Assembly: GCA_963835065.1 (NCBI GenBank)
Contig: CAWIEK010000003.1
Coordinates: forward strand, 96,001-160,000
DNA from: an uncultured Chthonomonadaceae bacterium
Lineage (GTDB): Bacteria; Armatimonadota; Chthonomonadetes; Chthonomonadales; Chthonomonadaceae
Reading direction: 5' to 3'
DNA length: 64,000 bases
Position numbers and translations under genes: made by a program. Of this stretch, positions 1-64,000 are shown one piece after another; position 1 is the first letter of the stretch; every line of letters starts with the position of its first letter. Under the pieces are notes generated by a model. That model was not told where the DNA came from and did no database searches. It was given only the letters and a program-made list of their open reading frames with translations.

Positions 1-98
1 ATACAGCGCTTCCAGCCCGATGTCTCGTTGTGTCTGGTTGTAGAAGAGAGGCGTCATGGCCTCAGCAGCGTCAGGGCGAACGGGAGGGGTGGAAACAT
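1..98 (-). CDS. 5' end of a gene running off the left edge (probable -1 frameshift near the start)
   Basis: Minus-strand GGGAGG RBS upstream of ATG at 98. The frame ...MTPLFYNQTQRDIGLEALY is open to position 1 but offset by one base from that ATG. Confidence 0.3.
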
Positions 99-124
99 AG
101 GCTTTGCACCTCCCTTTTGTGTTG

Positions 125-152
125 GTTGAGAGTTGAGGGTTGAGAGTTGAGA
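125..152. repeat. Heptamer tandem repeat (GTTGAG[A/G])x4
   Basis: gttgaga gttgagg gttgaga gttgaga read directly. Confidence 0.85.
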
Positions 153-426
153 GGAACTTCCAACATTCAGCCTTCTCGTCTGCATAGTAGACATTTGTAC
201 TATTTAGACAGGTTAAGTTGGGCAAAAGGTTCAGTGTTTTCGCATTATTTTGCTCTATTTTCTTTTTTCGGGATGGTTGCTGTTGGCGTCGTGGGGAATA
301 GGTAGGGGGAGGGATACGGAATTTAGAAATTTAGAAAGAGGACTGTTGGCTATATAGTTAGGCGGGTATATGCGTGTACAGAATGGTGGAAATTTCTTTT
401 CGCACGGTAAAATGACAAAAACTCGC

Positions 427-455
427 TTGACATGCCAAAAATACCGGGTTATACT
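427..455 (+). promoter_or_regulatory. sigma70-type promoter upstream of the Rhs gene
   Basis: TTGACA(427-432)-17 nt-TATACT(450-455). AGGAG RBS before ATG 604. Confidence 0.75.
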
Positions 456-603
456 TTCCCTGATTGTAGTAAGTGGCTATGCTGTTACGGCAAGGCTTTT
501 TATCTTTCTCCCCCCGTACTTGTCTCATTTTCAATCGTTCTGTCTTCGCAGGCACGATTTTGCCTCCCGGTATATCTTATAGCAGGAGAAAGTAAAGGCT
601 GAC

Positions 604-3600
604 ATGCCTGATGGTATTGCTGAGGGGGAACCCGATGTGTTCACCCCGCCCCGTTCCTCCTATCCCCGCTGGCTGCGGCGCGGCGCGCTTGGCGTCGGCA
701 GCGTGTTTTTGTGGACGATGGTGCTGTCCGCGCCCCTAGACGCGCTGGCGCACCAGCCGCAGAAGCCGTCTCTGCCCAAGTACCACGCGCCGATCCTGCC
801 CAAACCGGCAGATGATCCCGCGTGGCACACCATTGATTACCACAAGATCGAGAAAGCGCGGCCTGCCGGCAACAGCCTTGCCGCCAAGCGAACGGCGAAT
901 CTGACCCTGCTGGATGACGTGGGGCGACTGGAGCGGACGATTGCTCCGGCGCAGGTGTCGGAATGGAAGCGGCAATTGCACTCCCCGCATCTGCCGTTCG
1001 CGCAAGCCGCGCTGCTGCATCTGCGCGTGGGCGAAACCCTGCTGGCGCAGGACGAGCAGCCGCTTCAAGCCCGCTGGCACTTCGGGCAGGCGCAAAAGCA
1101 GGCTGGAGCGAACAAAGAACTGCGCGGACTGGCCGCGTATGACGATGCGATTGGCGCGTACTACGAGGGCGCATACGCGGAAGCGCAGCAGGCATTCAAA
1201 GCCTTGCTGACCGGTCACAAGGGACTGCGCGGCTTTGACCGCGCCACGTGTACGCTGTTTTGGAAGCATGCAAGCGCGTGCGCCGGGCTATCATGCCGAA
1301 CGCGCCAATATGGGCATCCCCGAACCGCCCAAACTGGATCCCCTGTGCGGCGCGGCGGCAGTGGCGCAAGCCTTGAAGGTGGCGGGCAAGCCGTTCGACA
1401 AGAAGACCGTTCTGGCGCATCTGCGCGTCACGGGCCGGGGCAGCAGCATGCAGGACGTGCTGGACGGGGCGGCGAAGTTAGGGTTGTCGGGGCATGTGGT
1501 GGCGGGAACCGACAAAGCCTTGCTCGCGCTGCCCAAGCCGCTTGTGGCATACGTGGAGCATGACCACTTCATCTCGGTGCTGGATGCCGACAAAGCGGGC
1601 GTGACGTATCTGTGTTCCGACTGCGGCGCATGGCCGGGCGGACGGGTGCATCTCTCCTGGGCGCAGTGGCACAAGCTGGAAGCGACGGCCTTTGCCGCGC
1701 TGACGGAACCCGGCAGTGACGTGGATGGCGCACTGGCCTTGCTGACTCCCCCCAACGAAGCGGCAAAACCGGGCGTACAGATCGCAAGCAGCAGCCCGAA
1801 ACTGGCAAGCGGAGTGGTGGGTCGGATGCGCTGGCTGAAAGTGTTCAAGAAGCAGGGCATCACGCAGCCGATGGGCGGGCAGACGCTTTCCTGTGGCAAC
1901 ACGCCCATCTCGCAGCAGTGTCCCTGTCCCGCCAACTGCCCTGACGACGGCAAGCAGAAGGGCGTGACGCCGGGAAGCGGCAGCGATGGGGGCGGTTCCA
2001 AGAACCCGGCGGGTGGTAATGGCGGCGGGAGTGGGGGCGGCGGCATGGCAGGCGGTGGGCCGACGCAGGGTGTCAGCGTCAATGAAGGCAACGGGCAGAT
2101 GAGCTTCGAGCCGGATCCCCAACTGCCCATCTACAACCCGGTCGGCCCGTCCATCACATTGGGGCTTCACGTATCAGAGTCTGCGCGGCGACACGGGCGG
2201 GCAGGGCTATGAGTCCACCGACTTCGGACAGGGGTTCAGCCATCCCTACAACATCGGCGTGGTCGCGCCCATGACCGCGGCAGGCGGCGGGGGCGGCGGC
2301 GGGCTTGGCGGGGGCGGGGCGAACGCCAAGACAGGCGGCGGGCAGACCAACATCGGCGGCAACCCGCAGCTTCCGCCCGTGACGCTGGTGGAACCCAACG
2401 GTTCGCGGGTGGCGATCACGTACACGCAGCAGCCCACCGCGTCCGTGCCACATGTCGCCTGCACCGTGCCGGCAGGCATCCCGATGCTGGCGGACTGGTA
2501 CTACAACAGCGCGACAGGCGGCACGTACTTCGTGTTCACGCAGCCGGATCGCAGCCAGTGGATGATGCAGGCGGGCTACGACGCGCTGAGTTCTCCCGGC
2601 GTGCAGTCCACGTCCTACTGGTTCCCCCTGAGCCAGATCAAGGACAATGTGGGCAACGGGGTCACGTTCAACTACACCACGCCCACGAGCGGCCACTATC
2701 CGCTGCTGACGAGCATCGTGGACAAGAACAATGTGGCTCTGCTGACCTTCACCCGCGACGGCAACAACGCTGTGCAGCAGGTCAGTGACCGCTATGGCCG
2801 CAGCGTGTACTACCATGTGGGCACGTACCAGAACGCCAACGTTCCCGCCGGGCACACGCAAAGCCTGCTGGAACTCGACCATGCCTCCCAGGTTGTGCCC
2901 ACCGGAACCGCCAATCCGCCCGACCGGTACGTCTGGGCTACCAGAACGTGGGCAACGGCGAAGGCACACAAACCATACCGATGCTCCATACGCTGACCGT
3001 TCCTTCTCCGACAGGCACGGGAACGCAGACGGCGACCATCAACTACCTTGCGGGCGTGAGTACGGTGCAGAGTATTGTGGACGCCAACGGCAACACCCGA
3101 ACGTACAACCAGACGGACGCCAACCACACGCAGGTGAGCGTCACGGACGCGCAGAGCAATGTGGTCTACCGCTACACGGCAGGCTATGACATGAACCTCA
3201 GCGTCACGAGCATCACCAACGGCGCGGTAGACGCGAATGGACACAACAACAAAATCATTGCTGCCATGACCTATGCCGATGCCAACGATCCCTACCGCGC
3301 TTCCGAAGTGCAGGACGCTAATGGCTATGCGAATGGCGGGGCAGGCGGACAAGGCACAAGCAGCAAGACATGGGACGCTTTCGGCAACTGCCTGACGGAA
3401 ACCTCAGCGCGGGGCGTGACAACCACGTACAACCTGAGCTATGCCAATTTCGCGCTTGGCGAAGTTACCAGTGTTCAGGAAGGAACTAAGACGCCGACGA
3501 GTTTCACCTACTATGAGCCAAGCGGCCTCATTCACACCATGACGCCCCCCGCCCCCGGCACAAGCGGGCAAGCCAACCAGATCGTCACGTACAGCTATAC

Positions 3601-6002
3601 GTATGACGCGCTGGGCAACATGCTCACGGCAAGCGGACCCGGCAACAACGCCACCACTGCCAAAACAACCACGTACAACTACACGCAGGATGGTACGTAC
3701 TCGCAAGCCGAAATGCTGCGTAAGCCTCTCACCCTTACTGATAGCTTGGGGCACGTCTCGCACCTGCGTTATGACACGCGCGGCAATGAAACCGCCCTCA
3801 TAGACGCGCTTGGCAACGAAACCGACCTGACGTACAACAACGCCAATCAGCAAACCAGCCTGACCTTTGCCACTACCGGAGAAACGGGAACCGGGCGGGC
3901 GCAGTTGGTGAACACGTTCCTGTATCCGGGCGGGCCGAAAACATCGGTTTTACAGTACAATGAAGCCGGAACACAGGTCTTTCAGGAACAGATGACGTAT
4001 GGCAAGGAAGGCGAGGAACTGACCCGCACGGGCAGTACGCAGCCGGTCAGCCAGGCGTATGACGGTTTGTACCGCCTGAAAACGCTGACCGATGGCAACA
4101 ATCACGCCACGACGTACAGCTATGGGACGAGTGGGTACTTGAGCCAGATCAGCTACCCGAATGGCGATACGCTGCAAGTAACCAGCTATGATCTCAACGG
4201 CAATCCGTTGCAGCGCATAGACGGCAGAGGCGTAGTCACGAACCTGACGTACAATGACGTGGAAAGCCTGCTCACCGACATTCAGTATCCGGCAAGCACA
4301 GGGCTGAACGTGCATGTCAGTTACGATGGCTATGGCAGGAAGACGGGCATTACGGATGGAACGGGCAGTCAAGGCGTCATTGTATGATGACCGTGACAAA
4401 GCCACTTCCGTAACTACCACGTACACGGGATTGGCGGCGCAAACCCTGAGCTATGCCTACTATCCCGATGGAAGCAGGCAAACGCTCACTCTGCCGGACG
4501 CAACAACGTATGCGGATAGCTACGATGCGGTAGGACGGCACACAGGCTTAACCTCACCGGGCGGGCACACGTTCAGTTGGACGTATGCCAACAACAACTG
4601 GCTGACCTCACAAACCTCTGACAACACCATTGTTACGACGCCGACACGCGACGCCAGAGGGACTATCACCGATCTGACGCACCGCCGAACCGACGTAATG
4701 CACACCCTGCTTTCTGACTTCGCGTTGACTTATGCCAGTAACATGACGCTTGGCAGCATGACGAGTACCGTTTCCGGCGTCAGCGCGTTCTCCGGCACAA
4801 CAAACTACGCCCATGATACCAAGCTGCAACTGACACAGGAAAGCAGCAGTCGGGCAGGAGGCTACACCAACAGCAACGCTTATGACGCGGCGGGAAATCC
4901 CACCACGTTCAAAGGCGTCACACAGACGTTCAACAATGCTAACCAGAATACGGCAAGCGCGTATGACGGCAACGGCAACCCGACTGCGTACAAGGGCAAC
5001 ACGCTTGCCTTTGACGTGGAGAACCGCCTGACAAGTTACGGCAGTGTGCTGACAGCCGGGTATCGCGCCGATGGACAGCGGGCGTGGAAGCAGAACAGCA
5101 GTGGCAAGACGTACTTCTTCTACGATGGCGACAAACTGCTGTATGAAACCAACAGCACAGGAACCATAACCGCCAAGAACGTGTGGGGACAAACCGGACT
5201 GCTCGCCCGCAGCACCAGTACGCGAACGTTGCTGTACACATGGGACACTCAGGGCAACGTCAGCCAGCAGCTTGACGCCAATACCGGGAGCGTTGTCGAA
5301 AGCTACATGTTCGACGCTTTCGGAACCCGCGCTACGAACGGCAACGACACGGCGGCAATGGCAGACCCTTACGCAGGCTTCGGCGGAAGCGCAGGCTACT
5401 ACCAAGATGCCGAAACTGGATTGCTGCTCCTCGGATATCGGTATTATGACCCAAGCACGGGAAGGTTCCTCAACCGTGATCCAATACATTACGGTGGTGG
5501 AATCAACCTCTACGAGTACGTGGACAATTCACCCTTCAATGGACACGATTACTCTGGCTTGGAGATGATTCGTGGAGGAGGTGAAGTTCCACCGATCTTC
5601 TCTGTCGCAGAATGTCTCAGCGAACTGGCTAAAATAGTAGGCCAGTTATACCACCATGAGCCTTGCGCTTGGGCAATGATCTGCCAGTTCGTGGCAAACT
5701 GCGTTATCAGTGGCGTCTTAGGAGCCTCAGAAGAGGGATTAAGAGATACCGGGAACTTACTTGGCGCTTGCGCATTAGGCGCTCTGGCAAGTCTCGTTCA
5801 TGACGTGATGGACACAATGTGTAAGGCACTCTTTTGCCACTCCAAAGAACTCCCGCCAATGTTTAACCTCTGCACTGTCCTGGTTAATGGAGCAAGTGGC
5901 TGTGCGTCAGGTATGTTTGGCGGCTGGGCATCTTGGATAGGAACAGGTATCGGAGGCTTTTTGGAAGGTCTCTGTGATAAGCATCCTGGCATTGCCTACT
6001 AG
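604..6002 (+). CDS. Rhs/YD-repeat protein with N-terminal TM/TPR-like region, C39-like cysteine peptidase domain, Rhs core and Cys/Gly-rich C-terminal extension; split by 4 frameshifts (~1287, ~2163, ~2933, ~4372)
   Basis: ORFs 604-1563, 1235-2212, 2259-2996, 2948-4387 and 4314-6002 join by single-base shifts. C39 motifs LCGAAAVA...HDHFISV...YLCSD, YD repeats, and core signature YRYYDPSTGRFLNRDPI..GGINLYEYVDNSP...DYSGL. Confidence 0.9.
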
Positions 6003-6110
6003 GGCCTTGTGCTAGTTAGAATGGCTTCGAGATAGGATTTTCGGGCCGAAAACGCTGATTTTGGCGAAATCGGCCTGAAATGGGATAGGAATCCTAACTA
6101 GCACAAGGCC
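6003..6110. mobile_element. MITE-like element at the Rhs stop codon
   Basis: Perfect 17-bp terminal inverted repeats GGCCTTGTGCTAGTTAG / CTAACTAGCACAAGGCC. TACTA lies one base outside each end (5997-6001, 6112-6116) as a possible TSD. Confidence 0.75.
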
Positions 6111-6240
6111 ATACTAATAGACGAACAACTTAAACACGGTATAATCGAGTGTCTACCAGACAATTGGATATAGGCGTACCAGTCCGATTTTCATAATCTG
6201 GTCGAACACGGAAATATCATGTTTAAGTGAGTTCTCTGTA

Positions 6241-6370
6241 AGTTGATGTTCAGATAAATCTGTTCAGATAGCCAATCTCATGGTATAAGGTTCAAACTTA
6301 CTCGTTGATGAGTTGCTACAATTGAATGGTTGTATCCGACTCATCAATAGATTTTATCTGAACATCAACT
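6241..6370. repeat. Inverted-repeat-bounded element (MITE-like)
   Basis: AGTTGATGTTCAGATAAA ... TTTATCTGAACATCAACT, with an internal TTGATGAGT/ACTCATCAA pair. Confidence 0.7.
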
Positions 6371-6473
6371 ACAAACATCCATACGGAGAAAATTCGTATA
6401 TTCTACATCTTGGCAGATTACGAACTTACTCTACGGGATTGCTTAACGTAGAACTGCGCCTGTAGTAATCGTC

Positions 6474-6606
6474 GTTGCCAGACATTATGGTTTAGAGTAG
6501 CATCTAAAGTAGGCGGTCACAGTTCACTCGTAAATTCTGTGCCTTAGAAAACTACGAATGGATTATGTCCGGTCACTTTGCATACTTTATCATAGTGTCT
6601 GGTAAC
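6474..6606. repeat. Inverted-repeat-bounded element (imperfect TIR)
   Basis: GTTGCCAGACATTATG ... CATAGTGTCTGGTAAC (2 mismatches). Confidence 0.55.
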
Positions 6607-6713
6607 TTCCGTGTAACTGCTCATAAAGTTATCCAAGGCGAAGGTGATAACAATGAGCGTGGCGACAGTTGATGTTCGTCTTAGGATTTCAAGTAAATCT
6701 TTACGGAGGAGAT

Positions 6714-7643
6714 ATGATGTATAAATATTCTAAAATTATGGAACAAGACAAAAGGTTGCAACTGTGGTTGTCTCAAATTCCGCGTTACGTTAAAATGCAG
6801 AGAATTGTTAAATCGTACACAGCCTGCACTTGTTTCATATTTATAGCAATATTGGTAAATAAAATATATGGATTTATCAATTCAGATATAGATAAAACAT
6901 CTATTATAGTATATTTAAACTTGATTATATGCGGGGCAATATTTTCATATATCTATATTTATCTGAGTAGAGGCTGTAAAATTCTCAAAGCCAATAATTA
7001 TGTTGAAGACACACACATGGTCTCTTACCTGTGCGAAGCGTTTGCTCTACACAACTTTACGCAGGGCAGAATAGCAGGTAATCCGTTAGCTGACGCAGTT
7101 TGTTTCGCTCTGCTAAAGTCCTTACCTCACATGCAGACTAGCGATTGGGATGAACTAACTCCACATCAGCGTTCTTGTTTGCACAACATTTTGTACATAG
7201 GCAACAAGACACAAGTAGAACAACTGTATGGAACGCGGTTGATACATGCGGTGCTTTCCACGTTGGAGCGTGTTGGCGATGATGAAACATCCCTGAACCA
7301 TGTTCGAAATGTTGCGGAGCAAACAGAAAATCCCTATTTGCGGCAACTCGCCTTAAATTGTGCAGCAAGTATCCAAACACGAGTGCAGCGCAATGAAGCG
7401 TCCCAATCTTTGTTGCGCCCCTCTAAAGTTGATGTATCACCCAATATGCTATTACGCCCTGCTTCCGGCACAAAGCAGCCATCGTCTACAGCGACGAAAC
7501 AACTATTGCGTTCTTCAACAGGAGGAGCCTCTTGTGCTTCCAATAGGCACGATGCCTTTCTGCCTGACTTTGAACTGCCCGCACCGCAAGAACCATTGCA
7601 GCAAGTGCAGATTGGACAGCAGGCAGAAGAGGACACGCCTTGA
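6714..7643 (+). CDS. Membrane protein (2 TM) with HEAT-like repeat and C-terminal triple LLR motif; candidate Rhs immunity protein
   Basis: GGAGGAG RBS before ATG 6714. AT-rich 5' half and two hydrophobic segments. HEAT-like AVLSTLERVGDDETSLNHVRNVAE, tail SLLRPS..MLLRPAS..QLLRSS. Confidence 0.75.
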   Translation: MMYKYSKIMEQDKRLQLWLSQIPRYVKMQRIVKSYTACTCFIFIAILVNKIYGFINSDIDKTSIIVYLNLIICGAIFSYIYIYLSRGCKILKANNYVEDTHMVSYLCEAFALHNFTQGRIAGNPLADAVCFALLKSLPHMQTSDWDELTPHQRSCLHNILYIGNKTQVEQLYGTRLIHAVLSTLERVGDDETSLNHVRNVAEQTENPYLRQLALNCAASIQTRVQRNEASQSLLRPSKVDVSPNMLLRPASGTKQPSSTATKQLLRSSTGGASCASNRHDAFLPDFELPAPQEPLQQVQIGQQAEEDTP

Positions 7644-7666
7644 CACCAGTTGACACGGGAGGAAAC

Positions 7667-8186
7667 CTGCTGACGAGCATCGTGGACAAGAACAATGTGG
7701 CGCTGCTGACCTTCACCCGCGACGGCAACAACGCTGTGCAGCAGGTCAGTGACCGCTATGGCCGCAGCGTGTACTACCATGTGGGCGTCTACCAGAACGC
7801 CAATGTTCCCGCCGGTCACACGCAAAGCCTGCTGGAACTCGACCATGCCTCCCAGGTTGTGCCGACGGGAACCACGAACCCGCCCGACCGGTACGTGCTG
7901 GGGTATCAGAACGTGGGCAACGGCGAAGGCACACAAACTATCCCGATGCTGCACACGCTGACGGTTCCTTCTCCGACAGGCGCGGGAACGCAGACGGCCA
8001 CCATCAACTACCTGGCAGGCGTGAGTACGGTGCAGAGTATTGTAGACGCCAATGGCAACACCCGCACATACAACCAGACAGACGCCAACCACACGCAGGT
8101 CAGCGTCACGGATGCGCAGAGCAATGTGGTCTACCGCTACACGGCAGGCTATGACATGAACCTCAGCGTGACGAGCCTCACCAACG
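7667..8186 (+). pseudogene. Duplicated internal fragment of the Rhs gene (copy of ~2703-3221)
   Basis: Near-identical DNA and peptide (LLTSIVDKNNVALL...DMNLSVTS). No own RBS; truncated at both ends. Confidence 0.9.
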
Positions 8187-8267
8187 CAAGAAGCAACAAT
8201 CAAGTTACTCCTTGATGTTTGAACGCTACTTTATATGGTCGTTATTGACAATCGGTAAGGTAAATCG

Positions 8268-8432
8268 CCGTTTCTAATTTTCACCACCAAGACATGAAGA
8301 ACACCAAGCTGAACGCGAAGAAAGATGTTGTAGAAATGCAGGAGAGAACGAAAATAGTTTCGGTTCTGTGCCTTTGTATTTGCTTATTTATCTTGGTGTT
8401 CTTGGCGTCTTGGTGGTGAAAATTAGAAACGG
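8268..8432. repeat. CACCAC-family inverted-repeat element (copy 1)
   Basis: CCGTTTCTAATTTTCACCACCAAGAC ... GTCTTGGTGGTGAAAATTAGAAACGG. The same arms occur at 32191-32338. Confidence 0.85.
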
Positions 8433-8433
8433 C

Positions 8434-9537
8434 CTAATTCTTCCTGGCGGCGGGTTGGCGGAAGGAGCGCTCGGTCATGTCTTTGGGGTCGGTGGAGACC
8501 GGGGCGTCGCGCCAAAGCCAGCGCATCATGTCGGGCATGATCGCGCCGCCGAACTTCTGGCCGTGCAGGTTCATGCCCCACGCATAGTTCACGTCGTAGC
8601 CTTTTTGCGTCAGGGCTTTCATCAGGCGCACGTTTTGGAAGAACCAGTCGCGCTTTTCGTCGTAAGCGCCGTTGCGCCCCATGCCCCGGTTGTCGTTGCG
8701 CCCATCGCACAAAAAGACGTGGAGCGGCTTCTTTTCGCTTGCCAGCACCCGTTCGGGATACACGTACCCGCCCCGCAGGTTCACGAAACTGCCCACGTTG
8801 CTCAACACCTTGCGGAAAGCGTCGGGACGCTCCCACGCCACCATGAACGCGGCGATTGCGCCCGAACTCGAACCGCCGATACCCCGCATTTCCGGGTCTT
8901 TCGAAATGTTGTAGTCTTTGTCCAGCGCGGGCATCAGTTCTTCGGTAATCACCCGCGCGTACTTGTCGTCGGGTGTGTTGTATTCCGTGCCGCGATTGGT
9001 CGTGCCGTCGCCCCAGTTCTGCGGCGTGGGTTCGGGCTGTTCGGGCGTTCGTCCGGGATTGATGAACACGCCGAGCATCACGGGAATCTCGCGCCGATAG
9101 ATGAGGTTGTCCATCACGTTCTGCGCCCGTAAATCCCCGTTTTCATCCTTGAACGCCTGCCCGTCCTGATACACCATCAGCGCGGCGGGAACGGCGGGGT
9201 CGTACTGCGCAGGCACGTACACCCAATACGTATGCTGCGTACCGGGATAAACCTTGCTTGGGAGGGTAAACGGCCCCTTGATTTCGCCTTTGGGAACGCC
9301 TTCCTGCGCCAGCGAATCCGGGCCAAGCCGATACTGCGAGTTGGGGTTCGGACCGGGCGGCATCTGCCCCTGCCCACCGCCCCTGCCGCCTTGCCGCGCT
9401 GCGCCCGGTTGTGCCGGAGTTGTCTGTCCCGGCGCGGTTTGTCCCGGAGCCGTTTGCGGCGCGGGAACCTGCGCAAGCGCGATTGCCACCGCGCCCGCAA
9501 ACACGAAACTGACCGCGTATGTTGCCGCTTTCTGCAT
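8434..9537 (-). CDS. Secreted alpha/beta-hydrolase esterase (enterochelin-esterase-like)
   Basis: Signal peptide, [15 protein letters not shown], nucleophile elbow GGSSSGA, C-terminal H (NLHGQK). AGGAGG RBS. Confidence 0.85.
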
Positions 9538-10045
9538 TGAAAACCTCCTGTTGTCGAAAACCTATCCTCAAAAATCTGACCGCACACTAATGTTTGCGCG
9601 TAACCCGTATAGTATTCCCTACGTCCTCCTGGTTTCCCTGCCGGTTTTCCTGCGCACAGGGCCAGCGCATCTAAATGTTTGCCGCGTCACCAGGCCGTGA
9701 ACGACCTGTCTCAGGAGCCTTCGGCTAATCGGTCTGCGACCGAAGGAGTCTCTGTTTTTCCTGCGCGTTTGCGCTGTCAAAACCTTAGCCCGTAGGGTAT
9801 ACTCCTATTGGTTCAGGCAGTTTTGTTCTGGTTCGTTTGGGTTGGCCTGTTTTGTCTTGAAAGGCGCGCGTCGGCGTCCGGGGCAGAACACATATCATTG
9901 TACCGGTTTACAAAGTCGTCGCGCAGCAGGGTTGTTTGCTCTGCGTTGTTTGTTTTCCTTTAAGCAAATCAACGCGGGAACCGCAAAGCAAGCGATGTTT
10001 GCGCGGGTGGCTTTGACGCCATAGTTTTATGCAGGGAGAAGTTAT

Positions 10046-11446
10046 TTGGCACGTTCTGCTCCACCTACGCCCATTGCGCCCGGAGATGCGTTTCCGTCGC
10101 TCGGCGATATTTCGGTCGGTCTGGGACCCGAAGGCATTGTCCTGGTTCCCGAACTGCGGCGAGGGTTTGTCGCCTGCCCGCGCAGCAACAGCGTGACCGT
10201 TTTCGACATGGACACCTTGAAGTCTATCGGAGAAGTGGCGGTCGGCGCGGAACCCATCGGCCTCGCGTATGATCCGCCCACAAAGCGCGTGTTTACTTCG
10301 GATGCGCGCGCCGACCTGTGCAGCGTCATTGACGCCGAAAAGATGGAACTCATCAAGCAGATTCCTGTCGGCACGTACCCGGCGGGCATCGGCGCGTATC
10401 CCGAAAAGCGCAAAATCTATACCGGCAATACGGCTGCCAGTACCGTCAGCGTGATTGACGCGGATACCCTGGAAGTGCTTGCCGTTGTTCCCGCGAAACT
10501 GGCGGCGGGAAGCATCGCCCCCGACCCCTCCCGCGACAAAGTGTACTGCGTCAACTTCGGGGATGCGTCCATCACCATCATTGACGGCACGACGAACGAA
10601 GCCATCGGGGAAATCAAGGTGGATTATGCGCCGTGCAAAATCGTGATTGACTCGCCCCGCGCCCGCGCTTATATCGCCAATTCGCTTGTCAGCACGGTTT
10701 CGGTCGTGGACCTGAACAAAGAAAAGGTTGTGGACACGATTTCTGTCGAGCGCGCTCCGGTGGGCATGGCAAGCAGCAAAGCCGGCAGCCATATCTATGC
10801 GGCCAACCGAGGCGCGGGCAGCATCAGCGTGATTGACTATGCCAGCGGCAAGGAATGGGCGCGCGTTCCGGTTGGGGAAGCGCCCGGCGACCTTGCCGTA
10901 GACGAAGCGACCAGCACGGTCTTCGTTTCCAACGCGGGCAGCAACACCATCAGCGTGTTTCAGGACAACCTGCAAAGCAAGCCCAAAGACCTGCCCAAAA
11001 ATCACAAGCATCCGCTCATCGGGCAGCCGGTTCCGCCCTTCAGCCTGCCGGACATGAACACAGGGCAGGTACGCACTTCCGCCGAGTGGCATGGCAAGCC
11101 CTATATCATCAACATGTTTGCCAGTTGGTGAGGACCTTGCAATGCGGAGGCTCCGCTATTGGAAGAGGTGGCGCGTCGCGCCAAAGCGTATGGCCTGGAA
11201 GTGGTCATGATCAACGTGTGGGAGCATGTGAAGCCGACCGACGAGGCCAAGCATTTCTGCTCCATCCATAAACTGCATAACGACGTGCTGATAGACGCGG
11301 AAGGCGAGTACATGACCCGGTTGGGACTGCGCGGCGTACCCGTCAACATCGTCGTCAACAAAAAAGGCATTGTGCAGGCGGTCGGCATGACCACGCCGGA
11401 CGAAGTCCGCGCCACGCTGACCAAACTGCTCCTGCCGTTCGGATAG
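10046..11446 (+). CDS. YVTN/YncE beta-propeller fused to TlpA/AhpC-TSA thioredoxin-like domain; selenocysteine UGA at 11129-11131 (UGPC)
   Basis: Repeated 'IPVG..P.GI...RKIYTGN..S.TVSVID' blades, then PFSLPD...INMFASW-TGA-GPCNAEAPLLEE in frame with ORF 11159-11446. GGGAGA RBS before TTG. Confidence 0.85.
11136..11165 (+). promoter_or_regulatory. Bacterial SECIS-like hairpin
   Basis: CUU-G-CAAU-GCGGA-[GGC]-UCCGC-U-AUUG-G-AAG: G-containing apical loop about 17 nt after the UGA, with a bulged U. Confidence 0.7.
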
Positions 11447-11592
11447 CCCTCAATCCCTGCCCCTTCTCCCACAAAACGTATTTCAAAGTGAAGCAGAAAT
11501 ACGGAACGTGGGGGAAGGGGAAGCTGTTCGCAACGGCTCTAAGGTGTGTTACGTTGCCTTTCCCCTTCATCAACCGCTTAGGGGAAGGGCTT
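11447..11592. repeat. CCCTC/CCCCTTCTCCC...GGGGAAGGGG palindromic REP-like repeat
   Basis: CCCCTTCTCCCAC...GTGGGGGAAGGGG and TTTCCCCT...AGGGGAAG pairs. Related to 59658-59707. Confidence 0.6.
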
Positions 11593-11663
11593 TCCTTTAC
11601 ATGCAATGCCCGCGCAGGTTTGTCGTTTCCGCACATTCTGCTACGGCAGCAAGAGGATGAAAA

Positions 11664-12275
11664 TTGAAACGCCAACCCCAAATACCGGATGATTTCGATC
11701 CTCGCGGTGACGTATTTTGGCCTCATGAACTCATCAGGGATATGGACTCTGCTGACATTCTTCCAACTCTGATAGAGACGCAGAGCAAGTTCCTCGCCAT
11801 TTTACAATTCTCAAGCATAAAACCGGATACGTGGAAGCAGTTTTTAGAAATATACGGGCGAATGAGCGCTGCACTGTTTCTGCGCCATATCATGCTGTTG
11901 AGCAACATCGGGAATGCTTCTTTGGGCAAACTGATACTGCTGAATCGCTTCTTCCCTGATGGCTATATGCGTTACGTGTGGCAGGGAAAAGAATACGTCT
12001 ACTGCTTCCGTAAGAGTTGGGACCAAGAGGCTTTCGACGCTCAGACAATCTGTAACAACGATTATACGTTTATGCAGGGACGTGACCTGACGCCCTGGGT
12101 AGAAGACACAATCATGTTGCTTCTGCATGGTTCTACTGTTACAAATGCTGAATTGCCCGACTTCTGTAGAGAACGCTGTACTTTGGGCCGGTATATGGGC
12201 GCGTCGCATGAACTTCAAGACTTTCTACGCCCTGTTTATATGCTCAGATATGACCGAAGGACAAGCCGTAAATGA
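11664..12275 (+). CDS. Protein resembling the N-terminal half of BanI/HgiCI-like type II restriction endonucleases
   Basis: FWPxEL...ILPTLIETQSKFLAIL...LFLRHIMLL...LLLHGS...CTLGRYMG pattern recalled from that family; not verified by search. Confidence 0.5.
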   Translation: MKRQPQIPDDFDPRGDVFWPHELIRDMDSADILPTLIETQSKFLAILQFSSIKPDTWKQFLEIYGRMSAALFLRHIMLLSNIGNASLGKLILLNRFFPDGYMRYVWQGKEYVYCFRKSWDQEAFDAQTICNNDYTFMQGRDLTPWVEDTIMLLLHGSTVTNAELPDFCRERCTLGRYMGASHELQDFLRPVYMLRYDRRTSRK

Positions 12276-12823
12276 CAAATGAGAGCGGAATGGCAAAGGA
12301 GAGTCAAAGTACCCGCCTTGTTCGCAGTTTGGAAACCGCGCGTGGATGTGTGCTTCAAGTTGCAAACCGACGTTCCGGCTTCAATGGCTTGTCTGTATGC
12401 GAAGGCACGGTTGTCAGAAAGATCGAACTTAAAACGGTCATCAATACGGATTACTGGTTTGCCATCAATGGGCTATACGGCATTCAGAGTTTGTTCTTCG
12501 ATCCTCAGTATTACCTGTACTTTGTCCTGGCAAATGAGAGGAAGGTTTTGATTGTTCGGGCTGCCCCTTTCTTGCAGACACAGATTCCAGCTTACAATTC
12601 TGAAGTGAGTGAAGAAGTGAATGATTGGCTGGCAGCGACAAGAAAACTTTGCAGTAACTCTGGCTTGAACATCATTGCGCGAGTGAACTTCAAGCTAAAG
12701 ACAGGCATACGATTGATTGTTTCTGATTTAGAAGCAGGCTTGAATATCACGAAATGGGGCACTTCGGTTGACAGTATCTGGCAGGCGGATGCAGACGGAA
12801 ATTGGAAGCAGACTTACCCGTGA
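12272..12823 (+). CDS. Hypothetical protein with PD-(D/E)xK-like motif
   Basis: ATGA overlap with the upstream gene. GFNG...IELKT motif. Confidence 0.5.
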   Translation: MTNESGMAKESQSTRLVRSLETARGCVLQVANRRSGFNGLSVCEGTVVRKIELKTVINTDYWFAINGLYGIQSLFFDPQYYLYFVLANERKVLIVRAAPFLQTQIPAYNSEVSEEVNDWLAATRKLCSNSGLNIIARVNFKLKTGIRLIVSDLEAGLNITKWGTSVDSIWQADADGNWKQTYP

Positions 12824-12961
12824 CGGCTCCGTATTCAGGGCCTCCTGAAGATTAAAGTGGCAAAAAGCACACCTATAAGGTGTTTTGACTCCGCTGAGAG
12901 GTTGTGGCCTGGCGGCTTTCCCTTTCGTTTGTTTCGTTTGTTTCGCGGTTTTCCATCGGAT

Positions 12962-14494
12962 TTACCCGCCCACGATCTGCGCCACGTCCGCAAAATCGGT
13001 TTTCAGGTGGGCGTACAGGTTCTGGTAGACTTTGTGGAAACGCTTGTACGCGGCATGGTTGACCGCGCAGACATCCAGAGAGTCCTTCACGGCAATCACG
13101 GCGCGGCAGGCTTCTTCCACCGAAGCGTACACGCCCGTGCCCACGCCCGCCAGCAACGCTACGCCAAGCGCCGGCCCTTCGTCCACGTTGATGGTGACAT
13201 GCGGATAGCCCGTAATGTCGGCCTGCATGTCGCGCCAGAACTTGCTTTTCGCGCCCCCGCCCGATGCCCGCGCCTGCGTAATCGGCAGTCCCATCTCCTC
13301 CATGATCTGAAACGAGTTGGCCATGCCATACGCGACGCCTTCCAGCACTGCCCGCGCCACCTGGGAGCGATCCGTGCGCCGGGTGATGCCGAACAAAACC
13401 CCCCGCGCGTTCGGGTCGGCATAGGGGGCGCGTTCCCCGGTCAGGTACGGCAGGAAAATCAAGCCTTCGCTGCCCACAGGCGCGCGGGCGGCTTCCGCGC
13501 AAATCAGATCGTAAGGGTCGTGTCCCAACGCGCCCGCAACCACCTTTTCCGGCTGGCAGTACGCATCCCGATACCATTGCAGGCTGCCACCGGCGGACAG
13601 CATCACGCCCATCAAATGCCACTTGCCCGGAACCGCGTGGCAAAACGTGTGCAGTCGCAATTGCGGGTCTACAATCGGCGTGTCGCTGAACGCGAACACG
13701 ACGCCCGACGTGCCAATCGTGGAACTGACAATGCCCGTTTCCACAATGCCGTTACCCACCGCGCCCGCCGCCTGATCGCCGCCCCCGCCCACAACCGGCG
13801 TTCCCACTGCCAGCCCTGTTAATGCCGCCGCTTCCGGGGTAATCTTCCCGGACACTTCCGGCGACTCGTAACACCGGGGCATCCAGCCGCGCGGAATGGC
13901 AACGGCATCCAGCATCTCGTCCGCCCACGCCCGCTTGCTTACATTAAACAACGCGGTTCCCGACGCATCCGAAACTTCCGTCGCGTACTCGCCCGTCAGC
14001 ATTAGCCGCACGTAATCTTTGGGCAGCAGGACTTTTTTCACTTTAGCGTAGATTTCCGGCTCGTGATTGCGCAGCCAGATGATTTTGGGCGCGGTAAAGC
14101 CGGTCAGCACGGGGTTGGAAGTCAGTTCCACGACCTTTTCTTTCCCGACCGTGTTCGTAATCCAGTCACATTCCACCTGTGTGCGCTGATCGTTCCACAA
14201 GAGGGCATGACGCAAAACCTGGTTGTTTTCGTCCACAAACACCGACCCGTGCATCTGCCCCGACAGCCCGATGCCCTTGATTTCTCCCGACGCAACCCCG
14301 GACTGCTCCAAAACGCGCCGCACCGTCGTCAGCGTCGCGTTCCACCAGTCCAGCGGGTTCTGCTCGCTCCATTGCGGGCGCGGCGCATAAAGGGGATATT
14401 CTTCCAGCGCCCTGGCGAGAATTTTCCCCGTATCGTCCATCAAAATCGTTTTCGTGCCGCTCGTGCCGATGTCAATGCCAAGAAGATACGCCAT
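12962..14494 (-). CDS. xylB: Xylulokinase (FGGY family)
   Basis: LLGIDIGTSGTK, GLSGQMHG, LWNDQRT, GGGDQAAGAVG, FLPYLTGERAP. Confidence 0.93.
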   Translation of the reverse strand: MAYLLGIDIGTSGTKTILMDDTGKILARALEEYPLYAPRPQWSEQNPLDWWNATLTTVRRVLEQSGVASGEIKGIGLSGQMHGSVFVDENNQVLRHALLWNDQRTQVECDWITNTVGKEKVVELTSNPVLTGFTAPKIIWLRNHEPEIYAKVKKVLLPKDYVRLMLTGEYATEVSDASGTALFNVSKRAWADEMLDAVAIPRGWMPRCYESPEVSGKITPEAAALTGLAVGTPVVGGGGDQAAGAVGNGIVETGIVSSTIGTSGVVFAFSDTPIVDPQLRLHTFCHAVPGKWHLMGVMLSAGGSLQWYRDAYCQPEKVVAGALGHDPYDLICAEAARAPVGSEGLIFLPYLTGERAPYADPNARGVLFGITRRTDRSQVARAVLEGVAYGMANSFQIMEEMGLPITQARASGGGAKSKFWRDMQADITGYPHVTINVDEGPALGVALLAGVGTGVYASVEEACRAVIAVKDSLDVCAVNHAAYKRFHKVYQNLYAHLKTDFADVAQIVGG

Positions 14495-14659
14495 GTCGTT
14501 TCCTTCGCTTCAAGAATTTCGAGCAACCTTTATAGATGCTGCGCGCGTTCATGCGTGTAGGTTCTCCACTGCGGGCAGTATTCCTCTATGTTGACTCCAA
14601 TTATGTTGGGATGCAAACGGCTCGAAAAGTGTTTAAAGTCCTGTACTGCCTCTCAATGC

Positions 14660-14688
14660 TTGACAAGGCGCACTCAGAAAGATATACT
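14660..14688 (+). promoter_or_regulatory. sigma70 promoter
   Basis: TTGACA-17 nt-TATACT. Confidence 0.75.
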
Positions 14689-14800
14689 ACCTGCATCCAT
14701 TGCCTGCGGTGGTATCTGAACAGGGACACCTGAAAATGCTATCCGTAAGATGTAATTTAATCGGATGCGATTTAGAAGGTTTGTCCGTAGGGATTTGTCA

Positions 14801-16201
14801 ATGAAGCCGAGCATTCTCCTGCGCCTGATTGTCAGTCTGGTTGTCGTCGCCGCGTTTGTGCTGGGCGCCACGTATGCGCTCGCCAGCAACAACCTGAATC
14901 CAACCGCCCTGTGGTGGGCGCAGCGGCAATTGCCCGTCCTTTGGCTGGTGGATGGCTTTGCGCTTTTAGCGCTGCTGCCTGTTTTTGGCTCCGCAGTCCT
15001 GCAAACGCGGCTGTCGCATAGAACCGAGGAACTTGCCGCCGTCCATAACGAGCATCAAACGCAAATGGAAGACATGGTTTCGCATACGAACAAAACGGAG
15101 CGCATCAATCTGGATCAAGCCAAAAGCGTTGAAGCGCTGGAAGCAACCGTCGCCGCCCTCAACGTTCGCCTGGACGCCCTGGAAGCGGCAAATCAGGCGC
15201 GGCAAGAAGGCTTGGACGCGGCCAACAAAGCGCATCAGGAACGCATGGAAGCGGAAATGCGCAAGATGGCGGTAGATGCTTTTGCGGCGCTTGCCGGGGA
15301 AGTGCAGGCCAATACGCGCCAGATGGATGCTGTCAGCCTTGCCATGCAATACCAGCGCGCCGAAATCAAGCAACTGCGACAGAACGCCCGCGCCACGCCA
15401 CGCCCGCAGGAACCCGCCGAAATCGCCCGCCTGACTCCTTACGAACTCGCCGCGCTGCGTGGAGAAGACGCGCCCCTGCTGCTGGAAGACGGCGAGGAAG
15501 AAAAGGAGAAAAGGAGAAAAGGAGAAGAGGAGACGGAGCAGGGAACAGGGAACAGGGAACAGGGAACAGCGGGAAATGCTGAACGCGGAATGATGAATGA
15601 TGAATACAATGCAGAATCCAATTCATCACTCAGCACTCAGCACTCATCATTTTCTCCTTCCCTAATACCCAACACCCAACACCTAACACCCTCTATAGGT
15701 TTTTTCGAGCCGACGATGAACGCGCAAACCACGTTTGTGTCTCCCACAACGGCGTTTGAAATCGCGCCGTCAATATCCCAAATGACTCCTGTGTTCAAGG
15801 AGGCTGAGGGCAGGGAATTTTCGCCTGCGGCTTCCCCGGAACTTGGCGCGGGTGACGAATTTACCGATAACGAATTTCCCGAAGAGGAAGCGTTTGCCAA
15901 TGCGGTTGTCGCGTCGCAGACGCCAACCCCTGCTTTACCTGAGGAGGCAAAACCACTTTCCAATTCTGCTGCCGATGCCTTTTCGCCTGTGCAGGAAATG
16001 CCCGTTTCCGGTGACGATTTTGCTGTCTCGCCGACGGCTGTGACGCTAACGGAGTATGAGGCACTGCATGAACCTCAGCAAACCACGTCTCCACAAGCGG
16101 AACCTCAGCAAACGGAAGCCGAACACATGGAAATTCACCCCAAATCTTCGCAGCAACCGGAGGCTCCGCGCGGCCTGCGCCGCTGGTTTATGCGGCAGTA
16201 A
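14801..16201 (+). CDS. Hypothetical membrane-anchored coiled-coil protein with acidic disordered tail and in-frame tandem-repeat insert
   Basis: Two N-terminal TM segments, heptad-rich middle, repeat-derived EKEKRRKGEE/EQGTGNREQGT/STQHSS/PNTQHLTP. Confidence 0.75.
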   Translation: MKPSILLRLIVSLVVVAAFVLGATYALASNNLNPTALWWAQRQLPVLWLVDGFALLALLPVFGSAVLQTRLSHRTEELAAVHNEHQTQMEDMVSHTNKTERINLDQAKSVEALEATVAALNVRLDALEAANQARQEGLDAANKAHQERMEAEMRKMAVDAFAALAGEVQANTRQMDAVSLAMQYQRAEIKQLRQNARATPRPQEPAEIARLTPYELAALRGEDAPLLLEDGEEEKEKRRKGEEETEQGTGNREQGTAGNAERGMMNDEYNAESNSSLSTQHSSFSPSLIPNTQHLTPSIGFFEPTMNAQTTFVSPTTAFEIAPSISQMTPVFKEAEGREFSPAASPELGAGDEFTDNEFPEEEAFANAVVASQTPTPALPEEAKPLSNSAADAFSPVQEMPVSGDDFAVSPTAVTLTEYEALHEPQQTTSPQAEPQQTEAEHMEIHPKSSQQPEAPRGLRRWFMRQ

Positions 16202-16206
16202 CAAAC

Positions 16207-16935
16207 GTGGAACCTTCGCCTGAACGTCCTTCCGCTCCCCTTGAATCCGCGCTGTACGACCTGCTGACGGCGCTTAAAACCCCTGCCCCTTCTGCTTCCG
16301 AAACCGAATCCCTTTGCGCCTGCGCGATCTGCAACTTGAGTAACCGCAGCGTGGAGCGCTGGCTGCGGACTTTCTTATCAGAATACGTCAACGATCCCGA
16401 AGCCCGCGAAACGCTCCGCCGCGCGCAGGGCTTTTGCGCCCAACACACAAGCGTTCTGCGGAACCTGAACGAAGCCCTCGGTATCGCCATTCTCTACGCC
16501 GATCTCGCCCGTCTGGCCCGCGAACGCTGGCAGGAGAAAACGCCAGGACGCGCAATTATCCCGTTCTGGCAGCGATTGCATCCTGGCAGCCGCTCTCGCA
16601 TTGCGCCCTGCCCCGCCTGCATCGCGCAGCAGGAGGCTACAACCCGCTATGTGCAGGCATTGGCTTCAGGCCTGGACAATGCCAACGCGCAAAACGAAGT
16701 CTGGAGCGCCCTCGAAATTAATTCCGGCTTATGCGCGCCTCACATCGAGCAGGTTGCCGCATACGCCACCCCGCCTTCCGCCGCCCGCCTGCTCCAAATG
16801 GAAAGCGAACGGCTGACTGCCCTGCAAGCCGAATTGGAACGCATCATCCGCAACAACGATTACCGTTATCGGAGCGAAGCCTGGGGTGAGGAAAAAGACG
16901 CCTGGAAACGCGCGCTGGATAAACTGAGGAGGTAG
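16207..16935 (+). CDS. DUF6062-like Cys-rich protein
   Basis: CAIC...GFCAQH...CPAC...LCAPH...NDYRY pattern. Confidence 0.65.
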   Translation: MEPSPERPSAPLESALYDLLTALKTPAPSASETESLCACAICNLSNRSVERWLRTFLSEYVNDPEARETLRRAQGFCAQHTSVLRNLNEALGIAILYADLARLARERWQEKTPGRAIIPFWQRLHPGSRSRIAPCPACIAQQEATTRYVQALASGLDNANAQNEVWSALEINSGLCAPHIEQVAAYATPPSAARLLQMESERLTALQAELERIIRNNDYRYRSEAWGEEKDAWKRALDKLRR

Positions 16936-17054
16936 GTTTCAGGTATCAGGTGTCAGGTGTCAGGTGAGACCTGCACCGTCCTGTCCTTGTGCTAATAGTA
17001 ACATCACTGTTCCGTCAGGTTTCCTGACACCTGACACCTGATACCTGAAACCTA
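16933..17054. repeat. Perfect 32-bp inverted heptamer array (TCAGGT[G/A]) between convergent genes; likely bidirectional terminator
   Basis: TAGGTTTCAGGTATCAGGTGTCAGGTGTCAGG and its exact reverse complement at 17023-17054. The arms include both stop codons. Confidence 0.9.
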
Positions 17055-17951
17055 CTTCACTAATCCGCCCCGCCGCAGATACTTCAGCACCAAATCTTCA
17101 AAGGGAGTGGCGGTTGAGGTACGCAGGTAATCTATGCCGTAGCGGTGGCAGAAGGTTTCGATTTCCGCGCAAAAGGCATCGAACGTCTGCTGGTAGCGGG
17201 CCATCAGTTGGGGGTTGACGCTCATTTCTTTGGCTTCCCCGGTTTCGCTGTCGAGGATGCGCAGGTCGCCCAACAAAACGGGCTTGATTTCGTCTTCCGA
17301 AAGCGTGTGCAGCACGGCAATTTGGAACCCGCGCGCCAGCAGGGATTTCAGGCCGTCCTGCCAGTGGGGGTCGAAGAAGTCCGACACGACGATTGCCACG
17401 CCTTTATTTTTGACGGTTGCGGCGAAACGGCGCAGGCTGGCGGCAAACGACGTGGTTCCTCCCGCCTGTACCTTATCCAGATAATGGAAGAACGGCACCA
17501 CGCCGCCCTTGCCGCGCTGCGTGGGCAGGGCTTTGCCCAATCCATCGGCATACGGCTGAATCGTCACGCGGTCATAATTGGTCAGGCCGATGTAGCCCAG
17601 GGCGGCGCACAACTGAACCGCGTAGCGCAGCTTTTTCGGATTGCCAAAGTCCATGCTTTTGCTGTTATCGAGCAGCAGGGCAAGGTACAAATCTTCCTCT
17701 TCGACAAACAACTTCAGGAACATCTTATCCGAGCGCGCAGCCGTGTTCCAATCCACATAGCGCAGGTCGTCACCGGGCGCGTACTCGCGATAATCCGCGA
17801 ACTCGATACTGGTTCCCCGTTTGGTGGAGCGCTTTTCCCCCTTCATCTGCCCCGCAAACGCCTTTTTGCTGACGATGGACAGGCGTTCCAACTTCTTCAT
17901 AAACGCGGCGTCAAGAATGTTGTCTGTGGTAGGTTTGTCTGTGGTGGGCAT
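17052..17951 (-). CDS. DUF58 domain protein (MoxR-associated vWA-like)
   Basis: EFADYREYAPGDDLRYVDWN, LLDNSKSM, VVSDFF. Confidence 0.92.
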   Translation of the reverse strand: MPTTDKPTTDNILDAAFMKKLERLSIVSKKAFAGQMKGEKRSTKRGTSIEFADYREYAPGDDLRYVDWNTAARSDKMFLKLFVEEEDLYLALLLDNSKSMDFGNPKKLRYAVQLCAALGYIGLTNYDRVTIQPYADGLGKALPTQRGKGGVVPFFHYLDKVQAGGTTSFAASLRRFAATVKNKGVAIVVSDFFDPHWQDGLKSLLARGFQIAVLHTLSEDEIKPVLLGDLRILDSETGEAKEMSVNPQLMARYQQTFDAFCAEIETFCHRYGIDYLRTSTATPFEDLVLKYLRRGGLVK

Positions 17952-18081
17952 GGAAGGTTCCTGAAGACTATCCTGAAAAAGCCGGTATTCGGTGTTGGGT
18001 GTTCGGACAATTCGGCATGTTCATGCTCTCACGTGAGCGAAGCGCAGGGAGGCTGTTTCCTGTTTTCGCTTTGCTGAGGAC

Positions 18082-18110
18082 ATTCTATCCGACAACCGAA
18101 CGCTTGTCAA
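18082..18110 (-). promoter_or_regulatory. sigma70 promoter for DUF58 gene
   Basis: TTGACA-17 nt-TAGAAT on the minus strand. Confidence 0.7.
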
Positions 18111-18307
18111 GGGCGCAGGCCGGAAACCACGTTCGGCTTGATAGTCGAAGTCTAAACAGGAGGCCCATTCATGCCTCTGGAAGTTTCCTGACAGTTAGTT
18201 TGCTCTTATTTTCACAAACTTAGCCCCTGTAAGCGTTCGCCTGTGTGCTTTCTCGCAACCCAAAGCCGTGTAAATGAAAGGATTTTTTCAAACGTATAGG
18301 GAAACTG

Positions 18308-18336
18308 TAGACAAGCGCAGAACACCTTGCTATAAT
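18308..18336 (+). promoter_or_regulatory. sigma70 promoter for AAA/VWA pair
   Basis: TAGACA-17 nt-TATAAT. Confidence 0.7.
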
Positions 18337-18340
18337 AGGA

Positions 18341-18447
18341 GGTGGCTGGTGGCTGGTGATTGGTGGTTGGCAGCCATTTTTTCATTATAGTAAAGCAGAA
18401 GCGCCGTGCCGCAATTACCAACCACCGGTCACCAACCACCAGCCACC
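18341..18447. repeat. Inverted heptamer array (GGTGGCT) in the 5' leader
   Basis: ggtggctggtggctggtgattggtggttgg ... ccaaccaccggtcaccaaccaccagccacc. Confidence 0.85.
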
Positions 18448-18468
18448 ACTGAACTAAGGACGGGTTGA

Positions 18469-19659
18469 ATGAGCGATACCTCCTTTTCGGGCGCTTTGGA
18501 TACGCTCAAGGAACATCTGGTCGGCTATGACGATGGCGTCGAGCAATTCAAACTCGCTCTGCTGACAGGGCAGCATGTGCTGCTTGTCGGGCGTCCCGGT
18601 CGTGGCAAGTCGTATCCCGGACGGTTGTTTATCAACTGTGTGCGCGGGGCGCATATTTTCCGCACACAAATCACGGCCTACACCATGCCCGATCACTTGG
18701 TCGGAGCGCCGATACCGCACACCTATCTGGAAGAAGGTCGGCAGGTTTACAATACGGACAACGGCATCCTTAACTGCGATCTCGCCATGCTGGAGGAATT
18801 CAGCGACGGCCCGGTGGCGCTTGCCCGCAGCCTGAACACCATTTTGTATGAGCGCTTGTTTGAAGTGAAGGATCAGCCGCCCTTTCCGGCCACGCTGCAT
18901 ACCGCCCTGCTGACGGCCAATCAAGCGCCGCACGGCGAGGAGTGGAAAGCCGTATGGAGTCGTATCGCGTTTCGCTTCACGCCGCCCGAAGTGACTACGC
19001 CCTGGGGCCGCTTTCAAACGGGGCAGGTGTATCTGCACACGCACGGTCACGCGCCCGAACTGCCGCTCGTAGATATGGATCAGGTGCGCGAACTGTCTCA
19101 TCAGCGCGAGTTTCTGGACGTGCCGCCCGGCGTTCTCCTGGTGGAAAGCTGGATTTCGGGCGAGTTTCACCGCCGCTGTCAGGAAGACCCGCATTTAGGA
19201 CGTTCGGGCTTGTTTTCCTCGGACTTGCGGCGCGAGAATTTGTTTCTGGATGTGATTCGGGCGGGCGCGGTGCTGGAAGGGCGGGCGCGGGCGGATTACA
19301 GCCACGTCCGCCGCTATCTGCCCTACGCCCTGCCACTCGGTGATGATGCCGACGGCATTGCGGCCCACGCGATTTTAGAGGATGTGCTGGATAAAATACT
19401 GCCGCGCAAGATGAGCCGCGACGACCTGGCCGTGTACGACGCGCTGGGCGACCTGGCGCAGCAGATTTTGGATTACCAGCATCGGGGCAGGGGGGGCAGT
19501 GGCGAGTTCCGCCTGCGCTTTCCCGGCACAACTGTTATTTTCGCCGCCCGCCGCGAACTGCTCGGACACCTGGGCAAAGTGCGCAACGTTTGCGGAGCTA
19601 TGTACCTGGTGGATATTCTGCGTCAGGCGCTTTCCCGCCTGCCCGCCGAAGCCGAATAA
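18469..19659 (+). CDS. MoxR/RavA-like AAA+ ATPase
   Basis: HVLLVGRPGRGKS Walker A, AMLEEF Walker B, LNTILYER, AVWSRIAFR. Confidence 0.8.
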   Translation: MSDTSFSGALDTLKEHLVGYDDGVEQFKLALLTGQHVLLVGRPGRGKSYPGRLFINCVRGAHIFRTQITAYTMPDHLVGAPIPHTYLEEGRQVYNTDNGILNCDLAMLEEFSDGPVALARSLNTILYERLFEVKDQPPFPATLHTALLTANQAPHGEEWKAVWSRIAFRFTPPEVTTPWGRFQTGQVYLHTHGHAPELPLVDMDQVRELSHQREFLDVPPGVLLVESWISGEFHRRCQEDPHLGRSGLFSSDLRRENLFLDVIRAGAVLEGRARADYSHVRRYLPYALPLGDDADGIAAHAILEDVLDKILPRKMSRDDLAVYDALGDLAQQILDYQHRGRGGSGEFRLRFPGTTVIFAARRELLGHLGKVRNVCGAMYLVDILRQALSRLPAEAE

Positions 19660-19662
19660 GAC

Positions 19663-19815
19663 GGTATTCAGGTATTCGGGTGTTCAGGTGTTCGGGTGTT
19701 CAGGACAATGCAAAAGTACAATGTTATCTTTAGCGCGGCAAGAACATAAGCCGAACACCTGAATACCTGAATACCTGAATACCTGAATACCTGAATACCT
19801 GAACACCTGAACACC
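19663..19815. repeat. Inverted octamer array (GGT[A/G]TTC[A/G])
   Basis: Five units on the left arm and about eight CCTGAA[T/C]A units on the right arm. Confidence 0.9.
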
Positions 19816-19825
19816 ATCAACGCCG

Positions 19826-21157
19826 ATGAAGACTATGCCACAACTTCAATCTACACCACCGCCTTCAAAGCCGGGTACGCCGGGCGTGATTGCCATTCTG
19901 CTGGATATGCTGCGCGTCTGGCTGGCATTGATGCAGGCGTGTAATCCTCTGGCGCGCAGCCGCCGCGCCCGCGCGCACCGGCCCTGGCAATTGCGCGTAC
20001 GCTCGCTTGCGCCCCGGCAGCCGGTTGACATGCGCCAGCAGGATGTAGACAGGCTCTTGCAGCGCCACCGCGACTTGAAGGACATGGACAAATTGGCGCA
20101 GGTGGCGGGCAGTTTCCGGCTGCCGGAAAGCGATTTCTTTGCCGACCCGCAGCAGGTGGAGCGGCTGATACGCCATTTTCTGGACGAAAACCCGCCCTGG
20201 CTGCATGTCGGCAAAATTGCCTCCGGCAGTGACCACAGTGACGCGGGCGGGGAAGCGAAGCGCGACATTGTAATGCGAGAGCGCGTGACGCGGGCGGTGG
20301 AAGACGTGACTTTGTTCGTTCCGTCCGAAAACTGGCGCGACCAGCCCCTGGCCTCGCTGACGATGCGCCCCGCCCGGTTCTTAGGGGAAATGTCCCACGC
20401 CCGCCTGCTGGATCAGATTCTGCCGCCCACCGTGCTGATTGACCGCATGAGCCGCAGCGAGATTTTGATTCCCAACCGGGACCGCGTTCGACACAGGCTG
20501 GAATTTGAAGCGCAGGAACGGCGGCTGGAAACCGTTGTTGTGAAACCGGTAGAAGTGCCGATTGAAATCGAAGGCGCGGGGGGTACGGACGGGCAACTTC
20601 TGTACATTTTGCTGGATGCCAGCGCGTCCATGCAGGGCAAAAACGCCACGCTCGCGCTTGCGGTCATCATGGCCGCGCTGCGCGCCAACATGGGACGGCG
20701 GGACACGCGCTATCTGTTCCGGCGCTATGCCGAAGAAGAAAATCTATGGCCGCGCGAAGTGGAGCCGCCCCTGCAGGCGCGAACGGTTCGGGAAAAAGAC
20801 GCTTTTTTGGACACCATTCTGGAAACCAACTTCAGCGGCGGAGCCACGCACGTCAACCACGCGCTCAATGTCGCCGTAACCGATGTCGAAAACCTGCGGC
20901 GGGACGAAAACCTGGAAACGCAATTGTTGCTCGTGACCGATGGGCGCGCGGAACTTCTGGAAGGCACGATTTTGCGACTGCGCGGGGCAGGCATCAAGGT
21001 ACACACGGTCATGGTGACGCCCGAAGCCAACCCGGGCCTGCAATCCATTTCCGAAAGCTACACCGCCCTTGACATTCACACGGATACGCCTGTCCAATCC
21101 GGCGAACAATCGCCCCTCGTAACGGAGCGGGCTGTCGTCCATGCCACGCACATCTGA
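19826..21157 (+). CDS. VWA-domain protein (ViaA-like partner)
   Basis: MIDAS LLDASASM...GGATH...LVTDG. Confidence 0.8.
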   Translation: MKTMPQLQSTPPPSKPGTPGVIAILLDMLRVWLALMQACNPLARSRRARAHRPWQLRVRSLAPRQPVDMRQQDVDRLLQRHRDLKDMDKLAQVAGSFRLPESDFFADPQQVERLIRHFLDENPPWLHVGKIASGSDHSDAGGEAKRDIVMRERVTRAVEDVTLFVPSENWRDQPLASLTMRPARFLGEMSHARLLDQILPPTVLIDRMSRSEILIPNRDRVRHRLEFEAQERRLETVVVKPVEVPIEIEGAGGTDGQLLYILLDASASMQGKNATLALAVIMAALRANMGRRDTRYLFRRYAEEENLWPREVEPPLQARTVREKDAFLDTILETNFSGGATHVNHALNVAVTDVENLRRDENLETQLLLVTDGRAELLEGTILRLRGAGIKVHTVMVTPEANPGLQSISESYTALDIHTDTPVQSGEQSPLVTERAVVHATHI

Positions 21158-21295
21158 ATGTATTCTGCCTGCTTGCCAAGCGAGTTGTGGAAACGCTGCT
21201 GGCGCAAGGGGGCTGCAGCAGTGGGGCGAGAAACATTTACAGCCTTTGCCCAGAGTGAGGACAAGGGCTGTGTCGCGGCAGGACAGGGAAGGCGA

Positions 21296-22915
21296 TCAGG
21301 GACCGGTGAGAGGGGAAAAACTGCCGCCCATAGGAATATGGCGTTCCCCGGTCAAGTCGAAATGTACCACGATGCGCGAGGTGTTTCCCGTCACCTGCCG
21401 CGCTTTGTACATCTCTACTGTTGTCGGGCGAAACACTTTGTAACTCGCCCAATTGGGCAGCATGCGCTGCATCACGGGGCGCATCTCGTCGGTGATCGGG
21501 ATGCCGCCCTTGCGCGTCATTTCCGGGTACAGGCGCAGCAGCGCGAGGGGATTGCGCATGTCGAAAATCAGCCGGGCAGGCGCAAATTCGCTGCGCAGTT
21601 TGGCAAGCTGCGCGGGGCTGAGGGCCTCGGAAAGTTCGGCAAGGAGGTTCAGATTGGTGTCCCCCGCCTGCTCGATCTGGCGCAACTGCCGCGCGATGCT
21701 GTAGGGCGCGTATTCCGCCGCCTGCAAGAACCAGGAGGGATAGGTAAATGTCAGCACATCCTCGTGCCACTTGGACACGATGGGGGAGAAGCCGGAGCGC
21801 AGTTTTTGGCGGTACGCGCCCACCGTCATGCCCTGCGGCGTTCCCAGATCGCCGCTGTTGTCGGGAAGAATTGCCAGCAGCGACAGATGCGCGCCATCGG
21901 CAAGCTGCCGCAAGCGTTCCTGAGCGCGGCCCATCAAAGTTCCGGTCGTCACGCCATTTTCGGTGACGGTACCTCCCTCCGTTACGGGGATGTCGAGAAG
22001 TTTGGCGGCGGCGCTCTTGTCCACAGTGACCTCGCGGGCGTCCTGCGGGTTGGCGGGCGCATCGCCGGTCAGCATCCAGGCAGAAGCCATCTGGTCGCAC
22101 AGTTGATTGTTGAGGGGAATGCCGCCTACATAACCATGCCCGCCCAGGCCAAAATCTATGTACAGCGTGGGCGACACCTCGCCGTTTCGGTTGGCGTGTA
22201 TGAAAACATCTTTGCGCAACAGGTCCGGCCTTCCGGTTTGCTGCGCGTCGGACTGCATAAACGCTTGCGCTTCCGCCGAAAACTGTTCGCGCGGAATCTG
22301 GATGATCTCGCCGCGCAGGGCGCGCTTCTGCATATCGGGGGACACTTCCGCAAACAAGCGGTTTCCCGCCATGATCCTGTCGTCGTCGGCACAGGACAAA
22401 AAGGCGGCATCCGCGCCCGGCAGGCGCTTGCGCTCTTCAAGCGGCAGGCGGGCCGCTTTCCTCAGCAGTTCGGATTGCTTCTCGAACGCTTCCTGAGACT
22501 TGTTGTTCCATTCCGCCATGACCGCGTTGAGTTCCGGGGGCAGCAGCGAATACGCGAATTGCCCCGGCTGCCCCGTTCGCGCCCACACCCAGCGATAGCC
22601 CCGGCAGCCGGGCAGTGCGGCAAGGGCGTTGAGGGCCGAAGCCAGGGGAACGCGATTGAGGCAGGCCATCAGCGTGATGCCGGAGGCGGGCGTTCTCTCC
22701 GTCAGGCGCAGGACAACGCCGCTCTGCTGCGACAGGCGTTCGATCAATTCGCCGAGGCGAATACGGGGTTCGCGCAGCGTGACCGGGGCTTCGAGGCGCG
22801 CATCGGCGGCGCGCATTTCGGGCGTCAGGGACGCATGGCAGCGAACCGCGCCGCCAAACAATGCCAGCAGACAGACCATTCCCATCCAACAACGCAACAC
22901 AACGTAACCACGCAT
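21296..22915 (-). CDS. Hypothetical secreted protein
   Basis: GAGGAGG RBS, signal peptide ending in CHA, N-terminal DARLEAPVTL...LIERLSQQSGVVL (STN-like start). Confidence 0.7.
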   Translation of the reverse strand: MRGYVVLRCWMGMVCLLALFGGAVRCHASLTPEMRAADARLEAPVTLREPRIRLGELIERLSQQSGVVLRLTERTPASGITLMACLNRVPLASALNALAALPGCRGYRWVWARTGQPGQFAYSLLPPELNAVMAEWNNKSQEAFEKQSELLRKAARLPLEERKRLPGADAAFLSCADDDRIMAGNRLFAEVSPDMQKRALRGEIIQIPREQFSAEAQAFMQSDAQQTGRPDLLRKDVFIHANRNGEVSPTLYIDFGLGGHGYVGGIPLNNQLCDQMASAWMLTGDAPANPQDAREVTVDKSAAAKLLDIPVTEGGTVTENGVTTGTLMGRAQERLRQLADGAHLSLLAILPDNSGDLGTPQGMTVGAYRQKLRSGFSPIVSKWHEDVLTFTYPSWFLQAAEYAPYSIARQLRQIEQAGDTNLNLLAELSEALSPAQLAKLRSEFAPARLIFDMRNPLALLRLYPEMTRKGGIPITDEMRPVMQRMLPNWASYKVFRPTTVEMYKARQVTGNTSRIVVHFDLTGERHIPMGGSFSPLTGP

Positions 22916-23058
22916 CCCGATCCTCCTCGTCAAAGCGCGGCAGACTGCGCGAGCGCATGACAGCCCGCCGCGTTTTGCAATGCAGGTTTTGCTGTCAGCA
23001 GGTCACGCTGTACTGTTATGCGTAACCTGCCGCAGCAATGTTTTACTGCGTCATCAGG

Positions 23059-23582
23059 TCAGTAGGCAACTACCACGAGAGTGACGGTAATGGAGCGGCG
23101 GTCCGTTGTGGAACTGTGAACGGTTTCGATGGTGAGGTTGGCGGATGCCTCCACCGAGTACGTACCGCCAAAGTATATATTGTCCTGCCCGGACATGGCG
23201 CCATTGCCGTTTGCCAGCTGAATCCATTGCCCCATGCCATCGAGCGTCTGTGCGCTAAAGCCATTGGAGGTATCGTTGGGCGTCACGCTGTCGCCACCTA
23301 CTTTCAGGAACATGTTCCAGTCGGCGCTAAATGTGGTTCCCGGCGTTCCGGTTGCGAAGACGCTGATGCTCGAGCCCGACGCCGCTACGGAAGCCGGCAT
23401 GGTGAAGTTGGGGCCACCAGGCGTTGCAAGAGGAACGAACTGGTAACAGTAGTATTGCGTACCATTAGCCGGGAAACCAGGGAGGCCGATGTAAGCCCGG
23501 TTTGGGCCTGCGTGTAGATGCCGACGCCGCACAGCAGAGTTGCTGCGACAAGAGTTAGGAGAGGAGAAGGTTTGAGAAACAT
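23059..23582 (-). CDS. Secreted hypothetical protein (frameshift ~23500)
   Basis: AAGGAGG RBS, ATG 23582 and signal peptide in one frame. Beta-rich mature part in ORF 23059-23709. Confidence 0.6.
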
Positions 23583-23680
23583 GAAGTTTCCTCCTTGAAC
23601 AGGAGCGGGGAATAGTCAGCGAAGGTGTGGAAACTTGTCGAATATTCCAAGTGGAAGGTATGTTTGGCCGAACATAGCTC

Positions 23681-23709
23681 ATTGTAGTAGATAATACACG
23701 TTCTGTCAA
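23681..23709 (-). promoter_or_regulatory. sigma70 promoter
   Basis: TTGACA-17 nt-TACAAT on the minus strand. Confidence 0.75.
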
Positions 23710-24010
23710 GGCATTTGCAAAACTTTACCAAAAAATTTTAGAATAATTTTGTTCGGGTTAGCAATATGCCTTCCGAATTTATGATTTTCCAAGCATTGCT
23801 TTATGCTAGGCTTGCCAAAATAGATATGTGAGTTCACGGTATGCTGTGGTATCGTGTTTAGCGGCAGGTGGCGCTAAACCTGTAAAGAGTTTCTTGCTGC
23901 TCGGCGATACATCTTTCAATTTTATGCCCAGGCGGTCATGGAGGAAGGGCTAATCTCGAACTACGAGAAGGGGCTGAATAGTTGTCGCGGATAATAATCA
24001 GAACGCGGGC

Positions 24011-24039
24011 TTGTATTTACTCGTCAATAGATGTATAAT
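24011..24039 (+). promoter_or_regulatory. sigma70 promoter driving an RNA antisense to the small TM peptide gene
   Basis: TTGTAT-17 nt-TATAAT. No credible plus-strand ORF with an RBS before the terminator at ~24349. Confidence 0.75.
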
Positions 24040-24044
24040 AGAAG

Positions 24045-24110
24045 GTGTGCAGTCAGAAGTTCTCAGGCTCTGACTGGACACGCGCCTAGCTTATGCTAGT
24101 GCCGGTTTTT
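24045..24110 (+). ncRNA. Candidate antisense/antitoxin RNA (may extend to ~24385)
   Basis: Hairpin GTGTGCAGTCAGA..TCTGACTGGACAC, then CTAGC-TTAT-GCTAG followed by GGTTTTT. Overlaps the peptide gene's stop codon. Confidence 0.55.
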
Positions 24111-24206
24111 ACGCCGGTCATCAAGCATGAGCCACAGCGCGACCGCGTAATACGCCGTTCCAACGACGTAAAATGCGGCGGCAAGCATAGGGTTTAGGGT
24201 TTCCAT
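24096..24206 (-). CDS. 36-aa single-TM peptide, type I toxin-like: METLNPMLAAAFYVVGTAYYAVALWLMLDDRRKNRH
   Basis: AAAGGAGGAGG RBS 6 nt before ATG, hydrophobic helix plus charged C-terminal tail. Below the ORF-track length cutoff. Confidence 0.8.
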   Translation of the reverse strand: METLNPMLAAAFYVVGTAYYAVALWLMLDDRRKNRH

Positions 24207-24347
24207 GCTTTGCCTCCTCCTTTCTTTGAGCAGCGGGTTGTGTGTCCGACAGGGTTAAGCGTGTTCTGTCGGTGGCTTGCACGGCCCACTGCTCGAAGTG
24301 TGTACAAGCCCGAACACACAAATATCAGTTTACCCCACACAAACTTT

Positions 24348-24385
24348 AACCCGGTTCGCTTCCACAAGGCGAACCGGGTTTTTGC
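24348..24385 (+). terminator. Intrinsic terminator
   Basis: AACCCGGTTCGC-TTCCACAAG-GCGAACCGGGTT-TTT. Confidence 0.8.
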
Positions 24386-24412
24386 ATGGCTTTTTTGTGT
24401 ATACTTTGAGGT

Positions 24413-26228
24413 GTGAATATCCAAACTTCTGAAACCGCGCCGCGCGTTGAATCGCCGCGCGAAGAATATGCGCAACGTCTTGCTTCCCGTCAAAATGAGG
24501 CGGCGCTATTGGCGCGGCGGGATCGCGCGTTCGGCAACCGGCGGCTGGCCGTGTTTGCGCTTGGCCTGCTGATCGCCTGGTTCGCCTTCCACGACCATTC
24601 CGTTTCGCCCTGGTTGCTTCTGCTTCCGTATCCTCGGCTTTTTGGCGCTTGCCGGTCGCCATGACCGCGTGATACAAAACCGCAAGCGCTCGGAACGCGC
24701 CATCGCGTTTTACCGGCACGGCTTGCGGCGCATAGACAGCCAATGGCAGGGTACGGGCAACGCCGGGGTACGCTTCCTCAAGGCCGAACATCCCTACGCC
24801 GCCGATTTGGACATTTTCGGGCGCGCTTCCCTGTTTGAACTGCTGTGTACCGCGCGAACGCGCATGGGCGAAAACTGCCTTGCCGAATGGCTGCAAGCGC
24901 CTGCAAGCGGAAATGTGGTTCGCGCCCGGCAGCAGTCCGTTGAGGAACTGCGCAATCGGCTTGATTTTCGGGAAGATTTGGCTGTATTAGGGGAGCAGAC
25001 CCGCGCCACGCTGAAACCCGCAGAACTGGCCGCGTGGAGCCAACAACTCCCGCCCCATATCGCTTTGTGGGAACGCGGACTATTGGCGCTGCTTGTGTTT
25101 GGCGCGGTTGCGACGGGCATTTTCGGCATGGCGCAGGAAACATGGACGCCGTTTGTCATTGCCCTGGTTGTGGAACAAGCGTATGCGCAGTATTTGAAAG
25201 CGCGAGTTCGGGAGATTGTCGGGGATGTGGGAACGGCGGAGCGCGATCTGGCGATGCTCGGCCTGCTGCTGGCGCGTATCGAGGCGGAACCGTTTACCTC
25301 GCCGCGCCTGCTGCATCTGCGCGGCCTGTTGAATGTGGAAACTCTGCCGCCGTCCACTCGCATACAGAAGTTGCAGCGGCTTATCGAACTGCTGGCGATT
25401 CCGCATAACCCTTTACTTGGCATCGTAGATAAGATCGTACAGCTAACGCCTTTTTGCGCGTTTGCCATTGCCGATTGGCGGCAGGCGAATGGGGCGCAGC
25501 TTCCCGATTGGCTCAACGTTGCCGGCGAAATCGAAGCCTTGTGCGCCCTGTCCGCGTATGCCTATGAACACCCCGACGATGTATTTCCCGAAATCGTGGA
25601 AAACGAACTCTGCCTGGAAGCGCATGGTTTGGCGCATCCCCTGCTGCCGTCCGCTTCCACAATCCGCAACGATTTAGCCTTGTCGCCCCAACAGCGCTTG
25701 TACATCGTAAGCGGCTCCAATATGTCGGGCAAAAGCACCCTGCTGCGCGCGGCGGGCGTCAATGTGGTTTTGGCATTGGCGGGCGCTCCGGTTCGCGCGC
25801 ATTTGCTGCGCCTGGCGCCCCTGCGCATCGGAGCGTCCCTGCGTACTCAAGACTCTCTGGAAGCGGGCATTTCTCGCTTTTACGCCGAAATCCTGCGCCT
25901 GCGCCAGATTGTAGACTTAACGCGCGAACCCGCGCCCCTGCTCTTCCTGCTGGACGAGATTCTGCACGGCACGAACTCGCACGACCGCAGGCAGGGCGCG
26001 GAAGCCATCCTCCGCGCCCTGCTCCAGCAAAACGCCCTCGGCTTAGTCACCACGCATGACCTTGCCCTCGCGCGTATCGCCGACGATCCCATGCTCCACG
26101 CCGTCAACGTCCACCTGGAAGACCAGCTTTTAGACGGCAAAATGGCCTTTGACTACCACCTGCGCCCCGGCATCGTCGCCAAAAGCAACGCCCTCGAACT
26201 CATGCGCGCCATCGGATTAGAAGTATAA
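24413..26228 (+). CDS. MutS domain V ATPase with N-terminal TM segments (frameshift ~24640)
   Basis: HPYAADLDIFG, SGSNMSGKSTLLR, SRFYAE, LDEILHGTNS, TTHDL. Confidence 0.9.
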
Positions 26229-26230
26229 GC

Positions 26231-26510
26231 TCACCACAGAGGCACAGAGACACAGAGGCTTCACAGAGAAAAGAAGGGAGAAGAGGAGATGGGGAACCGC
26301 GAAAGAAACGAACCAAAACGAAAAAAGGAAAAACAAAAAGAACCGCAAAGAGGCAAAATTTAGCAAATAAAAGTATCCGCCCATGGAATTCCCTCGATGC
26401 TATTTGCTTTCCTTTTGATTCTTTTTCGTTTATTTCGTGTGTTTCGCGGTTTCTATTTCCTCGTTTTCCCCTCTCTGTGAAGCCTCTGTGTCTCTGTGTC
26501 TCTGTGGTGA
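26231..26510. repeat. Nested CACCAC/AACCGC-family inverted-repeat element between convergent genes
   Basis: TCACCACAGAGGCACAGAGACACAGAGGCTTCACAGAGA and reverse complement, with an inner AACCGCGAAA/TTTCGCGGTT pair. The inner arm also occurs at ~12925-12950. Confidence 0.9.
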
Positions 26511-26518
26511 AGGAGCCT

Positions 26519-27454
26519 TCAGGCCGCGATGAGCTGCGCGGTTTCGTCGTGGCGCATCACGTCCAGCAGGTGTTGCAGCGTGGCTTCGGCAAAGTCGTGC
26601 GGAACCTGGCAGGTTCCTGCCGCTTCGTGGCCGCCGCCGCCGTGTTCGCGCATTAAGGCGCCGATGTGCGTTTGCGACGAACGGTTTAAGATGCTGTGGC
26701 CGCAGGCGAAGACGCAGTTCTGGTTGCCCCGGCCATTGACGATCCAGATGGACGTATTTTGTTCCGGGAACAGGGCGTACACGAGAAAACGGTTGCCGGA
26801 ATGGATCGGGTCTACGCCGCGCAAATCGGTCACAACGACATTGCCGCTGGTGTAAGAATGTGCCTTCAGCATGGCGTGAAACAGGACGTCCTGCTCAAAA
26901 TAGCGCTGAACCCGCTCCTGCACATCCGGCATTTGCAGAATTTCGTCAATGCTCATGTGGGCGCAGGCTTCAATCAGATCGAACATCAGTTGGTAGTTGC
27001 TGATTTTATAATCACGGAACCGTCCCAGCCCCGTGCGCGCGTCCATGACAAAAGACAGCAGCGGCCAGCCGGTCGGGCGCAGAATGTCTTCGCGGGTGAA
27101 CTGCGCCGAGTCCGCCTTGTCCACTTCGCGCATCATTTCTTCGATGCCGGGAAAGCGTTCCGCGCCGCCATAATAATCGTACACAACGCGGGCGGCGCTG
27201 GGCGCGATACGGCACACGCCCTTGAATTCTTCCTGGCCGACTACGCGCTTTAGTTCCGTCGCGTGATGGTCGAACCACAGGCCGCAGCCGGGCATATAGG
27301 GCACATTGGCGAATATATCGTCCGGGCGTACCTCAAAGTCTCCGTCCTGAAGGTCTTTGGGATGCACAAATTTAATCTCGTCGAGCTGTTCCACCTGTTT
27401 AATCAGTACAGCGCACACGAGTCCGTCAAAATCCGAGCGAGTAACAAGGCGCAT
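26519..27454 (-). CDS. DHH/DHHA1 phosphoesterase (exopolyphosphatase/nanoRNase-like)
   Basis: TRSDFDG, WFDHH, GGGHEAAG. Confidence 0.88.
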   Translation of the reverse strand: MRLVTRSDFDGLVCAVLIKQVEQLDEIKFVHPKDLQDGDFEVRPDDIFANVPYMPGCGLWFDHHATELKRVVGQEEFKGVCRIAPSAARVVYDYYGGAERFPGIEEMMREVDKADSAQFTREDILRPTGWPLLSFVMDARTGLGRFRDYKISNYQLMFDLIEACAHMSIDEILQMPDVQERVQRYFEQDVLFHAMLKAHSYTSGNVVVTDLRGVDPIHSGNRFLVYALFPEQNTSIWIVNGRGNQNCVFACGHSILNRSSQTHIGALMREHGGGGHEAAGTCQVPHDFAEATLQHLLDVMRHDETAQLIAA

Positions 27455-27586
27455 GGCAATCTCCTTTCCGCAAGGTTATCGGCAAAATCGGGTAGTATCA
27501 AGAGGTTAGGCGATGAGGAATGTTTTTCTGTCCCTGTTGCCCAACAGTCTCCTGCATAGACCTTCGCCGTTAATCAAGGAACGCAA

Positions 27587-27880
27587 ATGACACCTTACCA
27601 ACGAAGTAACTCCAAACATACCTGTCATCGCGGACAAGGAATGTTTCTGGTTTTGGGCGCTGTCGTAGTTGCGGCGCAGAAGTTGATGGGGCAGCATTTC
27701 CGGGCGGAGCATCATAACGAGGTTTGGTGGATGGTGCCGTTTTTGTTCCTGCTTGGATTTTATACTATTCGCAGGCATGGCAGAGAGTTCACAGAGTCGC
27801 CGGACAACGCTGCCGACTGGCTGCTTCTGCTCGGCAGTTTGGCCTCCCTTGCGGTTTTTATACTACGATCTGTGAGCTAG
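27587..27880 (+). CDS. Small 3-TM membrane protein
   Basis: AAGGA RBS and three hydrophobic segments. Confidence 0.6.
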   Translation: MTPYQRSNSKHTCHRGQGMFLVLGAVVVAAQKLMGQHFRAEHHNEVWWMVPFLFLLGFYTIRRHGREFTESPDNAADWLLLLGSLASLAVFILRSVS

Positions 27881-28033
27881 GCGACCTGCGCTAATCTGCG
27901 GCGGTATGGAAGCGGAACGTGGAGTTCGGTCAGTTCGTTGACGACTATTGCGCCAAAGTCTTGGCGCAATAGTCAGGGGAAACAGGCGCTGCATTCTGCC
28001 CACAAATGCGTAAGTATCTCCCCGGCTGTCAAG

Positions 28034-28654
28034 TCAGGGAAGGTCAGGGAACAGACCGCCTGTTACGAGAGACAGCAGGATGCCCATGATTTTGTTTACG
28101 TCCTTGAAGTAGTAGTCGGCGGCGTCAATGCGGGCGGCTGTGCCTTCGAGTTCCAGAAACTTCCACTGGTTACCGATGCTGACCGCGCCGTATATCTTTT
28201 CGATTTCGCTCCCCTCGCGGGCATTGAACTGCTGCGCGGCGATCATTTCCGCCAAGCATTGCGCGTAGCCCCGTTTCATGTCCTCGTTTTTGGCTTCCAC
28301 CAGCATCAGTACGGGAGCCTCAACAAACAACTGCTCCGGCGAGCGCGTCACGATGTAATCGCACACCCCCGCCAGACCGTTCTTTTCATCAACAGAAAAG
28401 TCCACACCGGAAAACAGCCCGACAGTCATGTTGGCAATCAAGCGCACTTCGGCTAAAATCGGCGCGATGATAAACTCGGAACGCGCCTTTTCTGTGGAAA
28501 CGTTCAGCGCCATGCGCGCGTTGTGTTCCAGGCGGCTGAGAAACGCGGGGTCGGGCGTAATAGCGGCAAGGTGCGCGTATAAATCGGTGTTTTCTTCGCG
28601 GGTCAACACAAACTGTTGGGTCAGTTGGCGAAGCGTGAAGTCGGAATAAGCCAT
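28034..28654 (-). CDS. PD-(D/E)xK nuclease-like hypothetical protein (MAYSDFT family)
   Basis: TEKARSEFIIAPIL, GVCDY, VEAK, AQCLAEM. Confidence 0.75.
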   Translation of the reverse strand: MAYSDFTLRQLTQQFVLTREENTDLYAHLAAITPDPAFLSRLEHNARMALNVSTEKARSEFIIAPILAEVRLIANMTVGLFSGVDFSVDEKNGLAGVCDYIVTRSPEQLFVEAPVLMLVEAKNEDMKRGYAQCLAEMIAAQQFNAREGSEIEKIYGAVSIGNQWKFLELEGTAARIDAADYYFKDVNKIMGILLSLVTGGLFPDLP

Positions 28655-29032
28655 GTCAGCGCCCTTCTTGAGCAAACGCGAAGCGCAGCAGTTATCGCGC
28701 CTTTGTTTTGTTATTGTACCCCCTCTTGCGGCCTGTTCCCGAATAAATGCTTTCACCATTGCGCGAAACACAAAGTAATCCCGCTTAGCCACATTGTGAG
28801 ACAAGGCAGGAAAAAACGAACAGTGGAATGTCAGGAAAACACATCTACTTCCGCTTTTCTGCACTATGGGTGTTCGGCAAATTAGGAGGAGTAGGCCCGT
28901 TCTTCCATCCGGTCCAAAGCAGGTATAGCGCGAAGAAGAAGATTATCAGGAACAGAAGAAAAATAATGCTTACAAATAAACCACTTCAACTAATAAATTT
29001 TTATGTCCGTAGAACAATGGGCCGTAGGCCTG

Positions 29033-29059
29033 TCAACCGGATTTTTATAATCCGGTTGA
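29033..29059. terminator. Hairpin downstream of prepilin gene
   Basis: TCAACCGGATT-TTTAT-AATCCGGTTGA. Confidence 0.6.
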
Positions 29060-29092
29060 ACGCGACAGTACCGCCTTTGAGTGGTTTATCTA

Positions 29093-29951
29093 TTACGGTA
29101 TCGGCATGAAGGAGCCGTCGTCCATTGGCAAGGCGGGGGATGGGGTACACTGCTGCGCGATGAAGCGCTCGGTGGCGAGTTTGGCGTGGCCGTCGCAGAA
29201 GTACGCCACGCGAATCGGCCCTTTGGTGTCCTGATACGCGGGGCCGTTCGGACCCGTTGCCGCCGATTTCCAGCCGGAAACCGCGTCGTCTATGCCCGCA
29301 TGAAACGAGGTCACTTCCGCGCCGAAGTAGGTATCGGCAGGGCGCACAACCGCCGCAAACGCGCCGACCCGCGCCAGCGCGCTGTTCAGGCAGTAGCTTG
29401 AGCCTTCCACCTTCCACACGGCCACGCCCTGCGAGGGGTCGCCGGGAACCAGCGAGGCAGGGATGCCGTTGTCGCTCGGACACTTGAAGATGTCCAGGCT
29501 TTTGGTGTACGGATACGCGAACACGCGCGCATCATACGCGGCCTGATCGGTTCTTGGGGAACATTTTCGGGTCGTCGGGCGGCACGGTCGCTTTGCGATG
29601 CGGGCGGCACGGCTTGCAGGGGAACGGCAGAGCCGAGGCTGGCTGCCATTGCGCGTTTGCCCCAACCGTCGTGTTGCTCGGAGGAAAGGTTTCGTCGTTG
29701 TCCTGCACGTACATCATCCAGTTCAAGCCCAACTGCTTGACGTTGGACAGGCAGGCCGTGCGCCGCGCATTCTCTCGCGCTTTGGCAAACACGGGGAACA
29801 GAATCGCCGCGAGAATTCCAATGATGGCGATCACGACGAGCAGTTCGATGAGAGTAAAAGCGTTGAGCGTTGAGCGTTGAGCGTTGAGGGGTTGGGTGAT
29901 ACTTTTCCCTTTTCCCTTTTCCCTTTTGCCTGCGTTAATGGTTCGGTTCAT
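29093..29951 (-). CDS. Prepilin-type N-terminal cleavage/methylation protein (DUF1559-like), frameshift ~29560
   Basis: [50 protein letters not shown]. Confidence 0.9.
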
Positions 29952-30056
29952 GGCGATGCGGTTCCCTTCATTGGAAAGAGTGCCCGGAAGGAGTTCTTGA
30001 AGAAAGTTCCGGTTGGATGAATTTGGTATAAGAGTACAACAAACGAGTGTTTACAA

Positions 30057-30100
30057 CAAAGATTGAGGACAGAGATTGAGAACAAAGACTGATAACAAAG
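30057..30100. promoter_or_regulatory. 13-bp direct repeats upstream of the prepilin gene (possible regulator site)
   Basis: CAAAGATTGAGGA CAGAGATTGAGAA CAAAGACTGATAA CAAAG. Confidence 0.45.
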
Positions 30101-30101
30101 C

Positions 30102-30866
30102 TCAGTCTTTGGCAGAAGTGTCGGAAACCAATTTGCCGTCGCGCAGGGTTAATTGCCGATGAGCGGCGGACGCAAGCGCGGGGTTGTGCGTGACAACGAC
30201 TATGGTTAAGCCCTCCTGATTGAGTTGTTCAAACAGGGCGATGATGGATTCGCCGCTTGCGCTGTCCAGATTGCCCGTCGGCTCGTCGGCAAGCAGCAGG
30301 CGCGGTGAATTTATCAGGGCGCGAGCAATCGCGGTACGCTGCATTTCGCCCCCGGACAGTTGGTGCGGGCGATGGTCATGGCGATGCGCCAGTCCCATTT
30401 TGTCGAGCAGTTCTAAGGCGCGGGCTTTGCCCTGTCGGCGCGAAAACAGCGTGGGCAGCGTGACGTTTTCCAGCACGGTCAGGGTCGGCAGCAACCCGAA
30501 ATGCTGAAACACGAACCCGACAGTTTCGCGGCGCAGGCGCGTCAGAGCGCGGTCCTTTAATCCCCGCGCTTCCCGCCCGTCCAATTTCAGACTGCCGGAT
30601 GTGGGCGCGTCCATGCCGCCGAGCAGGTGCAGCAGGGTGGTCTTTCCCGCTCCCGACGGCCCCACAATAGCGACAAACTCCCCTTCCCGTACCGTAAAAC
30701 TCACTTCGGACAGCGCATGTACCGTTTCCACGCCCCGCCGATACTGCCGTGTCAAGTCCTGCGCTTCAATTACAACCGGCGTTTGAAGGGACGAAACGCC
30801 TGCGGCGGCTAACGGCTCACGCCGTAAAGTGTCTTCCTGCATTTTGTCTTCAACCGTGACCGCCAT
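30102..30866 (-). CDS. ABC transporter ATP-binding protein (LolD/MacB type)
   Basis: GPSGAGKTT, LSGGE, LLADEPTGNLD, VVTH. Confidence 0.93.
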   Translation of the reverse strand: MAVTVEDKMQEDTLRREPLAAAGVSSLQTPVVIEAQDLTRQYRRGVETVHALSEVSFTVREGEFVAIVGPSGAGKTTLLHLLGGMDAPTSGSLKLDGREARGLKDRALTRLRRETVGFVFQHFGLLPTLTVLENVTLPTLFSRRQGKARALELLDKMGLAHRHDHRPHQLSGGEMQRTAIARALINSPRLLLADEPTGNLDSASGESIIALFEQLNQEGLTIVVVTHNPALASAAHRQLTLRDGKLVSDTSAKD

Positions 30867-30994
30867 GTATCTCATCCTTAAACAAACGTCCGTGCAATAA
30901 ATTGCGCGGCTATGGTAACGAAGTCCGCCAGCGCGGACTGAACCGTCAGCAGGTCCGAACTTCAATGCCCCTAAAACCCTAAAACCATAGAACC

Positions 30995-32176
30995 CTACAA
31001 CCCTGCTCCTGCGCGGATGCTTTCTACGGGCGATAGTTGCGCCGCGCGCCAGGCGGGAAGCAGGCCGGACACGCTGCCCAAAACCATCGCGCCGAACAAG
31101 CACAACACCACAACCCCAAACTCAGGATGAACCAGCGCGGATGTTGGCGAAAACGGCAGGCGGGCGCGCAGCCAGTTTTCTACCTGATGGGAACCGAGCA
31201 GCGCGATAGCAACGCCCAACACGCCCCCCGCCAAGCATACCTGCATGGCTTCCAGCCAGATCAACCCGAAAATATCCGTTCGTGACGCGCCCACCGCCCG
31301 CATCACGCCGATTTCGCGCGTTCGCTCCGTGACCGCCATTAAGATGGTGTTACTCACGCCCGCGCCCGCCACCAGCAGCGCGACAATCAGGACGCACAGC
31401 AGCAGGGCGCGCGTACTGCTCACCAATCCCTGTATGGAGCGGAACAGATGCGCGAGGGGAACGATATTCATGTCCATGCCCGCCTCGCAGCCCCGCAAGC
31501 CCGCCACCACTTTGTCCAGTTGATCCGGGTCGGACAGGCGCACCAGCACATGCGTCAACTCATGCGGGCGCTTGAACAGCATTTGCGCGGTGGCAAGCGG
31601 CATATAGATGAACGTGTCATCCGCGCCCTGCGTCGGCTGCAAAATGCCCACAACGCGCCCGGCCTGCCCCGGCAATCCCGCAAGAGCGAACGTTTGCCCG
31701 ATCCGCAATTTGCCTTTTTGCGCAACCGTCGCGCCGACAAGACAATCCATTCCCTGCGTTGGAAATCGGCCTTCGATGTGCCAGCCTTTTTTGATGGTCG
31801 GCAGTTCCGGTTCCGCGCCCAGGTAAACGGCCTGTTCGCCCTGCGCGTCGTACAGCGCGTTCATCAGCAGGGGCGCGGCAAGCGCAACACCTTCCGTGCC
31901 GCGCACTTGCGCCAGATAACTTTCCTTTAAGTAGCACGGCCAGCTTGCCCCGTGCAGCGCGATGGAAGCCGCGTCATACGGACAGCCCTTCGGCACAACC
32001 AGCACGTGCGCCCCCAGCCGATCCAATTCCCCTTCCATTCCCGCTTGATACCCGCGCTGAAACGAAACGAGGCTGAACAGCGCGGCAACGGCAATCGCCA
32101 CGCCCAAAATCGTGACCAGCGTTCGCAACCGCCTGCGCCGCATATTCTGCATTGTCAATCGAAACCACGAAGCCAT
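30995..32176 (-). CDS. FtsX/MacB-like ABC permease
   Basis: RTLVTILGVAIAV, ERTREIGVMRAVGA, PAWRAA, periplasmic GCPYDAA. Confidence 0.9.
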   Translation of the reverse strand: MASWFRLTMQNMRRRRLRTLVTILGVAIAVAALFSLVSFQRGYQAGMEGELDRLGAHVLVVPKGCPYDAASIALHGASWPCYLKESYLAQVRGTEGVALAAPLLMNALYDAQGEQAVYLGAEPELPTIKKGWHIEGRFPTQGMDCLVGATVAQKGKLRIGQTFALAGLPGQAGRVVGILQPTQGADDTFIYMPLATAQMLFKRPHELTHVLVRLSDPDQLDKVVAGLRGCEAGMDMNIVPLAHLFRSIQGLVSSTRALLLCVLIVALLVAGAGVSNTILMAVTERTREIGVMRAVGASRTDIFGLIWLEAMQVCLAGGVLGVAIALLGSHQVENWLRARLPFSPTSALVHPEFGVVVLCLFGAMVLGSVSGLLPAWRAAQLSPVESIRAGAGL

Positions 32177-32190
32177 ACTTGATCCAATCA

Positions 32191-32338
32191 GAATTTTCAC
32201 CACCAAGACGCCAAGAACACCAAGAAAAGACATCGGGAAAGATAAGCCGTAAAAGATACGAAGCCAATAAGAATGTAGAGACAACTTCTGAGAATTGCTA
32301 TCTTCTTGGTGTTCTTAGCGTGTTGGTGGTGAAAATTC
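32191..32338. repeat. CACCAC-family inverted-repeat element (copy 2)
   Basis: GAATTTTCACCACCAAGACGCCAAGAACACCAAG ... CTTGGTGTTCTTAGCGTGTTGGTGGTGAAAATTC. Confidence 0.85.
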
Positions 32339-33498
32339 ACTCTGCTCTTAATGCCTGGGCGGGATGCAGGCGGCTGGCTTGCCAGGCCGGGTACAGACCT
32401 GCCGCCAGTCCGACGCCCACGCTCAACAGCAGGCAGCGCGTAATCACGTCCGGCGTCAGGGTCAGCAGGGGCGCGGCGGGCGCGAGCGGAACTTGGGCTT
32501 TGACAAGCGTTTCCAGCCCGTGTCCGCCGAACAGCGCCATTGCCAGGCCCAACCAACAGCCGGAAAGGGTCAGGAACAGGGCTTCAAGGACGAGCAGGCC
32601 GAAGATGTGGCCGCGCCCCGCTCCTACCGCCCGCAGCATCCCCAATTCGCCCGCGCGCTCCAGAACTGAGGTCAGCATGGTGTTGAAAACCGACAGTGCG
32701 CTGATGGCGACGGCGATTACGGCAATGGCGAATACCAGCGTTCGCACCGCGCCCATTAAATTCAGGAACGCGCCAAGCATTTCGGCCAGGGTTGCGGTTT
32801 GCGCGCCCGGTATGGCCTGCAATCGGGCTTGCGCTTCTCCGGTCAGGGACGGGTCGCGCAGGCGGATGGCAACGGCGGTCACGCGGTCGGGCTGATGGAA
32901 CATGGCCTGCGCTGTTGCTAAAGGCACGAAAAACTGGCTGTCGTCACTGGTTCCACTGCGCTCCAAAATGCCGCAAACGCGAAACCGCTTGCCGGTTTCC
33001 GGGCTGTACAGCGTATCGCCCACCTTGCGCATTTCCGTTGCGGCGGCTTCCGCGCCCAAAATCACATCCTCGGAGCCTGCAAACCAGTCCGCTCCCTCCC
33101 GCGCTTTCCACCAGGGCTTGAGCGGGCGTATGGACGCATCCACGCCCACCCACATATCCGTGCGCCCTTCGGAAGGGCCGCGGTACGGTCGCCAGCAGCA
33201 GGGGCGCGGCGCAGGCAACGGCGGGGTCGCGCCGCGCGGTTTCTACACAGGAGGCAGGCAGCGACACATCCAGCGCTTTGCCCTTCAACACGCGGGCGGC
33301 GGCATCATACGGACAGCCGAGCGGAACGAGCATCATCTGTACGCCCATGCCGTTCAGTTCGCGGCCCAACTCGCGCTGATACCCTTCGCCAAAAGCAAGC
33401 AAACACGCCAAAACGCTCACAGCAATGCCGACGCCAATGACGGTCAACGCGGTACGCAAACGGCGGCGCAGCAAATTCTGCAGGGCAAGTAACAGCAT
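32337..33498 (-). CDS. Second FtsX/MacB-like ABC permease (frameshift ~33180)
   Basis: ORFs 32944-33498 and 32337-33218 join. GCPYDAA, ERAGELGMLRAVGA. Confidence 0.88.
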
Positions 33499-33522
33499 TG
33501 TTTCTTCTTAATGTTTGGTCTT

Positions 33523-34239
33523 TTAATGTTTTGTCAGCGTTTGCTCGCCGATATGGAGCAAAATCAGGGCGGTACGCGCCCCATCCAAAAGGGCGGCGGC
33601 GGAAGGGTATGCCGCCTCCGATAGTTTCACGTTTTGAAAGTTTAGCGCCCAATCGGACTGCCACGTTTTGCCGACAAAGACGCGCAAAAAATTATTGGAT
33701 TGCAGTTCGCGGGCAACCGTTTCCGGTTCGCGTAAGCGCTGTAACCGCGCACCCAATACTTTGCCGTTGGCATCAACCGCCAACACCAGTTCAATCACGC
33801 CGGATTCGCCAGCCACGCAGCGGGTTACAATCGTGCCGACACTTTGCTCCGCGCTTCCGTTCTGCCGGAGGATGCGGTGAATCAGAATGGCGTTTTCCTG
33901 TGCTGTCGGCTGCCTGCCAAGAAACTTCGCTATCTGCGGACGCATCCGGGACAGAACAAGCGTATCTTCCCGCGTTGTGAGCGTATTTTCGCGTACTGCA
34001 GGCGCGTCTTTGCGCACTGTGTCGGCGGCTCCAAAAAACCGCTTGCGATCCGCTTCCGGCTTCCGCCAGGGACATAAGCCCGCTTCGTCGTCGCGCGGGT
34101 TGCGTATGGGGAAATCCTTGCCGATGTCCAATGTGGGCAGGTCATCGGGCCGTGACAGTCGCCAGGACGCAAGAGCGGTGATCCCAATCAGCGCGAGACT
34201 TATCCCTGCAAACAACGCGCGCGGCCTGCCTTGTTTCAG
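33523..34239 (-). CDS. Membrane-anchored periplasmic protein (FMN-binding-like fold possible); probable CTG start
   Basis: N-terminal TM, GESGVIELVLAVDANGKV...LREPE. GGAG RBS 7 nt before a CTG that overlaps the upstream TGA. Confidence 0.6.
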   Translation of the reverse strand: MKQGRPRALFAGISLALIGITALASWRLSRPDDLPTLDIGKDFPIRNPRDDEAGLCPWRKPEADRKRFFGAADTVRKDAPAVRENTLTTREDTLVLSRMRPQIAKFLGRQPTAQENAILIHRILRQNGSAEQSVGTIVTRCVAGESGVIELVLAVDANGKVLGARLQRLREPETVARELQSNNFLRVFVGKTWQSDWALNFQNVKLSEAAYPSAAALLDGARTALILLHIGEQTLTKH

Positions 34240-34643
34240 TAGCGTACTCCGGTAGCGTTCACGCCGCCCGCCGCGTCTGCCCGCCCCTGCACCCGCAATT
34301 GTGCGTGAAGGGGAACATCCGAAACAACAAAGCCCGCCGCTTTGGTATCCACGCGCATCACGCCGGTCTGATCCCGCAACTTGAACCAGCAGCCGGCAAC
34401 GGGACACTTTTCAATCATTTCGCCCTGTAGCGTAACGGGCGCATTGGTGGTCAGGCGCGCGGCCTGTACGACGGTGACAACATCGCCGGTTGCGGGCGCG
34501 GTTCCCAACACGGTTGGCGCGGCAGCATGGCATCCCGCCAGCAACATCCCGCCAGGCAATGCCGACAGAACGGACAACAGGCGGACGGAAAGAATATAGC
34601 GGCGAAAGAAAATCTGATTTTTGCGCATAATTGTATTGTCCAT
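34236..34643 (-). CDS. Lipoprotein with OB-fold (DUF4920-like)
   Basis: LAGC lipobox; VTLQGEMIEKCPVAGCWFKL. Confidence 0.7.
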   Translation of the reverse strand: MDNTIMRKNQIFFRRYILSVRLLSVLSALPGGMLLAGCHAAAPTVLGTAPATGDVVTVVQAARLTTNAPVTLQGEMIEKCPVAGCWFKLRDQTGVMRVDTKAAGFVVSDVPLHAQLRVQGRADAAGGVNATGVRY

Positions 34644-34866
34644 AACACCTGAACACCGAACACCGGCTTTAGAGATGTGCCGGGTTGAAGGCATGGAAAC
34701 ATTGTAACATGCTTTTCGTTCGCAGCGCAATATCAAGCGGAAAATAATCTATGCGAATGGTTCTATCTATGTGCGGAAGAGGGTCAATAAAAGGGTTGGG
34801 AACGAAATACTGGTACAAATACGTAGTTTAGAGTGTCTGCGAAGAAGGCAGCGCTGACAACCTCAC

Positions 34867-34937
34867 CCAAAATCGGCTTTTCATTTGCGCTTCGTCTCCT
34901 TGTTGTGACGCCGAGCGCGGTGAAAAGCCGTTTTTGG
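34867..34937. repeat. Long hairpin
   Basis: CCAAAATCGGCTTTTCA ... TGAAAAGCCGTTTTTGG. Confidence 0.6.
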
Positions 34938-34939
34938 TA

Positions 34940-35094
34940 GTAGGGTTTTAAGGTTCTACGGTTTTAGGGTTTTATGTTTTTAGGTGAAGTAACACGCATG
35001 TTGTGTCCTCTTCCTGAAATACGGCGGGCACAACATGTTGTGCCCCTACGAACTCTTATTTGAACGGTATTGACCCTAGAACCCTAAAACCCTA
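34940..35094. repeat. Inverted octamer array (GGTTTTAG/CCCTAAAA) enclosing a GTAG-type REP
   Basis: Arms at 34940-34984 and 35074-35094. The same unit occurs at ~30969-31002. Confidence 0.75.
35026..35049 (-). repeat. GTAG-family REP palindrome
   Basis: Minus strand GTAG + perfect 20-bp palindrome GGGCACAACATGTTGTGCCC. Confidence 0.75.
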
Positions 35095-35643
35095 CTCCCT
35101 GTTGCCATCCGTGATACTGGCTGCGGGAACGGGCAGGGGGGCGGGCATGTCGGCTTCCAGGGGCGGCAGTTGCTCCAGGTCGGCGAGGGCGAAGTAGTGG
35201 AGAAAGTCGGGGGTCGTGACGTACAGCATGGGGCGTCCGAGCGTGGCTTTGCGCCCGGCTTCGGCAATCAAGCGGCGTTCCAGCAGGGTTTTCAGTACCC
35301 CGCCCACAGACACGCCGCGCACGGCTTCAATTTCCGGTGCGGTAATCGGCTGCCGATACGCAATAATGGCAAGGGTTTCCATAGCCGCCCGCGACAGTTT
35401 GCTGCTGCCCCGCGTCAGCATCCGCCCGATCACTTCCGCGTGTTCCGGGCGCGTGGCCAATTGCCAGCCGCCCGCGATCCGCAACGCCTGCAGACCGCTG
35501 CCCCGTTCGGTCAAACTTGCCTGCAGGGAGCGCAGAGCCGCTTCGGTTTCGATTTCGTCCTGCCCAAGCGCGCGGGCAAGGTCGGGCAACGGTACAGGTT
35601 CTCCCGACACAAACAGCAGACATTCCAAAGCCGCTTCCGTCAT
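35092..35643 (-). CDS. scpB: SMC-Scp complex subunit ScpB
   Basis: ALECLLFVSGEP, LSRAAMETLAIIAYRQPIT, GRPMLYVTTPDFL. Confidence 0.95.
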   Translation of the reverse strand: MTEAALECLLFVSGEPVPLPDLARALGQDEIETEAALRSLQASLTERGSGLQALRIAGGWQLATRPEHAEVIGRMLTRGSSKLSRAAMETLAIIAYRQPITAPEIEAVRGVSVGGVLKTLLERRLIAEAGRKATLGRPMLYVTTPDFLHYFALADLEQLPPLEADMPAPLPVPAASITDGNRE

Positions 35644-36464
35644 ATCGCCCCTTGTTCCACAACGGCAAAAAGCCAGATTAAAGCGTACACATCTTTTTGT
35701 TCGCAGCGGATGCGGCCATGCCGGAGCAGTTCCAGCAGGGCGAGGAACGCGAGAACAATGTCGTAGCGCGGGCAGGGCAGATCGAACAGCGAGTCGAAGG
35801 GAATACCGTCCGTACCCGCCCGCTCGATGCGGCGCGCGAGTTCCGCCATTTTCAGGCGCAGGCTCAGGCGCTTGCGCGGCGTGACTGAGGTGACGGGCCG
35901 CTCGTCCACGCCTGCTTCCACAAGCAGGCGGTGCAGGGCTTGATACAACTGCAAGCCCGTCGCTTCCCCCGCAGGGGTCGGCAACATGTAGTCGTCCGTA
36001 TTTTCCGCCGCGCCCCGAAAATAAATGCCCCGGCGCTGCTCTTCCCACTGGCGCAGGGTTTCCAGCGTACCCTGATACTGCTGATACTCCAGCAAGCGCT
36101 GCACCAATTCGGCGCGGGGGTCTTCGGGTTCCTCTTCCGCGCTTTCCGGTTTGGGCTGCGGCAACAGCAGGCGCGATTTGATTTCAATCAGCGTGGCGGC
36201 AATCAGCACGTACTCGCCCGCGACCGTCAAATCCAGCGATTCCCACAGGTCCATATAATCGAGATACTGCTGCGTGATTTCGGCAATCGGAATGTTGTAA
36301 ATGTCCACCTCGTGGGCGCGAATCAGGTGCAGCAGCAAATCGAGCGGGCCTTCAAACGCCGGAATTTTGAAGTGCGGCAGAGTGGTCAGGGAAACAGGGC
36401 GCGTCCCGGCAGGAAGCGTAAGCGAATGGGAAGGTTGTGGCGCGTCAACGGTTGCAGAATTCAT
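35640..36464 (-). CDS. scpA: Segregation/condensation protein ScpA
   Basis: FEGPLDLLLHLI, IKSRLLLP, DPRAELVQRLLEY, FLALLEL. A TTGACA-17-TATGCT promoter at 36503-36475 implies a very short leader. Confidence 0.95.
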   Translation of the reverse strand: MNSATVDAPQPSHSLTLPAGTRPVSLTTLPHFKIPAFEGPLDLLLHLIRAHEVDIYNIPIAEITQQYLDYMDLWESLDLTVAGEYVLIAATLIEIKSRLLLPQPKPESAEEEPEDPRAELVQRLLEYQQYQGTLETLRQWEEQRRGIYFRGAAENTDDYMLPTPAGEATGLQLYQALHRLLVEAGVDERPVTSVTPRKRLSLRLKMAELARRIERAGTDGIPFDSLFDLPCPRYDIVLAFLALLELLRHGRIRCEQKDVYALIWLFAVVEQGAI

Positions 36465-36537
36465 CGTGCCCATAAGCATACACGGCAGGCGCGGGTTTGT
36501 CAAGAGAGTCATTGACATTTGTTGCCGTTCTCGCGCT

Positions 36538-37743
36538 TCATCTCTCATTCTTGATTTCTACTCGGACCGTTGTTCCCTGTCCCGGCGCGCTTTCCAGGGT
36601 GAGCGTTCCTCCCAGCGCTTCCGCCCGTTCCCGCATGGAGTGCAGGCCGACGCCCGGTTTTTGCGTTTCCACATCAAAGCCCCGTCCGTTATCCTTGATG
36701 ACACAGGCGATTCGATTGGGCGGCAGGCGCGACAGCGTGACGGCAATCTCCGTTGCCTGCGCGTGTTTGGCCGCGTTGGTCAGCGCTTCCTGCGCGATTC
36801 GCGTCAGGGCGAAGGTGAGCGCGGGACTTAGTTGCCAGGCCGTTTCCTCCGCCTGCACGGAAACGGATTCGTCCTGAACGCGCAGGGAAATTTGCAGACT
36901 GGCGCGTTCGGCGAAGCGCGCGATGTGGCGGCGCAGCAGGGCAGGCAGGTTTTCCCCCTGCATCATTTCTTCCCAGGGGCGCAGGTGGAAGGCCAGGTCG
37001 CGCCCCTCGTTCCAGGCCGCGCGCAGGGCGGGAACTTCCTCGCGCAGAATGTTCTCGGCTTCTATGGGATCGCGCGTAACCAGCCTTCGCGCCAGTTCCA
37101 GGCGCAAAATTGTGCTGACGAGCGCGTGTCCCAGGCTGTCATGCACTTCGCGGGCGATGCGGGCGCGTTCTTCGGCTGCCGCGCGCTGTTCGCGCAGCAA
37201 TGCCAGTTCGCGGCTGCGCTCCTCATTGTTGACGCTGATGCGCCGCGCCACCGCGCTCACGATAATTAAAAAGAACAAATGCGACAAAAACAGGCGGGCG
37301 TAAATGTGAACGGGGTCGGCATACGCGGGCAGAAATTGCCGGGGCAGCGTTCCCATCAGGTAAAAACACGCCATTTTAAGGTCGAGCCAGTTTTTACGGC
37401 GGCGCGTGGCATACAGCGACTCGAACATCATCACAACAAAGTATAATAACCATAAATCGCTGTGGATGCCGCCGCTGATGCCGATGGCGACGGTCATCAG
37501 CGCGATTTCCAGATTGTTGAACAGGGCGGACGCGCGGGGATTGAGATTGCCATGCGTCCGCAGTCCAAGCCAGGTGCGCGCGCCGCCCTCCACAATCCCC
37601 GCGCAATACACGGCGCATACCACGCCGAACGGCGCTTCAAACACGCCCTGCCGGTACGCAAGGGGAATGTACACGAGCAGAAACCCCAGGCTCATCCACA
37701 AATATTTATTCAGTTGCCACATTTGCCGCGTCGTGGTGTTCAT
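36538..37743 (-). CDS. Membrane sensor histidine kinase (HisKA_3/DesK-NarX type)
   Basis: ERARIAREVHDSLGH, QEALTNAAKHA, DNGRGF, GLHSMRER. Confidence 0.93.
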   Translation of the reverse strand: MNTTTRQMWQLNKYLWMSLGFLLVYIPLAYRQGVFEAPFGVVCAVYCAGIVEGGARTWLGLRTHGNLNPRASALFNNLEIALMTVAIGISGGIHSDLWLLYFVVMMFESLYATRRRKNWLDLKMACFYLMGTLPRQFLPAYADPVHIYARLFLSHLFFLIIVSAVARRISVNNEERSRELALLREQRAAAEERARIAREVHDSLGHALVSTILRLELARRLVTRDPIEAENILREEVPALRAAWNEGRDLAFHLRPWEEMMQGENLPALLRRHIARFAERASLQISLRVQDESVSVQAEETAWQLSPALTFALTRIAQEALTNAAKHAQATEIAVTLSRLPPNRIACVIKDNGRGFDVETQKPGVGLHSMRERAEALGGTLTLESAPGQGTTVRVEIKNER

Positions 37744-37889
37744 ATAGAGAAAATACGCGCCAGGCAGGAAAATGGCAGGCGCGTTGCGAATTTAGTTGTA
37801 TAGCGTCGCGGCTTCCCGTTTTCATCCGTTTTCCAACTTTTCCAACCCTTCCCGTTCTGATGGGAAATGTAATTAGAAAGAAATTCAGC

Positions 37890-39639
37890 ATGTCGTTCCA
37901 ACGCCGTTTCCGTTCGTTCAAATCGCTTCATCCTTTCCGAATCGCTTTCCTTCGAACTGCTTCCGTTCTGCCGGTTTTGCTTGGCGCGTGTGTTGCATTG
38001 CCATCCGCGTCCGTGTCTGCGGCGCATGGCAAGCGCGCCGGCAGTTCCGCGAGCGAGTTGTTTGCCGAAGGCAAGTTTAATCAGGCGCGCGACGCTTACG
38101 CGCAGGCCGCGCGCAGCGATCCGAAAAACGCCGCGCCGCGCCTGGGCTTATTGCGGACGTATCTGCGCCTGGATGACTGGCAAAGCGCCGTATCCGAAGG
38201 GCAGAAAGCGACAGCCGCGTTGCCTGCTAATCCCGATGTTCACGGCCTGCTTGGGATGGCGCTGATGCGCGCCGGACGCCCCAAACAGGCCGAAGCGGAA
38301 GCCGGTAAAGCGCTGGCGCTGAACCCCAAAAGTTACTGGGGATTGGTGGCGCGGGGCCGCGTTCTGATTTTCAACGAGCAAAAAGGCGAAGCCCACGAAG
38401 TTCTGACTCGCGCCTTTGACCTGCACCCCGAATGGCCGGAAGCGTCCTTTTACCTGCTGCGTACCCTTGACGACAAAACCAGCGACGAGGAAGGCCGGAA
38501 AATATACGGGGCTTATCTGAAAAGCAATCCCAAAGGCCACCCGCATAACCTCATGATGGATGGCTTGTCACGCATCTTAGATACGTATAACCCGAACAAC
38601 GCCTACGATAAGAAAACGGACGCAGACAAAAAGCCGGAGGCGAGTACAAAACCGGGTAAAAAAGCCGGGGAAATCACCTTTGAAGCCATTGGCGCAATCA
38701 ATGAGCAAACCCTCAAGGATGCCGATGCGGGCAAAATCAAGCCGGTCACGATTGTCATTCCGTTTGAGCGCTACAAAGAGGACAACCAGACGATCCTTAT
38801 TCCTCTGAGCATCAATGGCGTACGGATGCGCCTGCTTTTCGATACGGGAGCCGGGCATGGCATTTCGGTTGCCGGGCCTGCCGCCGAGCGCTTAAACCTG
38901 CCTGCCATTTACAAGACGTTTGCGCGGGGCGTGAGCGGCAAGGAAGAGGTGCGGGTTGGCCGCGCGCAGGAAATGAAAATCGGGCCGCAGATGTTCAAAA
39001 ACATCCCGTGTGGAAATGGCGGAAACCTCCATTTCCCCCGATTTTGACGGGCTGTTCGGCGGCGCCATTTTTGAAAAATACGCCATCACCGTTGATTACG
39101 AAAACAATAACTTGATACTGACGCGGGGCAAGACGGCTGCCGCGCCCGCGCCCGAAGAAGGCAACCACATCACGACGGTTCCGTTCCATGACTTCGGCGG
39201 CTATATTTTCGTACCTTTGAAACTGGAAGACCGCACCGAGGCCGAATGGGGCCTGCTGGACACGGGCGCGCAGGGCATGGGAGTTTTATCCTACATCACC
39301 GCCTCGCAATTGGCAAAAAAACAACATGCCGACGCGCAAGAAAAGGTTCATATTGACCGGCGGCTTGGCGTAGGCACGAGTAATACAGGCTTCGACGCCA
39401 TTCTGTTCACGTTTGCCATTGATATGGGGCTGGTGTACAATGCGGGAACGCCCTACTTCATGGAAATGACCCCGATCTACGGCGCGTCCATGATCGACTC
39501 GCAAGTAAACCGCCTTTTCGACTTTCATCTGAGCGCAATCGTGGGCATTTCCTATCTCGCCGAAGCCAAGCGCGTCACCTTCGATTACCCGCGCCACTTG
39601 CTGACGATGGAAGGCGGTCCCAAGACGGAGCAGCCGTGA
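37890..39639 (+). CDS. Secreted TPR protein with two retropepsin-like aspartyl protease domains (frameshift ~39010)
   Basis: Signal peptide, TPRs, LLFDTGA...DGLFG and LLDTGA...AIVG. Confidence 0.85.
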
Positions 39640-39690
39640 GGGGGTTGAGGGTTGAGGGGCAGTTGATAGTTGATAGTTTTTAGTTGATAG
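39640..39690. repeat. Heptamer repeats (GGTTGAG; TAGTTGA)
   Basis: Direct reading. Confidence 0.75.
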
Positions 39691-39789
39691 AGATGCGGGA
39701 ACTATGAACAGTCTTTGACTGCCTGTTTCGTGTCATTGATGAGAGTTGGTTCTTACCTTATTTGCCGTTTTCTGTCAGGAGGATTTACG

Positions 39790-41151
39790 ATGTCTGATTC
39801 CAATTTGCCTTCCGAATCTAACTTGCTTTGCGAATCGAATGTGCCTGCGTCGAGTGCGCTTGTGGATGCGCCCGATAAAATTGCCGATTGATATGCCGAA
39901 ACCGCGTCTTCCGGGCTGTCGCGCCGGCAACTGCTGACTTCCAGCGCCGCTCTGGGCGCGGCGGGACTGCTTGCGGTTCGCGTGGAAGTGACGGCGGAAG
40001 CGCAGGACAAAGCGCCGGACGGCAAAGCGCCTGCGGACAAGAGCGGCAAAGCCGACACGTCCAAAACCAAAATGCCGCTCGTTCCCCTGGGCAAGACCGG
40101 CTTCAAAACGTCGCGGCTGGCGATGGGCGGCTCGTGGGGCGTGGATGTGGAAGTGGTTGCGGCGGGCGTGGAGCAGGGCATCAACTACCTCGACACGGCG
40201 GAAGGCTACAATGGGGGACACAGCGAGCAGGCGTTCGGCGAGTTCCTCAAGATGCAGGGAGCGACCGGTAAAAGCAAGGAGCGGCAGAAATTCTGGCTCG
40301 TGACCAAAACGCACGACCACTACAATCTGGAAAGACGGCTGACGGGCAGCCTGAACCGCTTGCAGCAGGACTATGTGGACTGCTACTACATGCACCAGAT
40401 TCAGGACACCAAACTGGCGTCCAATCCCGACATCAAAGCCACTGCCGAACGTCTGAAAAAAGCGGGCAAAATTCGGTTCTTCGGGTTTTCCTGTCATGAC
40501 GGCAACGTGCCCGCCTGTCTCAACGCCGCAGCCGACAGCGACTTCATTGACGTGATTATGTTCCGCTACGATTACCACTACTACAAAAGCGATGAAATGA
40601 ACCGGGCCATAGACCGGTGCGCCAAAGCGGGCATCGGACTGGTAGCAATGAAAACGCAGGTCGGCGGCATGACGCTGCCGGACAAATTCAACCCGTTCAA
40701 GCAGCGCGGCCTGAACCAGCATCAGGCGGCGATTAAGGCGGTTGCGGTTGACGAGCGGATCGCGGCCATCTGCTCGGAAATGACCAATGAAAACATGATG
40801 CGGCAAAACGCCGAAGCCGTCGCCAGCAAACTGACCCTTGCCGAAGCGGACGCCCTTCAGGAACACGCGCAGCTTGTCAGCCATCTGTGGTGCCGGGGGT
40901 GCGATCATGTTTGCCGGGCGGCAAGCGGCGCGGGACAACAAATCGCGGTTGCCGACTCCCTGCGCTTCCTGATGTACCACGACCACTACGGCAAGCGCGA
41001 ACACGCCCGCAATCTCTATGCCGAACTGCCCGAACACGCCCGCGACCAAAACGCCCTTGCCGCCGCCGATTGGAAGGAAGCCAAATCCGCCTGCCCCTAC
41101 AACGTGCCCCTCGTCAAGCTGATGGAGCGCGTTCGGGAGCGGCTGGCGTGA
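39790..41151 (+). CDS. Tat-exported aldo/keto reductase with C-terminal Fe-S-like Cys motifs; in-frame TGA at 39889 in the leader
   Basis: AGGAGG RBS, SRRQLL Tat motif, LGKTG, YLDTAEGY, CRGCDHVC...ACPYNVP. Confidence 0.85.
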
Positions 41152-41155
41152 GGAA

Positions 41156-41264
41156 AGATATAAGATATAAGATATAAGATATTAGTAAGGACAGATTCCT
41201 GCTTATCTGCTCCCTTAGTATTAGGAAGCGCTGGATTGCAGTTCCAATCTTATATCTTATATCT
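41156..41264. repeat. Inverted heptamer array (AGATATA)
   Basis: agatataagatataagatata ... tcttatatcttatatct. Confidence 0.8.
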
Positions 41265-41270
41265 AACGCC

Positions 41271-41531
41271 TGCTTTATCGCGGCGTATACGGACGAATTG
41301 GACTGCGCCGTCGCGCTGCGCTTTCCCCTGTGGCTCATCCCGGAGTACGAACTGCAAATTGCCACGCGCCTGCTCACGATTGATCTTTACCGGGCGGGGC
41401 AACCTCCGGTGTCTGACCTGCAAAACGGCCCCGCCTCCTACCACCGCTACTGTAATTTCACGCCCTATATTGCTGATTTTCTTTCCGACCATCACGCACA
41501 GCGAGTTGTCATTCTGAGGAAGCAAACATGA
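41271..41531 (+). pseudogene. Probable 5'-truncated gene fragment
   Basis: Protein-like frame IAAYTDELDCAVALRFP...IADFLSD begins just after the repeat array with no RBS or start. Confidence 0.35.
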
Positions 41532-43508
41532 TGAAACCGGAAACGGAGCAGACCGGCAAAGATGTCAAAAGCCAGTTCAAGCCGATTGCCGAAGCCGATC
41601 TGCAAACGTTGGCGGGAACGGGCAGTTTCGGGCGCGGCCTGAAATACTTTCGGAGCAATTACATCACCGACGCCATTTTGCGCGGCGACACGCTGTATGC
41701 GCAATGTTACGGGTCGCAGGCTGCCGCGTACCGTTTGTCCGCCACGCTGGTTCGCGCGGCAGTGGATGAGAATATGCCGACAGCGGCAGCAAAGCAGGCA
41801 ATTCTCATTGGTGGCGTACCGATAACGGCGTATGCGTGCGAATGTGAAGCAGGCGGGTTTTGCAAGCATCTGGTCGCCCTCCTGCTGACGTGGCTCAATA
41901 AGCCGGAAAGCATCGGAGTTCGGGCGGAGTTTGCCGTTCGGCTTCAGGCTTTCAGTCAAGAACAACTGCTGAAATTGTGCTTGAAACTGCTGGAACGGCA
42001 GCCGGATATGGAGTACCTGATTGACGTGGTTCCGCCGCCGGTTACGCCATCTAGCGAAGCCGGGTCCGATGCATCGGGAGGCCCGGCAGTGTCTCCTCTG
42101 GCAAACGCGCGAACGGTGGACGTGAACGCTATCCGCCGCCGGGTGCAAAAAGCGTTTCAGCAAGGGGGTCGAGGCTACGATGAGTATTACGGCAGGGCAG
42201 AGCGCATTGCCGAAGAACTTCAGCCCCTTATGGAGACAGGCGGCGAGTACGCCGAAGCCGGGCAGTGGGCGAACGCGCAGGCTATTTATGAAACTATCGC
42301 GCTCGAAGCCATCGAAGAGTACGAAGACACGGACGATGAGGGCGACTTATCCAATCTGGTAAACAATTGCTGCGACGGCCTTGCCGGTTGCCTGGACGCG
42401 CAGGCGGCTTTGCCCGAAGCCGCGCGTTTAGATGCCAATGCCCGCCATCAACTCATCCAATCGCTGTACAAGGTGTGGGAGTACGACCGGCACATGGGCG
42501 GCATCGGGCTGGCGAACGACGCGCAGGAGGCGATAGCCCGCAACGTTACCCCCACCGAACGCGCCGAAGTGGAAACGTGGCTGCAAAGTGGAATGAAACC
42601 GGGCACGGACTTTTCCAGCAATTTCAATAACGGCGCTTACGCCCGGTTTCTCGTTGCCTTAAAAGTCCATTCCGGCATCAGCGATGAAGAAAAACTGGCC
42701 GAGTACCGCAAGCACGGCCTATACACGCAGATCACGGACTTGCTGCTGGCAATGGGGCGCGTGGACGAGGCGATGCAGACAGCCCTTGAAGAAACGCCCA
42801 CGCAAATGCAGTTGACTGCCTTCGCCGGTAAGCTGCTCAATCATGGGCGGTGAAAACGTCACGCGCGCCCTGGAGTTCGTGGCGAAACTACAGGAGAAAG
42901 CGGCAGCCGCAAACGCGATTTACGACAATGCGAGCTATCTGCGCTGGCTGGCGGATCGCTACGCCGTTCACAATCAGCCGGGCAAAGCGTTGGAAGCGCA
43001 AAAGCAACTGTTTACCACAACGCCGAGCCTGGCCGAGTATCGCAACGTCAAGAAAGCCGCGCAATTGCCGGGCAATCCCGCCGAGGCCTGGACACAGCAA
43101 CGCCCCGAACTGATTGCCGCGCTGCAAGAGCGCAAAGACTGGCACACACTGACCGAGATTTATATGGAGGAAGCGCAGGCGCGGGAAGCGCTGGATGCGC
43201 TGCAAGCCTACGACGAATCCGAAACACAGTGGCGCGGGAGTGACCTTCATGCCCGCGTCGCCGGGATAGCCGAAACCGAGTTCCCCGACGAGGCGCGGGT
43301 AATCTATCAGCTTCTGGCGGAAAACCTTATCGAGCGGCGTGGGCGCGACAACTATCAACTGGCGGCAAGCTACCTGGCGCGGGCCAAAGACCTGGCCGGA
43401 AAAGCGAACCGCCTGGTCGAATGGAACCGCTATTTCACCGCCCTGCGCGACAACAACACCCGCCTGACCGCGCTAAAGGAAGAATTGCGCGCCCGCAAGC
43501 TACTGTGA
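41528..43508 (+). CDS. SWIM zinc-finger protein with helical C-terminus (frameshift ~42845)
   Basis: SFGRGLKY, CECEAGGFCKHLVALLL, C-terminal GRDNYQLAASYL...RLTALKEEL. Confidence 0.85.
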
Positions 43509-43612
43509 GATAAGAGATAAGAGATAAGAGATAAGAGTGAGAAAACTTCTCAAAGTCAGGCAAAATGTTCCTTGCTGACTTCTATCTTCTATCTCTTATC
43601 TCTTATCTCTTA
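43507..43612. repeat. Inverted heptamer array (GAGATAA) between convergent genes
   Basis: gagataa x4 ... tatctct repeats. Confidence 0.85.
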
Positions 43613-43613
43613 C

Positions 43614-44111
43614 CTACTCCTTCTCCGCCTCCTGATTGATGACGCTTTCTGCCAGTTTGCTCAGGATTTTGTCCGTGTGCTTTTCCTCGGTGAGCGTCTT
43701 TTTCAGCAGGTTCACCGCGTCTTCTTCGCCCAGTTGCTCGGCATACGTAATTACCGTGCCATAAGAAGCGATTTCGTAATGCTCGATCTTCTGCGACGCG
43801 GCCAGCAGAGCCGCATCGCGGACGAACGGATCCGGCTGCTCCTTGAGGATATCCTCGCCCTCCCTGACAAGCCCGCTCATGGCTTTGCACGTTTTGCCCG
43901 TCGGCTTTTCGCCCAACTTGTCGAATATCTGCTCCAGGCGTTGCACATGCTCCTGGGTCTGTTCCATGTGCAATTGCATGGCTTCCTTGAGTTCCGGGTG
44001 CGTGACGGCTTCCAACAGTTTCGGATAGGCTTTGATGGCCTGATTTTCGGCGTTGTAAATGTCTTTCAAGTCTTCCAGGTACAGGTCTTGCAGCGAGGCC
44101 GTAGCGGTCAT
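43614..44111 (-). CDS. YciE/YciF (DUF892) ferritin-like protein
   Basis: LKDIYNAENQ, HMEQTQEHVQRLE, QKIEHYEIASYG. Confidence 0.92.
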   Translation of the reverse strand: MTATASLQDLYLEDLKDIYNAENQAIKAYPKLLEAVTHPELKEAMQLHMEQTQEHVQRLEQIFDKLGEKPTGKTCKAMSGLVREGEDILKEQPDPFVRDAALLAASQKIEHYEIASYGTVITYAEQLGEEDAVNLLKKTLTEEKHTDKILSKLAESVINQEAEKE

Positions 44112-44446
44112 AGGGTTGGTCTCCTTACAGGTTCCCCATCATGAGGGGGAGGCCGATCACACAAGTTATGTCCGCAGCCACTCCGATACCATCCCCTGAA
44201 TTGGCATGGCAGTCGCTTACCCCGCGGATAGGAAGTTCAGACGCAAGCTGTAAAACAAGCGAGCGTTCCAAACTAAAAATGTCCATCATCCCTGGCGGAA
44301 GCGGGACATGGGCTGCTGCGCAAAGGACTAAAATGGCGCGTGGTATGTTCCCGCGCTTCAGCTCCATTGCTCCGTTATTTCGCTATACAATCTCCTCTTT
44401 ACGCCCCTAAAGCCTTGCCAAATATTTCCTTGCGGAAACTAACATT

Positions 44447-45616
44447 CTAAACGTTGACAGGGAGGACTGTAGCAGAAACAGCCTGCAACTGACACTCAGA
44501 TGCAGGAAGTTTTGTGTTGATCAGGCGACCATGTGGTGGCGCTTCCAAAAGGTTTGGCACAGATATTTGTCCATTGCTGAGGCGGACAAGGCAAAAACAC
44601 TCTTGCGGTTTTCGGATAGCATGAGAAAGCAGTGTCATGCCGCGAGGCGGCAAGCCGGACAGTCTTTGTGGAGTCCTGTTTATTCGATCAGGAGGAGTAT
44701 AGCGAATTGCTAATGATTGTGGGGGCAGATTACCGAGATCGTATGTTGAAAAGGGAATAAAGCTTATCGGCTGATTGTGGTACTTGACACGTCCGCTTTC
44801 GTACTCTGTCAGGAAGCCGAATACAGCATCTCCTTGTACGTTCGCATACAATCTAACGGCTCCATCAGGCAGAGCAATATTGAGGTCTACTCGCGTGATT
44901 GCTGCATCAGGCCAAAGAACAATATCATAGGCAGAGTTTGCATCATCTTCGATTCCATACGAGGGCGGAGTGGCATGAGCCAGCGAATGTGCCATTGCCC
45001 ATCCTTCCTGCATACGAATGTCGGACATTGTCATGCGATACAAGCGGCATAATCGGATGAAATCTTGGAGATTGCGGGGCTTAATCACAAGGAGTATCGA
45101 CATCAAAGCGGCTTCCGCTGTAAGATGTGTAAGTCTGCCGAATTCATGCGAGGGCCGTTGAATGACATTACATCGGCGGCATCGAAAAGCAATATTCTCA
45201 ATGGTATCTGCATCAAGCGGGTCCAGGAAACTTTCGCGCGCTTGAATATGGTCCGCCTGAAGTTCAAGACGAGTGCCGCAATCAGCACATTGGCTGGTTT
45301 GCTGATACATCCACTCCATCACAATTCTCATAGTGCTCCCCTTACCGTAATTGCGTTGGAAGCCTTTTGAGGAGGCTAAACTTGTGCCAACCTGAGAGGG
45401 GTTTAAGTGTCCCAACACTAATGCTGCCACTTCCTTCCACGAAAAGAACTTGGAGGCAACTAAGCTGCTGAGTAGATCAAGCCATTGCTGATCATCCCAG
45501 GTTTGGTCTTGCAATCCAAATGCGGCAGGCGTGGACATTGGCGCTGAAATATTGTGAGGAGTAGATTCGCCCGGCTGATGGTCTGCTATTACGTCCATAT
45601 CTACATCGTTATTCAT
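44447..45616 (-). CDS. HNH (Cys4 Zn) endonuclease, putative restriction enzyme
   Basis: CADC..LQADH...CRRCN, in an AT-richer island. Confidence 0.75.
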   Translation of the reverse strand: MNNDVDMDVIADHQPGESTPHNISAPMSTPAAFGLQDQTWDDQQWLDLLSSLVASKFFSWKEVAALVLGHLNPSQVGTSLASSKGFQRNYGKGSTMRIVMEWMYQQTSQCADCGTRLELQADHIQARESFLDPLDADTIENIAFRCRRCNVIQRPSHEFGRLTHLTAEAALMSILLVIKPRNLQDFIRLCRLYRMTMSDIRMQEGWAMAHSLAHATPPSYGIEDDANSAYDIVLWPDAAITRVDLNIALPDGAVRLYANVQGDAVFGFLTEYESGRVKYHNQPISFIPFSTYDLGNLPPQSLAIRYTPPDRINRTPQRLSGLPPRGMTLLSHAIRKPQECFCLVRLSNGQISVPNLLEAPPHGRLINTKLPASECQLQAVSATVLPVNV

Positions 45617-45882
45617 GATAAACCTCTGCGGTTCAGTTCTTGCTCAAAAGAGGCCACAAAGCATTGAAAATCCAGTCCTAATGCCTGGCAAATAGCGCGT
45701 AGTTCAATTACATCCAGGCGGCGTTCGGTCCGCTCGTACTTGCTGATATAGGATTGGTCCACTTCGAGACGGCTGGCAAGTTCCGTTTGCGTTACATCGG
45801 CTTTCTCACGCGCTGCGCGCAGACATTCGATGAGTACAAGGTAGCTCGCAGCGTGTATAGTTTTTGTGCGTCGCTCTATCAT
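45613..45882 (-). CDS. XRE-family HTH regulator (controller-protein position)
   Basis: LRAAREKADVTQTELASRLEVDQSYISKYERTERRLD. ATGA overlap with the HNH gene. Confidence 0.9.
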   Translation of the reverse strand: MIERRTKTIHAASYLVLIECLRAAREKADVTQTELASRLEVDQSYISKYERTERRLDVIELRAICQALGLDFQCFVASFEQELNRRGLS

Positions 45883-45976
45883 CTTGCAAATGGAATACTC
45901 AAAAGGGTATATTTATGCCAAAATAGCATATAGAAGTTTGGAAAGCAAACGTTTTGGCAGGGGGTATGTAATTGTC

Positions 45977-48320
45977 ATGTCGAGGGCTGTCGAACAATTG
46001 GTACAGGAGTTTAGGGAGACGCTCTGCTGTGAGTGGCATCCGCCAATAGATTTATTGGAAGCTGCCGGCGAGATTCTGGCGGGGAAGGAACAGTTGTTGG
46101 TTCAAGGCCAGGCAGAGCGTTGGCACGATCTGCTAACGGCCATCAATTCAAAATTTCATTTGAATCATGAACGATTGCAGCGCCTTCTTGATGGCGCTGC
46201 ACACCTGAAGGTATTTCCCAACTATCATGACAAAGCGAAACTCCTTGAATATCTTGATAGAAGTGACGCAGAAGGTTTTACATGCTGGCTAAAGACGCGA
46301 GATTACAACCCGAAGCTGCGAGAGTATTTCCAGCCCATCAAACGAAGTGAAACTCTTGCCGCTCTGGCCGAACAATTGGAACACGCAACCATCAAGCGTA
46401 GCGATGCTAAAAATTGCGATGTTGCTGAACGCAGAGAGAGCATACTACGGTCGCTTTTCGGCGGATATGTTTTTCATTCTCTGCCATTGCATATACTGCA
46501 TTGTTACTTCAACTCCGAGTGCCGTAAGGAGTACACTCCAAATTTTTACCAGCACCTACAGAAGCACTATCCGAAGGTTCTAAGCAGGAAATGCGCCCTT
46601 GTTTTTGCCGTACTGAATGAAACCTTTACCACAAATCGAGAGAACGCTTCCTGTATAGACAACATATTTGCATTGATTGCCGCGTCCTATGAGCGGCTTT
46701 CTAATCATGGCTATCTCTCTATTCTTATCAAACCATTCTTAAATACGAACGATGGCAAACAATGGGAACTCTTCTCTGATATTGTACTTTATGCGGAAAA
46801 GCATAGAGAAGTACAACTAAAAACGGGGTATTTTCACCCCGAACTTATCGCGCAAACAACGCAGGATTACATCCCGAACCTGAATGTCGCAGACGCTGAG
46901 TTCAAAACGGCCCATGAAGGGTTCTTTTACCGTGACTGTATGGTTCTGCCGCATCGAACCATTGAAAACCAGATTGTAACCACGCAGGAACCAGTTGATC
47001 TCCTGCTTCTTTTTCAGAAGAACGAGCGTGACGAAACCGTCATTCCATGTCCAGCCTGTCGTTCTCTTTCGGTGCGAGGGAATTCGTACCCTGCACTTGG
47101 AATCCGCAGTTGGGAATGTCAAAACCCCATCTGCCCGGAGCGCAGCGCATTTGATCGCGGCAACCGATACTCGTTAGAAGCGTTGATAAAGCAGGAAGCA
47201 ATCAACTGTGAGAACAATCAGATTCCAGAAGCAAGCCTGAAGAAGTGGAAATTGGATGTTGTTTCGGTGAGCGGCGAATTAGAGGTTGCTGAAATGCTTC
47301 TTCGGCATTTCAGCCTACATAATGATACGGCAGCGTTCATCAACTTTCCAAATATTTGGGTCTAATGTACTCGGTCGCCATGTCCTCTATGAGAGTTTGT
47401 CTTCCACGGCTGAAGCGACTGGCATCTACACTCGTTTCCAACAATCGTGTCTGTTTCGTCGCTTTCTCATAGATCGTAAGCCTTTGGAGAAACCACTGAT
47501 AAATGAATACGACTGTGGCCTGCCTGGCGTCCGTGTTTTTCAAGGAGACTGCTTTGAGGCGCTGTGTAAACTTGACAGGAATTCTTTTGACGGCGCGGTT
47601 ACATCCCCACCGTACTACAACGCCCGCAGCTACTCCACATGGCCGAACATTTACTGCTACCTCTATGATATGTACAACATAGGCAAACAGGTCTATGATG
47701 TTCTGAAACCCGGCGCGCTCTGGCTGTTCAACATCTTCGATTATTTCGATAATGAGAACATTGTCGCTTTGTCTGCAATGGGCAAGAAAAGAATGATTCT
47801 CGGCGCTTACATAATTAACCTTTTCAGACGCATCGGTTTCGAAATAGAGGGCAATACGGTATGGTTTAAGGGTGAAGTGGAAGGCAAGAGGAACTTCAAT
47901 CAAGGAAATCATTCGCCTTATTACCAGCTGCCTCTTAATGCGTGGGAGCATATCTTCATTTTCCGCAAGCCAGGTACTGCTGCTACGCGCTACTCCTTTC
48001 CTCGTATCTTAGCAACAAAGCCTGTGATTAAGATGAAGGGCGGCAAGAATGTTTTGGGACATACAGCGCCCTTCCCATCCAGCATCCCTGATTTACTGCT
48101 AAGTCAGTTGGAAGCGGGAAGGGCTGTTCTTGATCCTTTTTCCGGCAGCATGACAACCGGGCGGGCTGCTCACAAACGTAACATTCAATCTACATCTTTG
48201 GAACTTCATTCGGATTACTGTAAACTCGGCATTAATCTACTACGAGCCGAAAATGGGATGCCGACACTGTATACTCCCACGCATCCTTTTGGCGGCTTAT
48301 TTGATGAGCCATCAGAGTAG
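45977..48320 (+). CDS. Large N4-C/N6-A DNA methyltransferase (beta class) with Zn-ribbon; frameshift ~47360
   Basis: TSPPYY before VLDPFSGSMTTG, HTAPFP, CPAC...WECQNPIC. Confidence 0.85.
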
Positions 48321-48326
48321 TTTGCC

Positions 48327-48893
48327 TCAGTACCCTCGGAATATAAACGCGCAGGACAACTGCCCGGCTATATTCAAGCGCCGCGCGTTATACAACGCCA
48401 TTCCCGCACAGGCGGCGAGCAAAAGGATGATGACAATGGGAATGCGCCTGGTTGCGGCCAACCCTGCGCTGCTTACGGCAATGGCAAGACTGCGCAGGTC
48501 GAGGCCGTTGCCGCGCAGAAAGCCCCACAGTACGACCCCAAAAATGCCGACAACCGCCAGTCCCAGGCCGCGCATAAATCCTTCCACTGCCGGATGGTGC
48601 TGAACCCGGCGATAAAGTTTTTCAACTCCCAGCACCAGCAGGGGCGGCAGGCAAATGGCGACAACCGCCAGCATCGCTCCGGTCAGGCCATTGGTCAGGT
48701 AGCCCAGGCACACGACCCACAGGCCGTTCGGTCCGGGTGAAATCTGGCCGATTGCCAGGGCTTCCACGAATTGACGCTCCACTGCCCACCGTCGCGCCAG
48801 CAGGTCGGCGTGGAGGCTCGGCAGGTTGCCCATGCCGCCCGTAGAAAACAACGACGCTTTCAGGAACAGGACGAAGTACAGCAGCGGGTTCAT
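48327..48893 (-). CDS. chrA: Short-chain chromate transporter subunit
   Basis: FSTGG, GQISPGPN. Confidence 0.85.
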   Translation of the reverse strand: MNPLLYFVLFLKASLFSTGGMGNLPSLHADLLARRWAVERQFVEALAIGQISPGPNGLWVVCLGYLTNGLTGAMLAVVAICLPPLLVLGVEKLYRRVQHHPAVEGFMRGLGLAVVGIFGVVLWGFLRGNGLDLRSLAIAVSSAGLAATRRIPIVIILLLAACAGMALYNARRLNIAGQLSCAFIFRGY

Positions 48894-49534
48894 GGCGCGT
48901 TGTCTCCGTCCGGGGTTGAATCCGGCGGCGAAGCGGGACGCCCGCTTTCCAGCAGAAAATGCGCCAGCGCGCCAATTATGCCCGCCCCGCCCAATATCAA
49001 AATTACGGAACTGCGCCAGCGCAATGCCGCCAGTACGCTTGCCGCCAACAGGCCAAGATACGCCCAAAAAGACAACGGGCTTTCCCGCCGCGCAGCCACA
49101 AGGGGAGAACGCGCCATCTGATACGCGGTTAATGCGCCCAGGCCAACGGTTGCGGGCACAACGCCGCGCAGAGCCGCCTGCATCAAAGGCAAGCGCTGAA
49201 TGTGCGCGTAGCTTGCCGTCAGCAGAAGGGTCACGGTCACGCTAGGCAGCAGCAGGCCGAACATGCAAATCGCAATGCCCTGCCATCCCGCAATGCGCTT
49301 GCCGATCAGAATGGTCATGGCAAGCAAGTTGATCCCCGGCGCGGCCTGCACCAATGTCCATTCGCGGGTAAATTCCGCTTCCGGCATCCACCCATAGCGC
49401 TCCACCACCGCCTGCCGAATCAGCGCCAGTGTCGCCACGCCGCCCCCAAACGATTGCAGCCCAAGCGCCAGCCAAACGCGCAGCAGCAATCCCGGCGAGG
49501 GTTTTTTCACGTCCGTATCCACAGATGCTTTCAT
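48890..49534 (-). CDS. chrA: Short-chain chromate transporter subunit
   Basis: SFGGG, QAAPG. Confidence 0.85.
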   Translation of the reverse strand: MKASVDTDVKKPSPGLLLRVWLALGLQSFGGGVATLALIRQAVVERYGWMPEAEFTREWTLVQAAPGINLLAMTILIGKRIAGWQGIAICMFGLLLPSVTVTLLLTASYAHIQRLPLMQAALRGVVPATVGLGALTAYQMARSPLVAARRESPLSFWAYLGLLAASVLAALRWRSSVILILGGAGIIGALAHFLLESGRPASPPDSTPDGDNAP

Positions 49535-49544
49535 AACAACCCTG

Positions 49545-50846
49545 CTATACTTCCACAACGTCACCGGTATGCGTGGTATCATACCCGCCCAGCGCTTTGA
49601 GCTGCGAGACGATCCAGCGATGGCGCAAAGTGCCGAGTAACTGCTGTACAGGTTCAAAGCCCAGCGTTTCTTTGCGCAGCGCCAGATCATAGCGCACCGA
49701 ACGCAGCGGCACGAAGCCCAGCCCGTAAATCGCGGCTACGGACGACGCGCTGACGCCCGCATCCGCCGTTCCCGCCTGCACCGCCTGCGCCACTTCCAGA
49801 TGCCCCGCGACAATCTGTTCGTATCCTGCGACCTTCCCCGAATCTACGCCCTCGCTTTGCAGCAAACTGTCGAGCAGCAGCCGGGATCCCGCTCCGATTT
49901 CCCGGTTCACGATGCGAACGCCCGCCTGCGTCAAATCCGCTCCCGTTTGAATGTGCCGGGGATTGCCCGCTGCGACCACCAGCCCTTCCTCCCACACGCC
50001 CAGATTGACCAGAACAAGGGGATGAGGCTTCATGATCTGCCGCGCGAACGGCGCGTTGTCGTGCCCGCCATGCAGGTCGCACAGATGGACGCCCGCCGCG
50101 TGAACTTCGCCCCGCGCCAAACTTTGCAGCGCCCGCGTGCTGTTGGCGTGATGCCAGTGTACGCGCAGGCCGGGATGCCAGCGCTCCGCCGAACGCGCCC
50201 ACAGCGATAAGGCGGGCGCGCAGCCCGCCAACAGAACCGTGCGCAGCAGGGCGTCCGGCTCGTCCATCAGGCGCACGGAAATGTTCTCGAATGTACCCTG
50301 CGCGGTTCTCTCTCCAGCCCTCTTGGTCGGTAATTCAGCCAGTCCGTCCGCAGGGATCAATTCGGCTCGTACAGCCTGCACATTCTGCAAGGGATGCGCG
50401 ATCCATCTGCCGCCAATATGCGCCAGCGTCACGCGCAGCGGCAAATGCGTTCCACTTGCCACTGCTTTTGCGCTGTCGGCGGCAAGTCCGGGTTGGCCTG
50501 TAGGGGGCGCGTGGGCGCTTGCTTGTGTTTCGCCTTCTGCGGCCTGCGAAAACTCAGAGGAAAAGTCAGAGGGAGACGCAGGGGAAACCAATGTCGCCTG
50601 TATGGTCGGCAGGTCGTCCTCCAGCCAGAACAAATCTTCTACGCGGCAGCCCAACGCTTTCGCCAGCCGCAGCGCCACCGCCGCCGAGGGCGCGTACAAT
50701 CCCGCTTCAATCCCGCCAATGGTTTGCCGCGTGATACCCGCCGCGCCCGCCAGTTCCCGCTGACTCAGCCCAAGCCGCGTCCGCGTCGCCAGCAGCCGGT
50801 TCTTGAGACTGCCCTCTGTTTTCACTTCTTTGCCGTCCGCTTTCAT
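49545..50846 (-). CDS. XRE-HTH fused to PBP-like (molybdate-binding type) domain
   Basis: N-terminal HTH. NSTRALQSLARGEVHAAGVHL, VNREIGAGSRLLLD, GGYD. Confidence 0.85.
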   Translation of the reverse strand: MKADGKEVKTEGSLKNRLLATRTRLGLSQRELAGAAGITRQTIGGIEAGLYAPSAAVALRLAKALGCRVEDLFWLEDDLPTIQATLVSPASPSDFSSEFSQAAEGETQASAHAPPTGQPGLAADSAKAVASGTHLPLRVTLAHIGGRWIAHPLQNVQAVRAELIPADGLAELPTKRAGERTAQGTFENISVRLMDEPDALLRTVLLAGCAPALSLWARSAERWHPGLRVHWHHANSTRALQSLARGEVHAAGVHLCDLHGGHDNAPFARQIMKPHPLVLVNLGVWEEGLVVAAGNPRHIQTGADLTQAGVRIVNREIGAGSRLLLDSLLQSEGVDSGKVAGYEQIVAGHLEVAQAVQAGTADAGVSASSVAAIYGLGFVPLRSVRYDLALRKETLGFEPVQQLLGTLRHRWIVSQLKALGGYDTTHTGDVVEV

Positions 50847-50975
50847 AGTTCTCCACAAAATCGTTCCCGACTACAGGAAATAGGCAATTATTTCTAACTC
50901 ATAGTCGTAAATACTTGCGTCACACCCACTTCTTTCCTTACTTCAAGTTCCATGCCAATAAGAGGAGTTCACGCC

Positions 50976-51905
50976 ATGTTCATCACGCATCCTTCATCCT
51001 TCAGCGCCACACGCCCTTTCAACACCCAACACCGAATACCCAACACAGGGAACAGGAAACAGGTCACAGGGAATAGGAACCTGTTACTTAATGCTCAACG
51101 CTCAACGCTCAACGCTCAACACTCTTCTCAACGCTCAACGCTCAACGCTTTTACTCTCATCGAATTACTCGTCGTGATCGCCATTATCGCGATTCTCGCC
51201 GCCATTCTGTTCCCCGTATTCGCGCAGGCGCGGGAAAAGGGACGGCAAACCGCCTGCATCAGCAACCAGCATCAAATGGCACTGGCGCTGTCAATGTACC
51301 GCAATGATTACGATGAGGTCAACTGCCGCTACCGATTTTGCGACCCCGCTTACGCCAACGACCCGCTTTGCGCGAATTTAGCGACGGCCACCAAATACAC
51401 CGGCCCGCTGGAAACGTGGTGGGCGCCCTACGACAACAACATCCTCCCGGAACCCACTCCCCTGCCCATGAACTATATGGGCCTGAAAGCCGGGTTTTTA
51501 CAGCCGTATGTGAAAAACCAGCAGATTTTCCGCTGTCCCTCGTATCGGGAAGGGCAGGTCGGCTACGCCATGAGCTACATCTATAACGGCCCGATGGGAC
51601 AGCCGGATGCGTTTGTCACTAATCCAACCGTATATTTCGTCTGGGATCATGCCAAAACGCCGGGCTGCGCCAATACGGGCAGCATGGGCGCGGCCAATCC
51701 GCCGGGCGCGGGCAACGGTTCGCCAGCTACGCCCGGCTTGCGCGGCCCCTTTCCCATCGAGCAGGATAGCGCGCATACGCACTACCCGGCGCGGCACACG
51801 GACGGTTTTGTCGGCCTGCGCTACGACGGCAGCGCGAAGTTCCGCAAATACTCCGGGCTGGACACCACAACCACGAGCAAAGATTTCATTGCCAACGTTA
51901 ATTAA
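50976..51905 (+). CDS. Prepilin-type cleavage / H-X9-DG protein (DUF1559-like) with repeat-expanded leader
   Basis: [40 protein letters not shown]. Confidence 0.9.
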
Positions 51906-51985
51906 AGGAATAGCGGCGTGGTGTGGTAAGATGAGAGGGACTGCCATCGTCCGACAGGCAGACCACTCAGGACACCAGAAAAACA

Positions 51986-53354
51986 ATGTCTTCTCAGCAC
52001 CCTGAAAGCCTGTTTGGGACAGAAGAAACAACCCCATCTGTTTCTGTTCCCGACGTTGATCCCAATGCGCCGCTTGCTGCCCGGATGCGCCCGCGTACTC
52101 TGGATGAGTTTGCCGGGCAGGAGGGCGTTGTCGGGCCGGGAACGGGACTGCGCCGCGCCATTGAAAACGATCAGCTTACGTCCGTTTTGCTGTGGGGACC
52201 GCCCGGAACCGGCAAATCCACGCTGGCCGAAATTATTGCCCGCACGACCCGCGCCCATTTTGAAAAACTCAATTCGACAACCAGCGGCGTGGCCGATGTG
52301 CGCAAAGTGATCGAAGCCGCCCGTGAGCGTCGGCGCAAATTGAAGCGCAAAACCATTCTCTTTGTGGATGAGATCCACCGCTGGAACAAGGCGCAGCAGG
52401 ACGCGCTGCTGCCGCATGTCGAGGATGGAACCGTTGTGCTGATCGGCGCGACAACCGAGAACCCGTACTTTGAAGTGAACGCGCCCCTGCTGTCCCGTTC
52501 GCGCCTGTTCCGTTTCGAGCGCCTGTCCGAAGAAGCGGTACAACAACTGCTAATTCGCGCCCTGGCCGATGGGGAACGGGGGCTGGGAGAATTGCATATC
52601 CACGCCGATGCCGACGCGCTGGCGTTTCTGGCGCAGATTTCGGGCGGGGATGCGCGGCGGGCGTTGAGCGCGCTGGATTCCGCCGCGCAGTCCCTGACGC
52701 CGGATGCTGAAGGCACAGCGGCATTTGACGCTGGCATTGGCGGAAGAAGGGGCGCAGGCGCGTTCCGTGTCTTATGACCGGGATGGCGACGAGCATTACG
52801 ATACGGTATCCGCCTTCATCAAGTCCATGCGCGGCTCCGACCCCGATGGGGCGCTATACTGGCTCGCCAAAATGCTTCTAGCGGGCGAGGACATCAAGTT
52901 TATCGCGCGCCGACTGGTGATACTTGCCAGTGAAGATGTGGGCAACGCCGACCCCCTTGCGCTTGTCGTGGCGAACGCAGCCGTGCAAACCGTGATGTTC
53001 GTCGGCATGCCCGAAGCGCAATTAACGCTGTCGCAGGCCGTCACCTATCTTGCATGCGCGCCCAAGAGCAACGCCGCCACCCTTGCTATCGGGCGAGCCA
53101 TGGAAACTATCAAGACGCAGGGCGCGCTTCCCGTTCCCATCCACCTGCGCGACAGCCACTATCCCGGCGCAAAACGCCTGGGGCACGGCGACGGCTACCT
53201 GTACCCCCATGATTTCCCCAACCACCACGTCGCGCAGCAATACCTTCCTGCCGGCGTGATCGGAACCCCCTTCTACGAACCAACCGAGCAAGGGCAGGAA
53301 GCAGCCATCAAAGCGCTTATGGAACGCAAAAGAGACGTTTCGGAACCCGAATAA
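51986..53354 (+). CDS. rarA: Replication-associated recombination protein A (frameshift ~52720)
   Basis: PLAARMRPRTLDE, GPPGTGKS, DEIHRWNKAQQD, SAFIKSMRGSDPD, SEDVGNADP. Confidence 0.93.
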
Positions 53355-53528
53355 AGCCCGCGAAAGGCACAAGCCGCAAGTTTGCACAGTCCGATTTGCG
53401 ATAAGATTCCGCGCCGGTTCTTTGCTGATATGTGGACTGCTGTGATATACTAATCCTATAATTTTTGTGTCGGAGGCTAGACTCATGGCTGTTGTAGAGA
53501 TTGAACCGAAAATTTTTTCTGTGGACCA

Positions 53529-55520
53529 ATGATGAGACTACTGGAAAGCGGGCTGGCGCAGGCGAAAGCGTGGTATGCGGCGCAGGCGCTCAGTTCGGAC
53601 AGCGAAGCAGAGCGAAAGCGAGCCATGCAGACGCTGCGCGAATTAGGCGCGGCCAGCCTGCCGTCCCTCCACGCCACCATTCGCCGCACGGGAGCGCCCC
53701 GCGCCCAATTCAGCGCGGCGGTGGTGCTGCACTGGCTTGGCAATCCCCTGGGGATCAGCGTTCTCCTGGACGGCTTGAAGTGGCAGTTGCCTTCCGAGCC
53801 TCAACTGGCGCGCGACCTTGAAGCCTGCTTTATTCAAATCGGCTCGCCGGACGCGCCCGCCGCCCTCATTCCCGTGTGGAAGCAATTGCTGACGACCAAA
53901 GACAACAAGCGCGTCCGCAAAACCATTTGCCGCGTTTGGGCCGCCTGCAAAGACCCCCGCGTACTGACGGTTCTGGCCGATACCGCGCTGGAACACGCGG
54001 AATTGTTCGAGGAAACCGTTCCCAAATTCGGCGAGGCCGCGCTGGATATGCTGGCGCAAATGCTCCTTGATCCCCTGCCCGCAAAACGCAGCCTTGCCGT
54101 CCGTACCGCGCGCCATATTCCTTCGCCGGATACCACAATGCTGCTGTTCCCCCTGCTGCGCGACCCCGACCACAGCGTTCGCGCCCTGATTCCGCACACG
54201 CTGGTGGGATTGGGGCGGCAGTACACCGGCAATCTGGACATTTACACCCCTATGCTGAACGCCCTGGAAGCCGGGTACAGCACGCCGCAGGCGATTGCCA
54301 TTCTGCTGAACCGTTTTCCGCTTCCTTACGATGCTCTGCTCCGCCTGGTACTGCGCTGGAATGGACAGCAGGAATCATCGGGAGATACGCTGGAAGCGGT
54401 TTTGACGGCACTGCCCGCGCTGGGCAACATGCCCCTGTACAGCATGGGCGCGCGCAGTGAACTCCAACAGCAGCTTTGCGGCGTACTTGCCCGCCGTCCC
54501 GAACCCGCCCTGATCGTCGGCATTGCGCGCATTCTCGCCATGCACGGACGCGGGCCGGAATACACCGGCGCGCAGACACGGACGGTTTTGCTTTCCCTGC
54601 TGCCGCACCCGGACGCCGAAGTTCGCATCCAGATGGGACACACGCTTGCCGTTTTTGAGGATCAGGTCGGCAAACAGATGCAGCAATTGGTGGAAGCGGC
54701 CTGGCCGCAGCCCAACCTGCGCGGCAAATTTCAATCCCTCCTGCGTGGTGGTTCTGATGCCACACAGGTCGCCAATCAGGCAATGCAGTGGTTCACAAAA
54801 TTCTCCAAAGACACGATGGAGCGCTGGAACGCCCCTCACTCCGGCAACGGCGACTCGCCTGTCCCGGTCCATGACCCGCGCTGTCCCGATCTGATACGGC
54901 AACTGCTGGACAATTCCCTGTCCGCGCTCCATGCCGGCGCGGGCGATCAGGCCGAAACCACGCGAGACCTGGCGATTGCCTGCATCCGCGCGCTTGTCCG
55001 CATGGACGCTCCCATTGCCCGAACCGCGCGCAGTCAGTTTGTTCGCGCCCTGCTTTCGGCTACCCTGCCGGTCAAACTTGCGCCTGCCAATGCCTATGGA
55101 CACGGCGAGCCTCAGCTTCAGGATGGCAGTGACGATGTGCGCCTTGCGGCAGGGCAGGCGCTGTTGTCCCTTTACGGCGCGGATAGTTTTCCCCTGTTCG
55201 TCGAGGCGATACACGCGCCCCAACTTGCTGTCCGACTGACGGGAATCGCGTTTTTGGGCGAGCTTGGCGAAGTGCGCGGTTTGTCCCTGCTGCAAGCCCT
55301 GGCCGCGCAAAACGATTTACTGGTATCCCCGGCAGCAAGCGCCGCGATTGCCCGCATCCGCCAGCGCAACCCGGAAACCATGACCCTGCTGCGCGCGTCC
55401 ACCCTAAGCGACGGGCGGCCCGAAACCCTGCTGCGCCCGGCTTTGGGGAACATCGCGCCCACGCCGCCCGACTTACTGCTGCGTCCCGCTGAACACCCCG
55501 CGCCATCTTCCCAAACATAA
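53529..55520 (+). CDS. HEAT-repeat protein with C-terminal triple LLR motif
   Basis: Several PBS-lyase/HEAT-like repeats. Tail TLLRAS..TLLRPA..LLLRPA. Confidence 0.8.
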   Translation: MMRLLESGLAQAKAWYAAQALSSDSEAERKRAMQTLRELGAASLPSLHATIRRTGAPRAQFSAAVVLHWLGNPLGISVLLDGLKWQLPSEPQLARDLEACFIQIGSPDAPAALIPVWKQLLTTKDNKRVRKTICRVWAACKDPRVLTVLADTALEHAELFEETVPKFGEAALDMLAQMLLDPLPAKRSLAVRTARHIPSPDTTMLLFPLLRDPDHSVRALIPHTLVGLGRQYTGNLDIYTPMLNALEAGYSTPQAIAILLNRFPLPYDALLRLVLRWNGQQESSGDTLEAVLTALPALGNMPLYSMGARSELQQQLCGVLARRPEPALIVGIARILAMHGRGPEYTGAQTRTVLLSLLPHPDAEVRIQMGHTLAVFEDQVGKQMQQLVEAAWPQPNLRGKFQSLLRGGSDATQVANQAMQWFTKFSKDTMERWNAPHSGNGDSPVPVHDPRCPDLIRQLLDNSLSALHAGAGDQAETTRDLAIACIRALVRMDAPIARTARSQFVRALLSATLPVKLAPANAYGHGEPQLQDGSDDVRLAAGQALLSLYGADSFPLFVEAIHAPQLAVRLTGIAFLGELGEVRGLSLLQALAAQNDLLVSPAASAAIARIRQRNPETMTLLRASTLSDGRPETLLRPALGNIAPTPPDLLLRPAEHPAPSSQT

Positions 55521-55547
55521 ACAGGCTATAAGGAAGCCGCAAAATCT

Positions 55548-56552
55548 ATGTTGCCGTCCCGTTTTCAACATGCCGCGCCCAATTCCCTGCGTTCCCGCTT
55601 CCACGCCTGCCGCCTGCGCGTTCAGAACGGCTGGCAGTGGCGGCGGCAAATCGCGCATCTTGGCAGCGCAAACCACGCTGAGTACGCAAGCGCGGCGGAA
55701 TGGCTGTTGGCGCGGCACGAACCGGCGCGGCCTCAACTGCACCGCGCGCTCAGAGCGGCTTCCCCGGTTGCCTGCGGCGCGGCAGGGGTATTGCATCAGC
55801 TTGGCGATTCGCAGGGGGTGCGCTATATATTGCTGCGCGCCTATCAGGATGAGTGGTTTACCCACTATCCCGCACAGGACATTTCGGCGTCAGCGCATCA
55901 TCTCGAACAGCGCATCGGAGCAGAGCCAATACGGCAGGTGATATGGCAGGCGCTTGAAGACGCTTGCTACGCTCCCAACGCGCAAGCCTGCCTGCAAACC
56001 CTGACGATTGCCCTGAGCGGGCTGCGCGCCCTGAACGTAATCGCTTCCCATTCTGAAGCGCCTTCCAATAGCAAGAACGACACTTCCTTCTGGATGCAGG
56101 CATTTCTTTTTGGGACTGCCCAATTGCCTCCTTACAAGCAGGCGATCACCTCCATGCCCCTGCTTGCCAACATGACCGGCTGGATTCGCGCCGAAGCCAT
56201 GCGCGGACTATTGCGCGAACATTCTGCGGATATATGCCTGCCAGTTTTCTCGGACGCGCTGCAAGCGGAGGATCAATCCGTCGTCCGCAGCGCCATTATC
56301 GCGCTGCAATGCCTGGGGAATCCCCGCGCTGTTCCCGCGCTGGAAACCCTTGCGTTCACAACCGGGCATCCGCTTTCCCTGCCGGCCCGCCGCGCCATCG
56401 AGCGCCTTGCCGGGACACAAGCCGAAGTTCTCACGCTGGTACGCGCCTCCCGCGAAGACGTAGAAGCCGAAGAACTGCTCCGAGCCGCCCATCCCACGCG
56501 CCCCGAAGCGGCGGAAGGGGAACGGGAAACGCTGCTGCATGTGAGGCATTAG
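55548..56552 (+). CDS. HEAT-repeat protein with C-terminal triple LLR motif
   Basis: VVRSAIIALQCLGNPRAVPAL. Tail TLVRAS..ELLRAA..TLLHV. Confidence 0.8.
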   Translation: MLPSRFQHAAPNSLRSRFHACRLRVQNGWQWRRQIAHLGSANHAEYASAAEWLLARHEPARPQLHRALRAASPVACGAAGVLHQLGDSQGVRYILLRAYQDEWFTHYPAQDISASAHHLEQRIGAEPIRQVIWQALEDACYAPNAQACLQTLTIALSGLRALNVIASHSEAPSNSKNDTSFWMQAFLFGTAQLPPYKQAITSMPLLANMTGWIRAEAMRGLLREHSADICLPVFSDALQAEDQSVVRSAIIALQCLGNPRAVPALETLAFTTGHPLSLPARRAIERLAGTQAEVLTLVRASREDVEAEELLRAAHPTRPEAAEGERETLLHVRH

Positions 56553-56634
56553 GCATCAGGCATTAGATACAAGAGAGAAGAGAGAAGACAGAAGGTACTT
56601 GTTCCTAATGCCTGATGCCTAATGCCTGATGCCT
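56545..56634. repeat. Inverted heptamer array (GGCAT[T/C]A)
   Basis: ggcattaggcatcaggcattag ... cctaatgcctgatgcctaatgcctgatgcc. Confidence 0.85.
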
Positions 56635-56651
56635 ACTCAGGAGGTGCTTTT

Positions 56652-57701
56652 CTGCGCGAACTTGTAGAAGATACAATGGATTGGCTGACGGCGCGCTGCG
56701 GCCTGCCGGTTATGGAGCGGGGGCCGCGCCATCTGCGGGCGGCGGTTCGCCATCTGGACAGCCCAAATAATGCCCGCCGCTTGCGCGCCGAAACGGAATT
56801 GCAGGCGGCGCTTCCCGGTCATGCCCGCTCCCTGCTGCATCGCGCGGCGCGTTCCGGGGGGCGCAGCCGCGCCATCCGCGCAACCTTGCTGCTGACGCAA
56901 ATGCAGGATCGGCAGGGGCGCGAACTGCTGCACCAGTTGATACAGGAACCAGGGCTGCGGCAGGGAGAACAGGGCGAAAACTTGCGCCATGCCGCCCGAT
57001 TATTGCTCACGCCCGAACGCTACGCGCAGCAGGCGCGGGGCGCGCTGGCCCTGTTGGAACAGCGCCCGGAAAGCTGCCGGGCGATTGCGCTGTTTCGGCA
57101 GGCGACCGAAATACTGCGCTTCATGCGCGCGCCACTGCCCTCGGACATTTTGGATCGCGCGCTCGTCGTTCGCACGGTCGGGGGCGAAAACCTGAGCATG
57201 GCGCGGGCTGCCCTGCGCGGAACCCTGGGCGTAGACGTGGAGCATATCTGCCTGATTCGCAAGGAGGCCGTTCTGATGCTTCTCCACGCGCCCGACCATT
57301 CTTATGCCCTGAAACGCCTGCTGCGCGCCGCCGCGTATCCCAACCCTGCCGTGCAGTTGACCGCTCTGTTCGGACTGGCGGAACTCAACGATCCGCGCGG
57401 CGTTGACGTTGCGCTGCCTATCGCGCAGGATGATTCCAGTCCCATTCAGGAGGATGCGCGGGAAGTTTTGGCGCGGCTGAACCGACTCGCCTCCGCCCCG
57501 CTCACGCTCCTCCGGGCTTCCGAGCGGCAGCCGGAACCCGCAAAGGAACTGCTGCGCTCCACGCGCCCCTTTTCAGATGATTACGACGCCCTGTTGCGCT
57601 CCTCTCCTCATTTGCAGACGCCGGGTAAACCGAATGAAGGTAGGAATCAACAGAAAACAGGCGCAAACAGCCCTGAACAGCAGCAAATCAACGGCAACTG
57701 A
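56652..57701 (+). CDS. HEAT-repeat protein with C-terminal triple LLR motif (probable CTG start; next ATG 56676)
   Basis: AGGAGG 7 nt before CTG. VQLTALFGLAELNDPRG. Tail TLLRAS..ELLRST..ALLRSS. Confidence 0.78.
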   Translation: MRELVEDTMDWLTARCGLPVMERGPRHLRAAVRHLDSPNNARRLRAETELQAALPGHARSLLHRAARSGGRSRAIRATLLLTQMQDRQGRELLHQLIQEPGLRQGEQGENLRHAARLLLTPERYAQQARGALALLEQRPESCRAIALFRQATEILRFMRAPLPSDILDRALVVRTVGGENLSMARAALRGTLGVDVEHICLIRKEAVLMLLHAPDHSYALKRLLRAAAYPNPAVQLTALFGLAELNDPRGVDVALPIAQDDSSPIQEDAREVLARLNRLASAPLTLLRASERQPEPAKELLRSTRPFSDDYDALLRSSPHLQTPGKPNEGRNQQKTGANSPEQQQINGN

Positions 57702-57745
57702 AAATCAAGCAGGAAATTGAGGAACGCAGGAGCAAATAACCTTTC

Positions 57746-58705
57746 ATGCTTTCGGACACTTTTGGACGCTATTATTCCCTGTACCGAGTTCACCGCGCCA
57801 TTCGCCTGCTCAACGACCCGCGCCTTCCCCTGCGCGCGGACGCGAAAGAGCAGCTGCGGAGCGCGCGTTCGCTGAGCGTGAAACCTTTGCGGCAGGTCGC
57901 CTTTCGACAGCGCTCCCTGCTCGCCATCCATGCGGCGGAACTGCTCATCGAAATGGACGACGCGCAGGGATTGTACGCCCTGCTTGCGCAATACTCCGAC
58001 CGCTATCTGGCATCGTGGCATGGGCAGCATCTGCGCATGATTTTGGGGCGCGTGGGCAGCGAGCGGATTCTGCGCGTTCTGGAAGCCTCCCTGGACTGGA
58101 TGGAAACTTCGCCCCTGCTGCGCGAACACTGGTGTCTGTCGCTGTCCGTGTATGCCCTTCATGCGCTCGAAGCCCTGCGCGCCCGCGTCCCTTTTTCGCT
58201 GTGGCGGCGCGCGCTGTCCGCGTACTCGCCGGGTTTTGAGGATTTGCGCGCGTGCCGCGCAGTGGTTTCCATGAATGAGATTCTGGGCAGTTCCGCATCC
58301 GCGCATGACGACAACTGGCGCGTCGGTTCCACGCTTGCCGCCGTGCGCCGGGTTGCCATAGACGCCCTGCTCACCTTAGACCGCGCCCATGCGTTCGACC
58401 TGCTGCGCGACGCGCTGGCCCACTCTGCCCCGGAAGTGCAATTAACCGCGCTGTACGGCCTGGCGCACCTGCGCGACCCGCGCGCTTACGTGCTGCTTCA
58501 ACCTATCGCCGCGGATCGCCGCCATCCCCTGGCGCGGGATGCCCGCCGCGTCATCGAATCTTTCGGTTCGCGCCAGCCGGACGCGCTGACCCTGGTTCGC
58601 GCCGCCGCGCCGCAGGAAATCCGTCCGAACGAACTCTTGCGTCCCACCACGCCCGTAACCGACGCCGACCCGGATACGCTGCTAAGAGTAGTCAGTAGTC
58701 AGTAG
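57746..58705 (+). CDS. HEAT-repeat protein with C-terminal triple LLR motif
   Basis: VQLTALYGLAHLRDPRA. Tail TLVRAA..ELLRPT..TLLRVV. Confidence 0.8.
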   Translation: MLSDTFGRYYSLYRVHRAIRLLNDPRLPLRADAKEQLRSARSLSVKPLRQVAFRQRSLLAIHAAELLIEMDDAQGLYALLAQYSDRYLASWHGQHLRMILGRVGSERILRVLEASLDWMETSPLLREHWCLSLSVYALHALEALRARVPFSLWRRALSAYSPGFEDLRACRAVVSMNEILGSSASAHDDNWRVGSTLAAVRRVAIDALLTLDRAHAFDLLRDALAHSAPEVQLTALYGLAHLRDPRAYVLLQPIAADRRHPLARDARRVIESFGSRQPDALTLVRAAAPQEIRPNELLRPTTPVTDADPDTLLRVVSSQ

Positions 58706-58806
58706 TCAGTAGAGGAACGCGCTCTGAAATTTTATACTGCGCCGCGCCTCTCAGGTAAACAGGCATTTACTGACTACTGACTACTGACTACTGACTACTG
58801 ACTACT
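58688..58806. repeat. Inverted heptamer array (GTAGTCA) supplying the upstream stop codon
   Basis: gtagtca x3 ... tgactac x5. Confidence 0.9.
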
Positions 58807-58820
58807 TCAAGGAGACTGAT

Positions 58821-59630
58821 TTGCCCTACCCTTTGTGCGCGATTGATATGGACGATACCCTGCTCGATCCGAACCACGAGATTACGCCCCTGAGCGCGGA
58901 GGCAATACAGAAAACGCGCGCATTGGGTGTGACCGTCGTTGTCGCGTCGGGACGGATGCATGCGGCCACGCGGCGCTATACGCAGCAGTTGCAACTGGAT
59001 ACGCCCGTGATTTCCTACAATGGCGCGATGGTGAAGAATGCGGCAACCGGGGAAGTGTGGCTGGAAGAACACGTTGAGGCTGATTTAGCCGCCGAGATAC
59101 GGCAGTTTGCGCGGGAAAACGATCTACAGCTGAACTACTATCTGCGCGACATTTTGTATTCTGCCGCGCAAACGCAATGGCTTGACCTGTATCAATCCCG
59201 AACCGGAGCGCCCATCGAAATTTTGCCGGATTTTGAAACCCGCTTGCAGGGCACGACGCCGACAAAACTCGTGTTCGTGGACTCGCCCGAACGAATTGCC
59301 GGATTGCTCAAGCCGATGCAGGAACGTTTCGGGCAGAAGTCTTACGTGACGCGCAGCAACGACGAATACCTGGAATTCATGCCGCCCAACGCGGACAAGG
59401 GCAAGGCGCTGGCATTGGTGGCCTCGAAATTGGGCGTCACCGCCGCGCAGACAGTCGCTTTTGGGGATAGCTGGAACGACATTCCCATGTTAAAGTGGGC
59501 CGGCAAAAGCTGCGCGGTCGCCAATGCCAAACCTGAAGTGCGCAGCATCGCGGGGGAAACCATCGGCAGCAACAAGGAAGACGGCGTAGCCCACGCCCTC
59601 GCCGCCATCTACGGCTTCACCCTATCCTAA
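58821..59630 (+). CDS. Cof-type HAD-IIB hydrolase
   Basis: AIDMDDTLL, ASGR, YNGA, DKG, FGDSWNDIPM. Confidence 0.92.
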   Translation: MPYPLCAIDMDDTLLDPNHEITPLSAEAIQKTRALGVTVVVASGRMHAATRRYTQQLQLDTPVISYNGAMVKNAATGEVWLEEHVEADLAAEIRQFARENDLQLNYYLRDILYSAAQTQWLDLYQSRTGAPIEILPDFETRLQGTTPTKLVFVDSPERIAGLLKPMQERFGQKSYVTRSNDEYLEFMPPNADKGKALALVASKLGVTAAQTVAFGDSWNDIPMLKWAGKSCAVANAKPEVRSIAGETIGSNKEDGVAHALAAIYGFTLS

Positions 59631-59657
59631 ACTGCCCCCATGCGCCTTACATGAAAA

Positions 59658-59707
59658 GCCCCTCTCCTAGCGAGGAACGAGCGGCCAGGAGAGGGGTTGG
59701 GGTGAGG
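59658..59707. repeat. CCCCTCTCC...GGAGAGGGGTTGGGGTGAGG REP-like palindrome
   Basis: Direct reading. Confidence 0.75.
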
Positions 59708-59729
59708 TATTCCTACAGGAGCAACAACC

Positions 59730-60560
59730 ATGTCACTATTGAAGCCGTTGGACGGCAGTAAGAAAGTACAGTTGAAGGATATAGACCCCGCTGATACGGG
59801 CGGGTTGGGGAAGGAAGACGGCAAAAAACACGCCGCAGAACTGCTGAACGAACTCAGCGAACTGCAAACCCTGCTGTATGCCGCGCAGGAAACGCCCTTG
59901 CTGATCGTGCTGCAAGGCATGGACACGGCGGGCAAGGATGGCGCGATACGCAGCCTGTCCATTGCGATGAACCCGCAAAGCTGCCGCGTGGCGACGTTCA
60001 AAGTGCCCACGCCCTCCGAATCCGCGCACGATTTTTTGTGGCGCGTCCATGCCGAAACGCCCGGTAAGGGAAGCGTGACGATCTTCAACCGCTCCCATTA
60101 CGAGGATGTGCTTGTCGTGCGCGTTCATAACCTGGTTCCCAAAAGCGCCTGGGAGAAACGCTACGATGACATCAACAACTTCGAGCGCCTGCTGACCGAC
60201 AACGGCGCGATTATTCGCAAGTTCTTCCTGCACATCAGCAAGGACGAGCAGGAACAACGCCTGCTGGCCCGCGAACAGGACCCGACGAAATCCTGGAAAC
60301 TGTCCACCTCGGATTGGAAAGAGCGCGAACTGTGGGACAACTATCAGGAAGCGTATAAGGATGCGCTGAACCGCTGCGCCACGCCGGATGCGCCCTGGTA
60401 CGTGGTTCCCGCTAACCACAAGTGGTTCCGGGATGTGGCGATTGCCGAATGTCTCGTGGAAACCCTGCGCCCCCTGCGCGACAGCTGGATGAAAGCGCTC
60501 AAAGCGCGGGGCGCGGAGGAATTACAGCAATTGCGCGCGATGCGCCAACAGCACTCCTGA
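59730..60560 (+). CDS. ppk2: PPK2-family polyphosphate kinase
   Basis: LQGMDTAGKDG, HDFLWR, FNRSHYEDV, PWYVVPANHKW. Confidence 0.93.
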   Translation: MSLLKPLDGSKKVQLKDIDPADTGGLGKEDGKKHAAELLNELSELQTLLYAAQETPLLIVLQGMDTAGKDGAIRSLSIAMNPQSCRVATFKVPTPSESAHDFLWRVHAETPGKGSVTIFNRSHYEDVLVVRVHNLVPKSAWEKRYDDINNFERLLTDNGAIIRKFFLHISKDEQEQRLLAREQDPTKSWKLSTSDWKERELWDNYQEAYKDALNRCATPDAPWYVVPANHKWFRDVAIAECLVETLRPLRDSWMKALKARGAEELQQLRAMRQQHS

Positions 60561-60690
60561 AAAGTGGAGAGTGAAAGTGGAGAGTGAGAGTTGAGAAGTT
60601 TTTGGTAACGCAAGCCAAAAATGTCTAACTGGCATGAATCTTGCAGTATTATATTTCAGGCAAATTTCGTTTCAGGAGTTATTTTTAATT

Positions 60691-61728
60691 ATGCAAGCAA
60701 CACCTCTATCCAGTCAGGAGACGCTTCCCCCTTCTGCTGAAAACGAGGCGGCGAAAGTTCCGCAAGCCGCCCGCGCGGTTCCCCCTTCGCCTGTGCGCCG
60801 TTCCCTGCTGCCCGGACTGCTCAAAGGTTCGGCGCTGTTCCTGCTGGGCGTGGGCGCGGCGCTGGCGTATGGGCGTCTGCGTCCCGGTTCCACGTTGCTT
60901 ACTGTCAACGGCGTTGCTATCAGCAGCGCGGAATTTCAGCATCGGTGCGAAGTGGCGGCGGGCGGGCAGGTGATGCGGCAGATGGTGCTGGACGAATTGC
61001 AATTGCAGTTCGCCAAAAAGCAGGGCGTGATGCCCTCACAGGCGGCAATTGACGAGAAATACGCGCAGGCTTCCAAACAGGACGGGTTTGCCAAGATGCT
61101 GGAAGACAGCCATCAGACGCCCGAAGATATCAAGCGCGGCATTGCCGTCAATCTGGCGCAGGCCGCCACCATCAATAAGAACGTCAGCGTGACCGAAGCC
61201 GACGCGCAGGCGTTTTACAAGCAAAACACCGACCCGCGCAATCCCAACGCCCGCTATTATCGCCCGGAAGCCATTCAAATCGCGGCCATCATCAGCGACA
61301 ATGACAGCGATATCAAAAGCGCCCTGCACGACCTTGCCAGCGGGCAATCGTTCGCGGCAGTGGCGCAAAAATACAGCAAGGACGCCAGCAAGCAAAACAA
61401 CGGCCTGCTGCCCGCCATTCGGCGCGGAGCCACCGATCCGAAGAAGTTCCCCGGCATGGAGCAAACGCTGTTCAAACTCAAGCCCGGCCAGCAGATTGAC
61501 GACATCAAGCTCGCCAACGCCTTCTGGCTGATCCGCTGCATCAACCACCAGACCGAAACCACCATTCCCTACGAACAGGTGAAAGCCGAGTGCCTCACGG
61601 GGGCCAGCCTCGCCAAAGGGCTGCAAACCAACGGCCAGGCGCTCCAGGCCGATTATGCCGCATTCCAGAAAAGCGCCGACATCAAACCCATTGATCCCGC
61701 CTACAAAAACCTGAATATTGTAAAGTAA
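60691..61728 (+). CDS. Membrane-anchored PpiC/SurA-like peptidyl-prolyl isomerase (foldase)
   Basis: TM, VNGVAIS, FAAVAQKYSKDASKQNNGLL. Confidence 0.8.
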   Translation: MQATPLSSQETLPPSAENEAAKVPQAARAVPPSPVRRSLLPGLLKGSALFLLGVGAALAYGRLRPGSTLLTVNGVAISSAEFQHRCEVAAGGQVMRQMVLDELQLQFAKKQGVMPSQAAIDEKYAQASKQDGFAKMLEDSHQTPEDIKRGIAVNLAQAATINKNVSVTEADAQAFYKQNTDPRNPNARYYRPEAIQIAAIISDNDSDIKSALHDLASGQSFAAVAQKYSKDASKQNNGLLPAIRRGATDPKKFPGMEQTLFKLKPGQQIDDIKLANAFWLIRCINHQTETTIPYEQVKAECLTGASLAKGLQTNGQALQADYAAFQKSADIKPIDPAYKNLNIVK

Positions 61729-61774
61729 GCCAACGCAGTAGCTGTTGATGTTCGTGCGGTCCACGTTCTTGCGC

Positions 61775-61803
61775 TTGACAATTGCTTGTTTGGCTGGTAA
61801 ACT
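61775..61803 (+). promoter_or_regulatory. sigma70 promoter
   Basis: TTGACA-17 nt-TAAACT. Confidence 0.7.
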
Positions 61804-61879
61804 GTTGTCGCCAAACTTTTTGAGTACCAGCAGGACTGGCATGGATGCACAACGATGTATTATTTATTCGGGAGGAAGT

Positions 61880-62479
61880 ATGACTAAGCGAGGATTTCGG
61901 ATGACCTTGACGCTGCTGTCCGGCAGCCTGCTGCTCGGCGTCAGCGCCCTGATGGGATGTGGCGGCGGGAGCAGCAGCAGCGCAGGCGTACCCAACGGCA
62001 AGGCCACGCGGGCGCAGGTGCTGCGCGGGCGCTACCTGGTGACTTCGATAGGATGTACCGATTGCCACAGCGGCGGCGCGGATCCCAGCAGCGCGAAATG
62101 GCTGGCAGGCTATCAGTCGGGCGCACCCAACAGCGTGTTCACTCTGGGGCCAAACACGGTTTATACCGCCAACATCACGCCCGATGCCACAACGGGTATT
62201 GGAACGTGGACATCAAGGGATATTTTCAATGCCCTGCGCAATGGCAAGGACAAGGAAGGCAAATTCCTTGCGCCCGTCATGCCCTGGACCTCGTTCCGCA
62301 ATCTGACGGACGACGACATCTACTCCATCGCCGCCTATCTTCAAAACCTTCGTGCCGTGACCAATGCCGTTCCCGCCAACACCGGGCCTGGCGGGACGGA
62401 GCCGGACTGGACTCATGCTTACGACGCGCTGACGCCGCTGCCCTCCTACCCGACTGCCAGCGAAAACAATGTGCCGTAA
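61880..62479 (+). CDS. Monoheme cytochrome c lipoprotein
   Basis: GGAGG RBS, LMGC lipobox, RGRYLV..CTDCH, ANITPD..TGIG.W, MPW. Confidence 0.9.
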   Translation: MTKRGFRMTLTLLSGSLLLGVSALMGCGGGSSSSAGVPNGKATRAQVLRGRYLVTSIGCTDCHSGGADPSSAKWLAGYQSGAPNSVFTLGPNTVYTANITPDATTGIGTWTSRDIFNALRNGKDKEGKFLAPVMPWTSFRNLTDDDIYSIAAYLQNLRAVTNAVPANTGPGGTEPDWTHAYDALTPLPSYPTASENNVP

Positions 62480-62525
62480 GCCAGATTTCGGCAGTGGTTT
62501 TCAACCACCGCCGAAAGGTGTTGTG

Positions 62526-62564
62526 TAACAGGAGCCATCCCAAACTACGGGATGGCTCCTGTTA
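62526..62564. terminator. Bidirectional hairpin between convergent genes
   Basis: TAACAGGAGCCATCCC-AAACTAC-GGGATGGCTCCTGTTA. Confidence 0.8.
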
Positions 62565-62579
62565 TGTGGCCGGATACGA

Positions 62580-64000
62580 TCAGGGAACCTGAACGATAAA
62601 GTCCGCCGTCAGCGGCTTTCCCTTATGCTTAAACTGACCCCATATCTTGTACACGCCGGGGCGCGGAAATTTGGCATGGAAAACGATGTTCGGCCCGAAA
62701 CGCTCCCCGCCCATTTCGGTCGGGTGCGAATGGAGATAGTTTTGGGTGTCTTCACTTAAAATGACGCAGTGCCCGCCCGCGCCTAAAAATGGTTCCACGT
62801 CGGTTAATGGCAAGCCATCTTTTGATAACGTGAAGGTCAGCGTGGTTTCGTCATTCACCTGGGGCGGATTGGGAGTCATTGTCAGGGCGACGCGGTAGGG
62901 TCCGAATATTCGCGCCTGCGCGGGCGTCACCAGAAGCGATTGGGGAGTAGGCACATTCCCGACAACCATAACCGGGATGCGAAACACCTGGTTGCGGTCT
63001 CCGGTTGGTGTACAATCGGCATATAAAACGTATTCGCCTCCATGCGGAAATATGTAATTCTCCAGTATCAGCGGGTCGCCGTCCTGTCGCGCTTTTGGGT
63101 GAACGTGATCGAAAAACGACAGGTCGCGGCTGGCAATAATCAGGTGCAGTTTTTTTGTATGTACCACATCCAGGCTGCTGACAGGCTTGCCATCGGCGCG
63201 GCGCGGCGTCAGTTGCAGAATCGTCTTCTGCCCGGCAACAGGCTGCGTAATGGGCCGCGTAAACTCGGCGCTGTTACGGTGTTCCGGTACAAACAGATTC
63301 ACGTCCATACGGTACGTGTCATCGTGCAGTTTGTCGGCGGGGCGGGGTGGCTTGTTGGGTACGAGCGCCATTTTGCACAAGAGGCAGGTTCCCGGCGCGT
63401 CCGCGCCCTGCGCGTCGTGCATGGGACAGACGAATTTGGCCGCAGAATGGGGCGCAGTGAATTTCCGGTCAATATAAGGCTCGAAGTCGGCAACCAGTGG
63501 CGGCGTTGTCCTTTCCGCTCCTTTGGGAACAACCAGCATTTGCATTTGAAACAGGGGCACATTGCGCAGGAAATTGGCGTAGCCCGTAAAGTGACAACTG
63601 CCCTTCACCAACTTTTCCGCCGTTAAATCCACCGCCGTCGTATCCGTTCCCACTTTCACGAGGGCAATCGCGCTGTCCTCCACAATCATTTGCTCTTTGT
63701 CGTTACCCTGATTGAGAACATACACGTCTATCTTCTGCGTGGCCGGGTCGTACACAAACTCGGCGCGATCCTTTCCCAACGGCGCGATCAACCCGCCATG
63801 CGGCGCGCTCAACGCCAGGTTGCCATAGCCCAGAAACCAGGGCAACCCCTCATTGTAATTGATAAGAAAGACGGATTCTATCAGCATCAGAATCGGGTAC
63901 ACCCAGGCGAGGACGCGAGGCAGGAAATTCGGTTGAGGGCTTTTAGTTGATAGTTGATAGTTGATAGTTGATAGGGATGGCGTGAAGGATGAAGTTGGTT
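62580..64000 (-). CDS. Heavy-metal-binding-domain protein (5' end beyond window)
   Basis: CPMH...CLLCKMAL, HTKKLHLII..FDHVHP, GAGGH..YLHSHP. The frame stays open from 63902 to the window edge through a (TAGTTGA)n repeat. Confidence 0.85.
   Translation of the reverse strand, partial: PTSSFTPSLSTINYQLSTKSPQPNFLPRVLAWVYPILMLIESVFLINYNEGLPWFLGYGNLALSAPHGGLIAPLGKDRAEFVYDPATQKIDVYVLNQGNDKEQMIVEDSAIALVKVGTDTTAVDLTAEKLVKGSCHFTGYANFLRNVPLFQMQMLVVPKGAERTTPPLVADFEPYIDRKFTAPHSAAKFVCPMHDAQGADAPGTCLLCKMALVPNKPPRPADKLHDDTYRMDVNLFVPEHRNSAEFTRPITQPVAGQKTILQLTPRRADGKPVSSLDVVHTKKLHLIIASRDLSFFDHVHPKARQDGDPLILENYIFPHGGEYVLYADCTPTGDRNQVFRIPVMVVGNVPTPQSLLVTPAQARIFGPYRVALTMTPNPPQVNDETTLTFTLSKDGLPLTDVEPFLGAGGHCVILSEDTQNYLHSHPTEMGGERFGPNIVFHAKFPRPGVYKIWGQFKHKGKPLTADFIVQVP

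Follow-up and report, generated by a model that had tools for sequence, protein, structure and literature searches.

A tail of three LLR units at near-fixed spacing recurs on proteins of different architecture in bacteria of the order Chthonomonadales, where it probably acts as a binding motif for a partner shared by its carriers. By sequence comparison the tail is restricted to this order within the Armatimonadota genomes compared, being present in 50 of 54 Chthonomonadales genomes and in two families of the order, with no true match among 347 other Armatimonadota genomes.

Tail-bearing proteins and conservation of the LLR units

The window, a 64,000-nucleotide stretch from an uncultured Chthonomonadaceae bacterium, contains all five ORFs singled out in the original prediction, each ending in three L[LV][RH] units. 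Four lie in tandem on the forward strand and encode soluble HEAT-repeat proteins of 663 aa (53529..55520), 334 aa (55548..56552), 359 aa (56622..57701, with 56676 as a possible start) and 319 aa (57746..58705). The units of the 663-aa protein map to 55386..55484 (residues 620-622, 634-636 and 650-652), and the tails of the other three to about 56406-56549 (where unit 3 reads LLH), 57480-57617 and 58565-58702, respectively. All four exceed the 27.7-bit cut-off of the Pfam HEAT_2 model (PF13646), at 84.4, 29.0, 37.4 and 29.9 bits, and the three shorter ones are, on sequence grounds, distant paralogues, the 319-aa protein sharing 27-31% of its residues with either of the others. The fifth ORF (6714..7643, forward strand; tail about 7380-7532) lies between Rhs fragments and encodes a 309-aa protein with a predicted two-helix TM hairpin and helical repeats, which aligns with the HEAT-helix class and gave no HEAT match in the Pfam search, the HEAT_2 cut-off not being reached. 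A role of this protein in Rhs immunity was set aside, given that Rhs genes were seen near just 2 of 61 called tail members. Downstream of the HEAT cluster, on the same strand, a Cof-type HAD hydrolase (58821..59630) and a PPK2 polyphosphate kinase (59730..60560) are conserved neighbours at 20 and 16, respectively, of 60 overlapping loci, probably as synteny only. No RNA holder is listed within 53500-58800, and the only families recurring around the 61 called members, ankyrin and oxidoreductase proteins, are large anyway.

Each unit follows the consensus [P/A/E]-[E/D/Q]-[T/Q/V]-L-L-R-[A/P]-[S/A/V], and units are repeated at nearly fixed intervals of 14-15 residues (13-15 between units 1 and 2 in 53 of 60 tails, 14-16 between units 2 and 3 in 58 of 60). 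The spacers are variable, proline-rich, enriched in P/E/Q/T/S/A and poor in aromatics, and the tails as a whole are hydrophilic and P/E-rich. The spacing pattern first proposed holds exactly for four of the five window proteins; in the 334-aa protein the second spacer has 15 residues, one above the proposed range. This same pattern matches 17 of 44,984 six-frame ORFs of the source genome and none of these ORFs when reversed, and a tail HMM recovers 68 ORFs against none in the reversed control, indicating that the tail is not a product of chance.

Conservation was assessed on the 663-aa protein, which is matched in 30 of 41 other genomes of the family, as a single gene per genome where assembled. 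All nine LLR residues are invariant in 26 orthologues of 25-71% identity (conservation of 1.00 in the LLR columns, 0.48 in the body and 0.36 in the drifting spacers), as compared with only 7 of 93 Leu and 4 of 43 Arg residues of the body. Codons at the three LLR positions vary in line with genome usage, which points to selection at the protein level. Look-alikes with a single unit on IspE and on a YsnF-like protein were set aside, as they are not conserved in relatives. In all, 3,318 clusters at 50% identity, counted irrespective of taxon, match the tail, and a tblastn search of 50,697 phage records returned no match.

Carrier architecture, predicted disorder and novelty

Carriers of the tail are diverse, which makes it a modular element: HEAT solenoids precede it in some, two-helix membrane segments that lack HEAT repeats in others, and a small Hfq-fold protein bears it in one-unit form, four different carrier bodies being counted in all. 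Two-unit forms are conserved as well as one-unit forms. As had been noted, soluble members (the HEAT proteins) and TM members both occur, membrane hairpins being in fact the majority of carriers. The proposed order of a final HEAT repeat followed by the tail describes the four tandem proteins; nevertheless, HEAT repeats are not required (by inspection, the part ahead of the tail contains no HEAT-type helix in 17 of 68 members, all of them TM proteins) and the tail is not always terminal, since two of the five window proteins continue for a further 33 and 43 residues.

In an AlphaFold model of a HEAT carrier (67 sequences), the HEAT core reaches a pLDDT of mostly 80-98 and unit 1 caps the last long helix, and units 2-3 are unstructured at about 57. 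The tail is thus predicted to be disordered, bearing in mind that low pLDDT is no proof of it. The distribution of K+R residues around 32 TM hairpins (3.2 before, 0.7 in the loop and 2.8 after) places the tail on the cytoplasmic side, as a topology prediction.

The one-unit carrier resembles Caulobacter Hfq in a Foldseek search (E 3.6e-4), with Hfq and Hfq_1 among its Atlas neighbours, so that structure model and fold search both place it in the Sm fold; no Pfam family (Hfq and Hfq_1 included) was returned for the copy in genome G022, and no NCBIfam family for that in G000. Its LLR unit sits outside the core (pLDDT about 57) and is kept in 30 of 30 aligned orthologues, at 21 of 21 loci of a second search whose genomes partly overlap the first set, and in 9 genes of the sister family, as opposed to none of the 11 homologues detected beyond the order. 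The protein shares the fold of Hfq and Hfq_1 and adds to it an LLR tail found only in this order; judging from the fold, it is assumed to form a hexameric ring and to bind RNA. A receiver-like gene beside it was dismissed, its presence not tracking the tail.

The claim that no named domain covers the tail agrees with searches of Pfam and NCBIfam, where no model does so, and of PADLOC, where 5 of 24 proteins gave short generic HEAT matches and no system component was matched over its length. NblB scores 21-31 bits against an NCBIfam cut-off of 300, and CpcE/CpcF/NblB-type models gave only weak E-values for 67 class members. Matches were generic alphaRep/armadillo proteins in a fold search with the HEAT-plus-tail model (none at E<=0.001), chance hits in PDB sequence searches and generic HEAT clusters in an Atlas search with the last HEAT repeat and tail. 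In C-terminal sorting signals of the PEP-CTERM, MYXO-CTERM and LPXTG type, a TM helix and then a basic cluster come after the motif and close the protein. No NCBIfam model of this type was matched, and this, together with the hydrophilic, P/E-rich character of the tails, argues against such a signal. A description of the tail was not found in a literature search covering mostly openly accessible main texts, nor is it mentioned in the available part of PMC4959169. Overall, the prediction of a lineage-specific, conserved and multivalent motif on varied proteins is supported by a tail that is order-restricted, invariant among orthologues, modular and predicted to be disordered; regex and HMM counts per genome, which it had proposed, are those given above, and the tail matched no described domain in the libraries searched and is neither confined to recent paralogues nor at background level.

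Candidate partners and alternative explanations

If the tail binds a shared partner, that partner may be an AAA+ ring, a proposal we hold at somewhat below even; the fuller reading, which is the preferred one and in which the tail is a multivalent docking motif for one ring-shaped, cytoplasmic partner, possibly a protein-remodelling AAA+ ATPase, is held with the same reserve. Docking would proceed by avidity, each LLR unit binding one site of a repeating partner, so that monomeric carriers would need three units and the presumed ring-forming Hfq-fold carrier one per subunit. In this adaptor-like scheme, the variable TM hairpins and HEAT solenoids would each take up clients of their own, leaving recruitment of the common machine to the tail.

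About ten candidate partners were screened by hand. The best lead, ahead of the ATPase of the UBact proteasome, is an order-wide, single-copy protein combining TPRs with a Cdc48/Vps4-like AAA ATPase domain (G000:C57:147431-148789), a tentative and rather unlikely candidate as it stands. Of 68 order genomes, 62 encode it, 49 of the 50 tail-positive ones among them (it was missed in G282, 91% complete), and it was not found in any of five genomes of other families, the only outside genomes compared. A hydrophobic insert is conserved within its TPR region, and in one genus it adjoins clpX. It is intact in two of four tail-negative order genomes (G163 and G136), none of 20 loci has a tail gene nearby, and its match with the tail at the level of the order may reflect shared ancestry only. 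ClpX was not found in four tail-positive genomes that are 96-100% complete (G172, G099, G062 and G207), and McsB and BMC proteins are likewise missing from tail-positive genomes; HslU, PspA, Band_7 and the UBact-proteasome ATPase (ARC) do not discriminate tail-positive from tail-negative genomes. A shell, suggested originally, is at odds with the lack of any BMC domain in tail-positive G022 and G099, and the predicted cytoplasmic location of the tail, together with its presence on the Hfq-fold protein, makes an export machine unlikely.

Several other explanations were weighed. The tail might attach to an inner-membrane polymer or lattice, either a PspA/Vipp1-type ESCRT-III assembly or another coat or condensate scaffold, and so link membrane and soluble members. 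The fixed spacing, the prevalence of membrane hairpins, the occurrence of PspA in 66 of 68 order genomes and the analogy with the pyrenoid Rubisco-binding motif (PMC7673724, in part) are in its favor; yet PspA is found in 4 of 5 order genomes without any tail-type match, none of 20 pspA loci has an adjacent tail gene, the BMC result speaks against a shell-like lattice, and Band_7 proteins, for which G022 gave only weak matches, are found in tail-negative genomes too, leaving this a minority reading that we consider unlikely. Docking on ARC, with the carriers as tag-independent adaptors or substrates, is quite improbable. A complete ARC-Dop-UBact-20S-PafA locus is present, ARC occurs in 45 of 45 good order genomes and its hexamer has three N-terminal coiled coils (PMC8755798, in part), and a two-unit LLR HEAT gene adjoins it in 6 of 30 loci and lies about 1.7 kb off in G000 and G405. 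However, this gene is limited to one subclade and absent at 14 further loci, tail-negative genomes have ARC just as much, Pup is bound in the form of a 30-residue helix that proline-rich units cannot adopt, and the score of UBact against the unit profile (-3.5) is that of a median small protein (300 of 600). Tail ends lack the UBact/Pup-type terminus (C-terminal G-E/Q), and a complex prediction of the tail with two copies of the ARC N-terminal domains scored 0.00, counting neither way.

The three units might also fold together or zip between molecules, as a mini-domain or a homotypic oligomerisation element that needs no receptor of its own. Six leucines at fixed spacing could make a small core, and unit 1 does cap a helix in the model; the unstructured units 2-3, the variable, proline-rich spacers and the conservation of one- and two-unit forms make this improbable. 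Recognition by a modifying or cleaving enzyme, for instance phosphorylation of arginine as a route to ClpC, or cleavage after Arg, would suit the nearly invariant Arg and the x-Ser that often follows unit 1, but is very improbable: an McsB-type arginine kinase was found in none of 42 genomes of the family with most tails, units 2-3 do not retain the Ser, and the residue after the Arg is often Pro. Binding of leucine-rich motifs is within the repertoire of Sm-type domains, and the Hfq-fold protein, which carries the same motif and was not found in tail-negative genomes, could itself be the receptor, its own unit being autoinhibitory. We regard this as highly improbable, as the protein was not found in 11 of 50 tail-positive genomes (one of them 99% complete in 5 contigs) and its gene is missing from the syntenic site in G282, G247, G127 and G319. 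The view of the tail as a neutral by-product of recent duplication, or as a translated DNA repeat, draws on the tandem arrays (an adjacent member for 19 of 61 called members) and three near-duplicate pairs, and is scarcely credible for a motif with ordinary codon usage that is invariant across such divergent orthologues and spans two families.

Significance and comparison with known systems

Returning to the AAA+ reading, the most specific version, which we put forward only as a doubtful scenario, is a p97/Vps4-like network in which fast-diversifying hairpin and HEAT adaptors would recruit the lineage-specific TPR-AAA ATPase through a triple-LLR code; it would extract or remodel membrane and RNA-binding clients, perhaps feeding the UBact proteasome, and, if true, would amount to an ERAD-like system in a bacterium. 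Whatever the partner, about 1% of the genes in an 8-Mb genome, and thousands of clusters, carry the tail, by which one order of soil and hot-spring bacteria can be recognised. The identity of the partner would give a common pathway to many 'hypothetical' proteins of a little-studied phylum with a cultured member, and a 45-residue avidity tag could serve for orthogonal recruitment or degradation.

Networks in which dozens of clients share a short linear motif are known chiefly from eukaryotes. SspB, an adaptor of ClpX, has an Sm-like fold. In SspB and RssB the ClpX-binding region (XBR), a short Leu-basic-x-hydrophobic motif, docks on the ClpX zinc-binding domain (PMC7226468, in part), and LR[AP][SAV] loosely fits its LKxh consensus, which is too short for significance. 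The proposed likeness is that of a short motif tethering to an AAA+ ring and, among its carriers, a small protein of the Sm fold; unlike the XBR, the LLR tail occurs as three tandem copies on dozens of carriers, some of them in the four genomes where clpX was not found. The PBS-lyase-type HEAT proteins (PF13646; NblB, CpcE/F) have the same kind of solenoid body as the soluble carriers and those combining TM helices with HEAT repeats, and their models miss the tail. The pyrenoid Rubisco-binding motif is likewise a multi-copy motif according to the available part of PMC7673724, lying in disordered segments of soluble and transmembrane proteins that are unrelated to one another and bind one oligomer, but differs in sequence and kingdom, the spacing of the LLR tail being short and fixed. 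The MIM tails of ESCRT-III proteins bind the MIT domains of Vps4-type AAA ATPases, weak sites being summed by avidity (PMC9477494, in part). In both systems short C-terminal motifs would act by avidity, the target being a hexameric AAA ATPase whose N-domains are helical and bind peptides; here, in contrast, the carriers are HEAT and membrane proteins rather than ESCRT-III, no likeness to MIM sequences was noticed, and the candidate ATPase has TPRs in place of MIT and scores far under the CdvC and CDC48 cut-offs.

Tail carriers in the window and in the source genome

Four tandem ORFs on one strand (53529-55520, 55548-56552, 56622-57701 and 57746-58705), separated by gaps of 27-69 bases, and a fifth at 6714-7643 each end in three L[LV][RH] units, as stated in the original prediction of a thrice-repeated LLR tail. 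The exact motif pattern proposed there fits four of the five; the tandem proteins, proposed to have a HEAT body, exceed the HEAT_2 cut-off, and 6714-7643 does not reach it. Across the genome this pattern matches 17 of 44,984 six-frame ORFs versus none of the reversed ORFs. A single sigma-70-like site (53433-53462), no commoner than in shuffles, lies ahead of the cluster; Cof hydrolase and PPK2 lie downstream of it in many relatives, a neighbourhood read as synteny only.

The gene at 6714-7643 lies in a lower-GC stretch inside an Rhs-type locus (about 1270-8215), which consists of several fragments and has an orphan repeat piece and a hydrophobic, Cys-containing C-terminal extension. Also, a low-GC island (44447-48320) holds ORFs named by eye as HNH-like and DNA-methyltransferase-like. 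rarA/mgsA (51986-53354) is split by a frameshift into two overlapping ORFs, and clpP and clpX on contig C34 are split likewise, which points to indels in the assembly and not to genuine breaks. Some gene blocks recur almost unchanged on different contigs (C26/C62, C28/C53, C27/C29, C36/C57, C57/C58), probably because the assembly is redundant or strains are mixed.

An iterated tail HMM converged at 68 ORFs of the source genome and none among reversed ORFs, a slightly high count that includes three near-duplicate pairs and is inflated by a few short ORFs resembling frameshift fragments in this indel-bearing assembly. The tail is modular. A TM segment is predicted in 47 of the 68, and carriers comprise small two-TM proteins without a HEAT helix (class A; 15 by inspection, with two further HEAT-free TM bodies), TM hairpins joined to a HEAT solenoid (class B) and soluble HEAT proteins, to which the tandem cluster of the window belongs (class C); a two-unit HEAT carrier exists beside the three-unit forms. 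In 32 hairpins, K+R per 15 residues is 3.2 and 2.8 in the flanks and 0.7 in the loop, so that both ends, and with them the tail, are predicted to be cytoplasmic. One tail-bearing gene is met convergently by genes named by eye as kinase, PP2C-like, vWA, FHA and coiled-coil (G000:C60:21897-36955).

Conservation, predicted structure and range of the tail

Of 41 other Chthonomonadaceae genomes, 30 contain a match to the 663-aa protein encoded at 53529-55520, against 0 of 24 from the sister family. Full-length orthologues of this protein number 26, four of the 30 loci being truncated and therefore left out; in them the three LLR triplets make up 9 of the 25 invariant columns, and mean conservation is 1.00 at LLR, 0.48 in the body and 0.36 in the spacers. 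Codons at L, L and R match genome usage, which excludes a DNA repeat. Spacing is regular, with 13-15 residues between units 1 and 2 in 53 of 60 tails and 14-16 between units 2 and 3 in 58 of 60. An AlphaFold model built with 67 sequences shows a confident HEAT solenoid whose last helix, of 30 residues, runs through unit 1, and units 2 and 3 as coil (pLDDT about 57). The tail is thus predicted to be disordered, as would suit a linear motif more than an independently folding domain.

A range profile built from 37 of the 42 tails in fetched loci, with at most 17 candidates scored per genome, matches 31/31 other genomes of the family, 18/21 of the sister family and 0/1 of the third family in the order. 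Nominal matches in 2 of 347 other Armatimonadota genomes contain stop codons and were rejected as spurious. Four genomes of the order, 92-99% complete, are tail-negative, and in these a class B profile likewise gives generic HEAT matches only. Of 21 related loci, 17 are named as Chthonomonadaceae, Chthonomonas or Chthonomonadales. The order restriction refers to the Armatimonadota genomes scanned. The profile also matches 3,318 clusters at 50% identity; among the best 150 clusters the tail is present in 149 and within 40 residues of the C-terminus in 148.

Against Pfam, the 37 tails gave no match better than E 0.05; NCBIfam and PADLOC gave weak HEAT-type and stray matches only, and a PDB sequence search chance matches only. 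No description was found in the open-access literature searched, and the available text of PMC4959169 and PMC7203096 held nothing of help. We regard the tail as a previously undescribed family of motifs that spans the order and is of a functional kind already known; its partner can be tested directly.

Candidate partners

A single C-terminal xxLLR[PAG] unit ends a 92-108 aa protein (G000:C60:17802-18128) in 30/30 aligned orthologues (the best 30 matches); the protein has a predicted Sm/Hfq fold with the unit outside the core. The unit recurs in nine genes from 7 sister-family loci, one further paralogue there lacking it, and is carried by 0/11 of the homologues detected in 12 loci outside the order (12 of 28 such genomes fetched), so the motif was joined to this protein within the tail-bearing lineage. 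Eleven of the 50 tail-positive genomes yielded no copy of the gene, and four of these retain the syntenic site without it, arguing for a client rather than the tail receptor. Usually directly downstream is a receiver-like gene (G000:C60:18125-18805; 47 of 68 order genomes) whose product has a basic, disordered N-terminus.

ClpX seemed attractive as a partner because its adaptor motif is LKxh-like (PMC7226468, available text), but four tail-positive genomes that are 96-100% complete yielded no clpX, which argues against it. McsB was not found in the family, no BMC shell domain occurs in the two tail-positive genomes examined, and HslU, PspA and Band_7 are present in tail-negative genomes too. 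Docking on the proteasome ATPase ARC keeps some weight: its hexamer has three coiled coils (PMC8755798, available text) and a two-unit carrier adjoins it in 6 of 30 loci, but this neighbour is limited to one subclade, UBact has no likeness to the LLR unit, and ARC also occurs in tail-negative genomes.

The best lead is a 452-aa protein joining TPRs, with a hydrophobic insert, to a single Cdc48/Vps4-like AAA domain (TPR-AAA, G000:C57:147431-148789). Of the 68 order genomes 62 encode it, as do 49 of the 50 that are tail-positive, and it was not found in the five genomes of other families examined. Among tail-negative genomes it is missing from G109 and G254 and intact in G163 and G136; no tail gene lies near it in 20 loci. 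The screen covered about ten hand-picked candidates among related genomes, so this match is a lead and gives no support for binding.

The ClpX zinc-binding domain has an altered sequence throughout the order, with a second short copy in some genomes (L280-L309). McsB-type arginine kinase occurs in 24/26 genomes of the two other order families versus 0/42 of Chthonomonadaceae. Inside the ATP synthase gene cluster, one gene (G000:C3:217650-219983) joins a PspA-like coiled coil to an oxidoreductase-like domain, and similar PspA-like frames of 700-880 aa occur in many family genomes. The UBact-proteasome locus is complete (G000:C49:30215-41576; ARC, Dop-like, UBact, beta, alpha, PafA-like), and ARC is present in 45/45 good order genomes, whereas clpX is missing from some genera.

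Proposed mode of action

Docking onto a common oligomeric partner, as originally predicted, is probable, and the tail would bind this one partner through avidity. That the partner is an AAA+ ring is a tentative proposal, and its identity with TPR-AAA in particular is rather unlikely. The LLR tail would work in a similar way to two known systems, of neither of which it is a member: the MIM tails that act on Vps4 (PMC9477494, available text) or the Rubisco-binding motif of the pyrenoid (PMC7673724, available text).
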